Assembly (NCBI GenBank): GCA_963806325.1
Contig: CAWDXL010000002.1
Span: forward strand, 128,802-192,801
Source: Candidatus Parcubacteria bacterium
GTDB lineage: Bacteria; Patescibacteriota; Minisyncoccia; Phycocordibacterales; JAKAEA01
Direction of reading: 5' to 3'
DNA: 64,000 bases
In this document: piece by piece, positions 1 to 64,000 of the stretch
Layout: the number at the start of each line of letters is the position of its first letter
Position numbering within the stretch: the stretch's first letter is position 1
Position numbers and translations under genes: made by a program
The notes under the pieces: generated by a model
What the model was told of the DNA's origin: nothing
The model's database searches: none
What the model saw: the letters and a program-made list of their open reading frames with translations, nothing else

Positions 1-1067
1 TCTGGTCCGCATCATTTGCCGCTGCGGCAGTGTTTGGTCCGCTTATCGGTGGTCCGCTTATCGACAATTTTGGCTGGCGTTCGGTATTTATTGTCAATCT
101 TCCGATTGGCATTGTCGGTCTTGTCATGGCTTTGGCGTTTGTCGAGGAATCAATGTCAACAATCAAGACAGTAAAATTCGACTGGTGGGGAGCCATCACG
201 CTCGGCGGTGCTCTCTCGTCTCTTGTCCTTGTACTTGATCAGGGAGAAACATGGGGCTGGCTTTCGCAAAATAGCAATCTGTGCTATCTCGCTCTTGTTA
301 TTTTCAGCATCATTTTTTACTTCGTCGAATACAATCATGATGAACCGATCATCGATTTTAAATTTTTCAAGAATGCGGTTTTCAATTATACGCTTCTCAA
401 CAACTTCATAAGCTTCATGGGGCTCATGGGTAGCATTTTTCTCGTACCGATTTTTGCCGAAACATTTTTAGGCTACGACGCCACGCAGACAGGATACCTT
501 TTCATACCAATGGCTTTTGCGCTTATGCTTGGTGCGCCGATTGGCGGCAGGCTTATTGGCAAGGTACGATCGAGCTACGTTATTGCTGCAAGTACGCTCG
601 TCGCCGGCCTCGGCCTCTATTTCTTCTCATGGCTTGATCCGCGTTCGGATGTGTGGGCGATTATTATGCCTCTTTCAATCATGGCATTCGGCCTCGGTTT
701 CGGCATGGCTCAGCGCACAGCCGCTATTGCGTCTGCCGTGCCGACCGAGGAAATCGGCATAGCTTCGTCGATCTTAGCTCTTGTCCGCAACATTGCCGGC
801 GCCTTTGGTATTTCTGTCTTTAGTACTATTTTAAATAATATTACCAACAGCAATGTGCTTGAAATTGCGCGCAGTGCCGTCATTAATGTTCAAAGTCAGC
901 TCAATTATGAAACTGCTGTTCAGCTCATTATTCTCAAGGCACAGGTCTCGGCGTATGCGACTGTCTACCTTATTTCCGCAGGAGTGATGTTTCTAGGTGC
1001 AGCCACTGCGCTTCTCATTAGAACAGACGATACCAAATTACAGGGTGTTGAAATTATGGTGGAGTAG
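1..1067 (+). CDS. MFS transporter (drug:H+ antiporter-like), 5'-truncated at window edge
   Basis: The frame is open from base 3. The product is hydrophobic and multi-TM, with the MFS-like motif 'GPLIGGPLIDNFGWR'. The ORF track lists it as 30..1067. Confidence 0.7.
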   Translation, partial: WSASFAAAAVFGPLIGGPLIDNFGWRSVFIVNLPIGIVGLVMALAFVEESMSTIKTVKFDWWGAITLGGALSSLVLVLDQGETWGWLSQNSNLCYLALVIFSIIFYFVEYNHDEPIIDFKFFKNAVFNYTLLNNFISFMGLMGSIFLVPIFAETFLGYDATQTGYLFIPMAFALMLGAPIGGRLIGKVRSSYVIAASTLVAGLGLYFFSWLDPRSDVWAIIMPLSIMAFGLGFGMAQRTAAIASAVPTEEIGIASSILALVRNIAGAFGISVFSTILNNITNSNVLEIARSAVINVQSQLNYETAVQLIILKAQVSAYATVYLISAGVMFLGAATALLIRTDDTKLQGVEIMVE

Positions 1068-1809
1068 GGAATCTACGCGTGCATATACGTCTCCGCTGCG
1101 CCGGATTCGATTGCTTCGGCAATTTTGTTGGCGACATATTCAGCAGTGTCGGGTACGGGCATGTTGGCGCGGTTTTTGTGAAAAAGATAGATTCGGCGTT
1201 TTTTGATTTTATAGAGTTTTTGCCGAATTCTGTTGCAGTCGAGTCCCGGTGCACCACGCTTACGATGATATTATCTTTTTCCAATTCTTGTCGAGCGGTA
1301 AGCGAGAGAGCATTGAGTGCGTATTTTGTAGAGGCGTAGGCGCCAAGATTTGGATAATAATTTTTTGAAACGATCGAGCTGATATTCACAATCACTCCGC
1401 CGCCCTGAACTCGCATGAGAGGAATTACTTCCTGCATGGCAATCATCGGCCCCATGATATTAAGATCGATAATTTTCTGATACTCTTTTGGATCAACCAG
1501 TTCAACCGGGCTATAAAGGCCCTGCCCGGCGTTGTTGATAAGCACGTCAATTCTGCCAAATTTTTTATGTGTTTTAGCAATAAGGCTTTTAATAGATTTT
1601 GGACTTATCATGTCCGTCGGCACCACAAGGGAAGATACTCCAAGCTTTGACGGTGAAGCCTCGAGTTCTTTTTGGAGATCATCAAGCTTATCTTTTGAAC
1701 GGGCAGCGAGCACTACGGTCGCCCCTTTTTCATAGAGAGCTCTTGCTGCGGCAGCGCCGATTCCCATTGATGCGCCGGTGATGATAATGACGCTATTTTT
1801 TATATTCAT
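1054..1809 (-). CDS. short-chain dehydrogenase/reductase (SDR) family oxidoreductase
   Basis: Rossmann motif 'IIITGASMGIGAAAARAL', 'NNAG', and a YxxxK-type catalytic region ('YASTKYAL'). The likely start is the internal ATG at 1809 (MNIKNS...). Confidence 0.8.
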   Translation of the reverse strand: MNIKNSVIIITGASMGIGAAAARALYEKGATVVLAARSKDKLDDLQKELEASPSKLGVSSLVVPTDMISPKSIKSLIAKTHKKFGRIDVLINNAGQGLYSPVELVDPKEYQKIIDLNIMGPMIAMQEVIPLMRVQGGGVIVNISSIVSKNYYPNLGAYASTKYALNALSLTARQELEKDNIIVSVVHRDSTATEFGKNSIKSKNAESIFFTKTAPTCPYPTLLNMSPTKLPKQSNPAQRRRICTRRFPTPP

Positions 1810-1901
1810 ACAATGTAAGACGAAATGGCTAATAATTCTTGCACGTAGTATTATTATACTACAAAAATAGCTCTGCGGTTTATTGGACAGTATCAATCAA
1901 C

Positions 1902-3011
1902 ATGAAAAAGCACTTTGAAAAAATTGCATCATTCTATCAGCGGTATGAGCGGCACATTTCCTCACTTGCGCTTGTCGGCGGATTCGTTTTTGATGCGATC
2001 ACGCTGAAGCGTGTTGATCTTTTTCTTGAAAATTTTTGGGTAGTTATGCATCTTGTGGTAGCGGCAGTTGGCATCATTGCATTAAATTTTATTGAACAGG
2101 AAAAGTCTGCCACCGGCACGAAAGAAAAAAACGAGGTGATGACTCTTCATTTCTGGCTTATTTTTATCGTGCAATTTGCATTTGGAGGGCTTCTGAGTAC
2201 ATTTTTAGTTTTTTATTTCAGAAGCGCGACATCGAGCACCGCGTGGCCGTTTCTTCTGCTGCTCGCTATTATTTTTATTGCCAACGAGGTTTTTAAAAAG
2301 CACTACTCCCGTTTATATTTTCAGATAGGCATGCTCTTTGTCTCCATTTTTTCATTTATGATTTATATCGTACCTGTCATCACGCACACCATTAGTACGA
2401 ATATGTTTATTCTAAGTGGTGCACTGAGCGTGCTTATTCTATGGCTCTACCTTATTTGTCTGCGGTTTATAACGCGGGAAAAGCTTAGACAAGAGCGCTG
2501 GATTCTTATTTCAGGCATTATTGCGATCTATGCTGCTATCAACATTCTTTACTTTACGCATACTATTCCACCATTGCCGCTTTCTCTCAAAGATGCGGGC
2601 GTATACCACTCCATTACTAAGGATGCTGATGGAAATTATGAAGCGGTTTCCGAATCAAAAAATTGGTCAGATTATTTCAGCTTCAATGATCCTGTATACA
2701 ATGAAGTAGTGGGGCAGCCGGTGTATGCGTATAGTGCAGTATTTTTGCCGACTGAATTTAATCTGAATATTGTTCACGTTTGGCAATATTATGACGGTAC
2801 GAAAAAGCGGTGGATCACAGAAAATAAAATCGTACTGCCGGTATCCGGCGGCCGCGATGGGGGATATCGAACCTATACTGAAAAAACTAATCTTGTCTCA
2901 GGTCTATGGAGGGTCAGCGTTGAAACAATGTCGGGACAGTATATCGGCAGGATTCAATTCAATGTACAAATATCAACAGATACGCCAGCACTTTCCACAG
3001 TACAGCTTTAA
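1902..3011 (+). CDS. polytopic membrane protein with soluble C-terminal domain (function unknown)
   Basis: About 6 predicted TM helices followed by a ~150-aa hydrophilic C-terminus. Start chosen at MKKHFEK (ATG 1902). Confidence 0.5.
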   Translation: MKKHFEKIASFYQRYERHISSLALVGGFVFDAITLKRVDLFLENFWVVMHLVVAAVGIIALNFIEQEKSATGTKEKNEVMTLHFWLIFIVQFAFGGLLSTFLVFYFRSATSSTAWPFLLLLAIIFIANEVFKKHYSRLYFQIGMLFVSIFSFMIYIVPVITHTISTNMFILSGALSVLILWLYLICLRFITREKLRQERWILISGIIAIYAAINILYFTHTIPPLPLSLKDAGVYHSITKDADGNYEAVSESKNWSDYFSFNDPVYNEVVGQPVYAYSAVFLPTEFNLNIVHVWQYYDGTKKRWITENKIVLPVSGGRDGGYRTYTEKTNLVSGLWRVSVETMSGQYIGRIQFNVQISTDTPALSTVQL

Positions 3012-3018
3012 TGTAAAA

Positions 3019-3043
3019 GCACCCCGACACAAAATCGGGGTGC
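3019..3043. terminator. GC-rich hairpin between convergent genes (bidirectional terminator candidate)
   Basis: gcaccccga-cacaaaa-tcggggtgc is a 9-bp GC stem, with an A/T run on both sides. Confidence 0.5.
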
Positions 3044-3072
3044 AAAAGGTCTAGCGAGAAAACTGGGTAGTG

Positions 3073-3459
3073 CTAGGCATTGAGAAGCCGCTCCTTGGAT
3101 GGTCCATACATCAAGCCTCCATAGAACGCGATTCCGCCTTCTGCCACCGTTTCAACAATATATAGGGGCAAATTTTCTCGCTCGCCATGAGTAATGTTGT
3201 TGTCTGGGTCTTTAACGTACACTGTGTCCGAAAAAGCTCCGCCCGAAGCGTACCACCACTGCTCTTGATCCGGAGCATGTTGTTTCAAATACCGACGGCC
3301 AGCGGCGGTGAGATAGTGACGGTGGATGCTTTGCGCAATCTTGTGTGACGTAAACAAGCGGCATTCAATTGCCCATGCTTTGGCATCGAGTGAGCCGGGT
3401 ATGTCGTCGTTACGCAGAGGTTTCTTTTGTAATTCTGCATATCTCATTTTTCTCAACAT
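3073..3459 (-). CDS. hypothetical protein
   Basis: 128-aa ORF with locally higher GC than its neighbours. No recognisable motif. Confidence 0.35.
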   Translation of the reverse strand: MLRKMRYAELQKKPLRNDDIPGSLDAKAWAIECRLFTSHKIAQSIHRHYLTAAGRRYLKQHAPDQEQWWYASGGAFSDTVYVKDPDNNITHGERENLPLYIVETVAEGGIAFYGGLMYGPSKERLLNA

Positions 3460-3695
3460 TGCAAAACGACATCCCTTGTCAGCTCAAGATCTTTTTGGTA
3501 AGAACTCATACCAATCTCCTGTAGGTGCATTTCAAGCTTGTTTGTGGATGGGGTAGTACACCACCTCTCTACAAACAAACAACTTTTAAAACTCTACCAC
3601 TTCCCAAAACATCAGTCAATGAGTCTACGAGCTTTAGCTTTTCTTCATCTCCATATGCGAGAATGATGGGTACAGTGTGTTAAAATGAGCAAATT

Positions 3696-5258
3696 ATGAC
3701 CCAGCACGAAGCTCTCGATATATTAAAACTTGGCAAAAATGTGTATCTTACCGGCTCAGCTGGAAGCGGAAAAACATATCTCCTTAATCAATATATTAAG
3801 TATCTAAAAGACAATGATGTGGATGTGGCGGTGACGGCTTCGACTGGCGTGGCAGCGACTCATATGAATGGCATGACGATTCATTCGTGGTCGGGTCTTG
3901 GTATTCGCGATGAGCTTTCTGATCAGGACATGGATGAAATGGAAGAAAAACATTATCTCTGGAATCGCTTCCAAAACGTGAAGGTACTCATTATTGATGA
4001 AGTCTCGATGCTCCATCATTTCAGGCTCGATCTCGTTGAAAGAATTGTCCGATCCTTTAAAAGAAATAATCAAGTTTTTGGCGGGTTGCAGGTAGTGCTC
4101 TGCGGAGACTTTTTTCAATTGCCGCCGGTATCGCGCATGGGCGAGCGGGAAGCGCACTTTATCTATGAATCGCAAACTTGGAAAGCGCTTGGTCTTACGG
4201 TCTGCTATCTCCACGAACAGCATAGACAGACGGACGACGCTTGTCTCGATGTGTTAAACGCAATCCGCACCAATGATATTTCGGAAGATACCTATGAGCA
4301 TTTAAAATCTCGTTTTAATAAAGTGCCTGATACAAGCATTGAACCGACTCGGCTCTACACGCATAATATCGATGTCGACAGCATCAACGAGCGGGAGCTA
4401 AAAACTATCGACGGCGGATCGACTGTGTACACAATGACGACTGAAGGCCGGCCAGCGCTCGTGGAAACACTCAAGAAAAGCTGTCTTGCTCCGGAAAAAC
4501 TTAATTTGAAAAAAGGAGCGCGGGTGATGTTTGTAAAAAATAATTTTGAGATGGGTTATGTCAATGGCACGCTCGGAAAAATCGTCGGGCTTGCTCCAGC
4601 CGGACCGATTGTCGAGACGATAAAAGGCGTGCGCATCACGGCTATTCCCGCCGATTGGACTATCGAAGAAGACGGCAAGGTAAAGGCTCAGATCAGCCAA
4701 GTTCCGCTCCGTTTGGCGTGGGCTATTACCGTGCACAAAAGCCAGGGCATGAGTCTTGATGCTGTCGAAGTTGATCTTTCAAAATCATTTGAGCCGGGCA
4801 TGGGGTATGTGGCATTATCACGCGTACGCACGCTTGCAGGCCTCAATCTTCTCGGTATCAATGATATGGCGCTTCGGGTGCATGGAGAGGTGCTTGAATT
4901 CGATAAACATTTGCAGGAGCTTTCCGAGACGGCTGCAGATAAACTTAAAGATATGAGTCCGGCGAGAAAGGCGGCACAGCAAAAAGAATTTTTAGATTCG
5001 ATCAAGTCTGAATTTGAAGAGAAAAAAATTCCTACGCACGAAAAAACACTTCTGCTCATACAGGAAAAAATGTCGCTGAAGGATATGGCAAAAAACAGGG
5101 AAGTGGGCGTCGGTACTATTATTGATCATCTCGAAAGACTTGCAGCTGAAGGGAAAATAAATCCGGATCAGGATCTTGCCTACATCAAAAAAACCATTAA
5201 GCGTCTTGCTGCAATGCAAAAGGCTTTTGGTGCAGTGTATAAAGAGACGGGGAATTGA
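3696..5258 (+). CDS. ATP-dependent DNA helicase, PIF1/RecD-like (AAA_30)
   Basis: Walker A 'TGSAGSGKT', 'IIDEVSML', 'VVLCGDFFQLPPV', and a C-terminal 'AITVHKSQG' helicase motif. Confidence 0.85.
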   Translation: MTQHEALDILKLGKNVYLTGSAGSGKTYLLNQYIKYLKDNDVDVAVTASTGVAATHMNGMTIHSWSGLGIRDELSDQDMDEMEEKHYLWNRFQNVKVLIIDEVSMLHHFRLDLVERIVRSFKRNNQVFGGLQVVLCGDFFQLPPVSRMGEREAHFIYESQTWKALGLTVCYLHEQHRQTDDACLDVLNAIRTNDISEDTYEHLKSRFNKVPDTSIEPTRLYTHNIDVDSINERELKTIDGGSTVYTMTTEGRPALVETLKKSCLAPEKLNLKKGARVMFVKNNFEMGYVNGTLGKIVGLAPAGPIVETIKGVRITAIPADWTIEEDGKVKAQISQVPLRLAWAITVHKSQGMSLDAVEVDLSKSFEPGMGYVALSRVRTLAGLNLLGINDMALRVHGEVLEFDKHLQELSETAADKLKDMSPARKAAQQKEFLDSIKSEFEEKKIPTHEKTLLLIQEKMSLKDMAKNREVGVGTIIDHLERLAAEGKINPDQDLAYIKKTIKRLAAMQKAFGAVYKETGN

Positions 5259-5348
5259 AACTTGCGCCAGCGCGTGATATGCTCGGCGCCACCTTCAATT
5301 TTGAAGAGCTTCGTATGGCGAGATTGTTTGTAAATAAATAGCATAAAA

Positions 5349-5374
5349 CCTCTCAGATGTTATGAGAGATTTTA
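5349..5374 (+). terminator. weak hairpin + T-tract after helicase gene
   Basis: cctctca-gatgtta-tgagag followed by atttt. The stem is AT-rich. Confidence 0.3.
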
Positions 5375-5411
5375 TGGCTTTGTGTCCAATAATTCTTGAG
5401 CGGTGACTAAA

Positions 5412-7853
5412 CTAGTTTAAAATATGTGATCGAGAAATCGGTCCAAAATATCCTGAAGCCGGTTTTATACCTGCTGCAACCTGGAATTTTATGACAGCGG
5501 CCCTGGTCGCCTGTCCGAAGTATTCAGTTTCGTTGCCCGGCGATCCTCGTCCGGCAGACGCTACGTTAAAACCGTGCAGGTTTAGATATTGTTGAAGAAG
5601 TTTGACGTCCCGGCCAAACATTCCAGTCATAAGATTGCGACTAAAAATCCACACAGGAATTGATGAAGATTCTACTTCGGGTGTAGAGGTGGATATGTGA
5701 GGGCATGGTGCATCTGTAGCGATGTTGTATATGTCTCCTGGTTGGCATACGGGGCCGGTCGCTATACCTAATACTTTTCCTAGTGGAATTGGTGGCGCAT
5801 AATAACCTCCTCCACTGCTTGGAATACCGATCCCTGTGTTTCCACTGTTCACCACAGGCACAGTTGATCCTGAGGCTGCTATGTTTATTGTATAAGGTTG
5901 GGTCGTTGAAGATGTTCCGTTTGTGGTAAGTACATTAAATGTAGAGGTGCCATCTGCGGTGGGCGTGCCTGAGATTAATGCAGAAGAAGAGTTGAGTATC
6001 AGGCCTGCTGGCAGAGTTCCTGACGAGACAGACCATGTGAATGATCCCGTAGCTGTTGTAGAAGCTGTCAATGTTTGGTTGTATGCGGTCCCAACTGTTC
6101 CGCTTGGTAGTGTTGTTGGGACAATAGTTACAGCAGGAACGGGAATTGGCGATACAGGGGGCGTGATTGGCGAAATATTGTGGAGTATATTAGTACCCTG
6201 ATCCATCGTTACAATGCTGACAGAATTGTTCTGTTCTTTTGTTTGAAGATATGAAACAATTTCTTGAAGCATTTGCGGCGTAACACCGTACACTTCTCCA
6301 TTTTGAGCAATAATGTTTGCCGGATCAACATCATGGAATGTAATGACGAGCCACCACTTGTTGGCAATTGCCGTATCGATCCATGATTGTATTGTGCTAA
6401 ATGTTGTTGAAGCGACAGCGCTCTCGCTCTTGAGCAACAGTGGATCGGTGGTAGCGGTATTAAAGCCGACATCAACGGTGCGAGCATTGGTATATCCCGC
6501 AGCACTCACCATCTGCTTAATATTGGAATTATAATCTCCAAACGGATAGGCGATGCCATCCACGGGTGACATGCCAAACGATTCAAGAACAGATCGGGAA
6601 CCGCTTATTTCCTGGGAAGCTGTCGAATCAGAAATTGTTGTAAGATCAAGATCGGGATGCGTTTCAGTGTGTGAATCGATTTCGTTGCCTTCTGCCTGAA
6701 GTGTTTGAAGCTGGGACTCCGTCATGTAATCTTGATATTCTATGAGTGATGGATTGGATACGGTAATCACTCCATTCTGATCTGGGCTTTGAGAAATACT
6801 AATCGGCGTAACGGTATTTCCGGAAATGGTTGGGAGTGTGAAAGAAAAGTTTGCATCCATATTATTTCCGGCGGGAAGCGAGCCGAGCGTCATAGATACC
6901 ACGTCTCCAGCCGGACAATTTCCGGTTTGTGAAATTGAGCAATAATCAAGGCGTAGCGTGCTCGTGGTTGTAGATGTGTAGGTATCGGTAAATGTGTATT
7001 CCTGATATGTTGGATCGGTAAAAATTGCACCGTATGTTTCTACATTTGTAATATTCCCCCAGTGTATAGTAGATGACGCTGTAATAGTACCGGTGGCAAT
7101 TCCAGTGTTTTCAAGAAGGTTGCCGGAAGATGCATCTGTTGCGCTGAGTATGGGATCGGTGATGATATAGTATGTTGCTGGCATATGGGCAGCATTCAAG
7201 ATTGGCCGGGCATTATTGTACTGGGATGTCCACCCATCATCAAACGTAAGTGATACCATTGCCTTTGAAAAAGCCCCTTGGTTTGATGGTGTGTAATTAG
7301 TCAGAGCATAATCTGCTGTGGTCAGGCTGCCATTGGTATTTTGAATGAGATGGAGAACGGTGACAGATACAGCATTGGATGGAGCTGGGAATACTTCCTG
7401 CGGAGTATGGGCCCACGTCCCATTGGTTGAAGGCAGCGTGGCGATTGCATCATACGAAAGCGAACCGTCATTCATTGTCCACTGAGCAATGAGGTAACTT
7501 TCTATGGTTGAATTATATGAATCCGAAAATGAATAAAGATTGTTGCCTGTCACCGCGACGTTCTTAAAATACCATTCTGCCGCTCCGCTTACATAATTGG
7601 ACAAGGTGACTTCTGCACCAACATCTCCGGAGGTCGGTCCTGGTACGGGATAATTATAGGTGGCGGTAGTTGTTCCGTAGCCACCCTGAAACCAGTTGTC
7701 CGGTGTTGTGCTTGCAACAGTTGTGCTTTGCATGTCGGCATTCAATATGAGGTTTCCAGATGCACTGAGTGTGGTTCCATGCGCAAAAAACGGCGCGATA
7801 AAAAATAATATTCCAATAACAGCGGTCGCTCCATTTTTTTGTAATTTTGACAT
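5412..7853 (-). CDS. secreted multi-domain polysaccharide deacetylase (CBM-like N-domain, NodB deacetylase domain, putative-Ig domain, C-terminal peptidoglycan-binding domain)
   Basis: Signal/TM N-terminus. NodB motif 'LTFDDGW'. An Ig-like segment 'FTWSVSSGTLPAGL...ISGTP'. A C-terminal PG_binding_1-like 'LLQQYLNLHGF...GYFGPISR'. Confidence 0.75.
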   Translation of the reverse strand: MSKLQKNGATAVIGILFFIAPFFAHGTTLSASGNLILNADMQSTTVASTTPDNWFQGGYGTTTATYNYPVPGPTSGDVGAEVTLSNYVSGAAEWYFKNVAVTGNNLYSFSDSYNSTIESYLIAQWTMNDGSLSYDAIATLPSTNGTWAHTPQEVFPAPSNAVSVTVLHLIQNTNGSLTTADYALTNYTPSNQGAFSKAMVSLTFDDGWTSQYNNARPILNAAHMPATYYIITDPILSATDASSGNLLENTGIATGTITASSTIHWGNITNVETYGAIFTDPTYQEYTFTDTYTSTTTSTLRLDYCSISQTGNCPAGDVVSMTLGSLPAGNNMDANFSFTLPTISGNTVTPISISQSPDQNGVITVSNPSLIEYQDYMTESQLQTLQAEGNEIDSHTETHPDLDLTTISDSTASQEISGSRSVLESFGMSPVDGIAYPFGDYNSNIKQMVSAAGYTNARTVDVGFNTATTDPLLLKSESAVASTTFSTIQSWIDTAIANKWWLVITFHDVDPANIIAQNGEVYGVTPQMLQEIVSYLQTKEQNNSVSIVTMDQGTNILHNISPITPPVSPIPVPAVTIVPTTLPSGTVGTAYNQTLTASTTATGSFTWSVSSGTLPAGLILNSSSALISGTPTADGTSTFNVLTTNGTSSTTQPYTINIAASGSTVPVVNSGNTGIGIPSSGGGYYAPPIPLGKVLGIATGPVCQPGDIYNIATDAPCPHISTSTPEVESSSIPVWIFSRNLMTGMFGRDVKLLQQYLNLHGFNVASAGRGSPGNETEYFGQATRAAVIKFQVAAGIKPASGYFGPISRSHILN

Positions 7854-7923
7854 GGTATTTGATGGTAATTAATATGTATATAAAATTTCAATGCATGGTA
7901 AATTTTCATTACATTCAATCTCC

Positions 7924-8502
7924 TCATGTTTCGCATAAGGTTGGATGTAAAGGATCCAGTCTATGTGAGCTTGCAAAAAAATCATTGAGTAACGCCATAT
8001 TTTGCCCGTATGCACCAGTATAATTTTTGATGCCAAAATTGTTTGCGAACTGTTGGCGGGAAGAGAATGAATAATCGGTATTGATTGATATTAAATAATT
8101 TATTATCGAATAATTGTATACAGTCGCCCACTTATCAAATGTGATTAATCCGCAATTTGTATTATTGATGATACTGGGGCTGTTTTGAGCTCTGGCGAGG
8201 GGTATTATTTGATTCGGCTGAAAAATGTTGCCAGCAATATTTTTCTCGATTACGGCTCCATATGTATTGATAAATCGAAATGATGAATGGCTATCGAGGA
8301 CGCTTCTATCTACCAGAATAAATGCATTTGTCATGACCATAAGAAACACAATTCCAATTATTGGGTAGCTAAAAATGCTTGCACGCGGAATGCTACTTTG
8401 TGTTTGTGGTTTTCTGAACGGCAGCCAGCTTGAAACTTTGTGTCCTGCAATAACGCAAAGGTGAACAATAACGGAGAGTCCTATAAATGGGGTGAGTGGC
8501 AT
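7924..8502 (-). CDS. hypothetical membrane protein
   Basis: 192-aa ORF with 2 TM segments, lying between the deacetylase and GT2 genes. Confidence 0.4.
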   Translation of the reverse strand: MPLTPFIGLSVIVHLCVIAGHKVSSWLPFRKPQTQSSIPRASIFSYPIIGIVFLMVMTNAFILVDRSVLDSHSSFRFINTYGAVIEKNIAGNIFQPNQIIPLARAQNSPSIINNTNCGLITFDKWATVYNYSIINYLISINTDYSFSSRQQFANNFGIKNYTGAYGQNMALLNDFFASSHRLDPLHPTLCET

Positions 8503-8508
8503 ATATTT

Positions 8509-9537
8509 TTATGATGGTTCAATTATGACTCTGTCCGGACTAAACCAGATAAGATTTTTCCGCCGCAGCACAACCTCCTTGATAAACTGTTCCAGGTATA
8601 CGTATGCATTTATAAACATGAGTATCGTGTAAGGGAATGGCGCGAGAATAAGAAATGGCCGTTTTTCTTTCCATGCAGCCCACATGGCAAATATCATTGC
8701 TACTACAAAGTAGCCGATAAACAACCACATGCCAAACCATAGATTTATAAGAGGCAGGATAAAAATAAGCACTGAAAAAACGAGTCCTTCTGCGTAGATA
8801 AGCGATAATTCAAAGGCCCTGATCGGACGTGTGGCGACAATGCTCCAGTGTTTGACGAGATTTTGCCACCCTCCTCCAAACCAGCGCCTCATCTGGTTTA
8901 TGTAATTCTTAATCGTTGTCGGATCTTGTGTGTATGAAATTGCTTTCTGGTTGTACACTATCCTAAATTGTTTGCGGTGAATCTTGTAGGTAAAGTCGAG
9001 ATCCTCGGTAATTGTGTCATGGTCAAAGGTGATATGCTGATTGAAAAGATCCCGTCGAAAAGCGCTTGCGGCGCCGGGCATGACAAAAATATAATGCATA
9101 TAATTCTGGGCAACTTTATGAATATTTTGTCCTATGACATAATCAAACGCCCTGCAGAGCGTTAACCAATTATAGGGAATACTTTTTACATAGCCTGCGA
9201 CTGCCACAACATCCTTATCGGCAGCAAAGCTTTTCTCAATTTCTTCAGCAAATCTAGTATCAAGAAGCGTATCGGCATCGGTAGTGATGACAATATCTCC
9301 GGAAACAAACTGCATGCCAAACTCTTGGGCACTACTCTTGTTCCCGGTATTCTTTGGCGTTCGTTTTGAAATTATTTTATCGCTGAAGGATGCCAGTATT
9401 TCAGGTGTCCGGTCTCTTGAAGAGTCATCGATAAAAATAATCTCATCAAAAGGGCGCGTTTGATTAAGACATGATTGAATTGAAGCACGAAGAGATTTTT
9501 CTTCGTTGTAGCACGGCACGAGTAAAGATAATTTCAT
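8509..9537 (-). CDS. processive family-2 glycosyltransferase (PgaC/cellulose/chitin-synthase-like)
   Basis: 'LLVPCYNEE', DxD 'TDAD', 'TEDLDFT', and Q(M)RRW, with C-terminal TM helices. Confidence 0.8.
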   Translation of the reverse strand: MKLSLLVPCYNEEKSLRASIQSCLNQTRPFDEIIFIDDSSRDRTPEILASFSDKIISKRTPKNTGNKSSAQEFGMQFVSGDIVITTDADTLLDTRFAEEIEKSFAADKDVVAVAGYVKSIPYNWLTLCRAFDYVIGQNIHKVAQNYMHYIFVMPGAASAFRRDLFNQHITFDHDTITEDLDFTYKIHRKQFRIVYNQKAISYTQDPTTIKNYINQMRRWFGGGWQNLVKHWSIVATRPIRAFELSLIYAEGLVFSVLIFILPLINLWFGMWLFIGYFVVAMIFAMWAAWKEKRPFLILAPFPYTILMFINAYVYLEQFIKEVVLRRKNLIWFSPDRVIIEPS

Positions 9538-9591
9538 ATTGAAAATATATTTTCAGCGAGAAAGAATGGAATTCATAAAAAATTTAAATTT

Positions 9592-9645
9592 AGCTCTACG
9601 ACAAAGACTCCCAACTGACCCATAACTTACAGTCCTGCTACAACT
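9592..9645. repeat. 54-bp direct repeat copy 1 (overlaps stop codon and 3' end of GH26 gene)
   Basis: agctctacgacaaagactcccaactgac...ctgctacaact recurs at 10791..10844 with 3 mismatches. Confidence 0.8.
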
Positions 9646-10697
9646 GATTTGAACGCAGCGAGCGTAGCGGGGCTCGAATTGACAACCCAATCTCCGTCAG
9701 CACCATTTTGATTGAACCAGATCCAGCCCCTCATGTTTGTGTAATTCTTAATATGGGTACCAAGCCCTTCAGTAATCCAATTTGCCTCGGCTGTTCCGGG
9801 GTATGAAGCAGTTGAAAAAATATACATCGGCTTATTAAATGATTGGACCTGATGCACCGCAGTATCAAAAACTTGTCCGAATGTCTGCCATGGGTTGGCA
9901 AAGTTGAAACCGTCAATGCCGACGTAGTCAACATAATCTGAACCGGGGTAGTAATCTGAAAACTGATTACCTGGAATGTTGGGTATCGAAACATTATTAA
10001 AATCAATGGCAAATTTAACGTTGTTGATGCCGTTAAATAAGTTGTGAATATGTATCCATGCTGCTCTAAAGCCATCAGCTGTATTGTTGTTTGTACCATA
10101 TCCCCACGCTTCTTCGTTGAGGTTCATTTCATCAAGTGGAATAAGGATAATCGGAGCATTATATGATTGTGCTGCAGCAGCAAATTGTTTCATATAATTA
10201 TCCTCACTTCCGTTGCTGATGTCATCGTAGCCAAAATTCTGGCTCCCAAAAAATGACAAGCGTTTTACCCTGTTGCCCCACGGTTGCAGATAGATTTGAA
10301 GGGAAGGAGTCATCAAAACCATCAAATGTTGCAACCAAATCCATTTTTTTACCGACCAGTGTCTCAAAGTCTGAGATGCCGTTGGGCTATCACCGACATA
10401 CGCGCCCCACTGCATGTTTGAAGTAGAGGTAGGTATGACGGCTGTGGTGGAAGGAATGTTTTTTAAAATAGTTGAAGAAGATACAATTGATGCACCGCGA
10501 GCGGTTGAAATACTGTGTGTGGAAATTATCGCAGCCGATGATGTGGCAGGGGCTGTACTTATTGTTGCTGGTGACGACGAGAGGGTAGGGGGACGTGATG
10601 TTGATGTCGGATGTTTTTTAAAATTTGAAATCACTATAAACATGACAAGAACAGCAACTACGGCCAAAAATAGCGCCAATAAAAATTTTGCACCCAT
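9627..10697 (-). CDS. membrane-anchored glycoside hydrolase, GH26-like (beta-mannanase family) with Ser/Thr-rich linker
   Basis: N-terminal TM, then an S/T/P-rich linker. The catalytic-domain motifs 'IPLDEMNLNEEAWGYG' and 'VGIDGFN' resemble the GH26 HEMN / nucleophile regions. Confidence 0.55.
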   Translation of the reverse strand: MGAKFLLALFLAVVAVLVMFIVISNFKKHPTSTSRPPTLSSSPATISTAPATSSAAIISTHSISTARGASIVSSSTILKNIPSTTAVIPTSTSNMQWGAYVGDSPTASQTLRHWSVKKWIWLQHLMVLMTPSLQIYLQPWGNRVKRLSFFGSQNFGYDDISNGSEDNYMKQFAAAAQSYNAPIILIPLDEMNLNEEAWGYGTNNNTADGFRAAWIHIHNLFNGINNVKFAIDFNNVSIPNIPGNQFSDYYPGSDYVDYVGIDGFNFANPWQTFGQVFDTAVHQVQSFNKPMYIFSTASYPGTAEANWITEGLGTHIKNYTNMRGWIWFNQNGADGDWVVNSSPATLAAFKSVVAGL

Positions 10698-10790
10698 CCA
10701 ATTTTATTTTTTCATGTGTATTTTGAACCACTCTATCTTGATAGGTTACAACCAAAAAGAGCAGGTGATGGGATATTCATTTGCTCCTCT

Positions 10791-10844
10791 AGCTCTACGA
10801 CAAAGACTCCCAACTGACTTATAACTTACAGCCCTGCTACAACT
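10791..10844. repeat. 54-bp direct repeat copy 2 (upstream of GH26 gene start)
   Basis: Matches 9592..9645 at ~94% identity. It would encode the same ...VVAGL* C-terminus, but no ORF is attached. Confidence 0.8.
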
Positions 10845-10886
10845 TTATTGGACATTTGTACAGTAAAAGTGATATAAATTATCGTC

Positions 10887-12308
10887 TTGAAAGCAAAAAT
10901 TATCTATTCAATGTGTAGTGGTGCAGCCATTGGTATGTGTATCGGTGTTTTTGCTGCAATTTTTATGCCAAGCATATTGTATGCCGCTGCCACAAGTACG
11001 ATTGTAAACTTAAACAATCCAGGATTTGAAAATAGTGCTTTGCATGATCCAACAAAAGCATTGGGCTGGCAAAATTTTGGAGATGGTTATACCCGTTCCT
11101 CTGAAGCTGCTCATACGGGAAATTGGAGTATAAAGCTTATGAATTCTGGCGAAGCCGCAACGAGCGGTGCATATGAGCGTATCAATCTTCATCAGACTAC
11201 GCCCGAGCCCGTTTTTATTGGCGGTTTTATAAAGGGTTTGAATATTTCCTTGACACCAGGCAGCACATTTGGTGCTAGTTTGTATGTTGAAATTCATTAT
11301 ACGGATGGCACAATTGTCAGCAGAAATTCTCTTGCAAACCAGGGAACTTTTGACTGGCGATGGATTGGGCTCAATACAAGCTCGGCGATTGTCACAAAAA
11401 CGGCGTCAACAAGCTACAACAAGCCCATTGATTATATATTTATCGTGCCAGCGCTCATACATGCTTCCGGTACCGCATATTTCGATGATATATCAGTTCA
11501 AGAGTTTGTCCCGACTCAAAGTGCTCTAACGCTTATGTTTGATGATGGAAATACAAGCGACTATACAATTGCGAAGCCAATACTTGATCAGTATGGACTT
11601 CCAGGCACCTCCGCCATCATTACAAGCTATATAAATAAATTCCCATTTCTTAGCCTTGATCAGATAAAAGCATTAGCAAATGATGGATGGGAAATCGTTT
11701 CCCATACCGTGACACATCCAAACCTTGGCATGGTTACTTCCGACCAAGCGGAGACAGAATTTAGGGATTCGAAAGCAGCTTTGGAATCAGATGGTTTCGA
11801 TATAGATTCAATCGCATTTCCATTTGGAGCCTACTCAAGTGATGTCTTGGCGCAAAGTGAAAATTACTATATATCTGCCCGAAGCTTTGAAGACGGATAC
11901 AATCCCCAGGGTTCATTCCCATATGAAATTAGAATTCAAAAAATAGTAGCATCCACGACAGTTGCCGATGTCCAAAACTGGGTTGAACAAGCTCAGACAA
12001 ATAAGCAATGGCTTATCATTGTAACTCACCTCATCAGCGGGTCGGGAAGTAATGTGTACCATGTGTCGCCACAGATGTTTGAATCAATGATGGAGGCAGT
12101 CCACAACAGCGGCATCAAGGTGGTTACATATAACGAGGGTATCAAAGAATTTGCCGTCCCAAATCAAAACAATATTGAAAATGTTCCACTAGGCGATACT
12201 CAGGGGGCAGGAAGTTCGATTGATGTGCGGAATATAATTCTTGTTGCAAGCGGATGCGGCGCAGTGATCATCGGTGCCGTAATTATCTTTTACAAAAAAT
12301 ATTTTTAA
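10887..12308 (+). CDS. secreted CBM-like + NodB polysaccharide deacetylase, C-terminal TM anchor
   Basis: Signal peptide and 'LTLMFDDGNTSDY'. The N-domain is paralogous to 17576.. ('GAYERI.L.QT..EPVFIGG'). Confidence 0.75.
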   Translation: MKAKIIYSMCSGAAIGMCIGVFAAIFMPSILYAAATSTIVNLNNPGFENSALHDPTKALGWQNFGDGYTRSSEAAHTGNWSIKLMNSGEAATSGAYERINLHQTTPEPVFIGGFIKGLNISLTPGSTFGASLYVEIHYTDGTIVSRNSLANQGTFDWRWIGLNTSSAIVTKTASTSYNKPIDYIFIVPALIHASGTAYFDDISVQEFVPTQSALTLMFDDGNTSDYTIAKPILDQYGLPGTSAIITSYINKFPFLSLDQIKALANDGWEIVSHTVTHPNLGMVTSDQAETEFRDSKAALESDGFDIDSIAFPFGAYSSDVLAQSENYYISARSFEDGYNPQGSFPYEIRIQKIVASTTVADVQNWVEQAQTNKQWLIIVTHLISGSGSNVYHVSPQMFESMMEAVHNSGIKVVTYNEGIKEFAVPNQNNIENVPLGDTQGAGSSIDVRNIILVASGCGAVIIGAVIIFYKKYF

Positions 12309-12376
12309 TAGTTCTTAAAAGAAGGGGAGGGTTTGTATTCAACAACGAAGAATGAGGTGCCTACTTCTCTCTCCTA

Positions 12377-12414
12377 GGGATACGTCGCACAATATATCTT
12401 TTGCGACGTATCCC
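12377..12414. terminator. 13-bp perfect-stem hairpin between convergent genes
   Basis: gggatacgtcgca-N12-tgcgacgtatccc. Confidence 0.5.
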
Positions 12415-12439
12415 TATATTGGTGCGTATACCATATCAT

Positions 12440-13003
12440 TTATTTTATGCTCATATATTTTTCTTTCAACTCTTTTCGAAGAATCTTATAATTTGGCAGT
12501 GTGGTACCAACTAACCCCCAAAATTTTTTTGAGTGATTGAAGTGTTTGATATGACAGAGTTCATGCACCACCACATAATCGGCAAGTTCCTGAGGAATCT
12601 TAATCAGTCCGTAATTAAAACTGAGGTTGCCGGTCTTGGTGCAGCTTCCCCACCGTGATTTTTGATTTCTGACATGTACTGTGCCTATGCTGAAATTATA
12701 AAATTCGTTAAAATATTTTACTCGTTCTTCTAAAAACTTAAGGGCTGTGCGTTTATTCTGTAAAAAATCTTGATGGGACTGGTCAAGTATCGTTGTATCC
12801 TCAAGCCTTGTTTTCATTGCAGCTTGGTGGTGAAGGATCCACAATTCTTTGCTTTTAACAAACATATGAGCTATTAAGGATGGGGTGCGAGGCGGCAGCT
12901 TAACTACGACCCCGCCAAAACGATTAATAGTGATGCTCATTCTGCGTGTTCGCGCATTTCTTTTAAGGGAGTATTCCATGTTTGGTTCCCTTTTTAGTGC
13001 CAA
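12440..13003 (-). CDS. DUF45/YgjP-family (SprT-like) metal-dependent hydrolase
   Basis: 'WGSC...LSFNYGL' and 'DYVVVHELCHIKHFNHSKKFW' (HExxH). Confidence 0.75.
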   Translation of the reverse strand: MALKREPNMEYSLKRNARTRRMSITINRFGGVVVKLPPRTPSLIAHMFVKSKELWILHHQAAMKTRLEDTTILDQSHQDFLQNKRTALKFLEERVKYFNEFYNFSIGTVHVRNQKSRWGSCTKTGNLSFNYGLIKIPQELADYVVVHELCHIKHFNHSKKFWGLVGTTLPNYKILRKELKEKYMSIK

Positions 13004-13881
13004 TTAATTTGAGAAGTTGTTACAATTTCTTTCCATGGGCCTGGGGGTACTTCTGAGGCAGCTACAAATTGCCAATCAACTTTGTTCTCGTCGTTATTAA
13101 GGCCGTTGAATCCCAAACAATCACGAAGCGCGGGAGAAACATCCATGCCCGCATTATTAGCTTCCTGGCTTGCTGGAGCTGCTGTGCCAAATACGTATTG
13201 ATAATCATTGTAAACGTACGGCCCTGAGTCTTCAATTTGTCCATAGCACACAGCTCCGTCTTTTATGATTTTAACCCATCTATTTTTCATCATTGATTCT
13301 GTTGGTGCCCATGTCTGGCTATTGGCCCAGGGCACGACTTGATATGCATTTGGTCTTCTGTTGCCATTGTCATCAAAATCATCATACGGCAAGTCTAAAT
13401 AAAATGGGTTCTGCTTCGGAGTAAACTGCGCAGGAAAATACCCATTACGGTTTATATAATCATCATAGCCTCCGTAATCTTTTTCCCAATCATCGTCCCA
13501 AGCACTGATAGAATTGTCTTCTGAGGAGCCGTTGCCCACGGGTTCTCCTACCCAAAAAACTGTCGCAGTTATATTTTTGTGGAGCGAATAGGCTGAAGAT
13601 TGTGTTTGATCTAGTGGTGGGGTCGTTGCAGGCGCTGTGCTATTACTGCTCTCTATATTCTCGGGTGTCGGGGATTGAGATGCTGTGGCGGACAATGAAG
13701 CGCTGTTAGTTTTTTGGTTTAAATTCGTCTGAGTGGCTGGCACCGCAGAATGCATGACTTCAGTAGTATCATGAGCAGTTGGGGATGGTGAAAAAAAGTG
13801 ATTGTGAATTGCCAGAATACTTCCCCCAATAAGAACAATAGCAAGCGTGCAGGAAAGAATAATGGAAATATTTTTTTTCAT
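12994..13881 (-). CDS. secreted hypothetical protein with S/T/P-rich linker
   Basis: Signal/TM 'MKKNISIILSCTLAIVLIGG', a low-complexity linker, and a conserved-looking C-domain ('TVFWVGEP', 'NPFYLDLPYDDF'). Confidence 0.45.
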   Translation of the reverse strand: MKKNISIILSCTLAIVLIGGSILAIHNHFFSPSPTAHDTTEVMHSAVPATQTNLNQKTNSASLSATASQSPTPENIESSNSTAPATTPPLDQTQSSAYSLHKNITATVFWVGEPVGNGSSEDNSISAWDDDWEKDYGGYDDYINRNGYFPAQFTPKQNPFYLDLPYDDFDDNGNRRPNAYQVVPWANSQTWAPTESMMKNRWVKIIKDGAVCYGQIEDSGPYVYNDYQYVFGTAAPASQEANNAGMDVSPALRDCLGFNGLNNDENKVDWQFVAASEVPPGPWKEIVTTSQINWH

Positions 13882-13951
13882 GATAGAGCACGGAGGGGTT
13901 GACCTGTGAGTCAACACACTGTAGATTAGTTAAATAATAAACCGAAATATT

Positions 13952-15235
13952 ATGCATGTCAAACAACACAAAATGGCTGTCATTGGTCTCGGATACGTGG
14001 GTTTGCCGCTCGCCGTACTCGGCCTTAAGAAAAAATTTGATGTTATTGGCATTGATACCAACGACGCTAAGCTCAAGAAAATACAACAAGGCAAAAGCCC
14101 CTTTGCTGACGGCGAAATAGATATTGATTTGAAGAGGTATCCCCTTCCCGTGACGTCCGATGCTGCTGCGATAAAAAATGTAGACACTGTCATAATATGT
14201 GTGCCGACGCCTGTGTATGAAGACTATCTGCCGGACCTTCGTCCTGTGGAAAGCGTGGCTCACTCTATCGGTAAACACTTGAAAAAAGGTCACCTCGTAG
14301 TACTGGAATCGACGGTTAACCCCGGCATTTCTGAAGATATCCTTTTGCCAATTCTTGAAAAGGAAAGCGGACTTATAGGCGGTAAAGATTTTTATCTTGC
14401 GCATTGTCCAGAACGGATCAATCCTGGCGATAAGCGCTGGAATGTGAGCAATATACCTCGTGTGGTCGGTAGTCTTGAAAAAAAAGGTTTGGAACGGGCG
14501 GTTGCATTCTATAAGTCTCTCATTGATGCCGAAATAAAACCTATGGGTTCTATCAAAGAAGCTGAAGCAGTAAAAATTACTGAGAACTCGTTTCGCGATA
14601 TTAATATTGCGTTTGTAAACGAGCTCGCTATGTCATTTTCAAAGCTTGGCATTGATGTTGTGAATGTTATCGAAGGAGCCGCTACCAAGCCATTTTCGTT
14701 CATGCCCCACTACCCCGGCTGCGGCGTGGGTGGCCACTGCATTCCTGTTGATCCGTACTACCTTATTGAGTATGCAAAAAAGAATGGCTTCAACCACAAA
14801 TTTTTAAAAGCTGCCCGCACAATCAACAACAACATGCCAGAGTTTACTATTGCTCAGCTCAATATTCTCCTGAAAGAGAAGGATATAAGTTTGAAGAATT
14901 CTACAGTTGCTGTACTCGGCATCTCCTATAAAGCAGGAGTGGGCGATGATCGTGAAAGTCCAAGCCATGAAATTGTTCGAAAGCTTAAGAAGCTTGGAGT
15001 GCGTGTAGTAACGTATGACCCATATATTCTTCATGCGTCCACCGCAAAAACAATGCGTGAAGCGCTCACTGGAGCTGATGCAGTCATTATTGCTACCGCC
15101 CATGGAATTTTTAAAAAGTTAACGCCGCAAAAGCTTGAATCATTTGGCGTGAAGGTTGTTATTGATGGAATGAATTGTCTCGAAAAAGATAAGTTTATCA
15201 AGCACAGATTTGCCTATAGAGGCATCGGGAGGTAG
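13952..15235 (+). CDS. nucleotide-sugar 6-dehydrogenase (UDP-N-acetylhexosamine dehydrogenase clade, WecC/WbpA-like)
   Basis: 'MAVIGLGYVGLPLAV' and 'GCGVGGHCIPVDPYYL'. The GGHCIP motif is typical of the UDP-GlcNAc/ManNAc dehydrogenase clade rather than Ugd. Confidence 0.8.
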   Translation: MHVKQHKMAVIGLGYVGLPLAVLGLKKKFDVIGIDTNDAKLKKIQQGKSPFADGEIDIDLKRYPLPVTSDAAAIKNVDTVIICVPTPVYEDYLPDLRPVESVAHSIGKHLKKGHLVVLESTVNPGISEDILLPILEKESGLIGGKDFYLAHCPERINPGDKRWNVSNIPRVVGSLEKKGLERAVAFYKSLIDAEIKPMGSIKEAEAVKITENSFRDINIAFVNELAMSFSKLGIDVVNVIEGAATKPFSFMPHYPGCGVGGHCIPVDPYYLIEYAKKNGFNHKFLKAARTINNNMPEFTIAQLNILLKEKDISLKNSTVAVLGISYKAGVGDDRESPSHEIVRKLKKLGVRVVTYDPYILHASTAKTMREALTGADAVIIATAHGIFKKLTPQKLESFGVKVVIDGMNCLEKDKFIKHRFAYRGIGR

Positions 15236-15255
15236 TTAAGCAAAAACATCATCAC

Positions 15256-16212
15256 ATGAAAATTCTTATCACGGGTGCCGCCGGTTTTCTCGGCTCAAAT
15301 GTATGCGAAAAGCTTCTTGCTGAAGGAAATGAGGTGGTTGCCGTGGATAATTTATCTACAGGTGATGTCGGCAATATCAGTGAATTTAAGAAAAATAGAA
15401 GTTTTAAATTTTATGAAATGGGTGTTGAAACTCCTGAGTTCATGAAGCTCTTTTTTAATGGTTCTGCGTATTCTTTTGAACGGGTATACAATCTTGCTTG
15501 TCCGACCGGCGTGCCAAATATAGAAAAAATGGGCGAAGAAATGATGGATACATGTTCAATAGGTACAAAAAATGTACTGAGGGTTGCATTAAAAAATAAA
15601 GCAAAGTTTCTTCTTACCAGCAGCTCTGAGGTATATGGCGATCCTGAAAAATTTCCTCAAGATGAATTATATACAGGAAATGTTGATCCGCGCGGACCGC
15701 GGGCAAATTATGAAGAGGGCAAACGTTTTGCAGAGACACTCACTGTGCTTTTTTCATCCAAATATAATCTTGAAGCAAAAATAGTCAGGCTTTTTAACGT
15801 ATATGGTCCATACATGAGTATGAAAGATCAGCGCGTTATTCCTCGTTTTGTCCAACAGGCCTTGAGAGGAGAATCACTTACGGTTCAAGATAATAATGCA
15901 TTGCGTACTATGTGCTACGTGAGCGATATTGTTAACGGCCTCATGCTTGTTATGGAAAAAGGAGAAAAAGGCGGAGTATATAATCTTGGAAGTGATCTTG
16001 AGCTCACCATGAAAGAGCTGGCCGAGAAAGTTATTATGCTTACAAATTCAAAAAGTTCTATCATGATGACCCCGGGCTACGCACATGATCATAAGCGCCG
16101 CATGCCGGATCTCACAAGGATTAAAAATCTTGGCTGGAACTACACAGTATCTCTTAATGAAGGCATCCGATATACAGTCAAAAGTTTTCAGGAGCGGATG
16201 GAAAATCGCTAA
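15256..16212 (+). CDS. NAD-dependent UDP-sugar-acid decarboxylase (UXS/UXNAcS-like epimerase/dehydratase family)
   Basis: 'ILITGAAGFLGSN', 'SSSEVYGDP', and 'YEEGKRFAETL' (UXS 'YDEGKR'). Confidence 0.7.
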   Translation: MKILITGAAGFLGSNVCEKLLAEGNEVVAVDNLSTGDVGNISEFKKNRSFKFYEMGVETPEFMKLFFNGSAYSFERVYNLACPTGVPNIEKMGEEMMDTCSIGTKNVLRVALKNKAKFLLTSSSEVYGDPEKFPQDELYTGNVDPRGPRANYEEGKRFAETLTVLFSSKYNLEAKIVRLFNVYGPYMSMKDQRVIPRFVQQALRGESLTVQDNNALRTMCYVSDIVNGLMLVMEKGEKGGVYNLGSDLELTMKELAEKVIMLTNSKSSIMMTPGYAHDHKRRMPDLTRIKNLGWNYTVSLNEGIRYTVKSFQERMENR

Positions 16213-16227
16213 ACATAAAAAATAAAT

Positions 16228-17463
16228 ATGCCCCTTGTTTTTGCTGTTATCATTGTATTTATTGGATTGTGGGGAATGAATTTCACCTTCTGGGGGGCGA
16301 TTGGTCTCTGCCGATATATTTCGTTGCGTATCTATTCTCCTCAGGTTTTTGCTGCCAATATTTCTGGTGCGGATGGTTTACTTACTAAAAGTGACGTGGC
16401 AATTATTATTCCCGCTCACCAAGAAGAGTTGGTGATAGAAAATACTCTTAAGGGTGCCTTACGACTTCTTCCCCCTAATCAAATTTTCATTATTACTTCG
16501 GATTTCTCAAAAAAAGACAGGACTGCCGACATTGCACGTTCATTCGGTGTAAACGTTGTTGAGCTTCCTCCTCCGCTGGCAAAAGCGCGCAAACTGCAGT
16601 CGGCTGTAAATCAGATACAGATGTCGGGTGTATTTAAAGCTGTTCTTTTCGTGGATGCCGATACTATTCTTGCAGATGATTATTTAGATAAGGCTCTTCC
16701 CTATTTTAATGATCCGGAAGTTGTGGCGGTTGCCGGCCATGCCACCACATTGTGGGAACCGAACAAAAATAGCTGGTTTAACAGATTTATACTTTCCTAC
16801 CGCGAACGTATTTATTTTTTTGGCCAGCTTTTTATAAAATTTGGCCAATCCTGGAAGTATATAAATGTATGCCAAATCGTGCCGGGTTTTGCCAGCATCT
16901 ACCGGAGTTCAATTTTGTCAAAAATAAATATTGATCCCGGAGGACTTGTTATCGAGGATTTTAACATGACGTTTGAAGTTCACCATGGCCACCTTGGTAA
17001 AATTATTTATTCGCCGGAAATTAAGGCTTATACCCAAGATCCCGACAATTTGAAGGACTATTTTAAACAGATAAAACGGTGGAACCTTGGTTTCTGGCAA
17101 ACGGTATTTCGGCATGGATACTGGACTAGTTTTTTCTGGTCGGCATTATTTTTCTCCATATTTGAGGTGTGTCTCAGTTCTATTATTTTACTGCTACTCC
17201 CCTTCTATATTTTTCTCATTTTCTTAAGCTACGGTGTTGGCGATATCCCCTATCAATACATTCTTCTTTTGAAGGGTCTTTTTATTGCTGATTATGCACT
17301 AAGTGTTGTAATAGGTGTTATCAAGAATCGACCGGCCTATTTTATATACGGTCTTGGTTTTTTATTTATGCGTTTTATTGATGCGATAGCCTACATGTAT
17401 AGTATTCCCAAAGCAATTTTTACCACGTCAACCGGCGCATGGGCGAGCCCGACTCGGCGATAA
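16228..17463 (+). CDS. processive family-2 glycosyltransferase, multi-TM
   Basis: 'VAIIIPAHQEE', DxD 'FVDADTIL', 'IEDFNMTFE', and 'QIKRW', with TM helices at both ends. Confidence 0.7.
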   Translation: MPLVFAVIIVFIGLWGMNFTFWGAIGLCRYISLRIYSPQVFAANISGADGLLTKSDVAIIIPAHQEELVIENTLKGALRLLPPNQIFIITSDFSKKDRTADIARSFGVNVVELPPPLAKARKLQSAVNQIQMSGVFKAVLFVDADTILADDYLDKALPYFNDPEVVAVAGHATTLWEPNKNSWFNRFILSYRERIYFFGQLFIKFGQSWKYINVCQIVPGFASIYRSSILSKINIDPGGLVIEDFNMTFEVHHGHLGKIIYSPEIKAYTQDPDNLKDYFKQIKRWNLGFWQTVFRHGYWTSFFWSALFFSIFEVCLSSIILLLLPFYIFLIFLSYGVGDIPYQYILLLKGLFIADYALSVVIGVIKNRPAYFIYGLGFLFMRFIDAIAYMYSIPKAIFTTSTGAWASPTRR

Positions 17464-17575
17464 TAGAGGCTTGAAAAAGTATTGCTTAAATTAAATTTAT
17501 ATTGTAAAGTTTGCACGTCACGAAATAATAGTTGAGAGATTCCGTTATTACTGCTGTTAATTAATTTAGCACCAC

Positions 17576-19811
17576 ATGAAACAAAATTTTGCAACACGCG
17601 CCACTATTTTCAGTTTATGTATTTTTGCTTTTGCTATGTATGCGATATTGAATGCAGCAACTGCTCAAGCTCTCACTTCAACTGAACTTACAACCAATGG
17701 CACTTTTGAACAGGCTGGCGCTACGGCTACCACCGCTCTTGGGTGGCAGCCTTTTAATAATGGCTATACTCGCACATCAGCAGGCGCCCATTCTGGAAGC
17801 TGGGGTATTTCGCTTACCAATACAAATACCTCGACCCTTTCGGGCGCCTATGAGCGAATTGATCTCAATCAGACAAAAGTTGAACCGGTATTTATCGGCG
17901 GCTACGTAAAAGGTTCAAATATTTCGATGGCTTCGGGAAGCTATTATGGCGCCAGTATATATGCAGAAATTCATTTTACTGATGGGACTGTTGCATATTG
18001 GAACTCTATTCCAAATGAAGGAACATTTAATTGGCGTTGGGTCGGCTTCAATACAGGTTCCGGTTTTACTGTCACCAATGAAACCATTCCGGTAACCAAA
18101 CCAATCGCCTATATATTTGTTGTGCCTATGCTCGGTGATGCCTCAGGTACTGCTTACTTTGATGTATATTACAGTTCAGCAGTTTTCAGCTACTCAGCCT
18201 GCTCTTACTCTCATGTTTGATGATGGCAATACAACAGATGCCACAATTGCTATGCCAACCATGAATCAGTATCACTTTGTAGGCACGAGTGCTATTGTTA
18301 CTAGTGATATTGGTTTGGCTTCTGGTGGAATTGCTGAGGATGGTGATATGACTCTCGCTCAAATCAAGAGTCTTGCTGCTGATGGCTGGGAAATTGCGTC
18401 ACATACTGTTGATCATCCTGATCTCACCACACTCACGGCTGCCCAGGTAAATACAGAGCTTCAATCTTCAAAAGCGACCCTTGTTGCTGATGGATTTACG
18501 GTAAATAATATTGCATATCCATATGGTGCCTATAATGCTGCTATTAATGCAAATGCTGCAGAATATTACACTTCGGCACGCACATTTGAAGAAGGATATA
18601 ATCCAACAGGAGCATATCCATACGAGATTAAGGTTCAAAAAGTCATTGCCACTACTACTGTCGCCGATGTTCAAGGTTGGATAGCAGAAGCTAAAGCTGA
18701 AAATGCATGGCTTGTCATTGTTACCCACCTAATCAACGCTACAGGTACTGACGATTATCATATTGATCCAACGACATTTAAATCTATTATTGGGGCCGTA
18801 GCTCAAAGTGGTATTCGGGTCATTACATACAATCAAGGTGTAACCCAATACGCTGTTTCTCCAGGACAAGGTGTGGTTGTGGCACCTCCTCCAGTTACCA
18901 CCACTCCGCTTGCTGGTTCATGTTCTGCTGCACCAGCCACCACGACGACTGGCACGCCGATTGTATGGACAGCTACAGCTACAGGAGGCACCGGTACGTA
19001 CACATATTCATGGACCGGCAGCAACAGTTTGACCGGAACAACCTCAAGTGTATCTAAGACATATACTTCCGCCGGCGCAGAGACTGCTCAAGTTGCTATT
19101 ACTTCAGGCACCTCAACGATTACATCAACCTGCACTGCCACAGTCACAGCGTCTTCAACACCTAAAACTAAGCCTGTAACAACCCTTACAGCAAATCCAG
19201 CTTCGGTAGCTCCGGGAGGAACTTCAACACTTACCTGGACAGTTAATAATGGTGGAGACACAACAACAACCTGTACGGCAAGCGGTGGATGGAGCGGATC
19301 ACTTTCAGTATCCGGCGGTTCAAAATCAACTGGTGCTCTCGCTACAACAACTTCATATACAATTACGTGTACAAATTCAGCCGGCTCAACAACAAGTACT
19401 GTTGCAGTCACCGTGACTTCTTCTACAGATGCCAACTGCCCGACAGGAACAATGACGCTCGCACAGGCAAAAGCTGCATTATCAAGCAACACAGTCAAGG
19501 TGTCATTTGCAGCCAAGGGTTCTCAGGTGACGGGAACGATTATCAATAACTCAGGCTGCGGATTCCCAGCCAGTCAGATGTCATACTCTGCATATAATCA
19601 GACGCTGGCCGATGACGTACTCTACAACAGTACCTCAGTCTCTACTGTTGGCCCTCACACAACAAAGACCTTCACAACCTCTATTCCTACGTGCATGTCT
19701 CAGACGTACATCTTTTACGGCCAAGGCCCAGCGCAGCTTACTGCTTCAGGTCTTAGTTCATCACTGACGTCTTTTACTAATGCTTCAGGAAATTATTGTA
19801 AAAAATCCTAA
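17576..19811 (+). CDS. secreted CBM-like + NodB polysaccharide deacetylase + Thr/Ser-rich Ig/PKD-like repeats; reading frame broken by a 1-nt indel near 18164
   Basis: ORFs 17576..18220 and 18117..19811 are collinear with paralog 10887..12308. The junction reads '..SGTAYFD|d|ITVQQFSATQPALTLMFDDG' if one base is removed from 'gatgTatatt'. Confidence 0.7.
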
Positions 19812-19830
19812 CTAATTGATTTAGACAACA

Positions 19831-21003
19831 TCAGGTTTTTTGATAATATTTCTTATCCTTCAACTTGTCGGGCAATAGATTTTCTGTTGTATAACGCTCA
19901 TATCCTTTGCTATAGCCCAATATTTTCATCATCTGTGTAGGTGCATTACGGATAATCAGCGGGATTGGGAGATTCCCATGTGTTTTTACATCATCCAGAG
20001 CCTCAAAATAGGCCTCATATGCGTGTTTGCTCTTAATTGCAGTACTTAGGTACACCGTACCGTGCGCGAGGTTTATTTGAGCTTCTGGTATACCAATTGA
20101 ATCTACTGCTTGGAACACGGCATTTGCAAGAACAAGCGCCTGAGGATCGGCCATACCTATATCTTCTGAGGCAAAGATAACCATTCTTCGCGCAATAAAT
20201 TTTGGATCTTCACCAGAATCAATCATTCTACTCAAATAATAAAGTGCTGCATCAGGTTGTGAGGCCCGCATGCTCTTAATGAATGCGCTTATTGTATTAT
20301 AATGCTCCTCCCCTTTCTTATCGAACCGTAAAAATTTGTTTTGAAGAGTATTCTTGAAATTTTCGAGACTAATTTCACCATAGAGACGTGCAGTATTCTC
20401 AATCATGGTGATTGCCTGCCGGGCATCGCCGTTTGACATGTTAATAAGCCATTCTCGCGCGTCAGCAGGAATTTTCTTTTTATCTTTTTTAATTTCACTC
20501 CACGCATGATCAATTATAGTGCCTATCTCTTCATTTTTTAGTTCATTAAGGACAAACACCCTGCAGCGAGATAAAAGCGCGGATATTATTTCAAAACTTG
20601 GATTTTCTGTGGTGGCGCCGATAAGTGTAAGTTCTCCTGATTCTACATAGGGAAGTAAAAAATCCTGCTGGGCTTTGTTGAATCTATGTATTTCATCTAA
20701 AAATAAAACCTTTGGTCTGTACGTGAGCAGATTTTTTGTTTCCGCAATTTGTCGAATCTCGTCTTTGCCGGCAGAAACAGCAGATAACTCGTGGAATTCC
20801 GCATCAATATTTTTTGCATAAATACGAGCAATGGTCGTCTTTCCTACCCCAGGCGGACCCCACAGAATAAATGAGAACAGGTGTTTTTTTTCGATAGCTA
20901 CTCGTAGGGGTTTTCCAAGGCCAACTAGGTGCTCTTGTCCCACGACATCAGCCAATATTTTCGGTCTAATTTTTGATGCAAGCGGTTCCATGTGGTTCGT
21001 CAC
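19831..21003 (-). CDS. rarA: replication-associated recombination protein A (AAA+ ATPase RarA/MgsA)
   Basis: 'LWGPPGVGKTTIARI', 'LFLDEIHRFNKAQQD', and the RarA C-terminal domains. Confidence 0.85.
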   Translation of the reverse strand: MTNHMEPLASKIRPKILADVVGQEHLVGLGKPLRVAIEKKHLFSFILWGPPGVGKTTIARIYAKNIDAEFHELSAVSAGKDEIRQIAETKNLLTYRPKVLFLDEIHRFNKAQQDFLLPYVESGELTLIGATTENPSFEIISALLSRCRVFVLNELKNEEIGTIIDHAWSEIKKDKKKIPADAREWLINMSNGDARQAITMIENTARLYGEISLENFKNTLQNKFLRFDKKGEEHYNTISAFIKSMRASQPDAALYYLSRMIDSGEDPKFIARRMVIFASEDIGMADPQALVLANAVFQAVDSIGIPEAQINLAHGTVYLSTAIKSKHAYEAYFEALDDVKTHGNLPIPLIIRNAPTQMMKILGYSKGYERYTTENLLPDKLKDKKYYQKT

Positions 21004-21004
21004 A

Positions 21005-21205
21005 TTAAAACATAAACGCAGCTACAACCCGCATCGATCGTGCCAGGAAACTTTTGCGCTTAATGAGTGAAAGCTGTGCGCGCAAGAGCTTGTGTTGGCG
21101 TGCTTCGCGGCTGTAGGCCAGACCCCTCACTATTTTTTCGTCGATGGAACGATTGAGCCTCTTTATCTCTGATTTTAAATTGTGAATAACTTCTGATTTA
21201 CTCAT
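21005..21205 (-). CDS. small hypothetical protein
   Basis: 66-aa basic ORF lying between lexA and rarA. Confidence 0.3.
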   Translation of the reverse strand: MSKSEVIHNLKSEIKRLNRSIDEKIVRGLAYSREARQHKLLRAQLSLIKRKSFLARSMRVVAAFMF

Positions 21206-21242
21206 GGCATTTTATATTAGTCTAGTAACATCGTTTATTTAT

Positions 21243-21815
21243 TTAGTATTTTCGTATGACTGCTTTTACGACCGCCATAATTTGTAATTCAGCATTCTCG
21301 TCAGGAATAATATCTCTGAAGCGTTCATTGGCAGCTTCGAGCCATACTCGGCCATTACGTTTGCGCAGGAATTTTACGGTATAACCGCCGTCGATAAAAG
21401 CTACAATAATATTTCCGTCTTCTGCATCACTGCGTCGCTCGACAATAAGCATGTCTCCTGGCTGTATACCGGCATCAAGCATCGATTCACCACTTACCCG
21501 GAGCATGAATGTTGTCTCTCTGTTATTGATAAGATAATTGTCGAGACTCATTGTCTCGGCTAAATCTTCTTCAGCAGGAGTTGGAAAACCTGCCTCTACC
21601 GAACCTAATATTTTTACTCCACCCAATAATTTTTGATCCGGAATAAGTCTGCCTGAACTGTCTTTAGTGATAAGGTTTTCTTGAATGAGTTTATTAACGA
21701 GTTTGAAAATGGCATTTTTTGATTTGAGATTGAATAATTCCATCATCTCACTGTATGTGGGCATAACCCTATGCTCCTCATAAAACTCTCTGATTTTTTG
21801 TTTATACCGTTCCAT
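21243..21815 (-). CDS. lexA: LexA repressor (S24 peptidase)
   Basis: The C-terminal S24 domain shows 'VSGESMLDAGIQPGDMLIV' and 'VVKAVIRKY', and an N-terminal wHTH is present. The start is placed at MERYKQ (ATG 21815) because the SOS box lies just upstream. Confidence 0.85.
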   Translation of the reverse strand: MERYKQKIREFYEEHRVMPTYSEMMELFNLKSKNAIFKLVNKLIQENLITKDSSGRLIPDQKLLGGVKILGSVEAGFPTPAEEDLAETMSLDNYLINNRETTFMLRVSGESMLDAGIQPGDMLIVERRSDAEDGNIIVAFIDGGYTVKFLRKRNGRVWLEAANERFRDIIPDENAELQIMAVVKAVIRKY

Positions 21816-21828
21816 AAATGTAGTATAA

Positions 21829-21844
21829 GTGAACGAGCGTTCAC
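21829..21844. promoter_or_regulatory. SOS box (Cheo-type GAAC-N4-GTTC) upstream of lexA
   Basis: gtGAACgagcGTTCac is a perfect palindrome 16 bp upstream of the lexA start. Confidence 0.6.
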
Positions 21845-21912
21845 CCGTCAATGTGGATAACGTACCACGACACAAAAAATTACAAAAAACTAGTCGCTTT
21901 TAATATTTTAAT

Positions 21913-22152
21913 CTAGATGCTGGTATGAAAATAAGTTTGCAGAAACCAAGCGAGAGCATTGTACAGTGTATTGTATGTGGAGACCACGATTTGCCATGCA
22001 TATGATAGATTGTCCTGAACGATAGGACCATTAATTACGCTCTGGATATTAATTTTAAAGTATCCCAAAAGTATCAGGGCGATTATTATAAGGATGATTG
22101 CGGTAATAAAACCCCTCCCCTTCTTTTGATTATAAGTCTGTAGTGTAGTCAT
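21913..22152 (-). CDS. small membrane protein
   Basis: 79-aa ORF with one TM helix. Confidence 0.35.
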   Translation of the reverse strand: MTTLQTYNQKKGRGFITAIILIIIALILLGYFKINIQSVINGPIVQDNLSYAWQIVVSTYNTLYNALAWFLQTYFHTSI

Positions 22153-23470
22153 TGCCTAAAAATGATAATGGATTAAGGTATGCACTTAGCGCGGCGACAG
22201 GCATTGTATATGTATGGCCTTTACATCCTTTGCTTGCAAAAGAGGTAATTTCAGTGCCGTCTGTTGCATAAACACCGAAATGAAGATGTGGACCGGTGGC
22301 GTAGCCTGTCATTCCACTGAGACCAATAATATCACCAGTTGATACCACTTGTCCTGTGGTCGCCTTGATAAGTGAAAGGTGGGCATACATCGTGGAAAGG
22401 CCGTCAGCATGTTTTATCATGACCCATTTGCCAAATGATGCTCCCGGACAGGTGAGATCGGTGTTGCCGGTGCCCAATACAACACCAGCAGCTGCAGCAT
22501 GCACTGATGTGCCGATTGGCACCCCAATATCAAGACCGTCATGTCCCTGTCCGCTATAGAGCTGGCTATGTGTTCCTGCAAAAGCTGTGTTGCCAAAATA
22601 TTGTGTCACAATATGTGGACTTACAGGCCATGCAAGTACTCCTGCCACTGCCCCCGGAAGACTGCTTGGGTTGACTGTTAAATGGAGCTGTGCCTGATAC
22701 TGATTAAGCTCAGTTTCAAATTCTTGCTCACTTAGCTTTTTCTGAGCAATTATTTTCTGATATGCACTTTCTTTATCTTTGGTAGCGCTTAAGAGGGCGG
22801 CTTTCTGCTGTTTAGTGAGTTCGATTGATGTTTTTTGATCAGATAGCGTACTTGCCAGTGTCACCAGGCTTCCCTTTTGGACTTGCGTTTGATTTTGATT
22901 GACGACAAGATCTTTTTTTAGCCCTTCAAGCGTGTCGAGACCATCTTTCATGCTCGACTGAAATTCTCCAATTGTTTCAAGTTCATCTGAAAATGTCGAT
23001 AAGCTTGAATTTAAGAGAAAAGTTTCTATAAATGGCTGGCCATCATCCTCATTAACTGTTCTCATTGTTGATCCAAGCGCACGTTGATCATCTTTAATTT
23101 TAGTTTCTTTATCGCTGATGCTGAGAGCGAGTTTTTGAATGGTTAGATTTGCTGCATCAATTTGGGCTTGTGTTAATTTGATGCTCGTACCGATTTTTTT
23201 ACTGTTAAGGTCTAGGCTTTTTACCGCATCCTGAAGTGTTTTTGCCTGAACGGTTGTTGTTGCCAGAGCCGATTGATATTGGCTTATTTCCGCCTGAAGC
23301 TGCTGAATGGTGGCTGTGTGATCATTAATCTTGCTCTGAAGATCATCGGCAGTATCAGCGTGTACAAAGATCGGGTTATATAGCCACCAGAAAACAAGCA
23401 TTATTCCACCTATAAACACTCCCAAAAAGCATACTGATTTTTTAATCATACCGTACCATAAATATACCAC
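22130..23470 (-). CDS. M23 family metallopeptidase with N-terminal coiled-coil (EnvC-like murein hydrolase activator/endopeptidase)
   Basis: A long coiled-coil, then 'GHDGLDIGVPIGTSVHAAAAGVV' and 'HLHFGVY'. Confidence 0.8.
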   Translation of the reverse strand: MVYLWYGMIKKSVCFLGVFIGGIMLVFWWLYNPIFVHADTADDLQSKINDHTATIQQLQAEISQYQSALATTTVQAKTLQDAVKSLDLNSKKIGTSIKLTQAQIDAANLTIQKLALSISDKETKIKDDQRALGSTMRTVNEDDGQPFIETFLLNSSLSTFSDELETIGEFQSSMKDGLDTLEGLKKDLVVNQNQTQVQKGSLVTLASTLSDQKTSIELTKQQKAALLSATKDKESAYQKIIAQKKLSEQEFETELNQYQAQLHLTVNPSSLPGAVAGVLAWPVSPHIVTQYFGNTAFAGTHSQLYSGQGHDGLDIGVPIGTSVHAAAAGVVLGTGNTDLTCPGASFGKWVMIKHADGLSTMYAHLSLIKATTGQVVSTGDIIGLSGMTGYATGPHLHFGVYATDGTEITSFASKGCKGHTYTMPVAALSAYLNPLSFLGNDYTTDL

Positions 23471-23489
23471 AACTTATGGGGGTGCTATA

Positions 23490-24617
23490 TTACTTCTCGT
23501 GTTTTACGCCAATTTCAAGAATTTGCTCTGCGATAAGATCAGCGGCATCAGTGCGAGCAAAGCTTTTTGCACCAGCAATCATTTTTTGAATAATCTCAGG
23601 ACTTGTTAAAATCCTATCGATTTCAGAAATAATAATATTGGCAGATAAATTTGCCTCTTCTATAATGACTGCTCCACCAGCATGAGCATAACCATAAGCA
23701 TTTTGCCGCTGGTGATCTCCGTTTGAATCGGTAATCGGAATAAGAATCGCAGGTACCGCCCAAGCGGCAATTTCAAAAATAGTCGATCCGGCACGTGAAA
23801 TGACGAGATTGGCTGCGCCGGCAGACATGCGGAGTGCGAGCGTATTGAGCGTGTCAAACGGCCGATAGCGTGATGCGTACTGGCTCTTGTGGAGCACAAC
23901 TTTGGCCATGCCCACCATGAGCTTTAAATTATTTTTTCCAGTTTGATGGATCACTTGATATTTTTCAACGAGTCGCGGCAGCGCTTCTATAATTGCGTCG
24001 TTGACAATCTGGGCACCCTGCGAACCGCCGAGAACCAAGAGTACCGGCACCTCGTTTTCAAGTTTTAAAAATTCATGTGCTCCTTCACGGACAGGGTGCG
24101 TAAGCTCTTGGCGGATCGGATTGCCGGTGTACGCCACCTTTTCTTTTTTGAAGAATTCTGCAGCCTGAGGATATGATACTGCCACTCGATCGGCAAATTT
24201 TCCGGCCCACAAATTAACGCGGCCGGGTACGCTGTCGGATTCATGAATCACAACAGGGATCCTCAAAAATCGGGCCGCACAAAGAACGGGAAAACTGACA
24301 TACCCTCCTTTGCTGAAAACTACGTCCGGATATATCCAGTAAAGCGCCCACGTAGCAGTAAGTATTCCCCATCCTGTCTGAAAAAAATCAATAATACTCA
24401 ATAGAGAAAAATATCTTCGAAGCTTTCCGGCTGGGTTTTGTATAAATAAGATTTGGTTGTCGAACAGAAGATTTTTATCATAAGGCTGGGGAGCCATGTA
24501 ATAAAGTTTTACATCAATAAGCCGATGTTCTTTGGTAAGTTTCCGGAGAGATTGAGCGACGGCGATAATCGGATAAAAATGTCCGCCTGTGCCTCCGCCA
24601 GTGAGAAGGATTTTCAT
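23490..24617 (-). CDS. murG: UDP-GlcNAc:lipid I N-acetylglucosaminyltransferase
   Basis: 'ILLTGGGTGGHFYPIIAV' and a GT28 C-domain. It sits next to ftsW and mraY. Confidence 0.85.
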   Translation of the reverse strand: MKILLTGGGTGGHFYPIIAVAQSLRKLTKEHRLIDVKLYYMAPQPYDKNLLFDNQILFIQNPAGKLRRYFSLLSIIDFFQTGWGILTATWALYWIYPDVVFSKGGYVSFPVLCAARFLRIPVVIHESDSVPGRVNLWAGKFADRVAVSYPQAAEFFKKEKVAYTGNPIRQELTHPVREGAHEFLKLENEVPVLLVLGGSQGAQIVNDAIIEALPRLVEKYQVIHQTGKNNLKLMVGMAKVVLHKSQYASRYRPFDTLNTLALRMSAGAANLVISRAGSTIFEIAAWAVPAILIPITDSNGDHQRQNAYGYAHAGGAVIIEEANLSANIIISEIDRILTSPEIIQKMIAGAKSFARTDAADLIAEQILEIGVKHEK

Positions 24618-24632
24618 ATTGAGGTGATTATA

Positions 24633-25751
24633 CTACAGCTGTCGACTCTTTGAAATATTAAGAATAATTCCTACTTCAGCAAGTCCAAAGAGCATCGCTG
24701 TGCCTCCTTGGCTGACAAAAATAAGAGGAATGCCTGTAAGCGGCAAGACACCGAGCATTGCCCCTATGTTTATGAATGACTGGGTGATAATAAGGGTTAC
24801 GATGCCAACCGCAAGTGTACAGCCAAAAATATCTTTCACATGCGCCGCTACCCGATATCCGCGCAAGGCAAAAAAGAGAAACAAGAAAATGAGTGTTGTA
24901 GATCCTATAAATCCAAATTCTTCTGACGCTACGGCAAAAATAGAATCACCGATTGGTTCGGGCAGAAAATTAAACTTTTGAATGCTTTGACCAAATCCTC
25001 TTCCTGCCACGCCTCCGGACCCTATTGCAATAAGAGACTGCTGAATTTGATAGCCTGATCCTAATGAATCACGTGATGGATCGGCAAACGTTAACAGTCG
25101 GGCCATGAGGTATGGTCTTGTGTATGCAAGACTCGCAATAGTAATTGCTGAAATAGCAAAAAGAAGCAGGATGTAGCGCCATTGTCCGCCGGCAGCAATA
25201 AACATAGCAATGAGTGCCAAAAAAATAACCATGAATGTACCCGTATCGGGCTGCTTCATAATCAATATTCCCGTGACTCCTAAAATAATATAGAGCGGGA
25301 GCGCACCTTTTTTGAAAGTTTTTACCTTGTCTTTAACTGTTGCGAGCCACGCAGCAAAATACATAACAGCACCAAGTTTCAGAAGTTCTGCTGGTTGAAA
25401 TGTGTAGCGGCCTCCGATATTTATCCAGCGCCGTGCGCCGCCGTGAGCGAAACCAATTTTCGGCAAAAATACCAGAATACATAATATGAGCGACGCAACA
25501 AAAAAATGAAGAGCATACCTTCTCCAAAAGGTATACGGAATGCGAGTGCCGATGATGAGAATAATTCCACCGGCAACAAACCCGACTAAAAATTGTTTGA
25601 GTGTGACGCTCGAATAGCTTACTCCTTCGCGGGCAAGCAGACCCATTGAGGCAGAACTAAAAATAAAAAAGCCGGCAACAAGGAGTGTTATCGTAGAGAT
25701 AAAAAGTGTTTTATCAATACGTTTAATTTTCATGGTCGCAATAAAAAACAA
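24633..25751 (-). CDS. ftsW: SEDS-family peptidoglycan polymerase FtsW/RodA
   Basis: 10-TM protein with 'SQGGTAMLFGLAE' and FtsW-like loops, in a dcw-type context. Confidence 0.8.
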   Translation of the reverse strand: MFFIATMKIKRIDKTLFISTITLLVAGFFIFSSASMGLLAREGVSYSSVTLKQFLVGFVAGGIILIIGTRIPYTFWRRYALHFFVASLILCILVFLPKIGFAHGGARRWINIGGRYTFQPAELLKLGAVMYFAAWLATVKDKVKTFKKGALPLYIILGVTGILIMKQPDTGTFMVIFLALIAMFIAAGGQWRYILLLFAISAITIASLAYTRPYLMARLLTFADPSRDSLGSGYQIQQSLIAIGSGGVAGRGFGQSIQKFNFLPEPIGDSIFAVASEEFGFIGSTTLIFLFLFFALRGYRVAAHVKDIFGCTLAVGIVTLIITQSFINIGAMLGVLPLTGIPLIFVSQGGTAMLFGLAEVGIILNISKSRQL

Positions 25752-25780
25752 AACTCATCTTACTACTATACATCACTTTG

Positions 25781-26854
25781 CTATTTTAACATTGCCAAAA
25801 TCATTCCGAGGGCTGCGAGAACGGTGCCGATGATCCAGTAGCGCATTGTTACTTTTGCGGCCGGCCAGCCGAGCGCTTCAAAGTGATGATGAAGCGGTGC
25901 AACGAGAAAAACTTTTTTGCCGTGCCGGAGTTTTTTTGAACTCAACTGTATCATCACCGAGATGGAGGTAATGATGAGAGGAAATGCGATTACCGGAAGA
26001 ACGAGCACCCCATATCCTCCGCCAAGTGAGTCAGTCATGAATGCCACTATGACAAGTGTAATCGTGAGACTCATACTGCCAGTTTCGGACATGTAAAAAC
26101 GTGCCGGCGGCACGTTGAACCATAAAAATGCGAGAATTGCTCCCACAATAACAGCACAAAATGCAGCGAGATCAAGCTGATGCTGATAGAACGCAATGCC
26201 GCCGTATGCAGTAAAAGAAGTTGCAAATACTCCACCAGCGAGCCCGTCGAGGCCGTCTATCACACCACCAGAGTAGAGAAGCAGCATGATGGCTACAAAT
26301 ACTGGAATGAAGAAAATACCAAGCGGTAATGCGTGATTGAATGGCAAGCCAAGGGCAGAAACACCAAGCTTATCATAAAACCAGAGGGCGCATACGGTGC
26401 CAATGCATCCGACCATAATGAGACGTTTTTTGAGAGAAAGACCGCCTGCAATATGGTCGTGCGAGCCTTGGATATCAAGATAATCATCAACAAGCCCGAC
26501 GGCCGCACCGAAGAGAAGTGTAAATAAAGGAATGAGCGTTTGGCTGCGGCTGAGAAAATCAAATTTTTGAGCGAGGCTAAACGGGAATATTTTTGATACA
26601 ATCCAGAAGCCGGAGATTGTAATAAAAACGCTCGCCCAAATAATAATGCCTCCCATTTTTGGCGTACCAACCTCTTTTGTTTTGTGGAGCTCGTTGAAAA
26701 TAGGAGTGGCACGGCCGTCAGGCGCCACTTTTCCCGCTTTCTTTTTCCAGAGCTCATTTTTATATAAAATGCTCGATACGGCCGGGGTCAATATAATGCC
26801 GATAACAAATGCGATTGCAGCAGGAATAAAAAGTTTGAGAAGATCTAGATTCAT
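25781..26854 (-). CDS. mraY: phospho-N-acetylmuramoyl-pentapeptide transferase
   Basis: Polytopic membrane protein with 'DDYLD', 'APLHHHFE', and 'DGLDGLAGG'. Confidence 0.85.
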   Translation of the reverse strand: MNLDLLKLFIPAAIAFVIGIILTPAVSSILYKNELWKKKAGKVAPDGRATPIFNELHKTKEVGTPKMGGIIIWASVFITISGFWIVSKIFPFSLAQKFDFLSRSQTLIPLFTLLFGAAVGLVDDYLDIQGSHDHIAGGLSLKKRLIMVGCIGTVCALWFYDKLGVSALGLPFNHALPLGIFFIPVFVAIMLLLYSGGVIDGLDGLAGGVFATSFTAYGGIAFYQHQLDLAAFCAVIVGAILAFLWFNVPPARFYMSETGSMSLTITLVIVAFMTDSLGGGYGVLVLPVIAFPLIITSISVMIQLSSKKLRHGKKVFLVAPLHHHFEALGWPAAKVTMRYWIIGTVLAALGMILAMLK

Positions 26855-26859
26855 ATTGA

Positions 26860-27867
26860 TTAATTATTGTTTGCCAGCATAATGACAGAGGTAGTGGCAA
26901 GCTTGCCGACATCGGCAAATCTGTCTTCATAGGTTGAGCCAAGTACTACGATGACGAGCTCATTGTCGGGGTCTGCCTTAAAAAGAACCGCCAAATTTCC
27001 CCCCGCAATATCAGTATACCCTGTTTTGCCAATGATGAGATGTGGAATCTGTGCAGTAAGAATATCGGTGTTGTTGCCTGTATGTCTAAATCCACTTAAT
27101 GATGTGGCTTCTACATGAGCACTGGCTGTTGGTCGGAAGATATCAAAGTCGTGCATATCGGCATAGAGAAGCATAGTAACCACATCACGGGCCGACGCAA
27201 ATGCTCCCGCGTGGGTCGCATCAAGATCAAGGCCCGTGGCATTATAAAACAAGGCATGCTGCAAGCCGATTGCGGAAGCTTCTTTATTCATATCAATCAC
27301 AAATTGCTGTCGGCTCGTATCAGGCGTTGTTCCCATCTCATGTGAACCAAGAGATGTGGCAACAGCGTCAGCACCGTCATTTGATGAAACAACGAGCGAA
27401 AATTTTAGGAGATTCTCGAGTGTCCATTTTTCATTAAGAAATAATCCTGTATCGCCATCCTGTGCAAGATTTTCATTCCGAATGGTGACTATAGTAGATG
27501 TCGGAGCAAGAGTTGTCGCAGTAATTGCCGTCATGATTTTGGTGAGCGACGCGAGCGGCATGGGGGCATCAGCATTTTTTGCGTAAAGGACGGTATTGCT
27601 TGTCATGTCATACACAATGGCTGCGCGGCCAGTAATGCTCAATTTTGAAAAAAGATCAGTCGGAGCCGACTTGGCACTTTCAGCTACGACCGTAGTTTTT
27701 GTGTTGAAATAAAAGGTAGTCAAAATACCTGCAATACATATAACGATGCATGTCACAGCGACATATATATAGTAAAAATTACGCTTCTGCCGCGTCATTC
27801 TATTTCTCTGATTCATTATTGTGTGTATCAATTTCCGCCCGTACCTCGGCATATTCGGGCAGCTCAT
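26860..27867 (-). CDS. D-alanyl-D-alanine carboxypeptidase (PBP5-like, peptidase S11)
   Basis: SxxK 'ASLTKIM', SxN 'SSNDGA', and a KTG region 'GKTGYT'. Confidence 0.8.
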   Translation of the reverse strand: MSCPNMPRYGRKLIHTIMNQRNRMTRQKRNFYYIYVAVTCIVICIAGILTTFYFNTKTTVVAESAKSAPTDLFSKLSITGRAAIVYDMTSNTVLYAKNADAPMPLASLTKIMTAITATTLAPTSTIVTIRNENLAQDGDTGLFLNEKWTLENLLKFSLVVSSNDGADAVATSLGSHEMGTTPDTSRQQFVIDMNKEASAIGLQHALFYNATGLDLDATHAGAFASARDVVTMLLYADMHDFDIFRPTASAHVEATSLSGFRHTGNNTDILTAQIPHLIIGKTGYTDIAGGNLAVLFKADPDNELVIVVLGSTYEDRFADVGKLATTSVIMLANNN

Positions 27868-28333
27868 CTATTGTCTGAATTCCTAAATATGCAAAAAGCT
27901 CAAATGTTGGCTTGTACAAAAAACTCCGCTCATCGTTTGGATTGGGAACTTTTTCAACGAGCCCCCTGACAAGCAAATTTCGCAAGATAAAGTTTGAGTT
28001 GACCCCTCGGATATAATCAATCTCCTTTCTTGTGACAGGACCTTTATAAAGCACAATAGAGAGCGTTTCGAGTCCGGCTTTGCCGAGATCCTTCGTAATT
28101 TCTTCTTTTGCAAGTTTCTCTATAAGTGGAGAAATTTCGCTTCGCGTGCCAAGCACAACCTCGTCTTCTTTGACAATAAGCTGTACTCCTCTTCCATCCA
28201 ATTTTTTTTCGAGATTAGCAACACCTTCTTGTATGTCATTTTCAGACACTTCAAGAATTTTTGCGAGTGCTCCGAATGTCATCGGTGCACTTTTCCAAAA
28301 TAGAATGGCTTCAATCTTTGCGTCGAGAGGCAT
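27800..28333 (-). CDS. scpB: segregation and condensation protein B
   Basis: Tandem wHTH with 'IEAILFWKSAPMTFGALAKIL' and 'GPVTRKEIDYIRGVNSNFILRNLLVRGLV'. Confidence 0.8.
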   Translation of the reverse strand: MPLDAKIEAILFWKSAPMTFGALAKILEVSENDIQEGVANLEKKLDGRGVQLIVKEDEVVLGTRSEISPLIEKLAKEEITKDLGKAGLETLSIVLYKGPVTRKEIDYIRGVNSNFILRNLLVRGLVEKVPNPNDERSFLYKPTFELFAYLGIQTIDELPEYAEVRAEIDTHNNESEK

Positions 28334-28350
28334 GTAAGTATATTAACTCA

Positions 28351-29082
28351 TTATCCATACTTTGGCACTCCTATATCCTGTGTTTCGATATTTATATCTT
28401 CAAATTCTTTTTCCTGCGTCACGGAAATCATGCCTTGCTTCACAAGCTCAAGCATGGCGAGAAAGCTGACGATAATATTTACCTTTTCAACTTTCCCCAC
28501 CCCGGCAAAATCCTTAAAACTCATCTTGAGGCTTGTCTTGATGCGCTCGGTAAGATTGCCGATCATTTCTTCAAGGGAAATGACTTTTTTGATAACTGCT
28601 TTCGGCACCAGCTCCTTTTTTGGAATTGCTTTAATAACGTCCTTAATTGCCTGTACAAGATTTAAAACCGTCATTGACGCATCGGGTGAAAAAATAGGCT
28701 CTATAATCCTGTTTTGGTTTTTTTCAAAAATAATATTTTTGCCGAATCTTTCTTTTATGTGTACGGAAAGTTCTTTTATTCTTTGATATTGTTTGAGTCG
28801 GTATTCAAGATCCTGAATACTCTCCTCTTCTTCTACGGTAAGATCAAGCGCAGGCAGAAGCGATCGTGATTTTATGAGTAGAAGCGTCGATGCAATGAGG
28901 AGAAATTCTGCACTTTTGGCAATAGGAAATCCTTCGTGCTGACTGAGATATGCAACAAAATCATCTGCTACTTTTGAAAGTGAAATATCATTAATAAAAA
29001 ATTTTCGTTTTTCAACAAGGCTTAAAAGCAGCTCAAGCGGCCCTTCGAATACTTCTGTTTTTATGCTGAAATCAGACTCCAT
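28351..29082 (-). CDS. scpA: segregation and condensation protein A
   Basis: 'FEGPLELLLSLVEKRKFFINDISLSKVADDF', located upstream of scpB. Confidence 0.8.
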   Translation of the reverse strand: MESDFSIKTEVFEGPLELLLSLVEKRKFFINDISLSKVADDFVAYLSQHEGFPIAKSAEFLLIASTLLLIKSRSLLPALDLTVEEEESIQDLEYRLKQYQRIKELSVHIKERFGKNIIFEKNQNRIIEPIFSPDASMTVLNLVQAIKDVIKAIPKKELVPKAVIKKVISLEEMIGNLTERIKTSLKMSFKDFAGVGKVEKVNIIVSFLAMLELVKQGMISVTQEKEFEDINIETQDIGVPKYG

Positions 29083-29174
29083 AAGGATGTACGGTTATTG
29101 TATCACGATAAAAGGCTGTTCCGGAGTGTAAATCCAGGACAGCCTTGTTGTTGAATTGCCGTGCTTGTCAAACT

Positions 29175-30386
29175 TTATTGCAGAGGCGGATCAATCATGT
29201 CTGGCCGGAACCACCGTTCAGCCGGCTGATATTGGAGCGTTTGCCCATGAAGGTATGAGACAGCGAGATCATTCTCACCATCTGGACCGGCAGCCCGGAA
29301 AAAATTGGGTACTTTCCATGGCTTGCGAATATAGCGAATTACCCGCTTGGGATATTCGAGATCAAACAGCATAGTGGCACTCAATCGGACGAACATATCG
29401 AGATTTTCCAATGTTCCGTGCCGAGCAAAGAGATCGACAATTTTTGGCATTGCGACTGGAATGTTGAAAAGTCCAGCGCAGCCGCACGGTGAATACTTCG
29501 CTCGTTGTACTGCTGCTATAGCTGGCGCCTCAAAGACTTTGACAATATCAGCGATGGGCGGAAAAGCAGCGTGGAATGCACTATCGTTACCGTTCATGAT
29601 TCGGGGATTTCCGCTCATAGCAATAGCAGCGAGCTCAATCTCATCTTCAGGCTCGCGCAAATGCGGCCGGCAAAAATTCTCTGCTTCGAGGCCAGCGCCG
29701 CCCATCAGCTGTTCAATACTTGAAGTAATGTGCTGGACAGTGAGTGAGCCGTACACATTACTAGAAGCGCCCAATACTGCACGGCCGGTAGACCCGAGGC
29801 TCATGTGTTCAATGACTATGCGCAAGCCCAGAAAGCGCCGGGCAATTCCCTCGAGCACACTATCAACGGCACGTGATTCCCTATCCCTAAGAAAAATCTT
29901 TTTGCCTTTTACAGAGCTGAATTCGCAGTGTACCTGCAGAATCATACCAAGATTTTGCATCTCCTCGAAGAGGTAATCGTAATCCCCGTGGAGAAACTTG
30001 TCGATATTCAAGCCGTCATGAGCATTGGTTGTGATCTCGGGGCCGCCTTCGGTGATGAAATAGATTTTTGCTGATTTGACGCCATACCTCGTGACCGCAT
30101 CGCGAATTATTTCGCGTGTTGTTCGTGCCGTGAGCTTGATTGTCCGGATAACTTGAAAGCCGGAAAAACCTGCGGCGATTGCCGCACTTTCAATGTTGAG
30201 GGCATAAACCTGAGCTTGTGCGCCTGTCTCGATTGGCCTATTTGAATTAGGCATTGCCTGGCCTACTCCATAATAGGCCGCCGTCCATGGAGCAAGTAAT
30301 CTGTGCTGCCACATCTCGCGGAAATGTCCGTGCATGTCAACGCCTGCACATTGAAACACTTCTTCCGGCATGCTTGTATCGTTCAT
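29175..30386 (-). CDS. pyrC: dihydroorotase, type II (E. coli PyrC-like amidohydrolase)
   Basis: 'VDMHGHFRE' (HxH), 'QVHCE', 'SAFHAAFP', and 'SPCGCAGLFNIPVA' are collinear with E. coli PyrC. The start is placed at MNDTSM. The ORF track adds a 35-aa N-terminal extension. Confidence 0.65.
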   Translation of the reverse strand: MNDTSMPEEVFQCAGVDMHGHFREMWQHRLLAPWTAAYYGVGQAMPNSNRPIETGAQAQVYALNIESAAIAAGFSGFQVIRTIKLTARTTREIIRDAVTRYGVKSAKIYFITEGGPEITTNAHDGLNIDKFLHGDYDYLFEEMQNLGMILQVHCEFSSVKGKKIFLRDRESRAVDSVLEGIARRFLGLRIVIEHMSLGSTGRAVLGASSNVYGSLTVQHITSSIEQLMGGAGLEAENFCRPHLREPEDEIELAAIAMSGNPRIMNGNDSAFHAAFPPIADIVKVFEAPAIAAVQRAKYSPCGCAGLFNIPVAMPKIVDLFARHGTLENLDMFVRLSATMLFDLEYPKRVIRYIRKPWKVPNFFRAAGPDGENDLAVSYLHGQTLQYQPAERWFRPDMIDPPLQ

Positions 30387-30510
30387 TGCGCTTCTCTTTT
30401 CTACCCGCTTGAGCGGATGGTTTGAGTCAAAAAACATGTTATCTGCGCTAGTTTTAGCACAAACAACGTGTTTTGTCATCGGTAGTTTCATTTTTTACTC
30501 TGCCGTATCT

Positions 30511-32317
<1,807 letters not shown>

Positions 32318-32338
32318 ATATGCTTTAATATAACACTT

Positions 32339-32361
32339 AAAGCTCCCTTTGCAGGAGCTTT
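32339..32361 (-). terminator. hairpin downstream of aspS
   Basis: aaagctcc-ctttgca-ggagcttt is an 8-bp stem flanked by AT-rich sequence. Confidence 0.35.
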
Positions 32362-32404
32362 AATTATACTAATACTACGTGCGGATGAGCTTTTGGTAAC
32401 AAAA

Positions 32405-33754
32405 CTACTCCTTTTTTGGTTCAGCTTTTGAAAGCAGTGTGTCGATTCGGTTGATGTCTCGAGGAAATGGTGTGGCTTCTTTGACATTTGCCAGATTAAG
32501 CATGCGAGCCGTCAAACGTTCAAGTCCAGTGGATGAGCCACCATGCGGGGGCATGCCATACTTGAATGCTTGGAGATAAAAAGAAAATTTTTCAGGATCA
32601 AGGCCTCTTTCTTTGATTCGTTCAATAAGATCTTCATAATTATGTATTCGCTGACTGCCGCTGTTGATTTCCAGTCCGCGGAATAACAAGTCGAAGCTCT
32701 TTGAAAACACAGGATCAGCTTCATCTGCGTACGTATAGAACGCGCGTTTTTTTGTCGGAAAATGAGTGATAAATACAAAGTCTGAGCCCTTCTCTTTCAA
32801 TGCCCATTCGCATATTTGACGCTCATGCTCAGGTTCCATATCCAATTCACCGATAGCTTTTCCTCCGAATTCTCGTTCAATTATTTCTTGCGCTTCGCGA
32901 AGTTTGAGGATTGGAAATTTGTCACCAAGCTGTGGAACAGGAACTTTCATTCTTTCAAAAATATCTGCATGTTTTGATCCAACTTCTCTAACCACATCAC
33001 GGATGACATTTTCCAAAACCTTCATTACATCGAGATGGTCTTTGATAAATCCCATTTCGAAATCCATCTGTGTAAGCTCACTTAAATGGCGTGTTGTGGC
33101 TGATTTCTCTCCACGGAATATTTTTGCAATCGTAAATGCTCGCTCAAAGACTCCTACCATGATCTGTTTGTAGAATTGTGGGCTGGTAGCAAGAAATGCT
33201 TTGGCACCATAGAGATATTCAACTTTAAAAGCTGCCGACCCTCCTTCAGCATCTCCTCCTACAAGCGCAGGGGCTTGAAATTCTGTAAAGTTTTGTCGGC
33301 GCAGTGATTTTCTATACTCATCTACGAGAGCTGCCTGCATCGTGAAAATATCCTTTGCTCTATCTGTACGAAGCGTTAGAGGTAGATAATCAAAATAGGT
33401 ATCAAGATTTACTTCCGTATCTTTTTCAAACGGCAACTCTTTTGCTTTTGAAAAAATAGATATCTTTTTGATTTCAAGCTCTATACCTCCGTTCATTTTT
33501 CCCGCCTGAACATTTTTTTCCGGACGCTTGTTGACCATGCCTTCTACGGATACTACCCATTCTGGCCGGAGTTCCTTGGCTACTTCAAGCGCTTCTTTAT
33601 GCATCGGCAATACGACACCCTGCACTTTGCCGGTCATGTCGCGAAACTCGAAGAAAACCATTTTCCCTTGGTCGCGACGCACGTCTACCCAGCCCGAAAT
33701 ACTCACTTCTTTTCCGACGTACTCCCTCAAATCTTTTATATATGTTCTTTCCAT
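32405..33754 (-). CDS. aspS: aspartate--tRNA ligase, archaeal/eukaryotic-type class IIb (AspRS; AsnRS not fully excluded)
   Basis: N-terminal OB fold 'VSISGWVDVRRDQGKMVFFEFRD'. Class II motifs 'FRGEKS' and 'GMPPHGGSSTGLERL', ending '...FPRD'. The start is placed at MERTYIK (ATG 33754), because the upstream 53 codons of the ORF-track version translate the T-box leader. Confidence 0.75.
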   Translation of the reverse strand: MERTYIKDLREYVGKEVSISGWVDVRRDQGKMVFFEFRDMTGKVQGVVLPMHKEALEVAKELRPEWVVSVEGMVNKRPEKNVQAGKMNGGIELEIKKISIFSKAKELPFEKDTEVNLDTYFDYLPLTLRTDRAKDIFTMQAALVDEYRKSLRRQNFTEFQAPALVGGDAEGGSAAFKVEYLYGAKAFLATSPQFYKQIMVGVFERAFTIAKIFRGEKSATTRHLSELTQMDFEMGFIKDHLDVMKVLENVIRDVVREVGSKHADIFERMKVPVPQLGDKFPILKLREAQEIIEREFGGKAIGELDMEPEHERQICEWALKEKGSDFVFITHFPTKKRAFYTYADEADPVFSKSFDLLFRGLEINSGSQRIHNYEDLIERIKERGLDPEKFSFYLQAFKYGMPPHGGSSTGLERLTARMLNLANVKEATPFPRDINRIDTLLSKAEPKKE

Positions 33755-33990
33755 GGCACTAATTTCCGAATTGGAGAAACAAAAAGCCCCTCCAAATTCA
33801 TTATTTCTAATAAATTCGCAGGGGCGACTTTGTCGCGGTGCCACCCTGTTTTTTGCTTCATTCACTGCATACGGTGCAGAGCCGGAAGATTCTACTTGTT
33901 GACTGTTTTGCATGTAGCGAAACAGTCAATGTTCTTTCTTCGTCTCGCCGGTGTCAGCCGGGTCATAGATAATGAGAGTATATATTGAAA
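33755..33990 (-). ncRNA. T-box riboswitch leader of aspS
   Basis: On the minus strand the conserved T-box sequence 'AGGGTGGCACCGCG' (plus coords ~33834-33848) sits immediately 5' of a GC-stem terminator (GCCCCT...AGGGGC + TTTTTG, plus coords ~33781-33826), and this precedes the aaRS start. Confidence 0.6.
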
Positions 33991-34011
33991 TGATATACAG
34001 TCAAGAGATTC

Positions 34012-35025
34012 CTATTCGAAATAATCTATTTTGATAGCAGCCCTCACTTCTTTAAGTGTCTGCGCAGCGGCGAGGCGGACTTTTGCCGTGCCTTCTTTCA
34101 AAATATTCATCACATAGTCTGGATCTTTTGCCAAAGCCTCGCGCTTCTCTCGAATAGGCTTGATGAGCGTTTTCAAAATTTCTGCGAGGCGCTTTTTGAT
34201 AAGCACATCGCCGAGGCCTCCTTTTATATAATCAGCCTTGAGCTTCTCCACTTCTTCTTTATTGGAATCAAAAATATCGAGATAGATAAACACGACATTA
34301 CCTTCTACTTTTCCTGGATCTTCTACATGGACATGTCCCGGGTCGGTATACATCTGCATGACTTTTTCCTCGATTTCTTTATCGGAATCTGAAAGGTAAA
34401 TAGCATTGTTGAGCGACTTGCTCATCTTGGCATTGCCGTCGAGACCGATAAGCCGCGAGTGTTTTGACACAACAGGAGTAATCTTCTTAAAGACCTCGCC
34501 GTAGATGCTATTAAACTTTTGAATAATTTCATTGGCTTGTTCAAGCACCGGCAGCTGGTCTTCACCAACAGGTACAATATGTGCCTTGCATACCAAAATA
34601 TCGGCAGTCTGGCTCACGGGATACACCAAAAATCCAGCAGGCACATCTTCACCAAAACCTTTCTGCTGGATCTCGCTTTTTACGGTCGGATTTCTTTTGA
34701 GCCTGGCGAGCGTAACGAGATTTAAAAAGAAAATAGTCAGCTCGGCGATTTCTGGAATTTGTGATTGAATGAAAAAAGTAGTTTTTTCGGGATCAATGCC
34801 GCAGGCCAGATTGTCAAGCGCCACTTCAGCCACATTGCGCCGCACTTTTTCCGGGTTGTCGGCGTTGTCGGTAAGAGCTTGCACATCAGCGACCATATAA
34901 TAGGCATGCTCGTATTTTTCCTGAAGATCAAGCCTATTCAAAATAGAGCCGACATAGTGGCCCAAATGAAGCTTACCTGTCGGCCGGTCTCCTGTTAAAA
35001 CAGTATTTTTAGTATCTTTGCTCAT
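34012..35025 (-). CDS. trpS: tryptophan--tRNA ligase
   Basis: 'GDRPTGKLHLGHYVG' (HIGH) and 'KMSKSLNNAI' (KMSKS). Confidence 0.9.
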   Translation of the reverse strand: MSKDTKNTVLTGDRPTGKLHLGHYVGSILNRLDLQEKYEHAYYMVADVQALTDNADNPEKVRRNVAEVALDNLACGIDPEKTTFFIQSQIPEIAELTIFFLNLVTLARLKRNPTVKSEIQQKGFGEDVPAGFLVYPVSQTADILVCKAHIVPVGEDQLPVLEQANEIIQKFNSIYGEVFKKITPVVSKHSRLIGLDGNAKMSKSLNNAIYLSDSDKEIEEKVMQMYTDPGHVHVEDPGKVEGNVVFIYLDIFDSNKEEVEKLKADYIKGGLGDVLIKKRLAEILKTLIKPIREKREALAKDPDYVMNILKEGTAKVRLAAAQTLKEVRAAIKIDYFE

Positions 35026-35048
35026 GAGGGAAAGTATAGCATACTCTT

Positions 35049-35456
35049 TTATTTTATCATTTTTAGGATGTTTTTATATCCGTCTTTTTCAACAATATTC
35101 CACGCATTACTATAATCATTGGTGCAATGTTTTTTGCACCGCGCTTTATTTATTCCAACATATTCTGGTTTGTCTATAATCTCACGCCATACATATTCAA
35201 GCATAGCGTGAATAGCAATATGGACTCGCGTCTCAACGTTTTCTTCTTTGTATTTTTCCATAAAGTCATCGGTAAAATTGCCTCCTGAAAGATGCATCAA
35301 TTCATGCGTGAATGTGATGATAAATTCATCAACAGAAAGTGATACAGGAATCACCATTCCAAATGCTTCAGTACGGTTGATAACCCATACAATATTTACA
35401 TTTACTATAGAATATGGAAACGGGCGTTTAACAATAGATTCTATTGCTCTAAACAC
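35049..35456 (-). CDS. small HExxH-motif protein (putative zinc metallopeptidase-like)
   Basis: 'ITFTHELMHLSGG'. No other recognisable domain. Confidence 0.4.
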   Translation of the reverse strand: MFRAIESIVKRPFPYSIVNVNIVWVINRTEAFGMVIPVSLSVDEFIITFTHELMHLSGGNFTDDFMEKYKEENVETRVHIAIHAMLEYVWREIIDKPEYVGINKARCKKHCTNDYSNAWNIVEKDGYKNILKMIK

Positions 35457-35643
35457 TTTCTGACTGATGGGTTCCCACGCCTGCCGGTATTCCCTCAGTT
35501 TTTTCGATACAATAAATTGATCTGTCTCTCGCCTTGCCCTTTCTTTGTATTTAGACAGTGTCAGGGATAAACTTTTGTTATTTCATCTAAAATTTTGTTG
35601 TAGCGGATTATGGTTTTTGTCATGATTATAACTTAAAAATAAA

Positions 35644-36024
35644 TTATTCAGCCCTCCTCCAGATTTTCATGTACCACAGCAGCGGAGTGAATAAAAAAAT
35701 GAAAGTCATAAAGGCAATATACGCGGATTTTTGAGCGATGTTAAATGTCACGACAAGATACGCGAGCGTCGTCATCACCTGAACGGTAAATGTAAAAACT
35801 CCAATTTTTGCCGGTAAAAATCTATAAATAAGTCCGTACCATAGCAGGATTGATATGATAAAAATAATTTTAAATAAATTCATTGAGATCGAAATCAAAT
35901 AGAGGGATATAAAAATGCAAAATTCTGAAGCCACAGCAAGTCCGAGCATTGTGTTGGTCCATGTCAGCAGGCGGTTTTTTGTCCAATATTTTTTATTCAT
36001 GCGAAAATAATAAACCGAATGCAA
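35644..36024 (-). CDS. small polytopic membrane protein
   Basis: 126 aa with 3-4 TM helices. It overlaps the upstream small membrane ORF by 32 nt and is probably co-transcribed with it. Confidence 0.45.
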   Translation of the reverse strand: MHSVYYFRMNKKYWTKNRLLTWTNTMLGLAVASEFCIFISLYLISISMNLFKIIFIISILLWYGLIYRFLPAKIGVFTFTVQVMTTLAYLVVTFNIAQKSAYIAFMTFIFLFTPLLWYMKIWRRAE

Positions 36025-36280
36025 AAGCGAGTACGCCTGCTATCATCAAAAATATGCTAAGAGACCCGACAATTATCATTATGGGAATTCCTAGCGCAGT
36101 TTCCCAGCTAAAGCCGATAATATCTTCTTTTTCAACACTCATTTCTTTATTAAATAAATTTTTTATACCTCGTATAACATAAAGAAAAGGCGCGACAAAA
36201 ATAAGGAAGAGGAAGTAACAAATGTCCCAAAATATTTCTTCGATATCTTTCATTTTTTTTGGTGAGACATTCATATCCAC
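35993..36280 (-). CDS. small membrane protein (2 TM)
   Basis: 95 aa. It is the first gene downstream of operator site 1 and has an AGGTGG RBS. Confidence 0.45.
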   Translation of the reverse strand: MDMNVSPKKMKDIEEIFWDICYFLFLIFVAPFLYVIRGIKNLFNKEMSVEKEDIIGFSWETALGIPIMIIVGSLSIFLMIAGVLAFAFGLLFSHE

Positions 36281-36305
36281 CTATATGACATTAGCCATGT
36301 TAAAA

Positions 36306-36328
36306 ATGTTGTCTATATCTGACAACAA
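36306..36328. promoter_or_regulatory. palindromic operator site 1 (aTGTTGTC-tatatct-GACAACAA) with -35/-10-like promoter on minus strand
   Basis: Perfect 8-bp inverted repeat with a 7-bp AT spacer. On the minus strand it is preceded by TTGACT-N17-TTTTAT. It lies ~27 nt upstream of the ORF start at 36280. Confidence 0.6.
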
Positions 36329-36495
36329 TAAAATAATACTGACGCGGGCTAGTCAAATACTGTTAATAAACAGTAACAAAATTAGTCTTTTGATATAGAT
36401 ATTGTATTGAGGATTGTTAATACAGTTAAACGCTCGTTATTTATTAACAATCTTTAATTGAAATTCCTGTTGAATAGATTTAACAAATTTTATTA

Positions 36496-37404
36496 CTACT
36501 CCCCATGAGGTTTTATGTTTGGTAACTTTTCGCCATTCTTAACATATCTATCAAACCAATCAATCGTAGCTATATTACTTTCTTTTCTAAATTCTGTTAG
36601 GTTGTGATCAGCACCTTCATACATGATTAAGTGATATGGGATTTTGTATCTGAGTAATTTTTGTGCAAGTTCCAGCGAATCTAGGGGATTGACTCTCCAA
36701 TCTGCTGCCCCGTGCATTATAAGGATGGGTGTCTTTTTTGTCATCTTGTCTGCCCAATATAATGCTGATCGTTTTTTTAGTTCTTTGAGAGAACCTCCAA
36801 ACATTTTCTTAAAAACGCTCTTCATTTCTGGCCTTTCTTTTGATTGCCTTATTAAGTTTGTTGGACCAGCAATAGCAACAGCTGCTTTTAACCATTTTAC
36901 TTTTGCAAGTATGATAAATATCATCATTGCACCTCTGCTTGCTCCGTACATACCAATTCTTTTTGTATTAGCTCGAGAATATAGTCTTAAAATTTTATAC
37001 AGACTTACAATATCTTCAATATCTGATCCCCCATGTTCATCCTTCCCTTCTCCTCCCGCATTGCCCGAATATTGTGTAGTAATAGCGATGTATCCATTTT
37101 CAGCGAGACGTCCGATCATTCGAGTGAAAAGGTGTTCATCTTCTATTTTCCCAAAATTATTTGAACCTCCTCGGTTGTATATAATGCAGGGTAGTTCTTT
37201 TCCTTCGCGGGGTTCTACTATATACCCCACTACTTTGTGCCCTTGGGATTTATATATGATTTTATATGCAAATATTTTCTCACTCCTTTTTTGAGCAACA
37301 TCCTGTACTTTTTCGTCATACCTTCTTACCATCTCACGATTAAAATGAATCCCCTCGATATTTAAAATAAAAGAAATTTTTGATAGTTGATCAATGTTGG
37401 ACAT
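36496..37404 (-). CDS. alpha/beta-hydrolase (S9 peptidase / dienelactone-hydrolase-like)
   Basis: GxSxG 'MYGASRGAM', 'IMHGAADWRVNP', and 'GADHNL'. Confidence 0.7.
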   Translation of the reverse strand: MSNIDQLSKISFILNIEGIHFNREMVRRYDEKVQDVAQKRSEKIFAYKIIYKSQGHKVVGYIVEPREGKELPCIIYNRGGSNNFGKIEDEHLFTRMIGRLAENGYIAITTQYSGNAGGEGKDEHGGSDIEDIVSLYKILRLYSRANTKRIGMYGASRGAMMIFIILAKVKWLKAAVAIAGPTNLIRQSKERPEMKSVFKKMFGGSLKELKKRSALYWADKMTKKTPILIMHGAADWRVNPLDSLELAQKLLRYKIPYHLIMYEGADHNLTEFRKESNIATIDWFDRYVKNGEKLPNIKPHGE

Positions 37405-37446
37405 AAGGTAATTATAATTATTTTTTTATAAAAATCATACCCTGAG

Positions 37447-37992
37447 CTACAAAGAGTTCAGGGTATGAGCAGATATTATCTGCTGAGGAGAGTTACGAGC
37501 AGGCATCTCCACCATTGCAATCCGGCTTGGGGCGCATGATTGATCACAGTCGCCCTTACCGAGTTGGTGATAATTCCAATTCTCGCCAAGGTTGTCGCCG
37601 AGATGTTCCGCGATCAGTGCATGTGTACGATTGCGCAGTTCGCCACCGTCTGGCTTGTCTTCTGGTCGCCGAGGTCGGTGATGAAGAAAGTAGCCGAAGT
37701 ACTTATGGCAGAACTTTTGATAGTCCATCGTAAAAAGGATGAACGTGTGCCACCCTTCATCAATGCGAGTTGACGGTACAACTCTCCCAAACTTGCCGGC
37801 GAGCCACAAAAACTTGAGCGTGTCCTTAAATAAAGACACGGCCTGAGTTTCTGAAATGCTCAATTCCTGTGCAATGCGGGTGACAACGGCATTGTTATTG
37901 TATGCCATTACTCGCCCAAGGGATGGAAACTTACGGACCTTTGTGGTTGCTGACGTGTGGGCAACCTTACCACTGCGGTGACGGATGGTCAT
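37447..37992 (-). CDS. hypothetical protein (conserved 'IDEGWHTFIL ... HHRP' region)
   Basis: 181-aa ORF immediately downstream of operator site 2. Confidence 0.4.
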   Translation of the reverse strand: MTIRHRSGKVAHTSATTKVRKFPSLGRVMAYNNNAVVTRIAQELSISETQAVSLFKDTLKFLWLAGKFGRVVPSTRIDEGWHTFILFTMDYQKFCHKYFGYFLHHRPRRPEDKPDGGELRNRTHALIAEHLGDNLGENWNYHQLGKGDCDQSCAPSRIAMVEMPARNSPQQIISAHTLNSL

Positions 37993-38067
37993 GTGCCATC
38001 TCCTAAAAACAAAGTCAGAGAGAAAACCTCTCTGTAACTTCTATACATGAGAGTATCTGTATTAAAA

Positions 38068-38090
38068 TTGTTGTCTATATCTGACAACAA
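38068..38090. promoter_or_regulatory. palindromic operator site 2 (TTGTTGTC-tatatct-GACAACAA)
   Basis: Perfect palindrome. The minus-strand TTGACT-N17-CTTTAT sits upstream, ~75 nt before the ATG at 37992. Confidence 0.6.
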
Positions 38091-38250
38091 TAAAGTAATA
38101 TTGACTAACACCAGTCAAATGCTGTTGTGAAGGCACAACAGAAACCAGTGTTTGAATAAGGACCGTTTTGAAAACTGTTTGATTATACAAACACTAAAAA
38201 AGCAAGATAAAATATTTATAAAAAATCTTGTTGGAAGTCTCGAACAAATC

Positions 38251-39858
38251 CTAAGAAGTCTTGACCGGTATCTCGATATAAAATTGTGAGCCGGTGTTTG
38301 CACCTTCCGATTCTGCCCAGACGCGGCCGCTCATCGATTCAATCATGTTGCGGGCAATGTAGAGGCCGAGGCCGGTGCCAAGAATATTGGTCTCGTTGGC
38401 ATTTTCAGCCCGGCTAAATTTTTGGAAGAGCTTCGGCATGGTAGTAGCAGGAATGCCGACGCCGGTGTCAGAAATCTTGATGATGCTCTTGCCCGACTGC
38501 TCGGATATCGACACATTCACTTTAATATTGCCGTGAGGAGTATATTTGATAGAGTTGTCGAGAATGTTGCCGATGACCTGCTTCACCTTTCCTTTGTCGG
38601 CGTGGACCATATAATTTTTGTTCTGCTCAAATGTAAATTCGAGTGCAAGCCCGCGCTTCTCCACATTGGGCCGATATTCGCTTATCACTTCTTCCGCCAG
38701 CTTTTCAATATCAAAATCTGAATAGTCATATTTCATCTTGCCGCCTTCAATGCGCGACACATCAAGAAAATCACCAACGATGGTCACGAGATTGTTGGTC
38801 GAACTCATAATAATAGTAAGGGCCTGTGCAATCTCGGGTGAAACGGGACCATAATCCCCTTCTTGTACGAGAGAGATGTAGCCTTTTATGGCTGTAAGCG
38901 GCGCACGGATCTGGTGCGTAGCGAGCGAGACGAATTCATTTTTTAGAGCATCGAGCTCTTTTAGGCGCTCATTGGCAAACTCAATCTTAAACATGTCCCC
39001 GACCATGCGGATGCTAAAGATGAGGACAAGGATAAAGACACTGATGCGGAAGATGACAAGAGAGAGCGTGTTGGCAAAAATAATTTCGATAAAGCTGGTT
39101 ACGGTGAGAGCAAAAGCAAAGGTGAACGTCGTAATATTTTTTATGTTGAAAAGCTTGTGCCTATAGATTGCATAAGCTGTAAAAGCGATAAAAGGAAAAA
39201 TAAAAACGGCACCGAGGGGGATAAAATTATATAGGTTAAAGAATGCTGGGAGTAAGAAGTTTAATATAATTACTAAAGAGAAAGTTAAAATAATACCTAT
39301 TAAAACAATTTTAAACTGTCCTTTTTCTGTACCATGAGCCTGTATTGTTTTTTTAACAAACAAATATATTCCATAGCCCACAAGATACAAGACGAGAATA
39401 GCAAAAGGAATAATTCCCCAGCCTTCATTTACTCGCGCAACTGTACCAATAGTTACGCCTCCATCAATACTTTTAAAAATTGCAGGGGTAAGAGCAGAAA
39501 GTGATATTAAGATGCTTAAGGGTGTAAGTATGGTTTTATAGAACTTGGGGAAAAGTACTTCGGATCGTGGAAATACATATAAAAGTTGAAATAGTGTAAA
39601 AGCAAACCATACCGAAGAGAACATAAGTAGTCTTAGAAATGCTAAAACAATCTGAGGAGAATCTGATTGATAGTTTAGGTAATTAAAAGTACTCCAAAAA
39701 GATACCGCTACGGCTAAATACAGAAAAGATTTATTTGTTATATTTTTTCTGTTACTAAAATAAACTGCGACCCCCAAAATAAGAATAGCGGCAATCGAAA
39801 TGCCGACAGAAAGAAGAATCAAGATTCTGAAAAGGTAAGCTACCAAAAAAATTTTCAA
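38251..39858 (-). CDS. sensor histidine kinase (multi-TM sensor, HisKA + HATPase_c); no cognate response regulator nearby
   Basis: About 7 TM helices, an H-box 'LATHQIRAPLTAIKGY', an N-box 'NILDNSIKYT', and a G-box 'GTGLGLYIARNM'. Confidence 0.85.
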   Translation of the reverse strand: MKIFLVAYLFRILILLSVGISIAAILILGVAVYFSNRKNITNKSFLYLAVAVSFWSTFNYLNYQSDSPQIVLAFLRLLMFSSVWFAFTLFQLLYVFPRSEVLFPKFYKTILTPLSILISLSALTPAIFKSIDGGVTIGTVARVNEGWGIIPFAILVLYLVGYGIYLFVKKTIQAHGTEKGQFKIVLIGIILTFSLVIILNFLLPAFFNLYNFIPLGAVFIFPFIAFTAYAIYRHKLFNIKNITTFTFAFALTVTSFIEIIFANTLSLVIFRISVFILVLIFSIRMVGDMFKIEFANERLKELDALKNEFVSLATHQIRAPLTAIKGYISLVQEGDYGPVSPEIAQALTIIMSSTNNLVTIVGDFLDVSRIEGGKMKYDYSDFDIEKLAEEVISEYRPNVEKRGLALEFTFEQNKNYMVHADKGKVKQVIGNILDNSIKYTPHGNIKVNVSISEQSGKSIIKISDTGVGIPATTMPKLFQKFSRAENANETNILGTGLGLYIARNMIESMSGRVWAESEGANTGSQFYIEIPVKTS

Positions 39859-39867
39859 GTTGTCCTC

Positions 39868-40824
39868 CTAGCATGCCTTCTTAATTAAAAGGTATTGACC
39901 TGTTTGAGTATAGAATTTTACTTTTCCTTTGCATTTTTCTGCATACTGCAAAATATCCTTTTTTCTTAAAAATCTAAAATTTGAAAAAAGTTCAGCATTT
40001 AAGAAATGTGGATGGTTCCAACCCACAATGGTTTGTGGAATAATAACCATCCAGCTCCTAAAACCATCGTACTCAAAAATATTCTCCGTGATATTATTTA
40101 TCACAGCATCAAATTTTGGTTGCAATGTTAATGGTAGATGGTGTTTGAAAAGCGAGTGATAGATTATGTTAAAATATTTTTTGGGAAAAAATTTATCAAG
40201 ATTAAAAATATCATTTTTACATAAAATAAGTACCACCTTTTTTTGAGATGTTCTTTTTATAGATTCAACCTTAGTCTCATCTAAATTTTCTACCTCGTAA
40301 AAGTCTATCTTGTCAAAAATACCCTTAAGATTGTCTTTTGCAATTACTTGAGTTGTGGGTGATTTATCAACCGCAATCATAACAATCTTATGTTTAAAGT
40401 TAGAGGAAAGTATTTTTTTAATTATCTGATGATCAAGTTCCATGCCACCTGCACCAAGGTCAGCCATTACCACATCACTATTCTGTGAAAAAATAAAATT
40501 TGTTATTGTCTCAACAATAGGTTTAACAAGACCAGGTCTATCCTTTTCTTGCATCTCAATAAGTCTTTTATGCATCAACACATCCCACTCCTCCACTGGA
40601 AAATCAGTGAGTTCCAAGAGCTTTAAGCTATCGAGCTTAGGAGCCCGGAAAAAAAGCCACTTGAGATACGTCGGAAAATTTTTGATAGCCTTAAGAAAGG
40701 CAATATTCTCTTCTATTGCATACATTTCATCTTTATACTCAGGATTTTTCTTAAACGACTCCAATTTTTCAAGAGCACTTTTAATCTCGATATCTCGTGT
40801 GTTTTGCATATTATTTGTATTCAA
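39868..40824 (-). CDS. class I SAM-dependent methyltransferase
   Basis: Motif I 'VVMADLGAGGMEL'. It overlaps the upstream nitroreductase gene by 14 nt, which suggests an operon. Confidence 0.65.
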   Translation of the reverse strand: MNTNNMQNTRDIEIKSALEKLESFKKNPEYKDEMYAIEENIAFLKAIKNFPTYLKWLFFRAPKLDSLKLLELTDFPVEEWDVLMHKRLIEMQEKDRPGLVKPIVETITNFIFSQNSDVVMADLGAGGMELDHQIIKKILSSNFKHKIVMIAVDKSPTTQVIAKDNLKGIFDKIDFYEVENLDETKVESIKRTSQKKVVLILCKNDIFNLDKFFPKKYFNIIYHSLFKHHLPLTLQPKFDAVINNITENIFEYDGFRSWMVIIPQTIVGWNHPHFLNAELFSNFRFLRKKDILQYAEKCKGKVKFYTQTGQYLLIKKAC

Positions 40825-41863
40825 TCTGTGGCTCCATTCTCATTGCTCGTGCCGATGGGGCATCAGCATAGCCGAGGCGCATAAGCATGGGGATTTTCTT
40901 TCCTTGCACACCGAACGTATCCTCGATGGCATGATAGGCCTCATCTATTGCCTTCAGATGCTCTTTAGAAAAAGAAGCCGTGTCTCCTCCATCTATTCTC
41001 AGTTTAAAATAAAGCACGCCCGTGCATGGGTGTATGCTAAGGCCAAGTTTTGTAGCGGTGAGCCATACCCGCTCGACGGCCCTGCCTGCATTTATATAAT
41101 CTTTGTCGGTGCTTGCTTGTATTACGATCACGCCGAGTGCGGCAGATTTTGCATACTTCTCAGCATTTTCTTTTTCAATAGCTTTTGAGACTCCAGCAAT
41201 ATTAAAAATTTTCAAAATAGCCCAGCTTTTAAAAATTTTTACAGCTTTAAGCTGATGAGGTAAAAATTCGAGCGTCTTGATATAGAATCCCCCGGCTTTA
41301 TACTGCTCATTTTCATTCCATAAAATATGATTATAGAAAAAGGTGTGGAGAGCTTTATTCTCAAAAATGATCCGCTCATTGAGAGCAATTGCCTTCCCTG
41401 CTTTATCAAGAGACGGCTGATCATCAATAATTTTAAATTCACCAAATCCAGTACCTCTTGCATTTTCTATGAGTGCCTTTTTTTGATCATTATTAAGTTT
41501 GACGGGAGTATTTTCTTTTCTGTTGGTGCCGCGCAACGGTATCACCTGATACAAATCATCCTCTTTGATCGCTGATTTTTCCAAAGTCACTACCGAAACA
41601 AGATTTTTAATATTCTTATCGGGCAATACAGCTACGCTTGCTCTATATCCAAAGTGCGAAGCGCTGATAACAATATTTTCTATCAGGGCTCCGTGTGCTA
41701 CAAGGGAGCCTTTTTGCTCAAAATTGTACAGAGACTGATCTGCTTCCGGAATAATAAAAATAGAAATTTTGTTGCCCTCTACAATAAACTTCCATGGCTG
41801 GCAATTTTCTCCCGACGGAGCTTTGACACCATCGGTTATTATTTTTTGGATGTCATTGTTCAT
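40811..41863 (-). CDS. nitroreductase-fold FMN oxidoreductase, two-lobed/tandem architecture
   Basis: 'APSGENCQPWKF' at the N-terminus, with a second nitroreductase-like half ('AALGVIVIQAS...AGRAVERVWLTATKLGL'). Total length 350 aa. Confidence 0.65.
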   Translation of the reverse strand: MNNDIQKIITDGVKAPSGENCQPWKFIVEGNKISIFIIPEADQSLYNFEQKGSLVAHGALIENIVISASHFGYRASVAVLPDKNIKNLVSVVTLEKSAIKEDDLYQVIPLRGTNRKENTPVKLNNDQKKALIENARGTGFGEFKIIDDQPSLDKAGKAIALNERIIFENKALHTFFYNHILWNENEQYKAGGFYIKTLEFLPHQLKAVKIFKSWAILKIFNIAGVSKAIEKENAEKYAKSAALGVIVIQASTDKDYINAGRAVERVWLTATKLGLSIHPCTGVLYFKLRIDGGDTASFSKEHLKAIDEAYHAIEDTFGVQGKKIPMLMRLGYADAPSARAMRMEPQIEYK

Positions 41864-41942
41864 ATTAATGAATTATAGCAGAGTGCATTTTAATTGCGAA
41901 GACCTTCGGGTGCACAGAGTGGTGACTTGCTTTTTATTAACT

Positions 41943-41965
41943 ATGTTGTTAGTGTTAAACAACAA
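41943..41965. promoter_or_regulatory. variant palindromic operator (aTGTTGTT-agtgtta-AACAACAA) in divergent promoter region
   Basis: The TGTTGT-N9-ACAACA core is shared with the other five sites. It lies between the trmB-like gene (+) and the nitroreductase operon (-). Confidence 0.45.
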
Positions 41966-41990
41966 TATATTTAGAAGCTAATTTTATCTT

Positions 41991-42767
41991 ATGCTTGTAA
42001 AAGACCTTATAGAATTTGGACTTAATGAAAAAGAAGCAAAGGCTTATCTTGCTCTGCTCGAGCTTGAAGTGGCGGGCGTGCAGGAGATTTCTAAAGCAGC
42101 CGGTATCAATAGAAGCTCGGCGTATATTACCCTTGAGGCACTCAAGGAGCGTGGACTCGTCAGTATTTCTGATGACAAAAAAGTGCGAAGATATGTAGCT
42201 ACGTCTCCCGATGCAATTCTTAGAACTGCAGAAGATATGGTCGCCAAGCAAGAACGTATTCAGAAAAAAATATCAGCGATGATTCCGGAGATGAAAGCTT
42301 TATATAAGGGAGTGAAAAAGAAACCAATAATACAAGTGTATGAGGGTAAACAAGGACTTATAAATTGTTTTGAAGAAACTCTTAAAAACAAAGAAAAATT
42401 GATGAGAGTGTGGTCTGCTCCAGCAAATTTAGGAAGGATTATTTATGAATATTTGCCTGGGTATATTAGCAAAAGACTTGGTCTGGGAATAAAAATGATC
42501 GGTATCCACCCAGATAATGGAATACATAAGAAAATGGCACATGATATTAGTCAGGCTCCTGATGAAAACTTACTCATACCATCGGATAAATACAATTTTA
42601 CTGCCGACCTGGCAATCTATGATGATAAAATTAGCTACATGTCTAGTGAGAACGATGGGCTAGCTGTTATTATTGAAAGCAAAGAAATATCTGAGGTTAT
42701 GAAAAGCATTTTTGATCTTGCGTGGGAGGAGGCGAAAAGGTTGAGCAAGGGTGAGAAGAAATCATGA
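41991..42767 (+). CDS. TrmB-family transcriptional regulator
   Basis: N-terminal wHTH 'FGLNEKEAKAYLALLELEVAGVQEISKAAGINRSSAYITLEALKERGLV', plus a C-terminal effector-domain-like region. Confidence 0.75.
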   Translation: MLVKDLIEFGLNEKEAKAYLALLELEVAGVQEISKAAGINRSSAYITLEALKERGLVSISDDKKVRRYVATSPDAILRTAEDMVAKQERIQKKISAMIPEMKALYKGVKKKPIIQVYEGKQGLINCFEETLKNKEKLMRVWSAPANLGRIIYEYLPGYISKRLGLGIKMIGIHPDNGIHKKMAHDISQAPDENLLIPSDKYNFTADLAIYDDKISYMSSENDGLAVIIESKEISEVMKSIFDLAWEEAKRLSKGEKKS

Positions 42768-42903
42768 GGCTTAATATATCAATAATTGATTCTCGGTTTT
42801 TTATTTCTCGAGTAAGCTTTTGTGCATAATCTTTCTTAAAAATTCCTCGAATTCCTAGGCGTGCTTTTTATGAAGAGATGTATGAGAATTCATGTGCATA
42901 GCT

Positions 42904-43752
42904 TTATAATGCAGATATAAATCTTAGAAAATTTCGACTCTCAGTTTCGGGTAGTAGACTGCCTAGCTTTGTATTTGGAGTATATGTAGCACCATGCCAA
43001 TCACTTCCACCAGTTATGACTAAATTATATTTTTTTGCAAGCTTTTCTAGAGTATTTATCTGCTCTGGAGTATGTGAAGGATAATATACTTCAATACCCT
43101 GTAGTCCGCACAACACAAGTTCACTAATGAAGTTTTCATAATTTTCTTCGATCCAAGCCTCTCATAAATTCTGCCCGAATGTGCAATGACCACAATCCCG
43201 CCGTTTTTCTTTATGAGATCTATAACAGTCTTTGGATTAAACATCCACGAATCGTCTTCCTCAACAAATACATATTGTTTAAGGGCATCTTTGATTGTGA
43301 TTTTTTGTTTTAAAAAAAGACATACTAAGCGTGCAAGTGTGTTTCTTGTAATATATTGTTCGTGATGTTTATTATATATATTCTTCAAAATTTAGGTTTA
43401 TTCCCGGTAGCTCTCTGTTTATTTTTTCGATAATTTTTTTAGCTCGGATATTATATCCATCAATGACCGGTTTCAAGGCACTATTTATCTCGAGATTAAA
43501 TTTCTTAGAATATCCGAGCATGTGTATTGATATATTCCTTTTTTTATCGATACATGAAATTTCTATACCATCTACAAAGTATACATTGATCGCTTTTGCA
43601 TCGCGCTTGATATCCTGTACTTTAGGACTAATATAATTATGATCTACGACTGAAAAAAGTGATATACCACTTTCTTTGATTTTAGAAAGTACATATTTAG
43701 GGGAATGCTCTCCGTCTGAATAGTATGAGTGAATGTGAAGATCTGTTTTCAT
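42904..43752 (-). pseudogene. PHP-domain phosphoesterase split across three reading frames
   Basis: 43372..43752 carries 'DLHIHSYYSDG'. 43056..43388 carries 'GGIVVIAHSGR'. 42904..43116 carries 'GIEVYYPSH...ITGGSDWHG'. All three are collinear with one PHP protein. Confidence 0.6.
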
Positions 43753-43779
43753 ATTTTAATTATTATAACAAATAAAATA

Positions 43780-43803
43780 TCCGCTGATAGGTTTCTCAGC
43801 GGA
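43780..43803 (-). terminator. rho-independent terminator after nucleotidyltransferase gene
   Basis: tccgctga-taggtttc-tcagcgga. On the minus strand the stem is followed by ATTTTATTTGTT. Confidence 0.5.
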
Positions 43804-43811
43804 CAATATTT

Positions 43812-44582
43812 TTAGTAGGTCAGAGACTTGCATATTTCCTCATAGGAACCTTTGAATTCATCTCCTTTAAGAACTAAATTTACAACATTTTCATACCACG
43901 TCATTAAGCTTAGTGCCTTCTGAAAATTTAAACCTTTCTTACAAGATAAAAGAAATGGTTCGGCCGGGAGTGAATTAACGCCATATACATTATCAAACAA
44001 TTTCTGCGCCAGTCTAATGTTAGATGGTGAACAGTAATAATTCTTGCGAAGTAAACACGAATTATAAGTTAGGGCATTTCCGATGCCATGTAAGAGTTTG
44101 CTCACATAGATTCTCCCAGATTCTCCTTCAAGTGATCTGATAAGCTGTCTTCTGCATATTGTCCTATTGTCGTACAAAACATACCCAGCCAGATCTTTGA
44201 AATCAAATTTTGTCTGATCATCAGTGGTTGATCTTAGATAAAAATTTCCTTTTAGAGAATTGCCGAACACCAGCGATGGGTTGTAACGTGGATACCATAG
44301 AGGTGACCCAATATCTTCAACCTCATCCTGAGTATGAGGCACAAGATCAATGTCACATTTCCATTTTGAAACCAGCATTTCCCGATGTTTTTTTAATGAA
44401 ATGTACACTGACCTATCAACAATCCCAGAACTACTTGGAACAATAATTGCGATATCAACATCAACTGATGTCTCATCATAGTACCAAGAGCCATACGCCA
44501 ATGCTGAAATTACCTCATCGACATTCCTTAGATAGTCAGCAATCCCAACCCAATAAGTACGTCCTCTTTTTTCACAAGTCAA
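43812..44582 (-). CDS. nucleotidyltransferase-fold protein (Pol-beta-like NTase superfamily)
   Basis: 'ALAYGSWYYDETSVDVDIAIIV' gives the G[GS]...DxD signature. The start codon appears to be TTG. Confidence 0.5.
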   Translation of the reverse strand: MTCEKRGRTYWVGIADYLRNVDEVISALAYGSWYYDETSVDVDIAIIVPSSSGIVDRSVYISLKKHREMLVSKWKCDIDLVPHTQDEVEDIGSPLWYPRYNPSLVFGNSLKGNFYLRSTTDDQTKFDFKDLAGYVLYDNRTICRRQLIRSLEGESGRIYVSKLLHGIGNALTYNSCLLRKNYYCSPSNIRLAQKLFDNVYGVNSLPAEPFLLSCKKGLNFQKALSLMTWYENVVNLVLKGDEFKGSYEEICKSLTY

Positions 44583-44667
44583 ACCTTTCTGTAAAAATTT
44601 TACCTACAAGGTAAAATTTAAATGTATAGAACTTAAAAACTCTAAAATTAGAATAATCTTTGTATAA

Positions 44668-44690
44668 TTGTTGTCTATATATAACAACAA
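44668..44690. promoter_or_regulatory. palindromic operator site 3 (TTGTTGTC-tatatat-AACAACAA)
   Basis: Minus-strand TTGACA-N17-TTATTT lies upstream. The site is ~86 nt before the start at 44582. Confidence 0.55.
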
Positions 44691-44857
44691 AAATAAAATA
44701 TTATCATTATATATGTCAAAAGTTGTTTAAATGTTTAAACAGTAAATTTCGCTGCGACATAAGGTAGTTCCACTAAGTTGTTGATCAGTATCAACATTCA
44801 TTTTTAGAATGTACTCTAATTCAAAATAAGTCGTTCTTAGGATCAAACAAAACACAG

Positions 44858-45325
44858 TTACCTCTTATACATCTCCTCTAAAATAAAGAATACGAGCTGG
44901 CATGTGCTGCAGTGGTTGAGATTTTTGTCCGATAAAATAAAATTCCGCATCTTGGTGTCGTTTGAAAGTGCGAGGTACATTTTTCTTAGAAGCTCTTTAT
45001 CACACTGCTCGAGCTTATTGTACAAGCTTTCTGCTTCACTGAAAGCAAACTTGTGTTTGTATTTGCTGCACACTATTTTTTTAACTTTTTCCAGAAGATG
45101 TTCCCTTTCGATTGTTGCCAAAAGATAATTTCCCATCTCGCACGGAGTTATCCTTTCTCGCCAGTCAGCTTCCGGAAAACTTATTTCAAACTGGTCAAAA
45201 AGCTCAAGCAAATCTTTTTTACAGATGACTGATCTTGCTAAAACTATCTCAAGCCATCTAAATTCGAGTTCGGTGTAACCATTCCAGATATCTGTCAACT
45301 CCTGTATTTCAGTAGGCATATACAA
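44858..45325 (-). CDS. hypothetical protein
   Basis: 155-aa ORF immediately downstream of operator-like site 5. Confidence 0.4.
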   Translation of the reverse strand: MYMPTEIQELTDIWNGYTELEFRWLEIVLARSVICKKDLLELFDQFEISFPEADWRERITPCEMGNYLLATIEREHLLEKVKKIVCSKYKHKFAFSEAESLYNKLEQCDKELLRKMYLALSNDTKMRNFILSDKNLNHCSTCQLVFFILEEMYKR

Positions 45326-45346
45326 GGAAGCTTAGTATTCTGTTTT

Positions 45347-45369
45347 TTGTTGTCAAAGCACAACAGTAT
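45347..45369. promoter_or_regulatory. degenerate operator-like site 5 (TTGTTGTC-aaagcac-AACAGtat) plus conserved upstream module
   Basis: The left half is perfect. Roughly 120 bp of flanking sequence are shared with the module upstream of the rSAM gene (tgtcaaaagctgtt..., a(g/t)c(g/t)gtttatttttag). Confidence 0.4.
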
Positions 45370-45555
45370 TTATTATATTCCCGTGAAAATATGTCAAAAG
45401 CTGTTTAAGTGCCAAAACATCCAGTCTTGTGCAATATAGCTAAAAATCAGCGGTTTATTTTTAGTTTATAACAGCTAAATAAAGGAGTTTATTGATTTAA
45501 ATTTTATTTTGTTATGTTATACAAACACTCTCCATGAATATTCATTTTGCCAAGT

Positions 45556-45885
45556 CTATTCGATATCTCTCTTTTTGGTAAAAAATCCCTGCCGAAGGCG
45601 AAAAGCTATTCGTCTGTCGTGATGAACAATAGGCATACCAATCACTTGTTTGCATGTGGCGCATGTGAGCGGCGCAATATTTTTAGGATCTGTAGACCCT
45701 CTATCATATTGCAATTTCTCAAAATTTTCTGGTCCAAATATCCGATTAAGATAGCAACGCTTCAGTTTTCCATCACTATCTTTTTGATAATGAAGCAGTT
45801 CAGCACCACACAGACAAAAAAGCCTGATCATGAATGCTTTTCCGCCACGTATCTTGCGGTACTTGTCGTTTTTCATTTTCACCAT
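45556..45885 (-). CDS. small zinc-ribbon protein (CxxC...CxxC), function unknown
   Basis: 'FCLCGAELL ... LTCATCKQV'. It is the last gene of the rSAM-peptide-peptidase unit. Confidence 0.4.
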   Translation of the reverse strand: MVKMKNDKYRKIRGGKAFMIRLFCLCGAELLHYQKDSDGKLKRCYLNRIFGPENFEKLQYDRGSTDPKNIAPLTCATCKQVIGMPIVHHDRRIAFRLRQGFFTKKRDIE

Positions 45886-45945
45886 AAAACCAATATCTTA
45901 TAGAGGTAGGGTGTTGAAATTTAATCTTTCAATTTCTTAAATTAC

Positions 45946-46578
45946 TCAAATTAGCCTCTGTTTATTTATTTCTTCATAAGTGAGATTGAATCCGTATTCT
46001 TTTGTGAAAGATTCTTCAAACTTCTCTTTTGTTTTAATATTCTTTAAATTTTTAATAAAATTGAGCAACTTTTGCTTGCCAAATTTTTCAACGAGACCAT
46101 CAACAAAAAAACCTGCTTCGCTATATACCTCTTTTCCTCCAACTTCATAAAACTCAAGGAATTTACTAAATACTATCGGTTTTTTCTTGAATTTAATTTG
46201 ACCCGATGTATATATTGCAACACCCTCATTGAGCCATACAGGTGTATGGTTTCCGCCTGCAAGAATATTATAAAAAGAGTGGCTTAGTTCGTGCTTTATT
46301 AATGCAGAGTACTCATCTGGGTGGTACACATGATCACTCTCTTTTCCAAAATTATCCTTATTTAATATATATACTGTTTTCCCTTCTGACCAACCGACTA
46401 TCCATTTCTCAGTTTCCTCACCTTTCAAAAGATTGATAGTTTCACGATTATCAACAATAACGATTTTGGGAAGATGGTGTATCCAGTTAATTTCATAGAA
46501 AATATTTAAATCACTCATTGAATTCTTATATACACTTTCCAGAAAATCATCTTTTGTTAAATTTATTTTAAATATCAT
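45946..46578 (-). CDS. gluzincin-type (peptidase MA-like) zinc metallopeptidase
   Basis: 'IKHELSHSF' (HExxH) followed by 'WLNEGVAIY', which is M1-like HExxH...NEG geometry. Confidence 0.55.
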   Translation of the reverse strand: MIFKINLTKDDFLESVYKNSMSDLNIFYEINWIHHLPKIVIVDNRETINLLKGEETEKWIVGWSEGKTVYILNKDNFGKESDHVYHPDEYSALIKHELSHSFYNILAGGNHTPVWLNEGVAIYTSGQIKFKKKPIVFSKFLEFYEVGGKEVYSEAGFFVDGLVEKFGKQKLLNFIKNLKNIKTKEKFEESFTKEYGFNLTYEEINKQRLI

Positions 46579-46608
46579 GTTTGTAGTTAAATTGTAGCAT
46601 AAAATAAA

Positions 46609-46639
46609 AGGAGAGGTCGGGGTTTAATCCGCCTCTCCT
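46609..46639 (-). terminator. hairpin (attenuator/partial terminator) immediately after the Cys-rich peptide ORF
   Basis: aggagagg-N16-cctctcct, followed on the minus strand by TTTATTTTATG. Confidence 0.35.
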
Positions 46640-46645
46640 GTCGTT

Positions 46646-46777
46646 CTACTTATCACAGTCACTGGCGCAGTCACATGAGACACAGTCGTAGCAGGCACCG
46701 TTGTCACACGACAGACTTTGTGTGCCAGTCCGTACTTCCGTCTCCACAAGAGACACGAAACCATCTTCTTGCTGCAT
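46646..46777 (-). CDS. 43-aa Cys/Asp-rich putative RiPP precursor peptide (MQQEDGFVSLVETEVRTGTQSLSCDNGACYDCVSCDCASDCDK)
   Basis: Absent from the ORF track because it is under 60 aa. It has a strong RBS (GGAGGTG-N9-ATG). The core carries 6 Cys and 5 Asp in its C-terminal 20 aa. It lies 42 nt downstream of the rSAM/SPASM gene. Confidence 0.6.
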   Translation of the reverse strand: MQQEDGFVSLVETEVRTGTQSLSCDNGACYDCVSCDCASDCDK

Positions 46778-46819
46778 GATAATTATCACCTCCTTTCTAT
46801 TTGAATGTACTATTAATTT

Positions 46820-48133
46820 TTATATCAATGATACAGCATTGCGACGTGCAAGTCCCCACACAAACTCCTGTGGATCAAGTCCCCACCAGTCAATTGTTTT
46901 GGTAACAATGTTGTATGTGGTCTCAGATTTCAACTGACTTAATACAGCAAAACCGTTGTGATCCAAAAACACGTTATTATTACTAGAAACAAAGACCCCG
47001 CCAAAAGCTTCCCTTCTTAATCTAAAAATTGGCGTTTTAAAACAGCCGATTGAAACTTTCTGTGGATGTTTCTTTGAAAGTTTAATGGCCTCTATCATTT
47101 CTTCGACATGATCAAGTGCAGTTAGGGAGTCCAACCCATTAATTTTACCGGTACTAGTTTTTGCCTCCATCCGACAACCGGAACCGCACATGTTAAGCAT
47201 GTTGCAAGTCGAGCACTCGGTAGGGACATTGACTCTTTGGCTCCACGGATCCATTTTTGCCCAAATCGTACCAAGGTCTTCTTTTAGTAAATTCCCACAT
47301 GATGTGTCGAGATGAGGACAAGGCCTCACTGAACCATCGTATGAGATAGTGGCTGTAGTAACTCCCGCATTACATCTTCTCGACGTAAATAGTTCTGGGT
47401 GTTTGACGCCATACAAACCACAATACGGGATTGGCTCAAGACTATCCACATGAAGGCCGAGATTTTCGTGGATCCAACAAAGGTCGTTGAGAAACTGAAT
47501 TAATTGCGGTCGATTTACTTGTAGATGAGAGAAGTCTGAACAGTTTCCAGGACATCCGGCTTTAGTTGCCATGAAGTTATTGATTCCGAGCTTGGCAACA
47601 AATTTTGCTGTTTCTATCACTTGACCGTGATTAATTTGAGAAACAACCATATTCGCCGATACTCGAATTCCAGCATCCTGAGCATTTTTGATTCCTTCAA
47701 CCAATTTTCTAAAAGACCCCTGTCTTTGGGTAATGGAGTCGTGTATCTCAGGGGTGGGACCTAGAATCGAGGTTAGTGTATGATCAAGTCCTGCGCGCTT
47801 AAGACTTCTTGCTTTTTCTACAGTAAGTGGCACAAGATTTGAATTTAAACCAACCCCCATATTCATTGATCGAGCATACTCGATGCTCGAGAGAGTTGTT
47901 GTAAAATTAAGAAGAGGTTCCCCACCAGTTATGCTCACATTAAATACTTCAGCCTCACCAAGTTTTGCAAGTATGCTTAAGGCATCTTTTTCACTGAGTG
48001 AAACATTCTGTAAACAAGATGCTGTCTTCTCGTCTTTTTCCCTCCAAAAATTATAGCAATGAACGCATCTACTCGTACATTCTCCAGTGACTTCAATCTG
48101 GACATTAAGTGGCGATCTCAATCTCTTGTTCAT
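46820..48133 (-). CDS. radical SAM / SPASM-domain peptide-modifying enzyme
   Basis: CxxxCxxC 'TGECTSRCVHCYNF' and a C-terminal SPASM Cys cluster ('CNAGVTTATISYDGSVRPCPHL ... CSTCNMLNMCGSGC'). The start is ATG 48133 with an AGGAG RBS. Confidence 0.8.
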   Translation of the reverse strand: MNKRLRSPLNVQIEVTGECTSRCVHCYNFWREKDEKTASCLQNVSLSEKDALSILAKLGEAEVFNVSITGGEPLLNFTTTLSSIEYARSMNMGVGLNSNLVPLTVEKARSLKRAGLDHTLTSILGPTPEIHDSITQRQGSFRKLVEGIKNAQDAGIRVSANMVVSQINHGQVIETAKFVAKLGINNFMATKAGCPGNCSDFSHLQVNRPQLIQFLNDLCWIHENLGLHVDSLEPIPYCGLYGVKHPELFTSRRCNAGVTTATISYDGSVRPCPHLDTSCGNLLKEDLGTIWAKMDPWSQRVNVPTECSTCNMLNMCGSGCRMEAKTSTGKINGLDSLTALDHVEEMIEAIKLSKKHPQKVSIGCFKTPIFRLRREAFGGVFVSSNNNVFLDHNGFAVLSQLKSETTYNIVTKTIDWWGLDPQEFVWGLARRNAVSLI

Positions 48134-48206
48134 GAATGACTCCTGTGCTTTTGGCACATAAAACAATTGTCAAAAAACTCTATTTTTGATAGTAATACCA
48201 TTAAAA

Positions 48207-48229
48207 TTGTTGTCTATATCCAACAACAA
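48207..48229. promoter_or_regulatory. palindromic operator site 4 (TTGTTGTC-tatatcc-AACAACAA)
   Basis: Minus-strand TTGACA-N17-TTTTAT lies upstream. The site is ~75 nt before the rSAM ATG (48133). Confidence 0.55.
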
Positions 48230-48627
48230 TAAAATAACATCTTAACGTATGTGTCAAAACCTGTTGAAAGACTGAAACATATAACAGTATTTAATCTAGG
48301 GAAAATTTAGCTGTTTATTTTTACTTCATAACAACTATTTTTATGGCTGTACTGATTTCTGGGATAAGTTGTTATGAAAATCAAACAGATGTGATTTGAC
48401 AAAAAAATTAGCTGAGAATATTATATGGCACATATTATGCGAATATATTTCGACTGTCAGCAGCAGATACTAACGCCCCAGCAGATGCAACATCTGTCGC
48501 TTTTGTATAGCCGAAACATATTTAGCTAACCCTCAAACCTAAATATATCCCGGCTGCACAAAAGCCGGGACTTTTGTGCAGTATGCGTTCTTTCCAGTTC
48601 TTTGGTCTTATTGTGAAGGAGTTCCCT

Positions 48628-48861
48628 ATGTGGGGAATGGCACAAGTTGTAGCCGTTGATACTTTCTCTACTTTGGAGAAGCTCAAGTCTCATGATCTGC
48701 GTCAACTCGCCAGGAGTCTGGATCCTGAGCACAGATCTCTCGTTGCTCAACAAATGGATACACCTGATGATGTGTTAAGAGATCTATCTGTTGATGGGTC
48801 ATCGGAAAAAGTTCGTATGGCCGCAAAATCCACGCTGCAGAAGAAGTATCCTCACGGTTGA
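48628..48861 (+). CDS. small hypothetical protein (77 aa)
   Basis: GAAGGAG RBS 6 nt before the ATG at 48628. It overlaps the competing minus-strand ORF 48526..48753, which lacks an RBS. Confidence 0.4.
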   Translation: MWGMAQVVAVDTFSTLEKLKSHDLRQLARSLDPEHRSLVAQQMDTPDDVLRDLSVDGSSEKVRMAAKSTLQKKYPHG

Positions 48862-48947
48862 GGTGTTGTCCGTGCGGCAAACGGGCTCCTAAAAAGGGCG
48901 ACTATCGTCTAGTTGCCCTTTTTCTTTTATTATCTATCGATAATATT

Positions 48948-50129
48948 CTATAATCCGAAAATTTTCTTAAAATTATCAGCGACTTCTTTGCGGTGAGCCA
49001 CTTGCTCCGGAGTATTGTAATGCGGATTCAATATGCTATCCATAACGATAAGAGAGCGGTTTGATTCAAGCGGCTGTTTGTTTAAGATTCTGCGTACACA
49101 GTATGCAACAGCGGCACCATTGACGAGTGCTGCACCGCCAAGCTGCGGCCACGAAACAATCGTTTTCCCCATTTCCATGAGCGATTGCTGCATGCGCTCA
49201 GTGACATTTTCTGGTCCGACATGCTGAGTAATTGTTTTGCCGATGCCAAATTTATCAAGCTTGCTCAATGATTCATAGGTCACCCCAGGAAGCCTGCCTT
49301 GGAAAAATGGGGTGTTTCGATCGAGATCGTATCGTTCAACATCAACGACCGCATTGTCACCGTTGTCTGCAGCCATGACAATTGGCACACGGTGTTTCTT
49401 GGCATTTTCGCGAATGAGAAATTTTACGGCAAGATTGTCGAGTTCATCAATCATGACATCAAGCCCTTTGACAAAGGTATCAACATTGTCAGGCTGAATA
49501 CCGTCAGGAAATGTTTCCACAACGGCGTAAGGATTGATTTCATAAATAAATCGGGCAGCCATATTCACTTTAAGCACTCCGAGATTGTCGACGCCGGAAA
49601 GAATCCTATTTGTATTTGAAAGCGCGAGGCGATCCATGTCGGCGAGCTTCATGTGCTTTGCTCCGCCTTGAAGCGCAAGAGCAAACGCTACACTCGATCC
49701 GACACTCAGTCCACCAATGCCAACGGTGGCGTTATAAAATTTGTCCTGCTCTTCCTGATTGATAAGGTTTCTGTTGCGGGCTGTGCGCACCATCTGAAAA
49801 TCAGCTTCCGGCAAAACATGAGTCAATTTTGAAATCCACGGGAAAAATACCCACAAGCCATGCTGCCAGAGAGGCTGGATTTTCTGCAAATTTTCATAAA
49901 ATGCTTTAAATTCCTGCCTGTACGTCGGGGTATATACTTTTGTCGGATTTTTGACGCCAAAAAGCTCAAGCTGCTCTTCTTCATAATCGTCAACAATGTG
50001 CTGAATGCTGCCATTATCAAAAAGCTTACTTACCGCAGCCCTGTCTTTCTCGTCTGAGAGATTAAAAAGAACAGGCTTTGATGAAATGTCTCTATTTGCT
50101 TCCTGCGTCAATTTTTTGGCAAGGTCCAT
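48948..50129 (-). CDS. ThiF/MoeB-family E1-like adenylyltransferase with ~120-aa N-terminal extension
   Basis: Rossmann motif 'NATVGIGGLSVGSSVAFALALQGG' and 'DVMIDELDNLAVKFLIRENAKKHRVPIVMAADNG'. Confidence 0.65.
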   Translation of the reverse strand: MDLAKKLTQEANRDISSKPVLFNLSDEKDRAAVSKLFDNGSIQHIVDDYEEEQLELFGVKNPTKVYTPTYRQEFKAFYENLQKIQPLWQHGLWVFFPWISKLTHVLPEADFQMVRTARNRNLINQEEQDKFYNATVGIGGLSVGSSVAFALALQGGAKHMKLADMDRLALSNTNRILSGVDNLGVLKVNMAARFIYEINPYAVVETFPDGIQPDNVDTFVKGLDVMIDELDNLAVKFLIRENAKKHRVPIVMAADNGDNAVVDVERYDLDRNTPFFQGRLPGVTYESLSKLDKFGIGKTITQHVGPENVTERMQQSLMEMGKTIVSWPQLGGAALVNGAAVAYCVRRILNKQPLESNRSLIVMDSILNPHYNTPEQVAHRKEVADNFKKIFGL

Positions 50130-50252
50130 AGCGTTATCAAATTAAATATATAGATCAGTATATCAAACAACCGCCTGTAGTATCTCGTTGACTTATATAG
50201 AAATAAATGTTATACTCCGCGGCAGATTTCTCATGTAGTTTTCATTCCCTTT

Positions 50253-51239
50253 TTGGAGGATATTATGAGTCTGTTCGTTGATATGATGGCATTTCCGCAA
50301 CGGCAAACGATGCCTATGTTCTTCGGTGCCGACTTCCCGCGGCCGGCTATTGTCTTCTGCACGGCCGCACCCCCTCTCATCACTTCTTCGGAAGAAATTC
50401 TCGTTGAGGTCAGAAAAACACTGCAGACGCTTAAGGCGCAGCCTGGCGTTACAGTCGTGCGCAAAGCTGCAGACATCACAGACCTCTCAAACGGTATCAA
50501 GGTTGTGCTCGGCCTTCAACATCCCCCACTGGATGCTACTCCCGCGGTCATGATCAGTCTTCGGAAGCTTGGTATCCGCTTCATGACTATCGCGTACAAA
50601 GGTGAAAATATTTATGGAGGCGGATTTCTTAGCAATAAGAGCCTCACAGCTGCCGGCAGCAAATTTCTTCAGATGCTCCAGGAGGCCGGAATGTGGATGG
50701 ATTTCTCCCATATCGGGCATGCCACGGCGCGCGACATTCTTAAAGAATACAAGTATATCCGCTTCCCGATTCTGGCCACCCACACAGGTGCGTACAAAGT
50801 GTACGACAATCCCCGCAATCTTCCCGTGGACATCCTTGAAGGCATTGTGCGACATCATGGTGTTGTGGGTCTATACACCCTCACCTTCGGACTTGACGCA
50901 AGCGACAATTCCCTCGAACCGTTTCGGAGGCATCTGATGCATCTTTTACAGGTGTGCGGCGAAAACTCTGTGGCTATCGGCACTGATGGAATCTATGAGA
51001 CAATGACAGTCGCGGCGCAGCGCGCTCAATTCGAACTCATGAACAAACATGTTGATACCGATGGTCGGATGCGTTCGCGTCATCCTGTCGAACCTCTCCC
51101 GTTAAACGGTGCCAACAAGGATATCGTCCTTCGTGGATATCTGGCCGACTGGCTGGGAGCTTCCGCTGCACATTCCGAAGATCTTGTGAACTGTGTCATG
51201 TTTGGAAACGCCCTCAATTTTTTGCGGGCAAATCTTTGA
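50253..51239 (+). CDS. membrane-dipeptidase-like (peptidase M19) protein
   Basis: 'VVLGLQHPP', 'LGIRFMTIAY', and 'GMWMDFSHIGHATARD'. GC content is clearly higher than in the flanking genes. Confidence 0.6.
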   Translation: MEDIMSLFVDMMAFPQRQTMPMFFGADFPRPAIVFCTAAPPLITSSEEILVEVRKTLQTLKAQPGVTVVRKAADITDLSNGIKVVLGLQHPPLDATPAVMISLRKLGIRFMTIAYKGENIYGGGFLSNKSLTAAGSKFLQMLQEAGMWMDFSHIGHATARDILKEYKYIRFPILATHTGAYKVYDNPRNLPVDILEGIVRHHGVVGLYTLTFGLDASDNSLEPFRRHLMHLLQVCGENSVAIGTDGIYETMTVAAQRAQFELMNKHVDTDGRMRSRHPVEPLPLNGANKDIVLRGYLADWLGASAAHSEDLVNCVMFGNALNFLRANL

Positions 51240-51313
51240 TCTTTTTTGTACAAAAAAACAAAACCGACTCTTTTCTTTATTGAACTGAGGCGGTTTTTTT
51301 CTAAACTTTGATA

Positions 51314-52864
51314 TTATTTCTTGACCCATTTCTGCTTGGTGCCGAGGCCAAAGTGTGTCGGATCGCCATGCGGCCAAAAGACGATGCGGGGATCAACACG
51401 TCCCGGGAGCATATGCGCATTATTTTTATGTTCAGCGCTTTTTTCAAGCAGAGACTCTGAAATTTTGTTTTGTACTTCCGATTTGAGCCAGTCTGACTCT
51501 ATAATCCCCTGCTTTAATTCCACATTAATGCTGAGAAACTCATTCTGATCGCTGTCATGCTCGGTCGACATTGTGAATTTTCCGGTTATATATTTATCAA
51601 TGCTCGGATGCTGGAGACCTCCTTTGATATATTCAGGGAAAATAATGGCGCCATAGAGCTTTGTAGAAAGATCTGTACGTTCGTACACATACACGAAAGG
51701 CAACTCAGCAATGGTGTCTTCAATACCCGCCTCATGTGCCTTTTTGCGAAGATCAAAACCTTCTTCCTTAAAAATATTTTCGACATCATTAAAATCCATT
51801 ACGCCGCCGTTGTCGCCGATTTCGTAGCGCAGGAGCGGCAGGGCATTGCTTCCGCTGCAGTAGACTTTGCCGTCTATTTCTTCAAAATTGATGAAGTGAG
51901 GATTAAATTGGGCAAACGTTGGCAACCGATTAGCCTCTTTAAAAAGCTTTGTATAGAGATTTTTATGCTTGAGTGCCAGACGACGGATAAAAATGCTGAG
52001 AGGAGTTTCCTGCGCCATGGTGCCAAGATCGGCGCTGCCATAGACATTCATTGTGTCGCGCAGTACATTTTTAATACCGGTCTTCTCCAAAATGTATTCG
52101 CGGAATTTTTCTGAAAATCCTTCAGCGGCAAAAATTATTTTAAGATTATAATTGTGCCAGAACACCCCATGATCTTCTCCTTCATCGATCACGTCTTTCA
52201 TAAATGGTGGATAGCCACAGAGAATGACCTGATCAAATTTGCCGCCGATATTTTTAAGCGCCTCGTAAATTTCTTTTTTGTTGACGCCTGGTGTAAGAAT
52301 AGTAAGCGGATATCCGCGCTCAGAAATTGTTTTAAAAGCTTCGTATGTAATGACACCGCCAATCCAGACACCCATGCCAAAACATACAAGCACGAGCGTC
52401 GATTTTTCCTTATCAATATTGCTTGTCTTTAAAAACATTTCATGACAAATGGACGATTGCCAGTCAAGAATACTGTTGCGAGGAAAATAAAATGGCGCAC
52501 CGGTGGAGCCTGACGTTGACGTAAATACAAGCGATTGCGTAAGCGTTCCCTGCATACAGAGTTCTTCTAATAGATACTGCCGAAGATAATTTGCCTTATT
52601 CATAATAGGAACTTTCTTGAAATCTTCATATGTTTTTATCTTTACTGGATTGATGCCGTGAGTCTTAAGAAATGGTTTGTAAGCCGGAACTTTGTCTACG
52701 CAAATGTTAAAAAGCCGCACAAGCTGTGCCTCGCGTTCAGCTTTCCAAAAATCACCTTTTTTTGAATAGATAAATCGTAGAAAATCAAGCGGTCGGGCAA
52801 GCTGCGATTTTGTCCGCTTTGATCCAGTCTTCAATGCTGTTTTTTTTGAAATTGCTTTTGCCAT
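51314..52864 (-). CDS. adenylate-forming enzyme, phenylacetate-CoA ligase (PaaK)/CapK-like family
   Basis: AMP-binding motif 'TSGSTGAPFYF', 'YGSADLG', and a C-terminal PaaK-like domain. Confidence 0.65.
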   Translation of the reverse strand: MAKAISKKTALKTGSKRTKSQLARPLDFLRFIYSKKGDFWKAEREAQLVRLFNICVDKVPAYKPFLKTHGINPVKIKTYEDFKKVPIMNKANYLRQYLLEELCMQGTLTQSLVFTSTSGSTGAPFYFPRNSILDWQSSICHEMFLKTSNIDKEKSTLVLVCFGMGVWIGGVITYEAFKTISERGYPLTILTPGVNKKEIYEALKNIGGKFDQVILCGYPPFMKDVIDEGEDHGVFWHNYNLKIIFAAEGFSEKFREYILEKTGIKNVLRDTMNVYGSADLGTMAQETPLSIFIRRLALKHKNLYTKLFKEANRLPTFAQFNPHFINFEEIDGKVYCSGSNALPLLRYEIGDNGGVMDFNDVENIFKEEGFDLRKKAHEAGIEDTIAELPFVYVYERTDLSTKLYGAIIFPEYIKGGLQHPSIDKYITGKFTMSTEHDSDQNEFLSINVELKQGIIESDWLKSEVQNKISESLLEKSAEHKNNAHMLPGRVDPRIVFWPHGDPTHFGLGTKQKWVKK

Positions 52865-53042
52865 TTAGTTAAACAAAAAACGCCACACAAAGGGCGTTTC
52901 TAACGTGAAAATTTAAATATTGCGGCCAACTAATGCATTGACCTCTGGAAACTCCAACCGGTATTGTTCTCGAATCTGTATCATTAATAAATAGATTATA
53001 GCTTAATCCTACACGAACACTGTAGGAAGTCAACTTTTCCTC

Positions 53043-54433
53043 TTAATCAGCTTTTATTTTAGAAAAAATAGTCTTAATGAGTGCTTCAAAACCGGCAATA
53101 TTTACCGTGGTCCCATCTAAATTATTAACATCAAACATCTCTTTTTCAGGATCTGTATTTATTATGAGTACACTCGCTTGACGTTTTTCCGCAAACTGAG
53201 CTTGTTTGCCGAGACTTTCATCGTCTTTGTAAAACACTTCCGTTTTGATTCCCTGTTCTCGAAGTTTTTCTGCAAGAGCATTGGCCTGGACTCGCTCATC
53301 ATTTTTCTCATCTTTAGCAATAGGCTTAATACCAATGACAACATCTACCGTTGATTTTTTTGCGGCTGTTCCCAGCTTTTCATGTTTCATAATATCAAGC
53401 AGACGCGTCAGCCCAATAGAAATGCCGACACCGGGCAGCGTTCGGCTGATAAATTTTCCAGCCAAATCAGCATAGCGTCCGCCGGAGCAGATGCTGCCGT
53501 ATTTTTCCAGGTCATCAATTGTTGTCTCAAAAACTGTACCTGTGATATTCTAATCCCCGAGCAATTTTAAGATCAACAACAAATTTTCCAGTCCTCGCTC
53601 TCGTATGACGGAGAAACTCAGCTACTTCTTTTAGTTCAGCAAAACCGAGTGTTAAATTTTCTGAACTATCATTGCGCGCAGCATTCTCAGCGGTCAAGCG
53701 GTGATGAATACGATCCAATGTCTCGATATTTTGGATATCTATTTTTTTATCTAAAATATCTAAAATTTCAAACGCCGTCTCCTTGCTGATGCTGAGTTCT
53801 TTTGTGAGAGAATCCTGAGTAGCCTCTTTGCCAACCTTATCAAATTTATCAATGATGCGCATGGCTGCAGGAACATCGGAAACTCCAAAAGTTTCAATGA
53901 TTCCCTGCAGGAATTTTCTGTTGTTGATGTGAATCGTAAAATTACCGAATTCAAAGCCCTCAAGAATTTTGAATGCTACTGCAGCCACTTTCAGCATCAA
54001 AATGAAGTGGTAATGCACCGTTGGCAACAACATCAATATCCGCCTGATAAAATTCTCGGAACCTGCCTTTTTGCGGGCGCTCCCCCCTCCACACTCTTTG
54101 AATTTGGTAGCGTTTGAACGGGAAAATTAAATCCTCATAATGTTGCGCCGTATACCGTGCAAACGGTACAGTGAGATCAAAGCGAAGCGCTCTATCCGAC
54201 TCGCCAGCTTCGGCGTCGCCCTCACCAAGTGCCCGGGAGATAGTATAAATCTCTTTATTAATTTCACCTTTTGTGGAAAGCGTATCGAGATATTCAACTG
54301 CTGACGTTTCGAGCGGAACATAGCCAAAAAGCTCAGCCTCTTTTCTAATGCTCGCTTTGAGCTTTTCTTCGACAATTTGTTCTTCCGGAAGATTTTCAGG
54401 AAAACCGCTTGGATTATGATACTTATGCGACAT
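53043..54433 (-). CDS. hisS: histidine--tRNA ligase, reading frame interrupted twice (near 53990 and 53490)
   Basis: The N-terminal part shows 'RFDLTVPFARY' and 'KRYQIQRVWRGERPQKGRFREFYQADIDV'. The middle part shows 'FEFGNFTIHINNRKFLQG' and 'ARGLEY'. The C-terminal part shows 'GGRYADLAGKFISRTLPGVGISIGLTRL' plus the anticodon-binding domain. All are collinear across three ORFs. Confidence 0.75.
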
Positions 54434-54445
54434 ATCTCAAGTGTA

Positions 54446-55555
54446 TCATATTCCTTCCTTTTTGAGTTCTTCAATAAGCTTGGCGGCAGTCTTTGAAATT
54501 TTTGCCGGGAGTTTGATATTAATCTTTACAAGAATGTCGCCGCGTTTGCTGCGATCAATCGGTACTCCTTTGCCCTTAACACGCAAGACCTCGCCGTAAT
54601 TGACACCAACAGGGATTTTGATAGTAATCGGTCCATCAAGCGTTTGAAGCATATATTCTCCTCCGAGAAGTGCAGTGGAAAGATTGATATTGAGATCTGT
54701 CAGAAGATTGATGCCATCCTTTCTGAAAAACGGATGCTTTTTAACGTGAATTTTTATATAGAGATCCCCAGAAATACCTCCTGCGACAGCTTCTCCCATA
54801 CCGCTCATACGAATCATTTCGCCATCGTTAATACCAGCAGGAATTCGAATACTTATTTCTTCCTGCTTGCGAACCACTCCAAGCCCGGCGCAATTTCTGC
54901 ATTTTTGAACTGGAATTTTCCCTCTGCCGTTGCATGTCGGACATGTGCGAACTGATGTGAATGATCCAAGAAATGATGTGCGGGCTTCGTGAATCTGGCC
55001 TTTGCCATTACATGTCGAGCAGGTTTTCATCTCAGAATTTTTTTCAGCTCCAGATCCACCGCAGACATCACAGACACTCGTCTTCATGAGCATAACCTTC
55101 CGTTCAATACCAAATACCGCTTCATTGAATGCAATTTCAATATCAATAGAGATATCAGATCCTCGTTTTTGTCGTGCTGTATTTCCACCGCGGCCGCCTC
55201 CGCCGAAAAATGATCCAAAAATATCGCCGATGTCAAAATCTTGAAAACCCTGGCCTTGGCCATTGGTAAATCCGGAAAAATCAAAACCGAAGTCATTTGG
55301 ATTAAATCCGCCTGCTCCCTGACCGCCAGCATTTGATCCGGCACCGCTCGCCGTGCGGCCATACGTATCATACTCATTCCGTTTGGCATCATCGGACAAC
55401 ACTGAATATGCCTCATTCACTTCTTTGAATTTGCTTTCGTTACCGCCTTTTTTGTCGGGATGGTACTCGTGTGCAAGCTTCCGGAACGCTTTTTTAATAT
55501 CATCCTTCGACGCACCTTTTTGTACTCCTAATATATCGTAGTAATTCTTTGGCAT
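54446..55555 (-). CDS. dnaJ: molecular chaperone DnaJ
   Basis: J-domain 'YYDILGV...HPDK', a G/F region, and four CxxCxGxG zinc-finger repeats. Confidence 0.9.
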
Positions 55556-55655
55556 AGTTTTATCATTATATACAAGTTTCGTCTTGATGTTTTAAATAAA
55601 CATGGTACAAAACATCTTGCATGACACACGCCAAAACAAGATGTTCTGAATATAT

Positions 55656-57570
55656 TTACTTAGTCTCTCCTGTTCCTGGCTGGGCTGAATCAGTACCCGG
55701 CTCCTTGGTCTCAGCATCACGCACCGTTCCTTCTGGATTTGGCGGCGTCTGAGCGGCAGAGGCTGCACTATTCATGGCTTGCCCTATTTTTTGAATTTCA
55801 GCCGAGAGTGCTTCTGTAGCTCTTTTGATATCATCAATGTTCGGAGTTGTAGCATCTTTAGCAGTTTTGAGTTCGGCCACTTTTGCCTCAACGGATGTTT
55901 TGACATCAGCCGGCACCTTGTCGCCTGCGTCTTTCAAAGCTTTTTCAGAGGTGTAAACGAGCTGTTCGGCAATGTTTTTCGCTTCAACAATGTCTTTCTT
56001 TTTTTGGTCGTCAGATGCATGCATTTTCAGCGTCTTTTTGCATTTTCTGAATATCTTCTTTTGAAAGACCGGAGCTGCCCTGAATAGTGATCGACTGTTC
56101 TTTGCCTGTTGTTTTTTCTTTTGCTTTTACATTCAAGATACCGTTGGCATCTACGTCGAGCGATACTTCTACTTGAGGCATGCCCCGAGGAGATGGCGGA
56201 ATACCGTCGAGAATAAATTTGCCGAGCGACTTATTGTCGGCAGCCATGACACGCTCGCCCTGGACAATGTGAATTTCTACCGATGTCTGATTATCAGCTG
56301 CTGTTGAGAATACTTGAGAACGAGATGTTGGAATTGTGCTATTTTTCTCGATGAGTTTTGTAGCAACACCACCCATAGTTTCGATACTCAATGAAAGCGG
56401 AATAACATCCAAAAGGAGAATGTCTTTGACGTCTCCGGAAATGACGCCTCCCTGGATAGCAGCACCAACAGCCACTACTTCATCGGGATTGACACCCATG
56501 TGTGGATCTTTGCCGAAATACGCTTTCACGGCCTGTTGCATTGCCGGCATGCGGGTTTGTCCCCCAACGAGCACAACTTCATTAATATCAGCAATTTTAA
56601 ACGGTGAGGCTTCGACAGCGCGCTTGGTGATTTCCATGGCGCGATTGATAAATTCCCGAGTCAACTCTTCAAGCTTTGCTCGTGTCAAACTCGTTACAAG
56701 ATGCTTCGGGCCATCGCTGCCTGAGGAAATAAACGGGATATTGATTTCAGCCTGCACCGCAGATGAAAGCTCGATCTTGGCTTTTTCTGCTGCTTCATCA
56801 AGGCGCTGTACAGCCAGCGAATCTTTCATGAGATCAATGCCATTTTCTTTTTTGAATTCTCCGGCGAGCCATGCAATAATTTTCTGATCGATATCTTTTC
56901 CACCCAGGTGAGCATCGCCGTCGACCGATTTTACCTCCACCACATCACCGCCAACTTCTAGAATCGAGATATCGAACGTACCGCCGCCGAAATCGAAGAC
57001 AGCGATTTTTTCATCTTTCTTTTTGTCGGAACCATACGCAAGCGCTGCAGCCGTCGGCTCGTTGATGATACGCTTCACGTCGAGACCTGCGATTTTGCCG
57101 GCATCCTTTGTCGCCTGACGCTGAGCATCATTAAAATATGCAGGCACCGTAATCACCGCCTCAGTAATTTTTACTCCCAGTTTTGCTTCAGCATCAGCCT
57201 TAAGCTTCTGAAGAATCATTGCCGAGATTTCTTCTGGACGATACCATGCATCACCCATCTTCACCTCGATGCCTCCATTCGTTGATTTGCGCGTTTCAAA
57301 TGGCACAGATTTTATGTCCTTTTGAACAGCGGGTTCATCATAGTTGTGGCCGATGAAGCGCTTGATCTGATAGATCGTATTTTTTGGATTTGTGACTGCC
57401 TGTCTGCGTGCGAGCAAACCGACAATTCTTTCACCTGTTTTTGACTGGGCGACAATCGATGGAGTCGTACGTGCACCCTCAGTATTCTCAATAATTCGTG
57501 CTTCGCCCCCCTCCATGACCGCTACCGCGGAATTTGTGGTACCGAGATCGATACCGATAATTTTTGCCAT
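55656..57570 (-). CDS. dnaK: molecular chaperone DnaK (Hsp70), frame broken by a 4-nt tandem duplication near 56018-56025
   Basis: 56011..57570 shows '[14 protein letters not shown]', 'DLGGGTFD', and the SBD. 55656..56024 encodes the C-terminal lid. The junction 'gcatgcat' would read in frame ('KDAENASDDQKK') with a single gcat. Confidence 0.85.
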
Positions 57571-57603
57571 AGATAAAATAATTAATGCGTTTAATAAAAC
57601 AGA

Positions 57604-57939
57604 TTAATTATGATCAGTTGGTGGCATCGGTGCTAGACCGATAATTACTCGTGAGTTTACAGTGCCAAAAATCGCGCCTATATATGGAGATGCGACAGCG
57701 CGACAAGCCGGCGCCTGGCATGCAGATGTGCCTAGGGCAAGCACAGAGCTTCCAACAGTGCCCGCCAGCATGCGGACTGTTTTTGGGATAATCTTTACAA
57801 CTTTCGGTTCCGAAATTGCGACCGTTTCATCACCTCGTGTTTCAAGCAAAATAGCAAGCACTACCCATACGGTCGGCTGCTCGAGTCTGATAAAACGAAT
57901 ATGCTGTTTGTTGTTTACTTTAAGCATTAAATTATACAA
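57604..57939 (-). CDS. hypothetical protein between grpE and dnaK
   Basis: 111-aa ORF with no HrcA similarity. Confidence 0.3.
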   Translation of the reverse strand: MYNLMLKVNNKQHIRFIRLEQPTVWVVLAILLETRGDETVAISEPKVVKIIPKTVRMLAGTVGSSVLALGTSACQAPACRAVASPYIGAIFGTVNSRVIIGLAPMPPTDHN

Positions 57940-57955
57940 ACATTTTCACGCCTTA

Positions 57956-58564
57956 TTATTCCTTTTTGAATTCACCCACAATGACGCGCGGCGCCTTCAC
58001 TTCTTTGCCGGCAATGCTATAGCCTTTCTGAATTACTTTAGTGATAGTCTGATCCAGCTTCTTGTCGGCAACAGGCTCAAATGAGACGGCCTCGTCTCGC
58101 ATTGGATCAAATTTTTCGCCAATAGGATTGATTTCTTTGACGCCATTGTCTTCCAAAACTTTAAGAAGCTGGGTGTAAATATGCTCCACACCGATCCGCC
58201 AATTTTTATCAACCGCTTCCCACGCTTCCTTATTTGCTTTTGCCATCTCGAAGCTTTCAAGCACAGGAAGCATATCTTCTACGAGTCCGGCTTTGGCAAA
58301 CTTGGCAAACTCTTTCTTGTCTTCCTCATCGCGCTTGCGGGCATTGATAAATTCCGCCTTGGCGCGCTGCCAGCCATCGAGATATTCCTGCTTTTCCGCT
58401 ACTGCTTTCTTCAATTTTTCGCGTAACTCTTTAACGGTATCTTTCGTAGTGGCGGTATTCCCCTCGCCGTCTTCCGGTACAAATTCATTATCTTCTTCCG
58501 CTTCCACAATCGGCTCGGTATCGCCTTGAATATCTTGTTTGTTCTGATTATTTTCATCCTGCAT
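57956..58564 (-). CDS. grpE: nucleotide exchange factor GrpE
   Basis: Acidic N-terminus, a coiled-coil, and a C-terminal beta-domain 'AGKEVKAPRVIVGEF'. Confidence 0.8.
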   Translation of the reverse strand: MQDENNQNKQDIQGDTEPIVEAEEDNEFVPEDGEGNTATTKDTVKELREKLKKAVAEKQEYLDGWQRAKAEFINARKRDEEDKKEFAKFAKAGLVEDMLPVLESFEMAKANKEAWEAVDKNWRIGVEHIYTQLLKVLEDNGVKEINPIGEKFDPMRDEAVSFEPVADKKLDQTITKVIQKGYSIAGKEVKAPRVIVGEFKKE

Positions 58565-58623
58565 AGGACTCTATTTTAAAAGATTTTATGCAGAAGTCAA
58601 ATTTTATAACCTTATATATTTAA

Positions 58624-59163
58624 TTACATTCCGAGAGTGTCGATCTTATAATCAGAGCCAGGACATTCATTTCTATAATTAACATCACTTATCATGGAAC
58701 AATAAGAACTATTTTTTGTAGCTTCAGCTACTCCAATGATACATTCTGAAAATTCCATCTTATAATAAAAAGATTGGGTATTATCTATATTCTTACAGAC
58801 ATTTATATCTTTGCTTCTATAGGCTACTGCAACATAACATCGATATGCCAAAGACTCATCGATTCCTCTAACCATAGTACAGATGCTTGCGTCTTGTTTT
58901 ACTACAGCAAATTGCACAATACACACGTTTCTTAATCCCTGAGCACTGATACTCCATTGATGAAAAATCGGTGTGAGTGTTATTTTATTACATATTGATA
59001 CATCATTTTTTGAAACTGCAATAGAGGCTACATTTTCTACACCATTTGAATTTGATAAAAAGTAATATTGAGTATTGAGATACCAATACACCCCTAATAT
59101 AGTAAGCAACAAAACACCAATTATTATTAAAGGGACAATAAAACCTTTTTGTGAGTTTTTCAT
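58624..59163 (-). CDS. membrane-anchored Cys-rich hypothetical protein
   Basis: N-terminal TM plus 9 Cys in its soluble domain. Confidence 0.4.
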   Translation of the reverse strand: MKNSQKGFIVPLIIIGVLLLTILGVYWYLNTQYYFLSNSNGVENVASIAVSKNDVSICNKITLTPIFHQWSISAQGLRNVCIVQFAVVKQDASICTMVRGIDESLAYRCYVAVAYRSKDINVCKNIDNTQSFYYKMEFSECIIGVAEATKNSSYCSMISDVNYRNECPGSDYKIDTLGM

Positions 59164-59227
59164 ATAAACATAACTCTACAGTACAAATACGTTTTACACC
59201 AACAGATTGTTCACAGTTAAAACAAAA

Positions 59228-59253
59228 AATTCCTCGTTTTGGAGGAATTTTTT
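59228..59253 (-). terminator. rho-independent terminator after rpsI
   Basis: aattcctc-gttttg-gaggaatt followed by ttttt, with an A-tract upstream (bidirectional). Confidence 0.55.
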
Positions 59254-59262
59254 GAAATAGAT

Positions 59263-59668
59263 TTATCGCTTACTCCACTGTGGAGCCTTGCGAGCCTTCT
59301 TGAGGCCGAACTTGCGGCGCTCCTTAGCACGAGGATCGCGCTTCAAGAATCCTTCCGATTTCAATGGCGCACGGAGAAGCTTATCGTATTCAATAAGAGC
59401 ACGGGAAATACCATGGCGAACCGCGACCGATTGCGAGCTGATACCGCCTCCCTTAACAAGAGCTGTGACCTTAAATTTTGCGGGGGTCTTCGAAGTTGCA
59501 AATGCTTCTGGTGGCAACGCGCTGAAGCTCGGCTGTAGGAAAATAATCAGCAAGTTCTTTATCATTGACAAGATATGTTGTCTTGGCTGCCTCGGTAATA
59601 CGAACACGCGCAACCGACGTCTTGCGGCGACCAACTGTCTCTATATATTTTTTATCCTCGTTATTCAT
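59263..59668 (-). CDS. rpsI: 30S ribosomal protein S9, frame broken in a C5 homopolymer (~59490-59500)
   Basis: The N-terminal ORF carries '[13 protein letters not shown]'. The C-terminal ORF carries '[20 protein letters not shown]...KAPQWSKR'. Confidence 0.8.
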
Positions 59669-59697
59669 AATAATTTTATTTAAAGATAGTACGGTTA

Positions 59698-60042
59698 TTA
59701 TTCTGAAATTTTCAGATTATTCATCATTCTCGATCGCAGTTTGTTGCTTGGCAGCATACCGTAAGTAGCCAAGCGGAACAACTCTTCGTGACCTTTCTTT
59801 TCTAAAACACCGGCAACAGTCGGAGTAATGATACCACTGGCGTACTTGGTGTAGCGAGATTTGAGTTTCTGTTCTTTCTTTTTGAGAGAAATATCAGCTT
59901 TAGCAGCATTGATAATTTCCACTTGAACATCAGGAATGGCGTTACGGACATATTCGGTCGTATTTTTGCCCATAAGAAGCGTAGCGGCTGCTGAAGCTAC
60001 GCGTCCTACTTTTTTGTTTTCTGCGTCCAGTGTGTATTTCAT
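59698..60042 (-). CDS. rplM: 50S ribosomal protein L13 (short form)
   Basis: 'GRVASAAATLLMGKN' with L13-like spacing. It lies adjacent to rpsI. Confidence 0.75.
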   Translation of the reverse strand: MKYTLDAENKKVGRVASAAATLLMGKNTTEYVRNAIPDVQVEIINAAKADISLKKKEQKLKSRYTKYASGIITPTVAGVLEKKGHEELFRLATYGMLPSNKLRSRMMNNLKISE

Positions 60043-60045
60043 ATT

Positions 60046-60393
60046 TTATACAAATTCAATTTGTGCCATACGGCTTGCATCTGACATGCGGACCGGAAGC
60101 TTGGTAATGCGGGTATAGCCGCCAGCGCGCTCCTTAAACTTAGGGCCGACGGTATCTATAAGCTTGTTTGCACCCTCATGTCCAAGCTGAGTGATGAGAA
60201 AACGCTTCGTGGCAATACTGCCTGTCTTCGAGCGCGTGATGAGCTTCTCGACAAATGGTCGAAGTTCTTTTGCCTTAGCTTCTGTCGTCTGGATTTTCTC
60301 ACGGATAACAAGAGCTTGAGCAAGCGAACGCATAAGCGCTTTACGAGCATCTGCTGGTCGTCCGAATTTTCTGTTTGCGTTGTGGTGTCTCAT
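60046..60393 (-). CDS. rplQ: 50S ribosomal protein L17
   Basis: 'MRHHNANRKFGRPADARKALMRSLA' and 'GGYTRI'. Confidence 0.85.
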   Translation of the reverse strand: MRHHNANRKFGRPADARKALMRSLAQALVIREKIQTTEAKAKELRPFVEKLITRSKTGSIATKRFLITQLGHEGANKLIDTVGPKFKERAGGYTRITKLPVRMSDASRMAQIEFV

Positions 60394-60399
60394 GTAATT

Positions 60400-61368
60400 T
60401 TAACTTTTCAAAACAATACCGTACACGCTCAGGGCCTTCTTGATTTCCTGGAGACCTTTTGCTCCCAAGCCTTCGATTTCAAGAATGTCCTGCTCGTATT
60501 TTCGGCTCAATCCTCCAACAGTCCTGATATTTGCGTTTGAGAGGGCATTCATTGTGCGCTGAGAAAGATTGAGCGATTCAATCCGCGTCTTCAATGATTC
60601 GGTATCAGCTTCGCGGGCAACATGTGCTTCTGTTTTATCGGCTGAAGAGGCAGCTGGAGCAAGTTCTTCTTCCTGCTGTTTGAATCCAACAATGGCGCGA
60701 AGCTGTGCAATCATAATTTCAATAGATCGTTCGAGGGCTTCTTTTGGAGTCATGGTACCATCTGTTTCGATAAAGATCTTGAGACGGTTGAAATCAGTCC
60801 GATCACCAACGCGCATATTTACAACTTCATAGTGAACTCGCTTAATAGGTGTAAAGCTTGCATCGAGGGTAATACTGCCGATATCAACGCGATTTTTCTG
60901 TAGAACTTCTTTTGACACGTAACCAAGCCCCTTCTCAACCGTCATTTCAATGTCGAGCTCAGTATTTTTGTCGGTGATGTGGGCAATAATGAGTTCAGGA
61001 TTCAAAATTTCAATCTGACCGGAAACCTTAATATCTGCCGCCGTTACCTCGTTAATTCCCTTAACTTTAAGGGTAATTACCTGCGGTTCGTCGGTGATCA
61101 TCTGAATTCTGACCTTTTTAAGGCCGAGAAGGATTGTGATAACATCTTCTTTAACGCCATCTAATGTAGAAAATTCATGGCTGACGCCCGCAATCTTGAT
61201 GGAAGTAATCGCAGCGCCGGGAAGCGAAGAAAGGATGATTCGGCGAAGGCTGTTTCCAAGAGTATGGCCATAGCCAGGATAAAGACCGTCTATTTCATAT
61301 GAGCCCTGCGAATTTTCTTCGTGGACAATCTTTGGCTTTGATGGCAAAACGATATTAAAGTCAGACAT
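60400..61368 (-). CDS. rpoA: DNA-directed RNA polymerase subunit alpha
   Basis: N-terminal domain 'GYGHTLGNSLRRILLSS' plus a C-terminal alpha-CTD. Confidence 0.9.
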   Translation of the reverse strand: MSDFNIVLPSKPKIVHEENSQGSYEIDGLYPGYGHTLGNSLRRIILSSLPGAAITSIKIAGVSHEFSTLDGVKEDVITILLGLKKVRIQMITDEPQVITLKVKGINEVTAADIKVSGQIEILNPELIIAHITDKNTELDIEMTVEKGLGYVSKEVLQKNRVDIGSITLDASFTPIKRVHYEVVNMRVGDRTDFNRLKIFIETDGTMTPKEALERSIEIMIAQLRAIVGFKQQEEELAPAASSADKTEAHVAREADTESLKTRIESLNLSQRTMNALSNANIRTVGGLSRKYEQDILEIEGLGAKGLQEIKKALSVYGIVLKS

Positions 61369-61441
61369 AGCGTTGGTTATTAGTGTATAAAAATATAATC
61401 TATTTTTTGTATTTTGTAAATACCCTAGCCTTTATCAATGT

Positions 61442-62044
61442 TTATCGGCTGTAAAACTCAAGTACCTGGCCAATATCAAAGATGAGCTGTGTCTGATTAA
61501 GCTTCGGTGCACCCTGAACAGTAATGACTTTCTTTTCAAGGTCGTTGGCAAGCCATGATGGAGCTTGAGCGCCTTTAATTCTCTCTTCAATGTTTAAAAA
61601 GAGGGTCTTTTTTGTGCTTCCTTCGCGAATAGAAATTTTATCACCAACCTTAACTTGGTAGGAAGGAATAGTTACTCGGCGGCCATTTACCATAAGATGA
61701 CCGTGAGAGACCATCTGCCGAGCCGCTAAGCGTGTTGCTGCAAAACCAGCACGGAGTACGACATTGTCGAGACGAGTCTCGAGCATGTGGTACAAAAGAT
61801 CACGATTGGTACCCTTTTTTTCAAGAGCCTGCTTTACATACTTAGAAAACTGTCGCTCGGTAAGCGCATAGCTAAAACGAGCCTTCTGCTTTTCAAGCAT
61901 TTGAATGCCGAAATCTGTTTTTGGTCCACGGCTGTCACCCTTACCCTTGCGTGCTTGCGAGAGGGCAAACTTTTGGGTCTGAGTTTTTTCAAAAACTCCA
62001 GGGCCCAGACGACGAGCTATTTTATATTTTGGTCCAATAATCAT
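61442..62044 (-). CDS. rpsD: 30S ribosomal protein S4
   Basis: 'GPKYKIARRLG' and an S4 RNA-binding domain. Confidence 0.9.
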   Translation of the reverse strand: MIIGPKYKIARRLGPGVFEKTQTQKFALSQARKGKGDSRGPKTDFGIQMLEKQKARFSYALTERQFSKYVKQALEKKGTNRDLLYHMLETRLDNVVLRAGFAATRLAARQMVSHGHLMVNGRRVTIPSYQVKVGDKISIREGSTKKTLFLNIEERIKGAQAPSWLANDLEKKVITVQGAPKLNQTQLIFDIGQVLEFYSR

Positions 62045-62077
62045 AATCTTTATTAAATTTAAAACACATCCATAAGC

Positions 62078-62509
62078 CTAGACACGACGTGGTTTTGGCG
62101 GCTTTGGGCCATTGAATGGAACCGGTGTCATATCTTTAATCATTGAAATACCGATAGATTTTGAGATAAAACCTCGTACTGCCGATTCTCGTCCTGAACC
62201 AACGCCCTTGATGGTAACCGCAACTTCTTTCATCCCCATTGCCTGAGCTTTCGTACCGACAATTTCACCGACTTTGGCTGCAGCAAAGGGTGTACCTTTC
62301 TTGGCACCCTTAAATCCAAGGCTCCCGCTTGTCGACCAGGCAAGCGTGTTACCTTTTGGATCGGTTAATACGACTTTCGTATTATTGTAGGTTGACTGAA
62401 CATACAAATTACCTGCATCAAAGCGTTTCTTTGAGCTTGTCTGAGCTGGCTGAGCCTTTTCGGCCGTTCCTTCTGTTCCTCCCGTTTTAACAATGCGTTT
62501 TTTTCCCAT
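62078..62509 (-). CDS. rpsK: 30S ribosomal protein S11
   Basis: 'VQSTYNNTKVVLTD' and 'PFNGPKPPKPRRV'. The start is at MGKKRIV (ATG 62509), immediately after the rpsM stop. Confidence 0.85.
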   Translation of the reverse strand: MGKKRIVKTGGTEGTAEKAQPAQTSSKKRFDAGNLYVQSTYNNTKVVLTDPKGNTLAWSTSGSLGFKGAKKGTPFAAAKVGEIVGTKAQAMGMKEVAVTIKGVGSGRESAVRGFISKSIGISMIKDMTPVPFNGPKPPKPRRV

Positions 62510-62510
62510 T

Positions 62511-62893
62511 TTATGTTTTTTCAGCTTTCTTGCGACCGCTACCCATCGTCTTCTTGACACCCTTCAGTGTACGGGCATTAGTCTTTGTGCGTTGGCCTCG
62601 AGTTGGCAAACGCTTCATATGTCGGACTCCTCGATATGATTTGATATCCTTAAGTCTTTTAATGTTTGCTGCCACTTCGCGCTTAAGATCGCCTTCTATC
62701 TTGAATCCGCCGCGTTCAATAATGCTTCTGATTTTATTTTCTTCGTCAGGAGTGAGCTCGCCCGCTTTTTTACCAAATTCAACAGTCGCTTCTTTGAGAA
62801 TTGTATGTGCCCGAATCTGCCGATACCGAAAATTGCAGTAAGTGCAATTTCAATGCGTTTTTCATTAGGAAGTGTAATGCCGATGATTCTCAT
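62511..62893 (-). CDS. rpsM: 30S ribosomal protein S13, frame broken in a G3/G4 homopolymer (~62810-62818)
   Basis: The N-terminal ORF carries '[26 protein letters not shown]'. The other frame carries '...[34 protein letters not shown]...[11 protein letters not shown]'. Confidence 0.8.
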
Positions 62894-62917
62894 GGTTTCA
62901 GTATATATAATTTAAAT

Positions 62918-63034
62918 TTAGCCCTGTCGCTGCTTGTGGCGCGGATTAGCGTCACAGACAATGTATACATAGCCCTTGCGTCGGACTACTTTACATTTGG
63001 TGCACATTGTTTTAACTGATGATTTGACCTTCAT
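62918..63034 (-). CDS. rpmJ: 50S ribosomal protein L36
   Basis: [38 protein letters not shown]. Not in the ORF track because it is 38 aa. Confidence 0.85.
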
Positions 63035-63055
63035 TATATTTTTGTCTTAAAAATT

Positions 63056-63277
63056 TTAGAGTCTTTTGATGATTCTGGCCTTACCTCCATACGGCTCAAG
63101 CTCCATAATAACCTTGTCGCCAATGAGAACCTTTATACGATTCATTCTCATTTTACCAGCAAGATAACAAAGCTGCTCTGTGCCGTCACTATCGAGCTTT
63201 ACACGAAACAAAGTATTCGGCAATGCCTCGGTGACAATGCCGGTAACTGTTTCAGCTGTAGTTTGGTTTTTATCCAT
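63056..63277 (-). CDS. infA: translation initiation factor IF-1
   Basis: '[20 protein letters not shown]...[16 protein letters not shown]'. The start is at MDKNQ. Confidence 0.85.
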
Positions 63278-63341
63278 TCGTTTACCAAAAATCAAAACGT
63301 TCACCTATACTAGCAGATATAGGGGTATTCCGTCAAGTATA

Positions 63342-64000
63342 TTATTGAACAGTTGCCGGAGTCGTGACAATGATTGATATTTTGCCGGTATCTGCGGGGA
63401 ACGTACTGCGCCAAAATGGCTCAACTACAGCCTGAGCTTTTATAATACCCGGGTAATTTGAAAGGATGGCAACAAGACTCTTTCGTGGCATACCAGCAAG
63501 CTGTTGTTTGAGCGTATCTGCATCAACATGAGCTACAAGCGTAGTGGTTCCCTCTAGGGTAAATGTGATGGTACTGCTTGCGTCAGTAGCGACAGGTGCA
63601 GGAGTAAATACAAGGTTGTCTGGATACGGAATGGTTACGTCATTGCCAAGATCAGAGATACCAGCCTGTTGCATAATGCTCTGAACAAGCTGCGATTCAT
63701 TAAACATATATCCAAGCAAAGTTGCCTGCTCAGAAAGTACGATACTGGTTGAAGATGCGACAGAGGTCAAAGGATCATACTTAATAGTGTATGCATTAAG
63801 AGGCATAACAAAGCCACCGGGAACATCTTTTGCTGCTTCAGTAGATAGCGCTTTTGCCAGCTGATCCTGAATTTTCTGCTCGGCCGAAGCCTTAGCTAAT
63901 GAATCGATTGCGGGCTGTATGCCCGAAGATCCGCCATCAATTGATGTTTTGCTACGAGCATAGAATTTTGTATACTTTGCTTCTCCCTTGAAGCCGGGAA
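63342..64000 (-). CDS. hypothetical protein, 5' end beyond window
   Basis: The frame stays open upstream of the M at 63806 to the window edge. No recognisable motif. Confidence 0.35.
   Translation of the reverse strand, partial: PGFKGEAKYTKFYARSKTSIDGGSSGIQPAIDSLAKASAEQKIQDQLAKALSTEAAKDVPGGFVMPLNAYTIKYDPLTSVASSTSIVLSEQATLLGYMFNESQLVQSIMQQAGISDLGNDVTIPYPDNLVFTPAPVATDASSTITFTLEGTTTLVAHVDADTLKQQLAGMPRKSLVAILSNYPGIIKAQAVVEPFWRSTFPADTGKISIIVTTPATVQ

Follow-up and report, generated by a model that had tools for sequence, protein, structure and literature searches.

The window, i.e., the whole stretch of 64,000 nt analyzed here, stems from Candidatus Parcubacteria bacterium (GCA_963806325.1, contig CAWDXL010000002.1, positions 128,802 to 192,801 of the forward strand). 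An ORF check of the window placed three closely spaced genes on its minus strand, divergent from a gene for a TrmB-family regulator (Table 1). They encode a flavin-dependent oxidase with nitroreductase fold (the "nitroreductase" gene, NTR or FDO), a methyltransferase (MT) and a sensor histidine kinase (HK). The NTR stop codon occupies positions 40811-40813. With a TTG start at 40824, MT overlaps NTR by 14 nt; the alternative ATG at 40809, which gives the 313-aa form found in databases, leaves a gap of 1 nt. Nine nucleotides separate the MT stop (39868) from the TTG start of HK (39858). The preliminary description had combined the three genes in one operon, and this is borne out by the order NTR-MT-HK, which was found again in about 25 loci from Patescibacteria, by the position of HK immediately after MT in 26 of 29 loci and by the fusion of NTR and MT in three loci (L007, L016, and L019).

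Table 1. Features of the analyzed window and the basis of their assignment.
Feature	Position	Strand	Basis
Operator copy after TTGACT-N17-TTTTAT	36307..36327		motif match
Operator copy after TTGACT-N17-CTTTAT	38069..38089		motif match
HK, sensor histidine kinase, seven-helix membrane domain	38251..39858	-	Pfam
MT, class-I SAM-dependent methyltransferase	39868..40824	-	predicted model vs. PDB, homologues
NTR/FDO, flavin-dependent oxidase, single-chain tandem Acg-type fold	40811..41863	-	NCBIfam, predicted model, Foldseek
Promoter-like element, NTR-MT-HK operon	41872..41900	-	TTCGCA-17-TATAAT, TG extension (TGCTATAAT)
Operator TGTTGT-TAGTGTTAA-ACAACA, divergent NTR/TrmB region	41944..41964		motif match, footprinting
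TrmB-family transcription regulator, winged HTH and coiled coil	41991..42767	+	PF01978
Operator copy after TTGACA-N18-TATTTT	44669..44689		motif match
Operator copy after TTGACA-N17-TTTTAT	48208..48228		motif match
ThiF-like ATP-dependent cyclase, N-terminal half of Rv1355c/TrzS	48948..50129	-	NCBIfam, PF00899
M19 membrane dipeptidase, between ligase and ThiF-like genes	50253..51239	+	PF01244, E 1.6e-35
PaaK/F390-synthetase-like adenylate-forming ligase, first gene of the conserved cluster	51314..52864	-	NCBIfam, PDB

In HK, the membrane domain (PF16927, HisKA_7TM, residues 21-239) is joined straight to the DHp and catalytic domains (HisKA, 306-373; HATPase_c, 421-533), and Pfam revealed neither a periplasmic nor a cytoplasmic sensor domain. 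As the membrane domain alone provides the input, the kinase plausibly detects a hydrophobic molecule or the state of the membrane; its partner receiver would be encoded elsewhere. In full agreement with its earlier classification as an orphan kinase, the REC HMM found no receiver domain in six-frame ORFs of at least 50 aa from the window (best E 0.46), the same HMM having detected four receivers in related loci (E 1e-23 to 1e-28), and for nine related loci no called gene is listed with the Response_reg family.

MT has no Pfam or NCBIfam match of its own. Its 109 homologues, three of them with PF08241, form a mostly Patescibacteria-restricted family with the conserved motifs LGAGGME, DKS, NDIF, and SLFKHHL, and the protein carries a helical N-terminal extension of about 115 aa. 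The earlier assignment as a SAM-dependent methyltransferase is supported by the fold: all of the top 50 PDB matches of the predicted model (pLDDT 95.8) are class-I SAM methyltransferases, with CurJ C-MT, CmoA, SgvM, CouO, and Coq5 as the best ones.

NTR contains a Nitroreductase domain (PF00881), and the models that describe its sequence best are those of Rv1355c/TrzS (positions 376-713 of 722, E 7e-60) and PRK14851 (E 2e-63). In the predicted model (pLDDT 91.7), the top Foldseek match was Acg (2YMV, E 8.9e-14, TM 0.70/0.74), followed by structural neighbors that were weaker by more than eight orders of magnitude. Models of SagB, McbC, and BluB did not match even at E ≤ 10, and no McbC or SagB structure occurred among the top 50 structural neighbors. 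The analogy to SagB/McbC-type dehydrogenases that had been drawn before is thus not supported, and neither does the protein group with housekeeping NfsB-type enzymes, the other affiliation that had been considered. Judged by sequence models and predicted structure, NTR belongs to a third clade and corresponds to the C-terminal half of Rv1355c/TrzS, an Acg-type flavin-dependent oxidase.

The complementary half is matched by the ThiF-like protein encoded about 7 kb away (positions 4-349 of 722 in the NCBIfam Rv1355c family, E 1.7e-96). Its closest solved sequence is TcdA, with the GxGGxGS, DxD..NxNR, and IDxxD motifs aligned; TcdA is an oxazolone-forming cyclase, the tRNA t6A dehydratase of ct6A formation. 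Each half by itself falls short of the cut-off for the full-length family (324 and 203 bits vs. 476), and on the basis of the two family matches cyclase and oxidase are assigned as a split version of Rv1355c/TrzS. In the window, the two genes reside in separate transcription units, a terminator-like hairpin (48891-48923) lies 3' of the ThiF-like gene, and the intervening DNA holds a radical-SAM operon, the TrmB gene, and others.

In about 25 Patescibacteria genomes, the gene for a PaaK-like ligase comes first and is followed by those for the ThiF-like cyclase, the oxidase, MT, and the 7TM histidine kinase. Genes for the ligase and the ThiF-like protein were each found beside FDO/MT/HK genes in 20 loci, the latter directly adjoining the FDO gene in about 20. 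The ligase (NCBIfam PaaK 5e-10, FlxY 4e-07; PDB PaaK 2y4o 2.6e-4) has orthologues of 48-74% identity in TrmB-anchored loci, and a gene for a FlxA-like tyrosine ammonia-lyase (E 7e-186) occurs upstream of the ligase gene in five loci. NTR-MT-HK is therefore the back part, or distal half, of a gene cluster that the ultra-small bacteria of the CPR/Patescibacteria have in common, and constitutes a conserved core, not cargo of the island. The role of the M19 dipeptidase as a cluster member is uncertain; its gene keeps the identical position in L057 and lies beside the ligase gene in L055. The related clusters feature variable tailoring genes (SDR, NUDIX, and other methyltransferases), and genes for TrpRS, AspRS, or HisRS often adjoin them. 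As the oxidases of otherwise orthologous clusters fall into two subtypes that are about 24% identical and as MT is absent from several clusters, the product may differ between genomes.

The TrmB-like protein (PF01978 at residues 8-73, E 1.7e-17) has 320 homologues at E ≤ 0.001, which among the matches listed are 49-68% identical; a TrmB sugar-binding effector domain was not detected, and the C-terminal stretch of about 120 aa is without assignment. Six of the nine loci with TrmB orthologues lie inside the ligase/ThiF/FDO/HK cluster and a seventh adjoins a ligase homologue. The palindrome TGTTGT-N9-ACAACA occurs exactly five times in the window, never inside a gene; with one mismatch allowed there are seven matches vs. 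0.18 expected, a number reached by none of 100 shuffles. A recognizable copy is present no more than about 100 nt upstream of the start in eight of the nine orthologues (50-68% identity), as the exact N9 palindrome in seven and in an N6 form in the eighth. The type TGTTGTTAG...ACAACA was seen in L051, L052, L054, L055, and L059; L053, L057, and L058 have close variants of it. The nine loci contain 13 exact copies, each of which lies between genes or where TrmB starts; loci that lack a TrmB orthologue, about 500 kb in all, have none. Phylogenetic footprinting thus strongly supports the TrmB-like protein as the predicted binder of the palindrome, as had been proposed.

The copy at 41944 had been described as a variant of the island operator carried by the NTR operon. 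Its form is not degenerate but is that found upstream of TrmB genes in other genomes, and it lies in the divergent NTR/TrmB region. With a distance of 26 nt to the TrmB ATG and of about 44 nt to the NTR promoter-like element, it belongs first of all to the regulator gene itself. The promoter-like element ends 8 nt ahead of the NTR ATG, and judging from this arrangement the NTR-MT-HK mRNA would be leaderless or near-leaderless; in L056 and L057, TGCTATAAT/TGCTATACT likewise precedes the ATG of the orthologue by 6-8 nt. Since this conserved extended -10 is about 70 bp from the operator, control of the operon by the TrmB-like protein is only possible. The remaining copies precede a 181-aa gene just 3' of HK (37447-37992; operator 38069), genes for small membrane proteins (35993-36280 and 35644-36024; operator 36307), a nucleotidyltransferase-like gene (43812-44582; operator 44669), and the radical SAM/SPASM gene (46820-48166; operator 48208). 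The 36307 palindrome scored terminator-like on the minus strand, and the palindrome copies sit in a longer repeat of about 80 nt.

TrzS, TyzBC, and OxzB are experimentally established oxazolone synthetases that pair a ThiF-like cyclase with an FDO (PMC12856293; PMC10404671; bioRxiv 10.1101/2020.06.11.147165). Rv1355c/TrzS acts on an N-acylated aromatic amino acid, whose carboxylate it adenylates before it forms the oxazolone ring and, using O2, carries out the desaturation; R540 and Q651 are studied FMN-site residues of TrzS, and its reported best structural neighbor is likewise Acg 2YMV (PMC12856293). Going by the domains and folds identified, the synteny, the fused genes, and the conserved operator, we consider it probable that the Patescibacteria genes form an oxazolone-type small-molecule cluster comprising a split TrzS, a tailoring MT, a 7TM kinase, and a TrmB-like regulator, and we infer its chemistry, signaling, and direction of regulation as follows. 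The ligase would activate an acid, which in some genomes is probably p-coumarate from the adjacent tyrosine ammonia-lyase, and supply an N-acyl amino acid in place of an OxzA/TyzA/TrzA acyltransferase; no N-acyl amino acid synthase of this type is encoded in the cluster, and a PaaK-like ligase is not known to produce N-acyl amino acids in any oxazolone pathway. Cyclase and oxidase would build an unsaturated oxazolone-type heterocycle, and MT would tailor substrate or product. The TrmB-like protein would autoregulate at 41944 and, in the window genome, also control the radical-SAM operon and three further accessory transcription units, with the operator copies just past the -10 elements in a repressor-type position.

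By analogy to the DosR-regulon Acg proteins, NTR could instead be a flavin-sequestering or redox-stress nitroreductase under HK, with the ThiF-like protein and the ligase as mere neighbors. Its match to the Acg family model (E 9e-38), 2YMV as best solved structure, and the operon shared with a sensor kinase are consistent with such a role, which we nevertheless regard as unlikely: the ThiF-fused TrzS and PRK14851 models score far higher (203-214 bits vs. 131), the other TrzS half is conserved beside NTR in about 20 genomes, and the fusion with MT in three genomes points to a pathway enzyme. It also appears improbable that ThiF-like protein, oxidase, and MT modify a macromolecule, be it a tRNA nucleoside (cf. 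ct6A) or the C-terminus of a protein or peptide. Most characterized ThiF-like enzymes act on protein, peptide, or tRNA (PMC12596934), and both the relationship to TcdA and the adjoining aminoacyl-tRNA synthetase genes fit this; however, the TcdA model gave an E value of only 1.6e-14 vs. 1.7e-96 for the Rv1355c family, pairing or fusion with an FDO is a hallmark of small-molecule oxazolone synthetases (PMC10404671; PMC12856293), and the variable SDR, NUDIX, and methyltransferase genes together with the tyrosine ammonia-lyase resemble small-molecule chemistry.

Pairs of E1-like and nitroreductase-fold proteins occur in thiazole/oxazole-modified peptide (TOMM) systems, and NTR might accordingly be an azoline dehydrogenase of the SagB/McbC type that matures a ribosomal peptide together with the E1-like protein and the radical-SAM unit. 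The radical SAM/SPASM operon and the TrmB gene have the operator in common, and in L058 a radical-SAM homologue is divergent from the TrmB orthologue with an operator between them. Against this stand the sequence and structural comparisons of NTR given above, the lack of YcaO among Pfam-annotated neighbors and of a conserved small precursor ORF among the clustered genes of related clusters, and the absence from these clusters of the radical-SAM gene, for which L007 alone has a weak partial match. Peptide maturation is thus very unlikely, and of the enzymatic link to the radical-SAM unit suggested in the preliminary description the operator alone is left. That the palindromes are terminators or mobile repeat elements of the genome, as the terminator-like 36307 copy and the surrounding repeat might suggest, is hardly credible, as their arms are conserved in sequence and their spacers vary across genomes with 50-68% identical TrmB proteins, which is the pattern of a protein site and would not be expected of a hairpin maintained by covariation, and as the copies lie upstream of genes directly past -35/-10-like boxes, track the presence of a TrmB orthologue, and match no Rfam family.

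The oxazolone-type cluster can be set against several known systems. With SagB/McbC of TOMM/LAP pathways, NTR shares the nitroreductase superfamily and an FMN-dependent oxidation beside an E1-like protein, but neither model match nor structural proximity, and YcaO and precursor peptide were not found. With the Acg family (Rv2032, Rv3131; PDB 2YMV), it shares the single-chain tandem fold as best structural match, but it scores higher to ThiF-associated FDO models and has a ThiF-like cyclase, not a DosR-regulon context, as genomic partner. The regulator resembles archaeal TrmB, TrmBL1, Tgr, and VNG1451C in its N-terminal TrmB winged HTH with coiled coil and in its palindromic site, an inverted repeat at promoters or close to them, and autoregulation has been reported for members of the family (PMC4158304). 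It differs in its bacterial (CPR) host, in lacking a detectable sugar-binding effector domain, in predicted targets outside sugar metabolism, and in its TGTTGT/ACAACA arms with N9. The spacer of about 7 nt that had been called typical of TrmB applies only to Halobacterium (TACT-N7-8-GAGTA), other sites having N3 (TACT-N3-AGTA) or N5 (TATCAC-N5-GTGATA) spacers (PMC4158304). Tyrazolone synthesis by TyzACB (Rv2336-Rv2338c) and OxzAB relies on the same enzyme pair (PMC10404671; bioRxiv 10.1101/2020.06.11.147165), and as in TyzB/TyzC, most related loci have distinct, neighboring genes for cyclase and oxidase; the Patescibacteria cluster differs by the absent acyltransferase, gene order, and accessory genes. 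The Rv1355c/TrzS family model is matched almost end to end by the ThiF-like and NTR genes, with Acg-like oxidase fold and ATP-binding motifs present in the Patescibacteria proteins. Here, however, the halves are separate genes, a PaaK-like ligase takes the position of the TrzA-type N-acyltransferase, MT, 7TM histidine kinase, and TrmB-like regulator are added, and the host belongs to the Patescibacteria, not the Actinomycetota. The cluster resembles the recently discovered oxazolone-lipid synthetases of Mycobacterium tuberculosis, coupled in this case to a sensor kinase and a TrmB-like regulator.

The ORF scan agrees with the preliminary description in that three tightly packed, co-directional minus-strand genes are divergent from a TrmB-like gene (see table). 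Pfam and NCBIfam identify the first product as Nitroreductase (NTR, a flavin-dependent oxidase, FDO), the third as a histidine kinase with HisKA_7TM, HisKA and HATPase_c domains and the divergently encoded protein as a TrmB winged helix protein. The middle gene (MT) starts either at TTG 40824, resulting in a 14-nt overlap with the NTR gene, or at ATG 40809, as in the 313-aa version of the protein collection. Nine bases separate its stop codon from the kinase start.

Positions of genes and DNA elements in the window
Feature	Position	Strand	Remarks
NTR gene	40811-41863	-	350 aa; stop codon 40811-40813; ORF scan
Middle (MT) gene	39868-40824	-	318 aa; ORF scan
Kinase gene	38251-39858	-	535 aa; ORF scan
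TrmB-like gene	41991-42767	+	258 aa; ORF scan
ThiF-like gene	48948-50129	-	
PaaK-like ligase gene	51314-52864	-	
M19 membrane dipeptidase gene	50253-51239	+	between ligase and ThiF-like genes, on the opposite strand
Inserted block	42904-48166		frameshifted PHP gene, nucleotidyltransferase-like gene, 155-aa gene, MA peptidase, radical SAM
Inserted block	35049-37992		181-aa gene, S9 peptidase, small membrane proteins
Radical SAM/SPASM, MA-family peptidase and 109-aa Zn-ribbon genes	45556-48166	-	downstream of one operator copy
PHP-domain phosphoesterase gene	42904-43752	-	three consecutive ORFs (126, 110, 70 aa)
HisRS gene	53043-54433	-	split over three reading frames
ABC transporter gene	30535-32317		split
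Four operator copies, TGTTGT-N9-ACAACA	36307, 38069, 44669, 48208		
Fifth operator copy	41944-41964		spacer TAGTGTTAA; inside the 127-bp divergent region
Looser inverted repeat, TGTT...AACAG	38120-38140, 45345-45365, about 36345-36362, about 44720-44740, about 48255-48275		
Terminator-like hairpin CAGAGAGGTTTTCTCTCTG with T-rich tail	38016-38034	-	between the 38069 promoter and the 181-aa gene start at 37992

One genome per species was scanned with an alignment of the MT family, which yielded 42 homologous loci (designated by L-numbers), and cluster content was derived from local BLAST and ORF clustering of these loci. A recurrent co-directional cluster emerged that consists of genes for a protein of ~515 aa, a ThiF-like protein, the FDO, the MT and the 7TM kinase. 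FDO, MT and kinase occur together in about 25 Patescibacteria loci, the kinase gene is located immediately 3' of the MT gene in 26 of the 29 MT-bearing loci, and the ~515-aa gene is present in 20 loci, as is the ThiF-like gene. FDO and MT constitute a single polypeptide in L007, L016 and L019 (confirmed for L007), gene order is occasionally permuted (L005, L017, L022, L025 and L031), and some clusters lack a methyltransferase. TrpRS and AspRS are often encoded downstream of the cluster, and this holds true for the window as well. Here, the conserved arrangement is broken by two inserted blocks, and copies of a palindrome, TGTTGT-N9-ACAACA, referred to as the operator, mark the promoters of the inserted units. 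The NTR-MT-kinase operon, which recurs in the related loci, therefore represents the conserved core and is not island cargo.

The oxidase scored best against PRK14851 (2e-63) and, over model positions 376-713 of 722, against the Rv1355c family (7e-60); the Acg family came next (9e-38). In a Foldseek search with the predicted structure (pLDDT 91.7) the Acg homologue 2YMV was outstanding (E 8.9e-14, TM 0.70/0.74), while other nitroreductases covered one lobe only (TMq about 0.35, E >= 2e-5). Sequence models and Foldseek thus agree that NTR carries an FDO domain, probably of the FDO-A type, with an Acg-like monomeric tandem fold, and the two-lobed architecture proposed in the preliminary description is borne out by the single-chain tandem model and the match to 2YMV. 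The analogy drawn there with SagB/McbC-type dehydrogenases is not supported: SagB, McbC and BluB models gave no match to NTR even at E<=10, and neither McbC nor SagB structures were among its best 50 PDB neighbours. Neither YcaO nor a precursor peptide was found among Pfam-annotated genes of the window region and nine related loci, and no conserved small ORF turned up when ORFs of >= 70 aa in related loci were clustered. The housekeeping NfsB-type identity that had been named as the outcome contrary to the proposal is not supported either, as matches to NfsA/NfsB models are confined to the first ~50 residues with E values of no better than 0.03-0.05 and NfsB-type enzymes are homodimeric with subunits of about 200-240 aa, in contrast to the single-chain tandem encoded here.

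The FDO-encoding genes of the clusters fall into two subtypes. Those of L052, L055 and L056 are only about 24% identical to those of the window and L057, in clusters that are otherwise orthologous in ligase, ThiF-like protein and kinase (54-79% identity for L056), which suggests that the oxidase may have been swapped as a cassette, with or without the methyltransferase. A strict connection between FDO subtype and presence of MT can be dismissed, since L057 contains a window-type oxidase without MT and divergent oxidases coexist with MT in L022, L024 and L025.

The product of the ThiF-like gene matches the N-terminal half of the Rv1355c family (positions 4-349, E 1.7e-96). Its nearest relative among solved sequences is TcdA, the other oxazolone-forming ThiF-like enzyme, and the nucleotide-binding GxGGxGS, the DxD..NxNR and the IDxxD motifs align. 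Rv1355c of Mycobacterium tuberculosis is the oxazolone synthetase TrzS. As the ThiF-like protein corresponds to the N-terminal and NTR to the C-terminal half, the window would thus encode a split TrzS, with the halves about 7 kb apart and in separate transcription units. The Rv1355c model assigns 324.1 and 203.1 bits to the halves, a simple sum of 527 compared to a cut-off of 476 that was set for the fusion protein. In about 20 related loci the ThiF-like gene adjoins that for the FDO. TrzS makes N-acyl tryptazolones from N-acyl-tryptophan by ATP-dependent cyclisation and subsequent O2-dependent desaturation, and its authors reported Acg (2YMV) as the closest solved structure for the FDO domain (PMC12856293). 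Tyrazolones are made by TyzB/TyzC, which are encoded by separate genes, and by the fusion protein OxzB (PMC10404671, bioRxiv 10.1101/2020.06.11.147165). Oxazolones do not survive treatment with acid or alcohols (PMC12856293).

The conserved neighbours do not include a gene for an N-acyl amino acid synthase of the OxzA/TyzA/TrzA type; the gene conserved on the upstream side encodes the ~515-aa protein, a PaaK/F390-synthetase-like adenylate-forming enzyme. A FlxA-like tyrosine ammonia-lyase (E 7e-186 for the L018 copy) is encoded before the ligase in five loci, adjoining it in L018, L019, L024 and L031 and two genes upstream in L005. This hints at p-coumarate as the acid that may be activated in these genomes; a search for the lyase in the window found none. 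An M19 membrane dipeptidase gene occupies the same place in L057 as in the window and lies beside the ligase gene in L055; the encoded enzyme might supply or recycle the amino acid substrate.

The MT family comprises 109 proteins, and the organism names given by the sources are all CPR/Patescibacteria lineages. G124, G126, E129, D153, H228 and H229 are invariant in the alignment and N204 is nearly so; these residues fall in LGAGGME, DKS, NDIF and SLFKHHL motifs. Pfam and NCBIfam contain no curated methyltransferase model that matches the window protein (PF08241 was detected in three homologues only) and direct sequence search of the PDB returned nothing, such that identification came from the fold search. 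With the predicted structure (pLDDT 95.8), 248 PDB chains matched at E<=0.001, and class-I SAM methyltransferases occupy all of the best 50 places, with natural-product C-methyltransferases and CmoA at the head (CurJ C-MT, SgvM, CouO/NovO, Coq5). In agreement with the original proposal of a SAM methyltransferase, the modelled middle protein is a class-I enzyme, characterized by a Rossmann-like seven-strand fold, a glycine-rich motif I (G124, G126) and an acidic motif II residue (D153). The fusion of MT to FDO argues that both probably act in the same pathway. Distant MT homologues (26-29% identity) are present in L033-L042 from Dehalococcoidales, where the oxidase gene does not adjoin and a different neighbourhood is conserved; only L033 and L034 have a kinase-like ORF, encoded on the opposite strand about 2 kb downstream.

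The kinase contains HisKA (PF00512, 3.3e-14) and HATPase_c (PF02518, 1.4e-24) domains. A receiver HMM, built locally from CheY, PhoB, Spo0F and NarL, indicated no REC domain in any six-frame ORF of the 64-kb window (best E 0.46). Because this HMM is silent here yet detects four receivers in related loci (1e-23 to 1e-28), the kinase is an orphan within the window, and the observation that a response regulator is missing from it stands. A stand-alone receiver adjoins the cluster only in L016 and L025, and these two receivers are candidate orthologues of the partner of the kinase. Since the input part of the kinase consists of the seven-helix membrane domain alone, it may sense a hydrophobic ligand or the state of the membrane.

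TGTTGT-N9-ACAACA occurs exactly five times in the 64 kb, and all copies are intergenic and located within 12 kb. When one mismatch was allowed, seven palindromes were found compared to 0.18 expected, a number that no shuffle reached. Four copies directly follow TTGAC(A/T)-N17/18-(T/C)TTTAT-like boxes in minus-strand reading, overlapping the likely transcription starts, and precede a small membrane-protein gene pair, the 181-aa gene, the nucleotidyltransferase-like gene and the radical SAM/SPASM gene, respectively. The fifth copy precedes the ATG of TrmB by 26 nt and a promoter-like TTCGCA-17-TGCTATAAT element by about 44 nt; 8 nt separate the end of this element from the start codon of NTR. 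An TGCTATAAT/TGCTATACT element is found 6-8 nt from the start codon of the NTR operon in the window, L056 and L057, with the operator roughly 75-105 bp upstream of this ATG; the operator may also control this operon. A looser inverted repeat immediately precedes the -35 box of each minus-strand operator promoter; it also occurs upstream of the 155-aa gene and might serve the same regulator as an auxiliary site. The terminator-like hairpin ahead of the 181-aa gene might act as an attenuator or terminate a short transcript. Pfam searches with the small island ORFs (95, 126, 135, 110, 70, 109, 155 and 181 aa) gave no match and no second transcription factor of a known family, and Rfam and tRNA scans of the window were both empty.

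The TrmB-like protein matches PF01978 (1.7e-17) over residues 8-73. Pfam detects no second domain corresponding to the C-terminal sugar-binding effector domain of TrmB, and NCBIfam TrmB/TrmBL1 matches end at residue ~140. At E<=0.001, 320 homologues were retrieved, with 49-68% identity among the matches listed, and gene context was examined for nine of these (loci L051-L059). Six orthologues (L051, L052, L054, L055, L056, L057) reside, always antisense, inside a ligase/ThiF/FDO/kinase cluster, and that of L059 adjoins a ligase homologue (48% identity). L056 and L057 exhibit the layout of the window, i.e., ligase, ThiF-like protein, TrmB on the opposite strand, FDO and kinase, and share 73-79% identity with the window in ligase and ThiF-like protein.

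A recognisable palindrome precedes the TrmB gene of the window and those of eight of the nine orthologue loci, and the exact form occurs in seven of the nine, either at the TrmB start or no more than ~100 nt ahead of it. The majority of these operators resemble the 41944 copy in being of the TGTTGTTAG type; L054 deviates by an N6 form, L057 by a TTGTTATA/TATAACAA variant and L056 by having a degenerate copy only. Altogether, the nine loci contain 13 exact operators, all intergenic or at a TrmB start, and the additional ones are found in front of small ORFs, the gene for a homologue of the Zn-ribbon protein of window ORF 45556-45885 and a radical-SAM homologue. No exact operator was found in about 500 kb of loci without a TrmB orthologue. 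That the operator is a feature of the cluster itself can be rejected, as the 42 MT-anchored loci gave chance-like matches only; it tracks the TrmB orthologue. Seven contigs from a strict-operator metagenome scan (TTGTTGTCTATATNNNACAACAA) have no homology to the window and are considered chance or unrelated matches. Half-sites are kept while spacers vary freely and the proteins diverge, and the palindrome is therefore best explained as an operator bound by a protein. Its recognition by the TrmB-like protein, as the predicted operator, is well supported by these sequence comparisons. Characterised archaeal TrmB sites are palindromic with spacers of N3, N5 or N7-8, while the half-sites here differ and the spacer is N9 (PMC4158304 for the archaeal sites).

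A radical-SAM homologue (27% identity) in L058 (4229-5449) is divergent from the TrmB orthologue with the operator in between, and the same arrangement is seen for one of two Zn-ribbon homologues in L059. No precursor peptide was identified. Small glycine-rich ORFs of 53 and 34 aa in L052 (3562-3723) and L055 (3622-3726) have operator-bearing promoters divergent from TrmB and may encode peptides of the regulon.

Three genes of the window appear to be disrupted. Among the PHP pieces, the first two of which are in different frames, only the first has a family match (3',5'-nucleoside bisphosphate phosphatase-like, NCBIfam 5e-16), and the gene is either a pseudogene or broken by an assembly indel artefact. 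In tblastn with the intact HisRS of L054, residues 10-141, 141-280 and 281-392 align in frames -1, -2 and -3, and for the ABC transporter relatives possess one ORF of 585-594 aa. Several frameshifts in the window suggest sequencing indels or gene decay.

In the proposed mechanism, the ligase would activate a carboxylic acid and supply an N-acyl amino acid, the ThiF-like enzyme would adenylate its carboxylate and close the ring, the FDO would desaturate the ring and the MT would tailor the substrate or the product. The receiver of the kinase would be encoded elsewhere in the genome, and TrmB would set its own expression and that of a lineage-variable accessory regulon. The authors of the TrzS study speculate that oxazolone-synthetase products may have a physiological role in signalling (PMC12856293). 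A far-reaching reading, which we consider rather unlikely at present, is that the cluster provides these ultra-small, host-dependent CPR bacteria with a chemical signalling circuit that is complete in itself. A hydrophobic oxazolone-type autoinducer would be produced by ligase, ThiF-like cyclase, oxidase and MT and sensed within the membrane by the 7TM kinase, which is encoded on the same transcript, and the TrmB-like regulator, possibly via its C-terminal domain, would couple it to a variable accessory regulon of radical-SAM peptide maturases and small secreted or glycine-rich peptides. If true, oxazolones would acquire a signalling function, and Patescibacteria a first candidate for quorum or host sensing.

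Patescibacteria have very small genomes and little biosynthetic capacity. The discovery of the oxazolone synthetases OxzAB, TyzACB and TrzAS dates only to the years 2020-2025, and the same enzyme pair is now found in this group, rewired in that a ligase replaces the acyltransferase and a tailoring MT is added that is sometimes fused to the oxidase. With a sensor kinase 3' of the MT, joined in one lineage by a dedicated TrmB-like regulator and a conserved operator, the cluster ties oxazolone-type chemistry to signal-transduction genes in minimal-genome organisms. It also supplies a bacterial member of the TrmB family, which has been characterised almost entirely in archaea, with a defined operator and a predicted regulon. 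In the literature searched, neither this cluster nor a TrmB operator from Patescibacteria was found to be described. Compared to the ThiF-FDO oxazolone synthetases OxzB, TrzS and TyzB plus TyzC, the acyltransferase partner is the one membership feature that is absent here, whereas the homologous cyclase and FDO pair is present, and MT, kinase and TrmB regulator, not reported with these enzymes, have been added. The cluster is homologous to the ThiF-FDO oxazolone synthetases and probably works like them.

Follow-up and report, generated by a model that had tools for sequence, protein, structure and literature searches.

A conserved cassette of a radical-SAM/SPASM enzyme, a cysteine-rich peptide and a zinc protease, found mostly in ultra-small Patescibacteria

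Results

Organization of the locus and its expression signals

The window, i.e., the whole stretch of 64,000 nucleotides analysed from a Candidatus Parcubacteria contig, carries on its minus strand a gene for a radical-SAM/SPASM enzyme (46820-48133), a gene for a 43-aa peptide with six cysteines (46646-46777), an intrinsic terminator and a gene for an HExxH zinc peptidase (45946-46578), in this order. These three genes form a real cassette. An earlier sequence-only reading had described a four-part unit that also included a Zn-ribbon protein; the four genes, the 42-nt gap between the enzyme and peptide genes, the ribosome-binding site and the hairpin were all recovered where that reading had placed them. 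The enzyme, small peptide and peptidase held up as a conserved RiPP-type cassette, but the Zn-ribbon protein did not prove to be a component. The cassette has the features expected of a RiPP locus, namely a small gene for the precursor next to that of the enzyme, a conserved leader, a variable core and retention across relatives.

A consensus scan upstream of the enzyme gene returned a sigma-70-like promoter candidate (TAGACA, 16 nt, TACTAT; 48189-48216, minus strand) that matches the consensus at 9 of 12 positions and may drive its transcription. Its -35 element is overlapped by a 23-bp palindromic operator (TTGTTGTCTATATCCAACAACAA, 48207-48229), recognized as an inverted repeat, which agrees with the earlier placement of the cassette behind the fourth operator site. 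Four copies of the palindrome TTGTTGTCTATATnnnACAACAA lie in the window (36306, 38068, 44668 and 48207), compared with 0.00 expected from shuffled sequences. Among relatives, the only locus with a copy close to the enzyme was L007, which is another assembly of the cassette seen in the window, and the operator therefore represents lineage-specific regulation. A TrmB-like regulator is encoded at 41991-42767 in the window.

Directly 3' of the precursor stop codon, folding identified an intrinsic terminator (46599-46649, minus strand), consisting of a hairpin of -24.2 kcal/mol (z = -5.44; none of 200 shuffled sequences reached this stability) and a subsequent U-run, so the hairpin noted earlier past the peptide gene was confirmed. 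No rRNA or other Rfam matches were found in the window.

Radical-SAM/SPASM enzyme and its C-terminal domain

The enzyme gene (46820-48133 including the stop codon, minus strand) was assigned as a peptide maturase of 437 aa from profile scans and alignment. The start codon proposed earlier (TTG 48166) was revised: ATG 48133 is most likely, because it has AGGAG 7 nt upstream and gives a 437-aa product equal to database protein P0001. The protein matched Pfam Radical_SAM (E = 1.9e-20; PF04055, 74.2 bits against a threshold of 29.5) and SPASM (PF13186, 29.7 bits; gathering score, 21.5), which places it in the radical SAM superfamily and the SPASM subfamily. Across 30 homologues, C19, C23 and C26 of the CxxxCxxC motif were invariant, as was the stretch at 48056-48079 (minus strand); the same applied to C238, C254, C272, C307, C310, C316 and C320. 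The reading of a radical-SAM enzyme with a C-terminal cysteine cluster is thus upheld by both the Pfam matches and the conservation.

The SPASM auxiliary-cluster region (C238, C254-x17-C272, C307-xx-C310-x5-C316-x3-C320; 47174-47422, minus strand) was compared with the canonical C-terminal motif, CX9-15GX4C ... CX2CX5CX3C ... C. Both halves, C254-x12-G-x4-C272 and C307xxC310x5C316x3C320, were invariant in the 30 homologues, and the final cysteine was missing throughout the family. An invariant aspartate, D335, aligned with the Asp of the PqqE DPAC sequence, whose Cys is absent from the family. The AF2 model of the enzyme had a pLDDT of 89, and the closest solved folds by PDB profile and Foldseek searches were SuiB, anSME, SkfB and PqqE.

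In the model, residues 336-437 (46823-47128, minus strand) have the fold of a RiPP recognition element (RRE), a PqqD-like winged helix, as in RRE-dependent maturases. This assignment comes from fold comparison only; sequence-level searches were blank, with nothing significant in either a Pfam scan or a PDB profile search of the C-terminal domain. The domain would be expected to bind the leader of the precursor.

No curated family exceeded its cut-off in NCBIfam/Pfam scans of the enzyme, 30 homologues and 35 family peptides. The best curated family for the enzyme was GeoRSP (TIGR04303, 102.7 bits against a cut-off of 400), and AhbD (94.7 against 500), NirJ2 (92.8 against 500), MftC (80.9 against 265) and PqqE (62.9 against 381) also fell short. 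The thioether-forming SkfB (TIGR04403) reached 57.6 bits against 300, PapB (NF047865) 55.7 against 340 and StsB (NF045574) 50.7 against 625, the last being the lowest score among the 25 best families; the SCIFF maturase (TIGR03974) lay outside these 25. GeoRSP, WgkB, AhbD, NirJ2 and MftC outscored PapB and SkfB, all far under their cut-offs. The comparison with curated radical-SAM families that had been suggested earlier therefore left the enzyme far below every cut-off, PapB and SkfB included, and by these profile scores it stands about equally far from every curated SPASM family, whether thioether-forming or not.

Precursor peptide

The precursor gene (46646-46777, minus strand), recognized as an ORF conserved beside the enzyme, starts at ATG 46777, ends with TAG at 46646-46648 and encodes 43 aa (MQQEDGFVSLVETEVRTGTQSLSCDNGACYDCVSCDCASDCDK) with six Cys. 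It is preceded by the Shine-Dalgarno sequence AAAGGAGGTGA (46786-46796, minus strand), and similarly strong ribosome-binding sites were present ahead of 40 of the 49 curated peptide genes of the family. The window peptide is not among the called genes of the protein collection, and no further precursor copies were detected in the 64-kb window.

Next to the enzyme gene, 59 of 72 loci had a Cys-rich small ORF. Leaving out the seven sugar-cluster loci among the 72 gives 59 of 65 related loci, each with 250 nt or more of sequence downstream. The sequence-only reading would have been undercut by a small ORF neither conserved nor co-located in relatives, and the reverse was observed; judged by this conservation, the peptide gene is genuine.

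Most family peptides share an N-terminal leader motif, [GQ]F-x-[ST]-[LI]-[LV], and their Cys-rich cores differ widely. In the window peptide, it corresponds to G6-F-V-S-L-V-E12 (46742-46762, minus strand), which we propose as the strand bound by the RRE. Of the 49 curated peptides, 28 carried a motif that fits F-x-[STK]-[LIVF]-[LIVFMT], and the leader motif was present in nearly all peptides whose enzyme was at least 36% identical.

The core region, with an approximate leader/core boundary, extends from C24 to K43 (CDNGACYDCVSCDCASDCDK; 46649-46708, minus strand) and contains the six cysteines. Among 35 peptides, C32 and C37 were invariant and C24 and C29 were present in at least 90%. The window core has one C-x3-D spacing (C32...D36) as well as C-x2-D, CxD and CD spacings. 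Across the family, the length, Cys number and composition of the core are all hypervariable and change with the enzyme clade, Cys being the sole residue type shared by all core types. Pro/Cys cores with PPPPC[VY]G repeats, lacking Asp and Glu altogether, are found in one branch, and SCIFF-like cores (GGCDxxGCDxCQSGCEGG) in another.

None of the 35 peptides matched the SCIFF peptide model TIGR03973 at E values up to 1. The lone curated peptide match was FibroRumin (E = 0.0068, in 2 of 35 peptides), and searching a database with a profile of the peptide yielded three unnamed matches only. The peptides thus lack a convincing curated match, in keeping with the earlier remark that the peptide does not fit the SCIFF motif and may belong to a new class. 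A weak match to NuoI was also seen in the peptide scans.

Peptidase and neighbouring genes

The gene at 45946-46578 (minus strand) encodes a small cytoplasmic gluzincin of the Peptidase_MA_2 type, which we propose as the leader peptidase. The HExxH...NEG metallopeptidase of the sequence-only reading was confirmed by HELSH at residues 96-100, WLNEG at 115-119, with E118 as the downstream Glu, and a match to PF13485 (37.5 bits against a threshold of 32.4). Peptidase_MA_2 homologues adjoined the enzyme in 35 loci and other HExxH families occurred in further loci; a small HExxH protein of any kind lay within 3 kb of the enzyme in 44 of 58 loci. The peptidase is tied to the enzyme-precursor pair by neighbourhood only: a strong terminator stands between them, its gene has a much lower G+C content (31% compared with 42%), and in some related loci it lies on the opposite strand.

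No exporter or transporter was conserved with the cassette in the neighbourhoods of related loci. ORF155, a nucleotidyltransferase-like ORF, PHP fragments and a ThiF-like gene were rejected as components, as none had homologues near any related enzyme.

Relatives of the enzyme and non-peptide alternatives

The nearest named enzymes came from Candidatus Paceibacterota MAGs (55-57% identity), and the family was found mostly in Patescibacteria and DPANN. Its closest relatives that lack the RRE (27-35% identity, with the motifs CxHCYNFW and GCPGNCxDF in common) are located in nonulosonic-acid sugar clusters, with NeuB, NeuC and cytidylyltransferase genes as neighbours. The RRE domain and the peptide co-occur, and 31 sugar-cluster relatives have no peptide; the alignment of most of these 31 ends near residue 337.

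Two narrower readings of the locus were weighed against this background. A four-gene unit including a functional Zn-ribbon protein is suggested by gene position, since the Zn-ribbon gene is adjacent to the peptidase gene, 60 nt downstream on the same strand. The 109-aa protein has a C24-x-C26 ... C44 ... C75-x-x-C78 pattern, that is, CxC plus CxxC and not CxxC-CxxC as first described. Its homologues were absent from all of 120 radical-SAM loci besides L007, and its own family (37 members) was found between the genes for GTP cyclohydrolase II and cytidylate kinase, with no radical-SAM gene, in three of three contexts examined in relatives' genomes. The Zn-ribbon protein was accordingly rejected as a cassette component, and such a four-gene unit is highly improbable. 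We give equally little credence to the idea that the substrate of the enzyme is something other than a peptide and that the small ORF is incidental. The proximity of the sugar-cluster enzymes speaks for it, and the concern that the enzyme groups with non-peptide SPASM proteins was justified in that its closest relatives outside the family are of this kind; however, these have neither RRE nor peptide, sugar-cluster and peptide loci showed zero overlap, and the peptide-type enzymes carry the RRE fold beside peptides with a conserved leader and strong ribosome-binding sites over more than 45 distinct loci. With both an RRE and a precursor, the window enzyme does not correspond to the non-peptide SPASM class (anSME, heme/NirJ or sugar-cluster enzymes).

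Discussion

Comparison with known systems

The general theme, a RiPP cassette, is already known; the family itself is unnamed, widespread and found mostly in ultra-small Patescibacteria. A description of it was not found in the full-text literature, where subscription journals are thinly covered and absence is hence unproven. We infer the chemistry and biological role of the cassette by comparison with other systems.

PapB and its product freyrasin resemble the window cassette in combining a radical-SAM/SPASM maturase, an RRE-guided leader and a Cys/Asp-rich core, here with C-x3-D, C-x2-D and C-x-D spacings. They differ in that the RRE of the window enzyme is C-terminal and its N-terminus leads directly into the radical-SAM core (C19), and in that other branches of the family have no Asp at all. 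Freyrasin has spaced Cys-to-Asp motifs (PMC8326336), whereas the window core is a dense CxC/CxxC array. The SCIFF/ScfB systems (CteB, Tte1186) similarly have six Cys per approximately 45 residues and no dedicated exporter, but the CteB structure aligned with the window enzyme over the N-terminal radical-SAM part only, and a putative leader protease accompanies the window family. SCIFF is widespread in Clostridia (PMC8326336), in contrast to the Patescibacteria and DPANN that mostly harbour the present family. SkfB, also a peptide-modifying and thioether-forming enzyme, was the best PDB profile match (E = 1.5e-24) and the closest solved structure by sequence, with an alignment limited to residues 8-287. 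SuiB of Streptococcus suis, the top Foldseek match, has radical-SAM, SPASM and RRE domains in one chain as well; its order is permuted, with the RRE first instead of last, its N-terminal RRE aligned weakly with the C-terminal domain of the window family, and identity was 17-18%. Radical-SAM RiPP enzymes with a C-terminal RRE have been reported among proteusin epimerases (PMC8326336). In PqqE/PqqD and MftC/MftB, the RREs are separate proteins or fused differently. The precursors of PQQ and mycofactocin have a fixed core, in contrast to the variable cores of the window family.

Proposed maturation pathway and its alternatives

We consider it probable, on balance, that the locus is a RiPP cassette belonging to an unclassified family and operating as follows. 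A repressor-controlled promoter would drive transcription of two genes, first that of the enzyme and next that of the precursor, up to the strong terminator. In the 43-aa precursor, a leader bearing the GFVSLVE motif would precede a 20-residue core that contains six Cys, and the C-terminal RRE of the enzyme would bind the leader. The radical-SAM core, together with the SPASM auxiliary clusters, would abstract hydrogen atoms from core residues, and Cys sulfurs would then form intramolecular thioethers (sactionine- or ranthionine-type), yielding a compact polycyclic peptide from which the adjoining HExxH metallopeptidase would cut off the leader. Cross-linking of the 43-residue peptide is the most likely activity of the enzyme. 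By analogy, thioethers are the most likely links in the core: the characterized Cys-rich SPASM systems covered in PMC8326336, namely sactipeptides, SCIFF, freyrasin and NxxcA, are all thioether-forming, and QhpD, a related non-RiPP enzyme, likewise makes thioethers. In sactipeptides, Cys-S is joined to an alpha-carbon, and in PapB-type ranthipeptides to the beta-carbon of Asp at regularly spaced Cys/Asp pairs. The Pro/Cys cores of one branch are free of acidic residues, which makes the Cys-to-Asp ranthionine chemistry suggested earlier less tenable as a rule for the whole family. We know of no characterized thioether precedent for the dense CxC spacing. Since related loci share no exporter, the product may have an intracellular function or serve as a signal.

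The same cassette could serve another chemistry and role, in which the enzyme makes a non-thioether change, such as oxidation of Cys, a C-C or C-O cross-link or a backbone change. The dense CxC/CxxC core would then bind metal or an Fe-S cluster inside the cell, or give rise to a cofactor on the model of PQQ or mycofactocin, instead of yielding a secreted cross-linked peptide. The missing exporter, the CxC/CxxC spacing reminiscent of metallothionein or ferredoxin motifs, the NuoI match, the cofactor enzymes AhbD, NirJ2 and MftC among the best curated scores, and the loss of the last SPASM Cys, with D335 aligned to the Asp of PqqE DPAC, are in line with such a role. It nevertheless seems unlikely given that hypervariable cores are typical of natural-product RiPPs and not of PQQ or mycofactocin, that a dedicated leader protease is usually there, and that the cofactor-family scores are all far short of their cut-offs. 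A doubtful proposal, compatible with thioethers, is that the mature peptide signals to a nearby 7TM histidine kinase (38251-39858 in the window) in a quorum- or host-sensing circuit, by analogy with SCIFF ranthipeptides, for which a quorum-sensing role in clostridia is cited (PMC8326336). In L001, L004, L118, L119 and L120, a homologous kinase was located approximately 0.15-3.5 kb from the enzyme (31-38% identity by tblastn, L118 being added by clustering). Only six non-redundant relatives have both a usable flank and an enzyme with 55% identity or more, and these loci are five of them. In the window, one operator copy lies just past the kinase gene, which makes a shared regulon possible. The window kinase is, however, approximately 7 kb from the cassette, neither a response regulator nor an exporter is conserved beside the kinase, and the association, given as raw proximity counts, is restricted to the closest clade. 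More tentatively than the thioether pathway, the cassette could represent an unclassified RiPP class common in episymbiotic Patescibacteria and DPANN archaea, in which a permuted SPASM enzyme with a C-terminal RRE forms cross-links of a new topology or type on ultra-dense CxC cores; this is possible but rather improbable. Such a class would have its enzyme derived from a sugar-modifying scaffold, and its cell-associated product would either signal to the neighbouring 7TM histidine kinase or bind metal, unlike a classical secreted bacteriocin.

Implications

The tiny genomes of Patescibacteria and DPANN are generally held to be poor in secondary metabolism. A three-gene peptide-modification cassette conserved across many lineages, with strong expression signals, suggests a function that repays its genomic cost. 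The system is compact and readily tested, consisting of a 437-aa enzyme and a 43-aa substrate, and its unusual domain order, incomplete set of SPASM cysteines and dense Cys cores could widen the chemistry of radical-SAM peptide modification. Its split from the sugar-cluster relatives is also a concrete example of how acquisition of a recognition domain might have turned a small-molecule radical-SAM scaffold into a peptide maturase.

Gene layout and regulation

The minus-strand arrangement that the sequence-only reading had placed at 45556–48166 was found as described, including the genes, the 42-nt gap, and the hairpin. The rSAM/SPASM ORF spans 46820–48166 (minus); its likely start is the ATG at 48133, with AGGAG 7 nt upstream, rather than the previously assigned position 48166, yielding a 437-aa protein (database protein P0001). 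After the 42-nt gap lies the 43-aa precursor peptide ORF (46646–46777, minus; MQQEDGFVSLVETEVRTGTQSLSCDNGACYDCVSCDCASDCDK), which is preceded by AAAGGAGGTGA and followed by a hairpin and U-tract (−24.2 kcal/mol, z = −5.4; equally stable shuffles, 0/200). The next genes encode a 210-aa HExxH protein (45946–46578, minus) and a 109-aa Cys-containing Zn-ribbon protein (45556–45885, minus), whose pattern is CxC...CxxC instead of the CxxC-CxxC first reported. The Pfam matches were Radical_SAM (E-value 1.9e-20), SPASM (29.7 bits vs 21.5), and, for the HExxH protein, Peptidase_MA_2 (37.5 vs 32.4).

A 23-bp palindrome, TTGTTGTCTATATnnnACAACAA, occurs in four copies within the window (36306–36328, 38068–38090, 44668–44690, and 48207–48229) against none expected, all in one orientation, and the fourth overlaps the −35 element in a promoter-like site that precedes the enzyme gene. 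The genes downstream of the copies, all on the minus strand, are ORF126, ORF181, a nucleotidyltransferase-like ORF, and the rSAM gene. The four copies suggest a small regulon controlled by a single repressor; in other genomes, no copy turned up near the enzyme. A TrmB-family regulator near the cassette (41991–42767, plus) is a candidate for the protein that binds the palindrome. A homologue in locus L010 (3067–3771) is divergent from the rSAM gene, about 230 nt upstream, and others adjoin the Zn-ribbon context in two further genomes (L122, 3209–3979; L123, 43–807).

Precursor peptides

We retrieved 428 enzyme homologues from the protein collection and fetched the surroundings of homologues in metagenomes and species-representative genomes, 120 loci in all. 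A small Cys-rich ORF begins within about 0–80 nt of the enzyme stop codon in most of them. Among the 72 loci in which the enzyme aligned through its C-terminal domain and at least 250 nt of downstream sequence was available, 59 encoded such a peptide, or 59 of 65 when seven sugar-cluster loci were set aside. A strong Shine-Dalgarno sequence, typically AAAGGAGGTGA, precedes 40 of 49 curated peptide genes. The 43-aa ORF is a real gene.

The peptides share an N-terminal motif, [GQ]F-x-[ST]-[LI]-[LV] (GFVSLVE in the window); after it, a variable spacer leads to a C-terminal core rich in Cys, whose type varied with the enzyme clade among the fetched loci. The window's own clade carries dense CxC arrays (e.g., CVCYDCVSCDC and CECDCVCDCNCDC), and the clade of 39–45% identity carries CDCYDCDYNCEECD. 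At about 36–38% identity, the cores are PPPPC[VY]G[KR] repeats behind the leader PQFVSILN; at about 33–35%, they are CxCxxCxxCxNxCNK with a differing leader, FFVxxxVINR; and at about 32–37%, they are SCIFF-like (GGCDxxGCDxCQSGCEGG). Because the leader is conserved while the cores are hypervariable and co-vary with the enzyme, the peptides bear the signature of RiPP precursors. In one branch (L024–L027, L049, L091–L096, and L104), the gene order is enzyme, peptidase, peptide, and the precursors (79–99 aa) have PPPPC[VY]G[KR] repeat cores free of acidic residues. An identical precursor was present in the near-identical loci L034 and L035, from bins labelled Bacteroidales and Crenarchaeota, which suggests contaminated bins or a very recent transfer.

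The enzyme and its nearest relatives

No curated NCBIfam family matched the enzyme above its cut-off; the best was GeoRSP (102.7 bits vs 400), and the scores for PapB, SkfB, and MftC were 55.7 (vs 340), 57.6 (vs 300), and 80.9 (vs 265), respectively. A profile of 30 homologues matched the solved structures of SkfB (1.5e-24), PqqE (2e-19), SuiB (9e-17), anSME (3e-11), and CteB (2e-10), and the AlphaFold model (pLDDT 89) best matched SuiB, anSME, SkfB, and PqqE. The rSAM cluster cysteines (C19/23/26) and seven SPASM cysteines (C238, C254, C272, C307, C310, C316, and C320) are invariant, and GCPGNCSDFS is a signature of the family. Judged from the PqqE alignment, the final SPASM cysteine is absent, and an invariant D335 occupies the position of the Asp in the DPAC segment of PqqE. 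This residue pattern may mean that one auxiliary cluster has an open or non-Cys ligand.

Residues 336–437 had no sequence match in Pfam or the PDB. Modelled alone (pLDDT 87), they fold into one helix, then four strands, and finally helix–strand–helix; Foldseek matches of the isolated segment had weak E-values, and HMMER placed it, without significance, on the N-terminal RRE of SuiB (RLEKFGGIL vs RLRKEEFGAVV). On the modelled fold, this segment is a winged-helix RRE that follows the SPASM domain; in SuiB, by comparison, the RRE comes first. C-terminal RREs are described in a review for proteusin epimerases, enzymes with the radical-SAM cluster only (PMC8326336), and we found no description in the literature of a SPASM enzyme with an RRE after its SPASM domain.

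As evidence against a RiPP assignment, the sequence-only reading had named robust clustering with non-peptide SPASM enzymes combined with a small ORF that is not conserved or not co-located in relatives. In 31 fetched loci, enzymes of 27–35% identity share the CxHCYNFW and GCPGNCxDF motifs, and their neighbours, a NeuB-like synthase, a NeuC-like 2-epimerase, and a PseF/KdsB-like cytidylyltransferase, together constitute a nonulosonic-acid sugar cluster. No curated family covers this SPASM clade, whose enzymes presumably modify sugars. Its loci (L050–L086; e.g., L050, 1860–7899) derive from Proteobacteria, Omnitrophota, Desulfobacterota, and others. The nearest outgroup is non-peptide, but in most of the 31 enzymes the alignment ends near residue 337, none of the 31 loci encodes a Cys-rich peptide, and no peptide locus contains the sugar genes. 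The peptide and the recognition domain occur as a pair, which argues that the window enzyme is a peptide maturase.

Protease partner and neighbouring genes

The enzyme is flanked in 35 loci by a homologue of the window's Peptidase_MA_2 protein. Other loci have two further small HExxH families (about 220–237 and about 290 aa), neither with a Pfam match, and single loci have a transglutaminase-like protein and a YgjP-like metallopeptidase. Overall, of the 58 loci that extend 1.5 kb or more downstream, 44 have a small HExxH protein within 3 kb, and the obvious role of this protein would be leader removal. The window protease gene sits after a strong terminator and is probably transcribed separately. 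At 30.6% G+C, it falls below both the enzyme gene (41.7%) and the window (42%). Between the terminator and its ATG there is a TGnTACAAT extended −10-like sequence, and no Shine-Dalgarno site precedes this ATG. These features may reflect separate acquisition and a nearly leaderless transcript.

The Zn-ribbon gene, previously counted as part of the unit, adjoins the cassette by accident of genome arrangement. Among its 37 homologues (45–77% identity, all unnamed), those in three genomes are flanked by the genes for GTP cyclohydrolase II and cytidylate kinase, with no rSAM gene close by, and the only one among the 120 rSAM loci was in L007, a second assembly of the window's cassette. Locus L121, from one of these three genomes, encodes a 516-aa protein (8552–10102) that is 71% identical to its window counterpart (51314–52864), and it therefore represents a relative without the cassette at that place: no rSAM cassette separates this protein from a Zn-ribbon protein 77% identical to the window's. 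This suggests that the cassette is accessory, part of the flexible genome.

No exporter was conserved with the cassette in the fetched loci. A histidine kinase with an N-terminal 7TM region (HisKA_7TM; 38251–39858, minus) lies about 7 kb from the cassette, with one palindrome copy directly downstream, and homologues occur roughly 0.15–3.5 kb from the enzyme in five close relatives (L001, 7817–9466; L004, 3148–4842; L118, 8124–8978; L119, 5360–6832; L120, 2062–3651). The recurrent kinase is often accompanied by an unannotated protein of about 270 aa. A signalling role for the product is a lead, not a finding. A ThiF-like protein (48948–50129, minus) aligns with the Rv1355c family model over the model's N-terminal half (324 bits vs a cut-off of 476), and a nitroreductase-family protein (40811–41863, minus) is encoded about 7 kb away; the two halves are fused in Rv1355c but separate in the window, and they may form a further peptide- or cofactor-modifying pair flanking the cassette. 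A PHP-domain phosphoesterase split over three consecutive ORFs (126, 110, and 70 aa; 42904–43752, minus) is probably a frameshifted pseudogene.

Proposed chemistry and distribution

We consider it very likely that this is a RiPP cassette. An operator-controlled promoter would produce an enzyme–precursor mRNA ending at the terminator; the leader motif would dock onto the RRE as a strand, the rSAM core would abstract hydrogen from core residues, cysteine thiolates would close thioether rings, and the HExxH protease would then cut off the leader. Thioether formation is modestly favoured by analogy, since cysteine is the sole feature common to all core types and thioethers are formed throughout the characterised SPASM systems of the Cys-rich type (sactipeptides, SCIFF, freyrasin, and NxxcA) and by QhpD, a related enzyme outside the RiPPs (PMC8326336). 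Cys-to-Asp links are plausible in the window core; they cannot be general, because the Pro/Cys branch lacks acidic residues.

Among 40 peptide-bearing loci from species-representative genomes, 25 carried Patescibacteria-lineage labels (Paceibacterota, Kaiser-, Nomura-, Woese-, Levy-, Davies-, Wolfe-, Azam-, Colwell-, and Kerfeldbacteria, and Saccharibacteria) and four were unclassified bacteria; the remainder belonged to Bdellovibrionota, Gammaproteobacteria, Omnitrophota, Bacteroidales, Nanoarchaeota, and other archaeal bins. The cassette would work like Cys-rich rSAM RiPPs such as ranthipeptides and sactipeptides, but differs in domain order, SPASM cysteine set, precursor family, and protease partner. 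In the comparison with curated families, sequence membership failed for PapB, SCIFF, SkfB/StsB, and GeoRSP. NCBIfam and Pfam hold no model for the peptide or the C-terminal domain, and no published description of the family was found in the literature searched. The theme is familiar, while the family is large, unstudied, and compact, and it occurs in organisms thought to be poor in such chemistry.

Follow-up and report, generated by a model that had tools for sequence, protein, structure and literature searches.

A 43-codon open reading frame (ORF) on the reverse strand of the window, the 64,000-nt stretch of DNA analysed here, is, as judged by comparison with related loci, a real protein-coding gene that is conserved and under purifying selection. 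The ORF (46646..46777) is in all likelihood the structural gene of a RiPP precursor, which would form an operon with a maturase gene, a terminator-like hairpin and a protease gene and undergo leader-guided modification. The initial annotation had linked the ORF to RiPP precursors, and this reading is strengthened by context absent from that annotation and decisive for the assignment: the conserved coding frame lies between a radical SAM/SPASM enzyme with a predicted RRE fold and a zinc protease. On the loci collected here, the peptide belongs to a large, uncurated precursor family whose members come mostly from Patescibacteria (CPR), bacteria with tiny genomes.

The precursor gene extends from an ATG at 46777 to a TAG at 46648..46646 and encodes 43 amino acids plus stop (MQQEDGFVSLVETEVRTGTQSLSCDNGACYDCVSCDCASDCDK). 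The peptide is predicted to divide into a leader, MQQEDGFVSLVETEVRTGTQSLS (residues 1-23; 46709..46777, minus strand), and a core, CDNGACYDCVSCDCASDCDK (residues 24-43; 46649..46708, minus strand). The leader contains the motif EDGFVSLVE, no Cys, four acidic residues and three Thr, while the core contains six Cys and five of the six Asp residues of the precursor. A Shine-Dalgarno sequence, GGAGGTG (46787..46793, minus strand), lies exactly 9 nt ahead of the start codon. These features agree with the initial annotation, which had described a leader-like N-terminus free of Cys, a C-terminus rich in Cys and Asp, and a ribosome-binding site at this distance. Among the 688 ORFs of 25-90 amino acids in the window, eight contain at least six Cys, and the precursor ORF alone combines this number with the leader motif; a search on the same two properties found no second precursor copy in the window.

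The gene has largely escaped annotation, as had been claimed at the outset. A collection of about 15 billion predicted proteins lacks the exact 43-residue peptide, although it contains, from NCBI, ENA and Logan, the products of the two genes that flank it on its contig. A direct protein search with the peptide recovered a single homolog (P0001, 68% identical), located on two contigs; one (L001) has the gene order radical SAM gene, peptide, Peptidase_MA gene, and the other (L002) is shorter and starts just ahead of the peptide. A profile of the precursor family matched four database proteins, all unnamed or termed 'hypothetical protein'. The window peptide matched no family in Pfam or NCBIfam (June 2026; NCBIfam at E <= 0.01), and neither did 32 precursors of the family, for which the sole NCBIfam matches at E <= 1 were two marginal, composition-driven matches to the Cys-rich RiPP model FibroRumin (E 0.002). 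Given that small ORFs are mostly left uncalled, precursor homologs were recovered from the DNA beside the enzyme gene.

Comparison with seven relatives whose neighbouring enzymes are 60-72% identical to that of the window indicates that the frame is protein-coding. Every contig retrieved for an enzyme in this identity range has a Cys/Asp-rich ORF of 40-62 amino acids after the enzyme gene. Counting that of the window, the close loci comprise seven distinct sequences, six of which have a AAAGGAGGT-type Shine-Dalgarno sequence ahead of the ORF; the pair L116/L117 has a weaker one, TTGAGGTA. The precursor frame is the only one of the six reading frames that is free of stop codons in all eight sequences. 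Changes between the window and its close relatives fall mainly at third codon positions, with pN of 0.20-0.38 vs pS of 0.46-1.0; these values are given in place of dN/dS, as saturation at the synonymous sites leaves dS undefined for most pairs. The window and L001 differ at 10/9/26 sites of codon positions 1/2/3 over 41 codons; 10 codons of the 20-residue core differ synonymously and two non-synonymously, and the motif DGFVSLVE is identical despite six synonymous changes. Across the close relatives the leader motif E-(E/D)-G-F-V-S-L-V-E is kept and the Cys/Asp core varies, in support of the leader/core split originally proposed. A chance ORF in an intergenic spacer might be suspected, given that small ORFs are as common in the window as counted above and that the gene callers of the source record left the precursor uncalled. 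However, frame conservation, codon-position bias, the Shine-Dalgarno sequence and the conserved motif argue against this reading, as does the recurrence of such an ORF next to this type of enzyme in dozens of distantly related genomes. The codon-level check of conservation that had been recommended thus found the frame kept in homologous loci with a coding pattern of substitution, and, within the reach of computation, comparison of the loci refutes the chance-ORF reading, which now has a negligible probability.

The gene preceding the precursor (46820..48133, minus strand) encodes a putative radical SAM/SPASM peptide maturase of 437 amino acids, with matches to PF04055 (Radical_SAM; 1.9e-20) and PF13186 (SPASM; 8e-7). 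The mechanical ORF opens 11 codons earlier, at a TTG at 48166; ATG 48133 is taken as the true start because the database protein P0002, which is 100% identical to the window enzyme, has 437 amino acids and because GGAG lies 7 nt upstream. The nearest named relative, from a Candidatus Paceibacterota MAG, is 57% identical. The CxxxCxxC radical SAM cluster motif (GECTSRCVHCYN; 48056..48079, minus strand) comprises C19, C23 and C26, which are nearly invariant in an alignment of 32 enzyme homologs. Invariant alignment columns, the Pfam match and the translation together delimit a SPASM auxiliary-cluster region (47174..47422, minus strand) with seven Cys (C238, C254, C272, C307, C310, C316 and C320) in the patterns C-x12-G-x4-C and CX2CX5CX3C. 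Approximately 75 residues follow the SPASM domain (46823..47044, minus strand). Modelled alone, this C-terminal domain has a pLDDT of 89.2 and consists of a sheet of three to four strands with helices after it, which is the fold of a RiPP recognition element (RRE), a PqqD-like winged helix that is presumed to bind the leader. Pfam detected no PqqD match in the isolated domain of seven homologs, and the RRE is visible by structure alone. With its radical SAM motif beginning at residue 19, the window enzyme has no N-terminal recognition domain; in AlbA, SkfB, ThnB and CteB the recognition domain is N-terminal (PMC8172795). RRE-like domains of this type also occur as stand-alone proteins of about 100-125 amino acids (P0125-P0132 and others), and two proteins of about 2,800-3,250 amino acids (P0124, P0150) contain them in repeated form.

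The hallmarks of the generic radical SAM/SPASM RiPP class are therefore found together at this locus, namely the CxxxCxxC motif, a seven-Cys SPASM region, an RRE and an adjacent small precursor gene with conserved leader and variable core that is co-inherited with the enzyme. The enzyme reaches none of the NCBIfam equivalog cut-offs, scoring 102.7 bits against GeoRSP (TIGR04303; cut-off 400), 94 bits against WgkB (cut-off 650), 57.6 bits against SkfB (TIGR04403; cut-off 300) and 55.7 bits against PapB (NF047865; cut-off 340). The best-scoring of these families is GeoRSP_rSAM (2.8e-29), with model positions 1-321 of 325 covered. When a profile of 32 enzyme homologs was compared with solved structures, the closest were SkfB (6efn, 9e-25) and PqqE; SuiB, TigE, anSME and CteB (5wgg, E 6e-10) ranked lower, interleaved with non-RiPP radical SAM enzymes such as BlsE and MoaA. 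An AlphaFold (AF2) model of the enzyme (mean pLDDT 89.3) has its best PDB fold matches in SkfB, SuiB, anSME, TigE, ChlB and PqqE. This set resembles that of the profile matches, with ChlB replacing CteB, and all of its members are peptide-modifying SPASM/twitch enzymes.

A candidate operon promoter, TAGACA-16-TACTAT (48189..48216, minus strand), lies in an AT-rich stretch ahead of the enzyme start at ATG 48133; it is a pattern match from a consensus scan, with 9/12 matching positions. On the other side of the precursor, the third gene of the cassette (45946..46578, minus strand) encodes a 210-residue HExxH protein with the signature HELSH ... NEG, which matches the zinc metalloprotease family Peptidase_MA_2 (PF13485, 2.7e-9) above the Pfam cut-off. 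From its co-occurrence with the precursor, this protein is a candidate leader peptidase. Class III lanthipeptides have their leaders removed by M1-type zinc peptidases, which is consistent with such a role. A protease homolog follows the precursor in 32 loci and is found elsewhere in the locus in about 14 more, most of which have the protease gene directly after the enzyme gene, with overlapping stop and start.

Other neighbours in the window include ThiF-like, nitroreductase-like, PaaK-like, M19 dipeptidase and nucleotidyltransferase genes. The first four were considered as cluster members, but none of the five is found next to the enzyme in related loci, and all were left out of the system for this reason. 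The ThiF-like gene (48948..50129, minus strand) and a double-nitroreductase-like gene (40811..41863, minus strand) lie 7 kb apart on the same strand and flank the radical SAM cassette on either side. They match the N- and C-terminal halves, respectively, of the fused 'Rv1355c family' model (NF005901; 1.7e-96 and 7e-60) and resemble the pairs of E1-like proteins and dehydrogenase partners of other peptide-modification systems. The 780 bp between the ThiF-like and radical SAM genes (48167..48947) contain no long ORF and match no Rfam family; within them are a strong promoter-like site (TTGACA-17-TATTAT; 48396..48424, plus strand), a 95-residue ORF without Pfam match (48574..48861, plus strand) and a 14-bp bidirectional terminator-like hairpin (48891..48923). 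Scans of the whole 64-kb window found no Rfam family at gathering thresholds and no tRNA gene (ARAGORN), and hence no known riboswitch or RNA around the locus. The Peptidase_M19 (membrane dipeptidase) gene (50253..51239, plus strand) lies in a patch with a raised G+C content of 0.52, vs 0.30-0.45 around it, and adjoins the gene for the PaaK-like adenylating enzyme (51314..52864, minus strand). Several genes elsewhere in the window, essential ones among them, appear to be split: histidyl-tRNA synthetase is distributed over three ORFs (53043..54433, minus strand) that encode its N-terminal catalytic, middle and anticodon-binding parts, DnaK is broken into a 519-residue and an overlapping 122-residue ORF (55656..57570, minus strand), and a PHP-domain gene is broken in two (43056..43752, minus strand). 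These breaks represent either assembly indel errors or pseudogenes, and suggest indel errors. Despite them, the frames of precursor, enzyme and protease are uninterrupted and match those of the homologs.

Between precursor and protease lies a terminator-like hairpin with a T-tract (46601..46639, minus strand). The hairpin itself (46639..46609) begins six bases past the precursor stop and contains 11 pairs, with a one-base bulge and an 8-nt loop; eight of the pairs are uninterrupted (AGGAGAGG/CCTCTCCT). The T-tract TTTTATTTT occupies 46609..46601. The initial annotation had located hairpin and U-tract correctly, though the stem of 7-8 bp that it described was too short. The 71-nt hairpin context has a predicted dG of -24.2 kcal/mol (z = -5.5), and none of 200 shuffled sequences was as stable; a simple terminator scan misses the structure because of its bulge. 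In the wider family, hairpins were counted if a fold anchored on a T-tract and abutting it reached <= -10 kcal/mol within 90 nt of the precursor stop. Such hairpins follow the precursor in 49 of 68 loci, vs 2-5 of 68 at three control positions. The hairpin is therefore a conserved part of the system, and the suggestion that hairpin plus U-tract is an arrangement typical of RiPP precursor genes holds for this family. The sequence fits either an attenuator (partial terminator) or a full terminator.

The start of the protease gene differs between clades. In the window, an extended -10-like element, TGCTACAAT (46591..46599, minus strand), directly follows the T-tract and ends 12 nt before the protease ATG. 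A TGnTAnAAT-like extended -10 (exact pattern TGnTAnnAT) also stands straight after the T-tract in L113 and L001; in L118 the TGnTAnnAT pattern is further from the T-tract, and L114 and L115 have variants with one mismatch, read by eye as TGATATAAC and TGTTATACT, respectively. In the window, L113, L001, L114 and L115, the protease ATG lies 12-20 nt past the -10-like motif and lacks a Shine-Dalgarno sequence. This motif is a pattern match seen in the clade of the window and not general in the wider family; within that clade, it suggests that the protease is expressed from a separate, nearly leaderless transcript. In other clades no gap separates the T-tract from the protease ATG, and protease expression would thus require read-through.

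The enzyme family and its precursors are widely distributed. A scan with an enzyme profile of one genome per species yielded 79 loci, and a metagenome scan added 31. Most of the 79 are from Patescibacteria, including MAGs labelled Paceibacterota, Kaiser-, Nomura-, Woese-, Levy-, Davies-, Yanofsky-, Collier- and Saccharibacteria. Other loci bear the labels Bdellovibrionota, Deltaproteobacteria, Omnitrophica and Nanoarchaeota, though taxon labels of MAGs may be unreliable. After filtering for a complete 3' end of the enzyme gene and at least 250 nt of downstream sequence, 100 loci remained. In 72 of these, a small ORF contains four or more Cys within its last 35 residues (three of the 72 resemble false positives), usually beginning no more than 80 nt past the enzyme stop. 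In most of the other loci the ORF lies at a different place, for example upstream of the enzyme in L020 and L029, and the start filter missed those of L001 and L010; nearly all of the approximately 100 loci thus carry a small Cys-rich ORF beside the enzyme. A sister clade of Levybacteria type (L021-L023, L026, L086-L091 and L099) has the order enzyme, protease (with overlapping stop and start), precursor. Three gene orders therefore link the precursor ORF to the enzyme family over about a hundred loci. The cassette is sometimes multiplied. Contig Hain_H51 from ENA (L114; 7690 bp) contains enzyme, precursor, protease and downstream genes twice, reflecting either tandem duplication or a circular/repeat assembly artefact, and one MAG, 'Deltaproteobacteria' Pcl387_bin54, has four paralogous enzyme loci (L024, L035, L052 and L077), at least three with a distinct Cys-rich precursor of their own.

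Precursors of this family share the usual RiPP pattern of a conserved leader and a highly variable core. The leader motif of the family is G-F-x-S-L-V/L, and a looser pattern, G-(F/I)-x-(S/T)-(L/I)-(L/V), is present in about half of the family sequences. Distinct core types include CDCYDCDYNCEECD, PPPPCVGRPPPPC and CQCVNCRSCDNxCNK, the last of which is common in Saccharibacteria-labelled contigs together with the leader FF(V/I)N..E(V/I)INR. Precursors of the Levybacteria type combine a PQFVSILNG leader with Cys/Pro-rich repeat cores such as PPLPPPCVGRPPPPCVGRPPEPCYG. Cys and Asp make up 27% and 18% of the family cores, respectively, and sister clades have cores without any Asp. The spacing between Cys residues is mostly 2-4. 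Across 71 family cores, acidic residues (D/E) are concentrated at position +1 (45%, z 12) and -1 (34%, z 5.9) relative to Cys, and weakly at +4 (z 2.2); the window core contains a single C-x3-D (C32..D36).

These properties invite comparison with several characterized systems. Like the ranthipeptide freyrasin of Paenibacillus polymyxa (PapA/PapB), the window system pairs a radical SAM/SPASM enzyme with a small precursor that has its leader at the N-terminus, and its core of six Cys and five Asp resembles that of PapA, with about six Cys and six Asp. The bond that PapB makes runs from the sulfur of Cys to the Asp beta-carbon, and Cys-Xn-Asp spacings with n = 0-6 are tolerated (PMC9413430, PMC8172795). 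In contrast to PapA, the Asp residues of the window family stand mainly next to Cys and do not follow the CX3D spacing of PapB-type substrates. The window enzyme, at 55.7 bits, falls far short of the PapB cut-off, its RRE is C-terminal, no curated precursor model is related to the leader motif, Peptidase_MA is a conserved partner, and the hosts are Patescibacteria rather than Firmicutes. The SCIFF/thermocellin ranthipeptides of Clostridia (CteA-CteB) are similar in having six Cys in about 45 residues and a radical SAM/SPASM maturase with an RRE, and CteB is detectable as a relative of the window enzyme (5wgg, at the E-value given above). However, neither the window peptide nor 32 family members match the SCIFF precursor model, and the best 25 of the 70 families listed for the window enzyme do not include the model of the SCIFF maturase. 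SCIFF cores are highly conserved, whereas those of the window family are highly variable, and the window precursor comes after the enzyme gene. The RRE of CteB is N-terminal (PMC8172795), unlike that of the window enzyme. SkfB of the sporulation killing factor (relatives AlbA and ThnB), the closest solved structure by both sequence and fold, is a leader-dependent radical SAM enzyme that forms Cys thioethers and has auxiliary clusters and an RRE. Yet its single auxiliary cluster lies in a twitch domain and its RRE is N-terminal (PMC8172795), in contrast to the seven-Cys SPASM region and C-terminal RRE of the window enzyme, which scores 57.6 bits, well under the SkfB cut-off; sactipeptide cores, moreover, are not Asp-rich. 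GeoRSP (TIGR04303; SbtM) is likewise a peptide-modifying SPASM enzyme acting on Cys/Sec, and its model matches end to end, but the score of 102.7 bits is far from the cut-off of 400, the window has no selenocysteine context and the precursor is unrelated.

Knowledge of SPASM maturases (PMC8172795, PMC9413430) allows a mechanism to be proposed for RRE-leader binding, hydrogen abstraction and thioether formation. The operon would be read in the order promoter, radical SAM/SPASM maturase, precursor, terminator-like hairpin and MA-clan zinc protease, and the hairpin would end or attenuate transcription past the precursor, such that precursor mRNA would exceed protease mRNA. The leader motif would be bound by the RRE as an additional beta-strand. 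The enzyme would then cleave SAM reductively, and the resulting 5'-deoxyadenosyl radical would take a hydrogen atom from a core residue. Cys thiols, delivered via an auxiliary cluster, would be bonded to carbon in acceptor residues to give several intramolecular thioether bridges; as in ranthipeptides, the acceptors would most likely be the abundant Asp. The MA-clan protease would then take off the leader, and the product may serve in antagonism, signalling or metal binding. By analogy with PapB, Asp is the most plausible acceptor in the window core. That the modification is specifically radical SAM thioether cross-linking of Cys is nevertheless proposed only tentatively, with confidence somewhat below an even chance, because the CX3D rule is not followed and sister clades lack Asp.

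Several alternative functions were weighed against this proposal. The peptide may be a precursor of the window enzyme that undergoes some other chemistry, such as thio-oxazole formation from Cys, conversion of Cys to formylglycine as by anSME, epimerization, or C-C or C-O cross-linking, with the Cys residues serving in part as cluster ligands or in disulfides. SPASM, RRE and many Cys in combination have so far mostly denoted the thioethers of sacti- and ranthipeptides (PMC8172795), SkfB, which forms thioethers, is the nearest enzyme of solved structure in both sequence and fold, and all matches to curated families are far under their cut-offs. Against these stand the best NCBIfam match to GeoRSP_rSAM (2.8e-29), the presence of anSME among the best fold matches, the position of Asp mostly adjacent to Cys rather than at CX3D spacing, and the core types without Asp within the same enzyme family. 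The characterized GeoRSP member, SbtM, is reported (Lewis and colleagues, 2021) to be a Cys/Sec-cyclising enzyme that forms a thio-oxazole. On this balance, chemistry other than thioether cross-linking is rather unlikely, though a credible alternative. It is improbable that the product, instead of being secreted as an antimicrobial or signal, serves its own cell, either as a peptide-derived cofactor comparable to PQQ and mycofactocin or as a metal-binding peptide. This role would suit a cluster that is kept in many reduced-genome Patescibacteria and some DPANN-labelled MAGs with no exporter or immunity gene conserved in related loci, CxC/CxxC spacings with flanking carboxylates resemble metal-binding sites, and PqqE is among the nearest relatives of the enzyme. 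The cofactor precursors PqqA and MftA have conserved cores. The window core, however, is highly variable among close relatives while the leader is conserved, a diversifying RiPP pattern, and some genomes have several paralogous clusters (the four loci of Pcl387_bin54).

A further alternative is that the ORF is a regulatory leader peptide, itself functionless, whose Cys/Asp-tRNA-sensitive translation controls the hairpin and thereby protease expression. The layout of a short ORF rich in two amino acids, a hairpin within 6 nt and then a gene is that of an attenuation leader. This function is very improbable given that the amino acids of the N-terminal motif are kept through many synonymous changes, that the ORF tracks the radical SAM gene and occurs without the protease, after it or upstream of the enzyme, and that the enzyme has a predicted peptide-recognition domain. 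The reading as a RiPP precursor modified by the adjacent enzyme is therefore preferred.

Radical SAM/SPASM-modified Cys-rich RiPPs are a well-known kind of system, and the antiSMASH ranthipeptide rule or similar generic rules may already flag the window enzyme. What sets this one apart is an enzyme clade with a C-terminal RRE and its own precursor family and leader motif; an MA-clan protease as conserved partner and a Patescibacteria-centred distribution also distinguish it. Patescibacteria have minimal genomes and are usually reported with few or no biosynthetic gene clusters. One survey of MAGs found none in this group (PMC11613949), while another found nine (PMC8692599), and the literature searched yielded general BGC surveys but no description of the precursor family in CPR/Patescibacteria. 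More speculatively, and with a low probability, the locus may be the type locus of an uncharacterized Patescibacteria RiPP family with a cross-link undescribed so far, the product of which acts in episymbiont-host interaction. If so, the chemistry could join Cys to neighbouring Asp/Asn in very small rings, or the product could instead be a polythiolate/carboxylate metal-binding peptide. The family also occurs in contigs labelled DPANN archaea and Bdellovibrionota.

The enzyme clade, with its variable Cys/Asp, Cys/Asn and Cys/Pro cores, is of interest for PapB-like biocatalysis of peptide cyclisation. The sequences gathered in this analysis would yield a profile able to recover members of the precursor family, which gene callers and family libraries miss. 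A compact three-gene peptide-modification cassette thus recurs over many lineages of Patescibacteria, with a precursor gene that escapes routine annotation. With a 43-residue substrate, a 437-residue enzyme and a 210-residue protease as materials, it provides a testable entry to chemistry that these bacteria may use on their hosts or neighbours.
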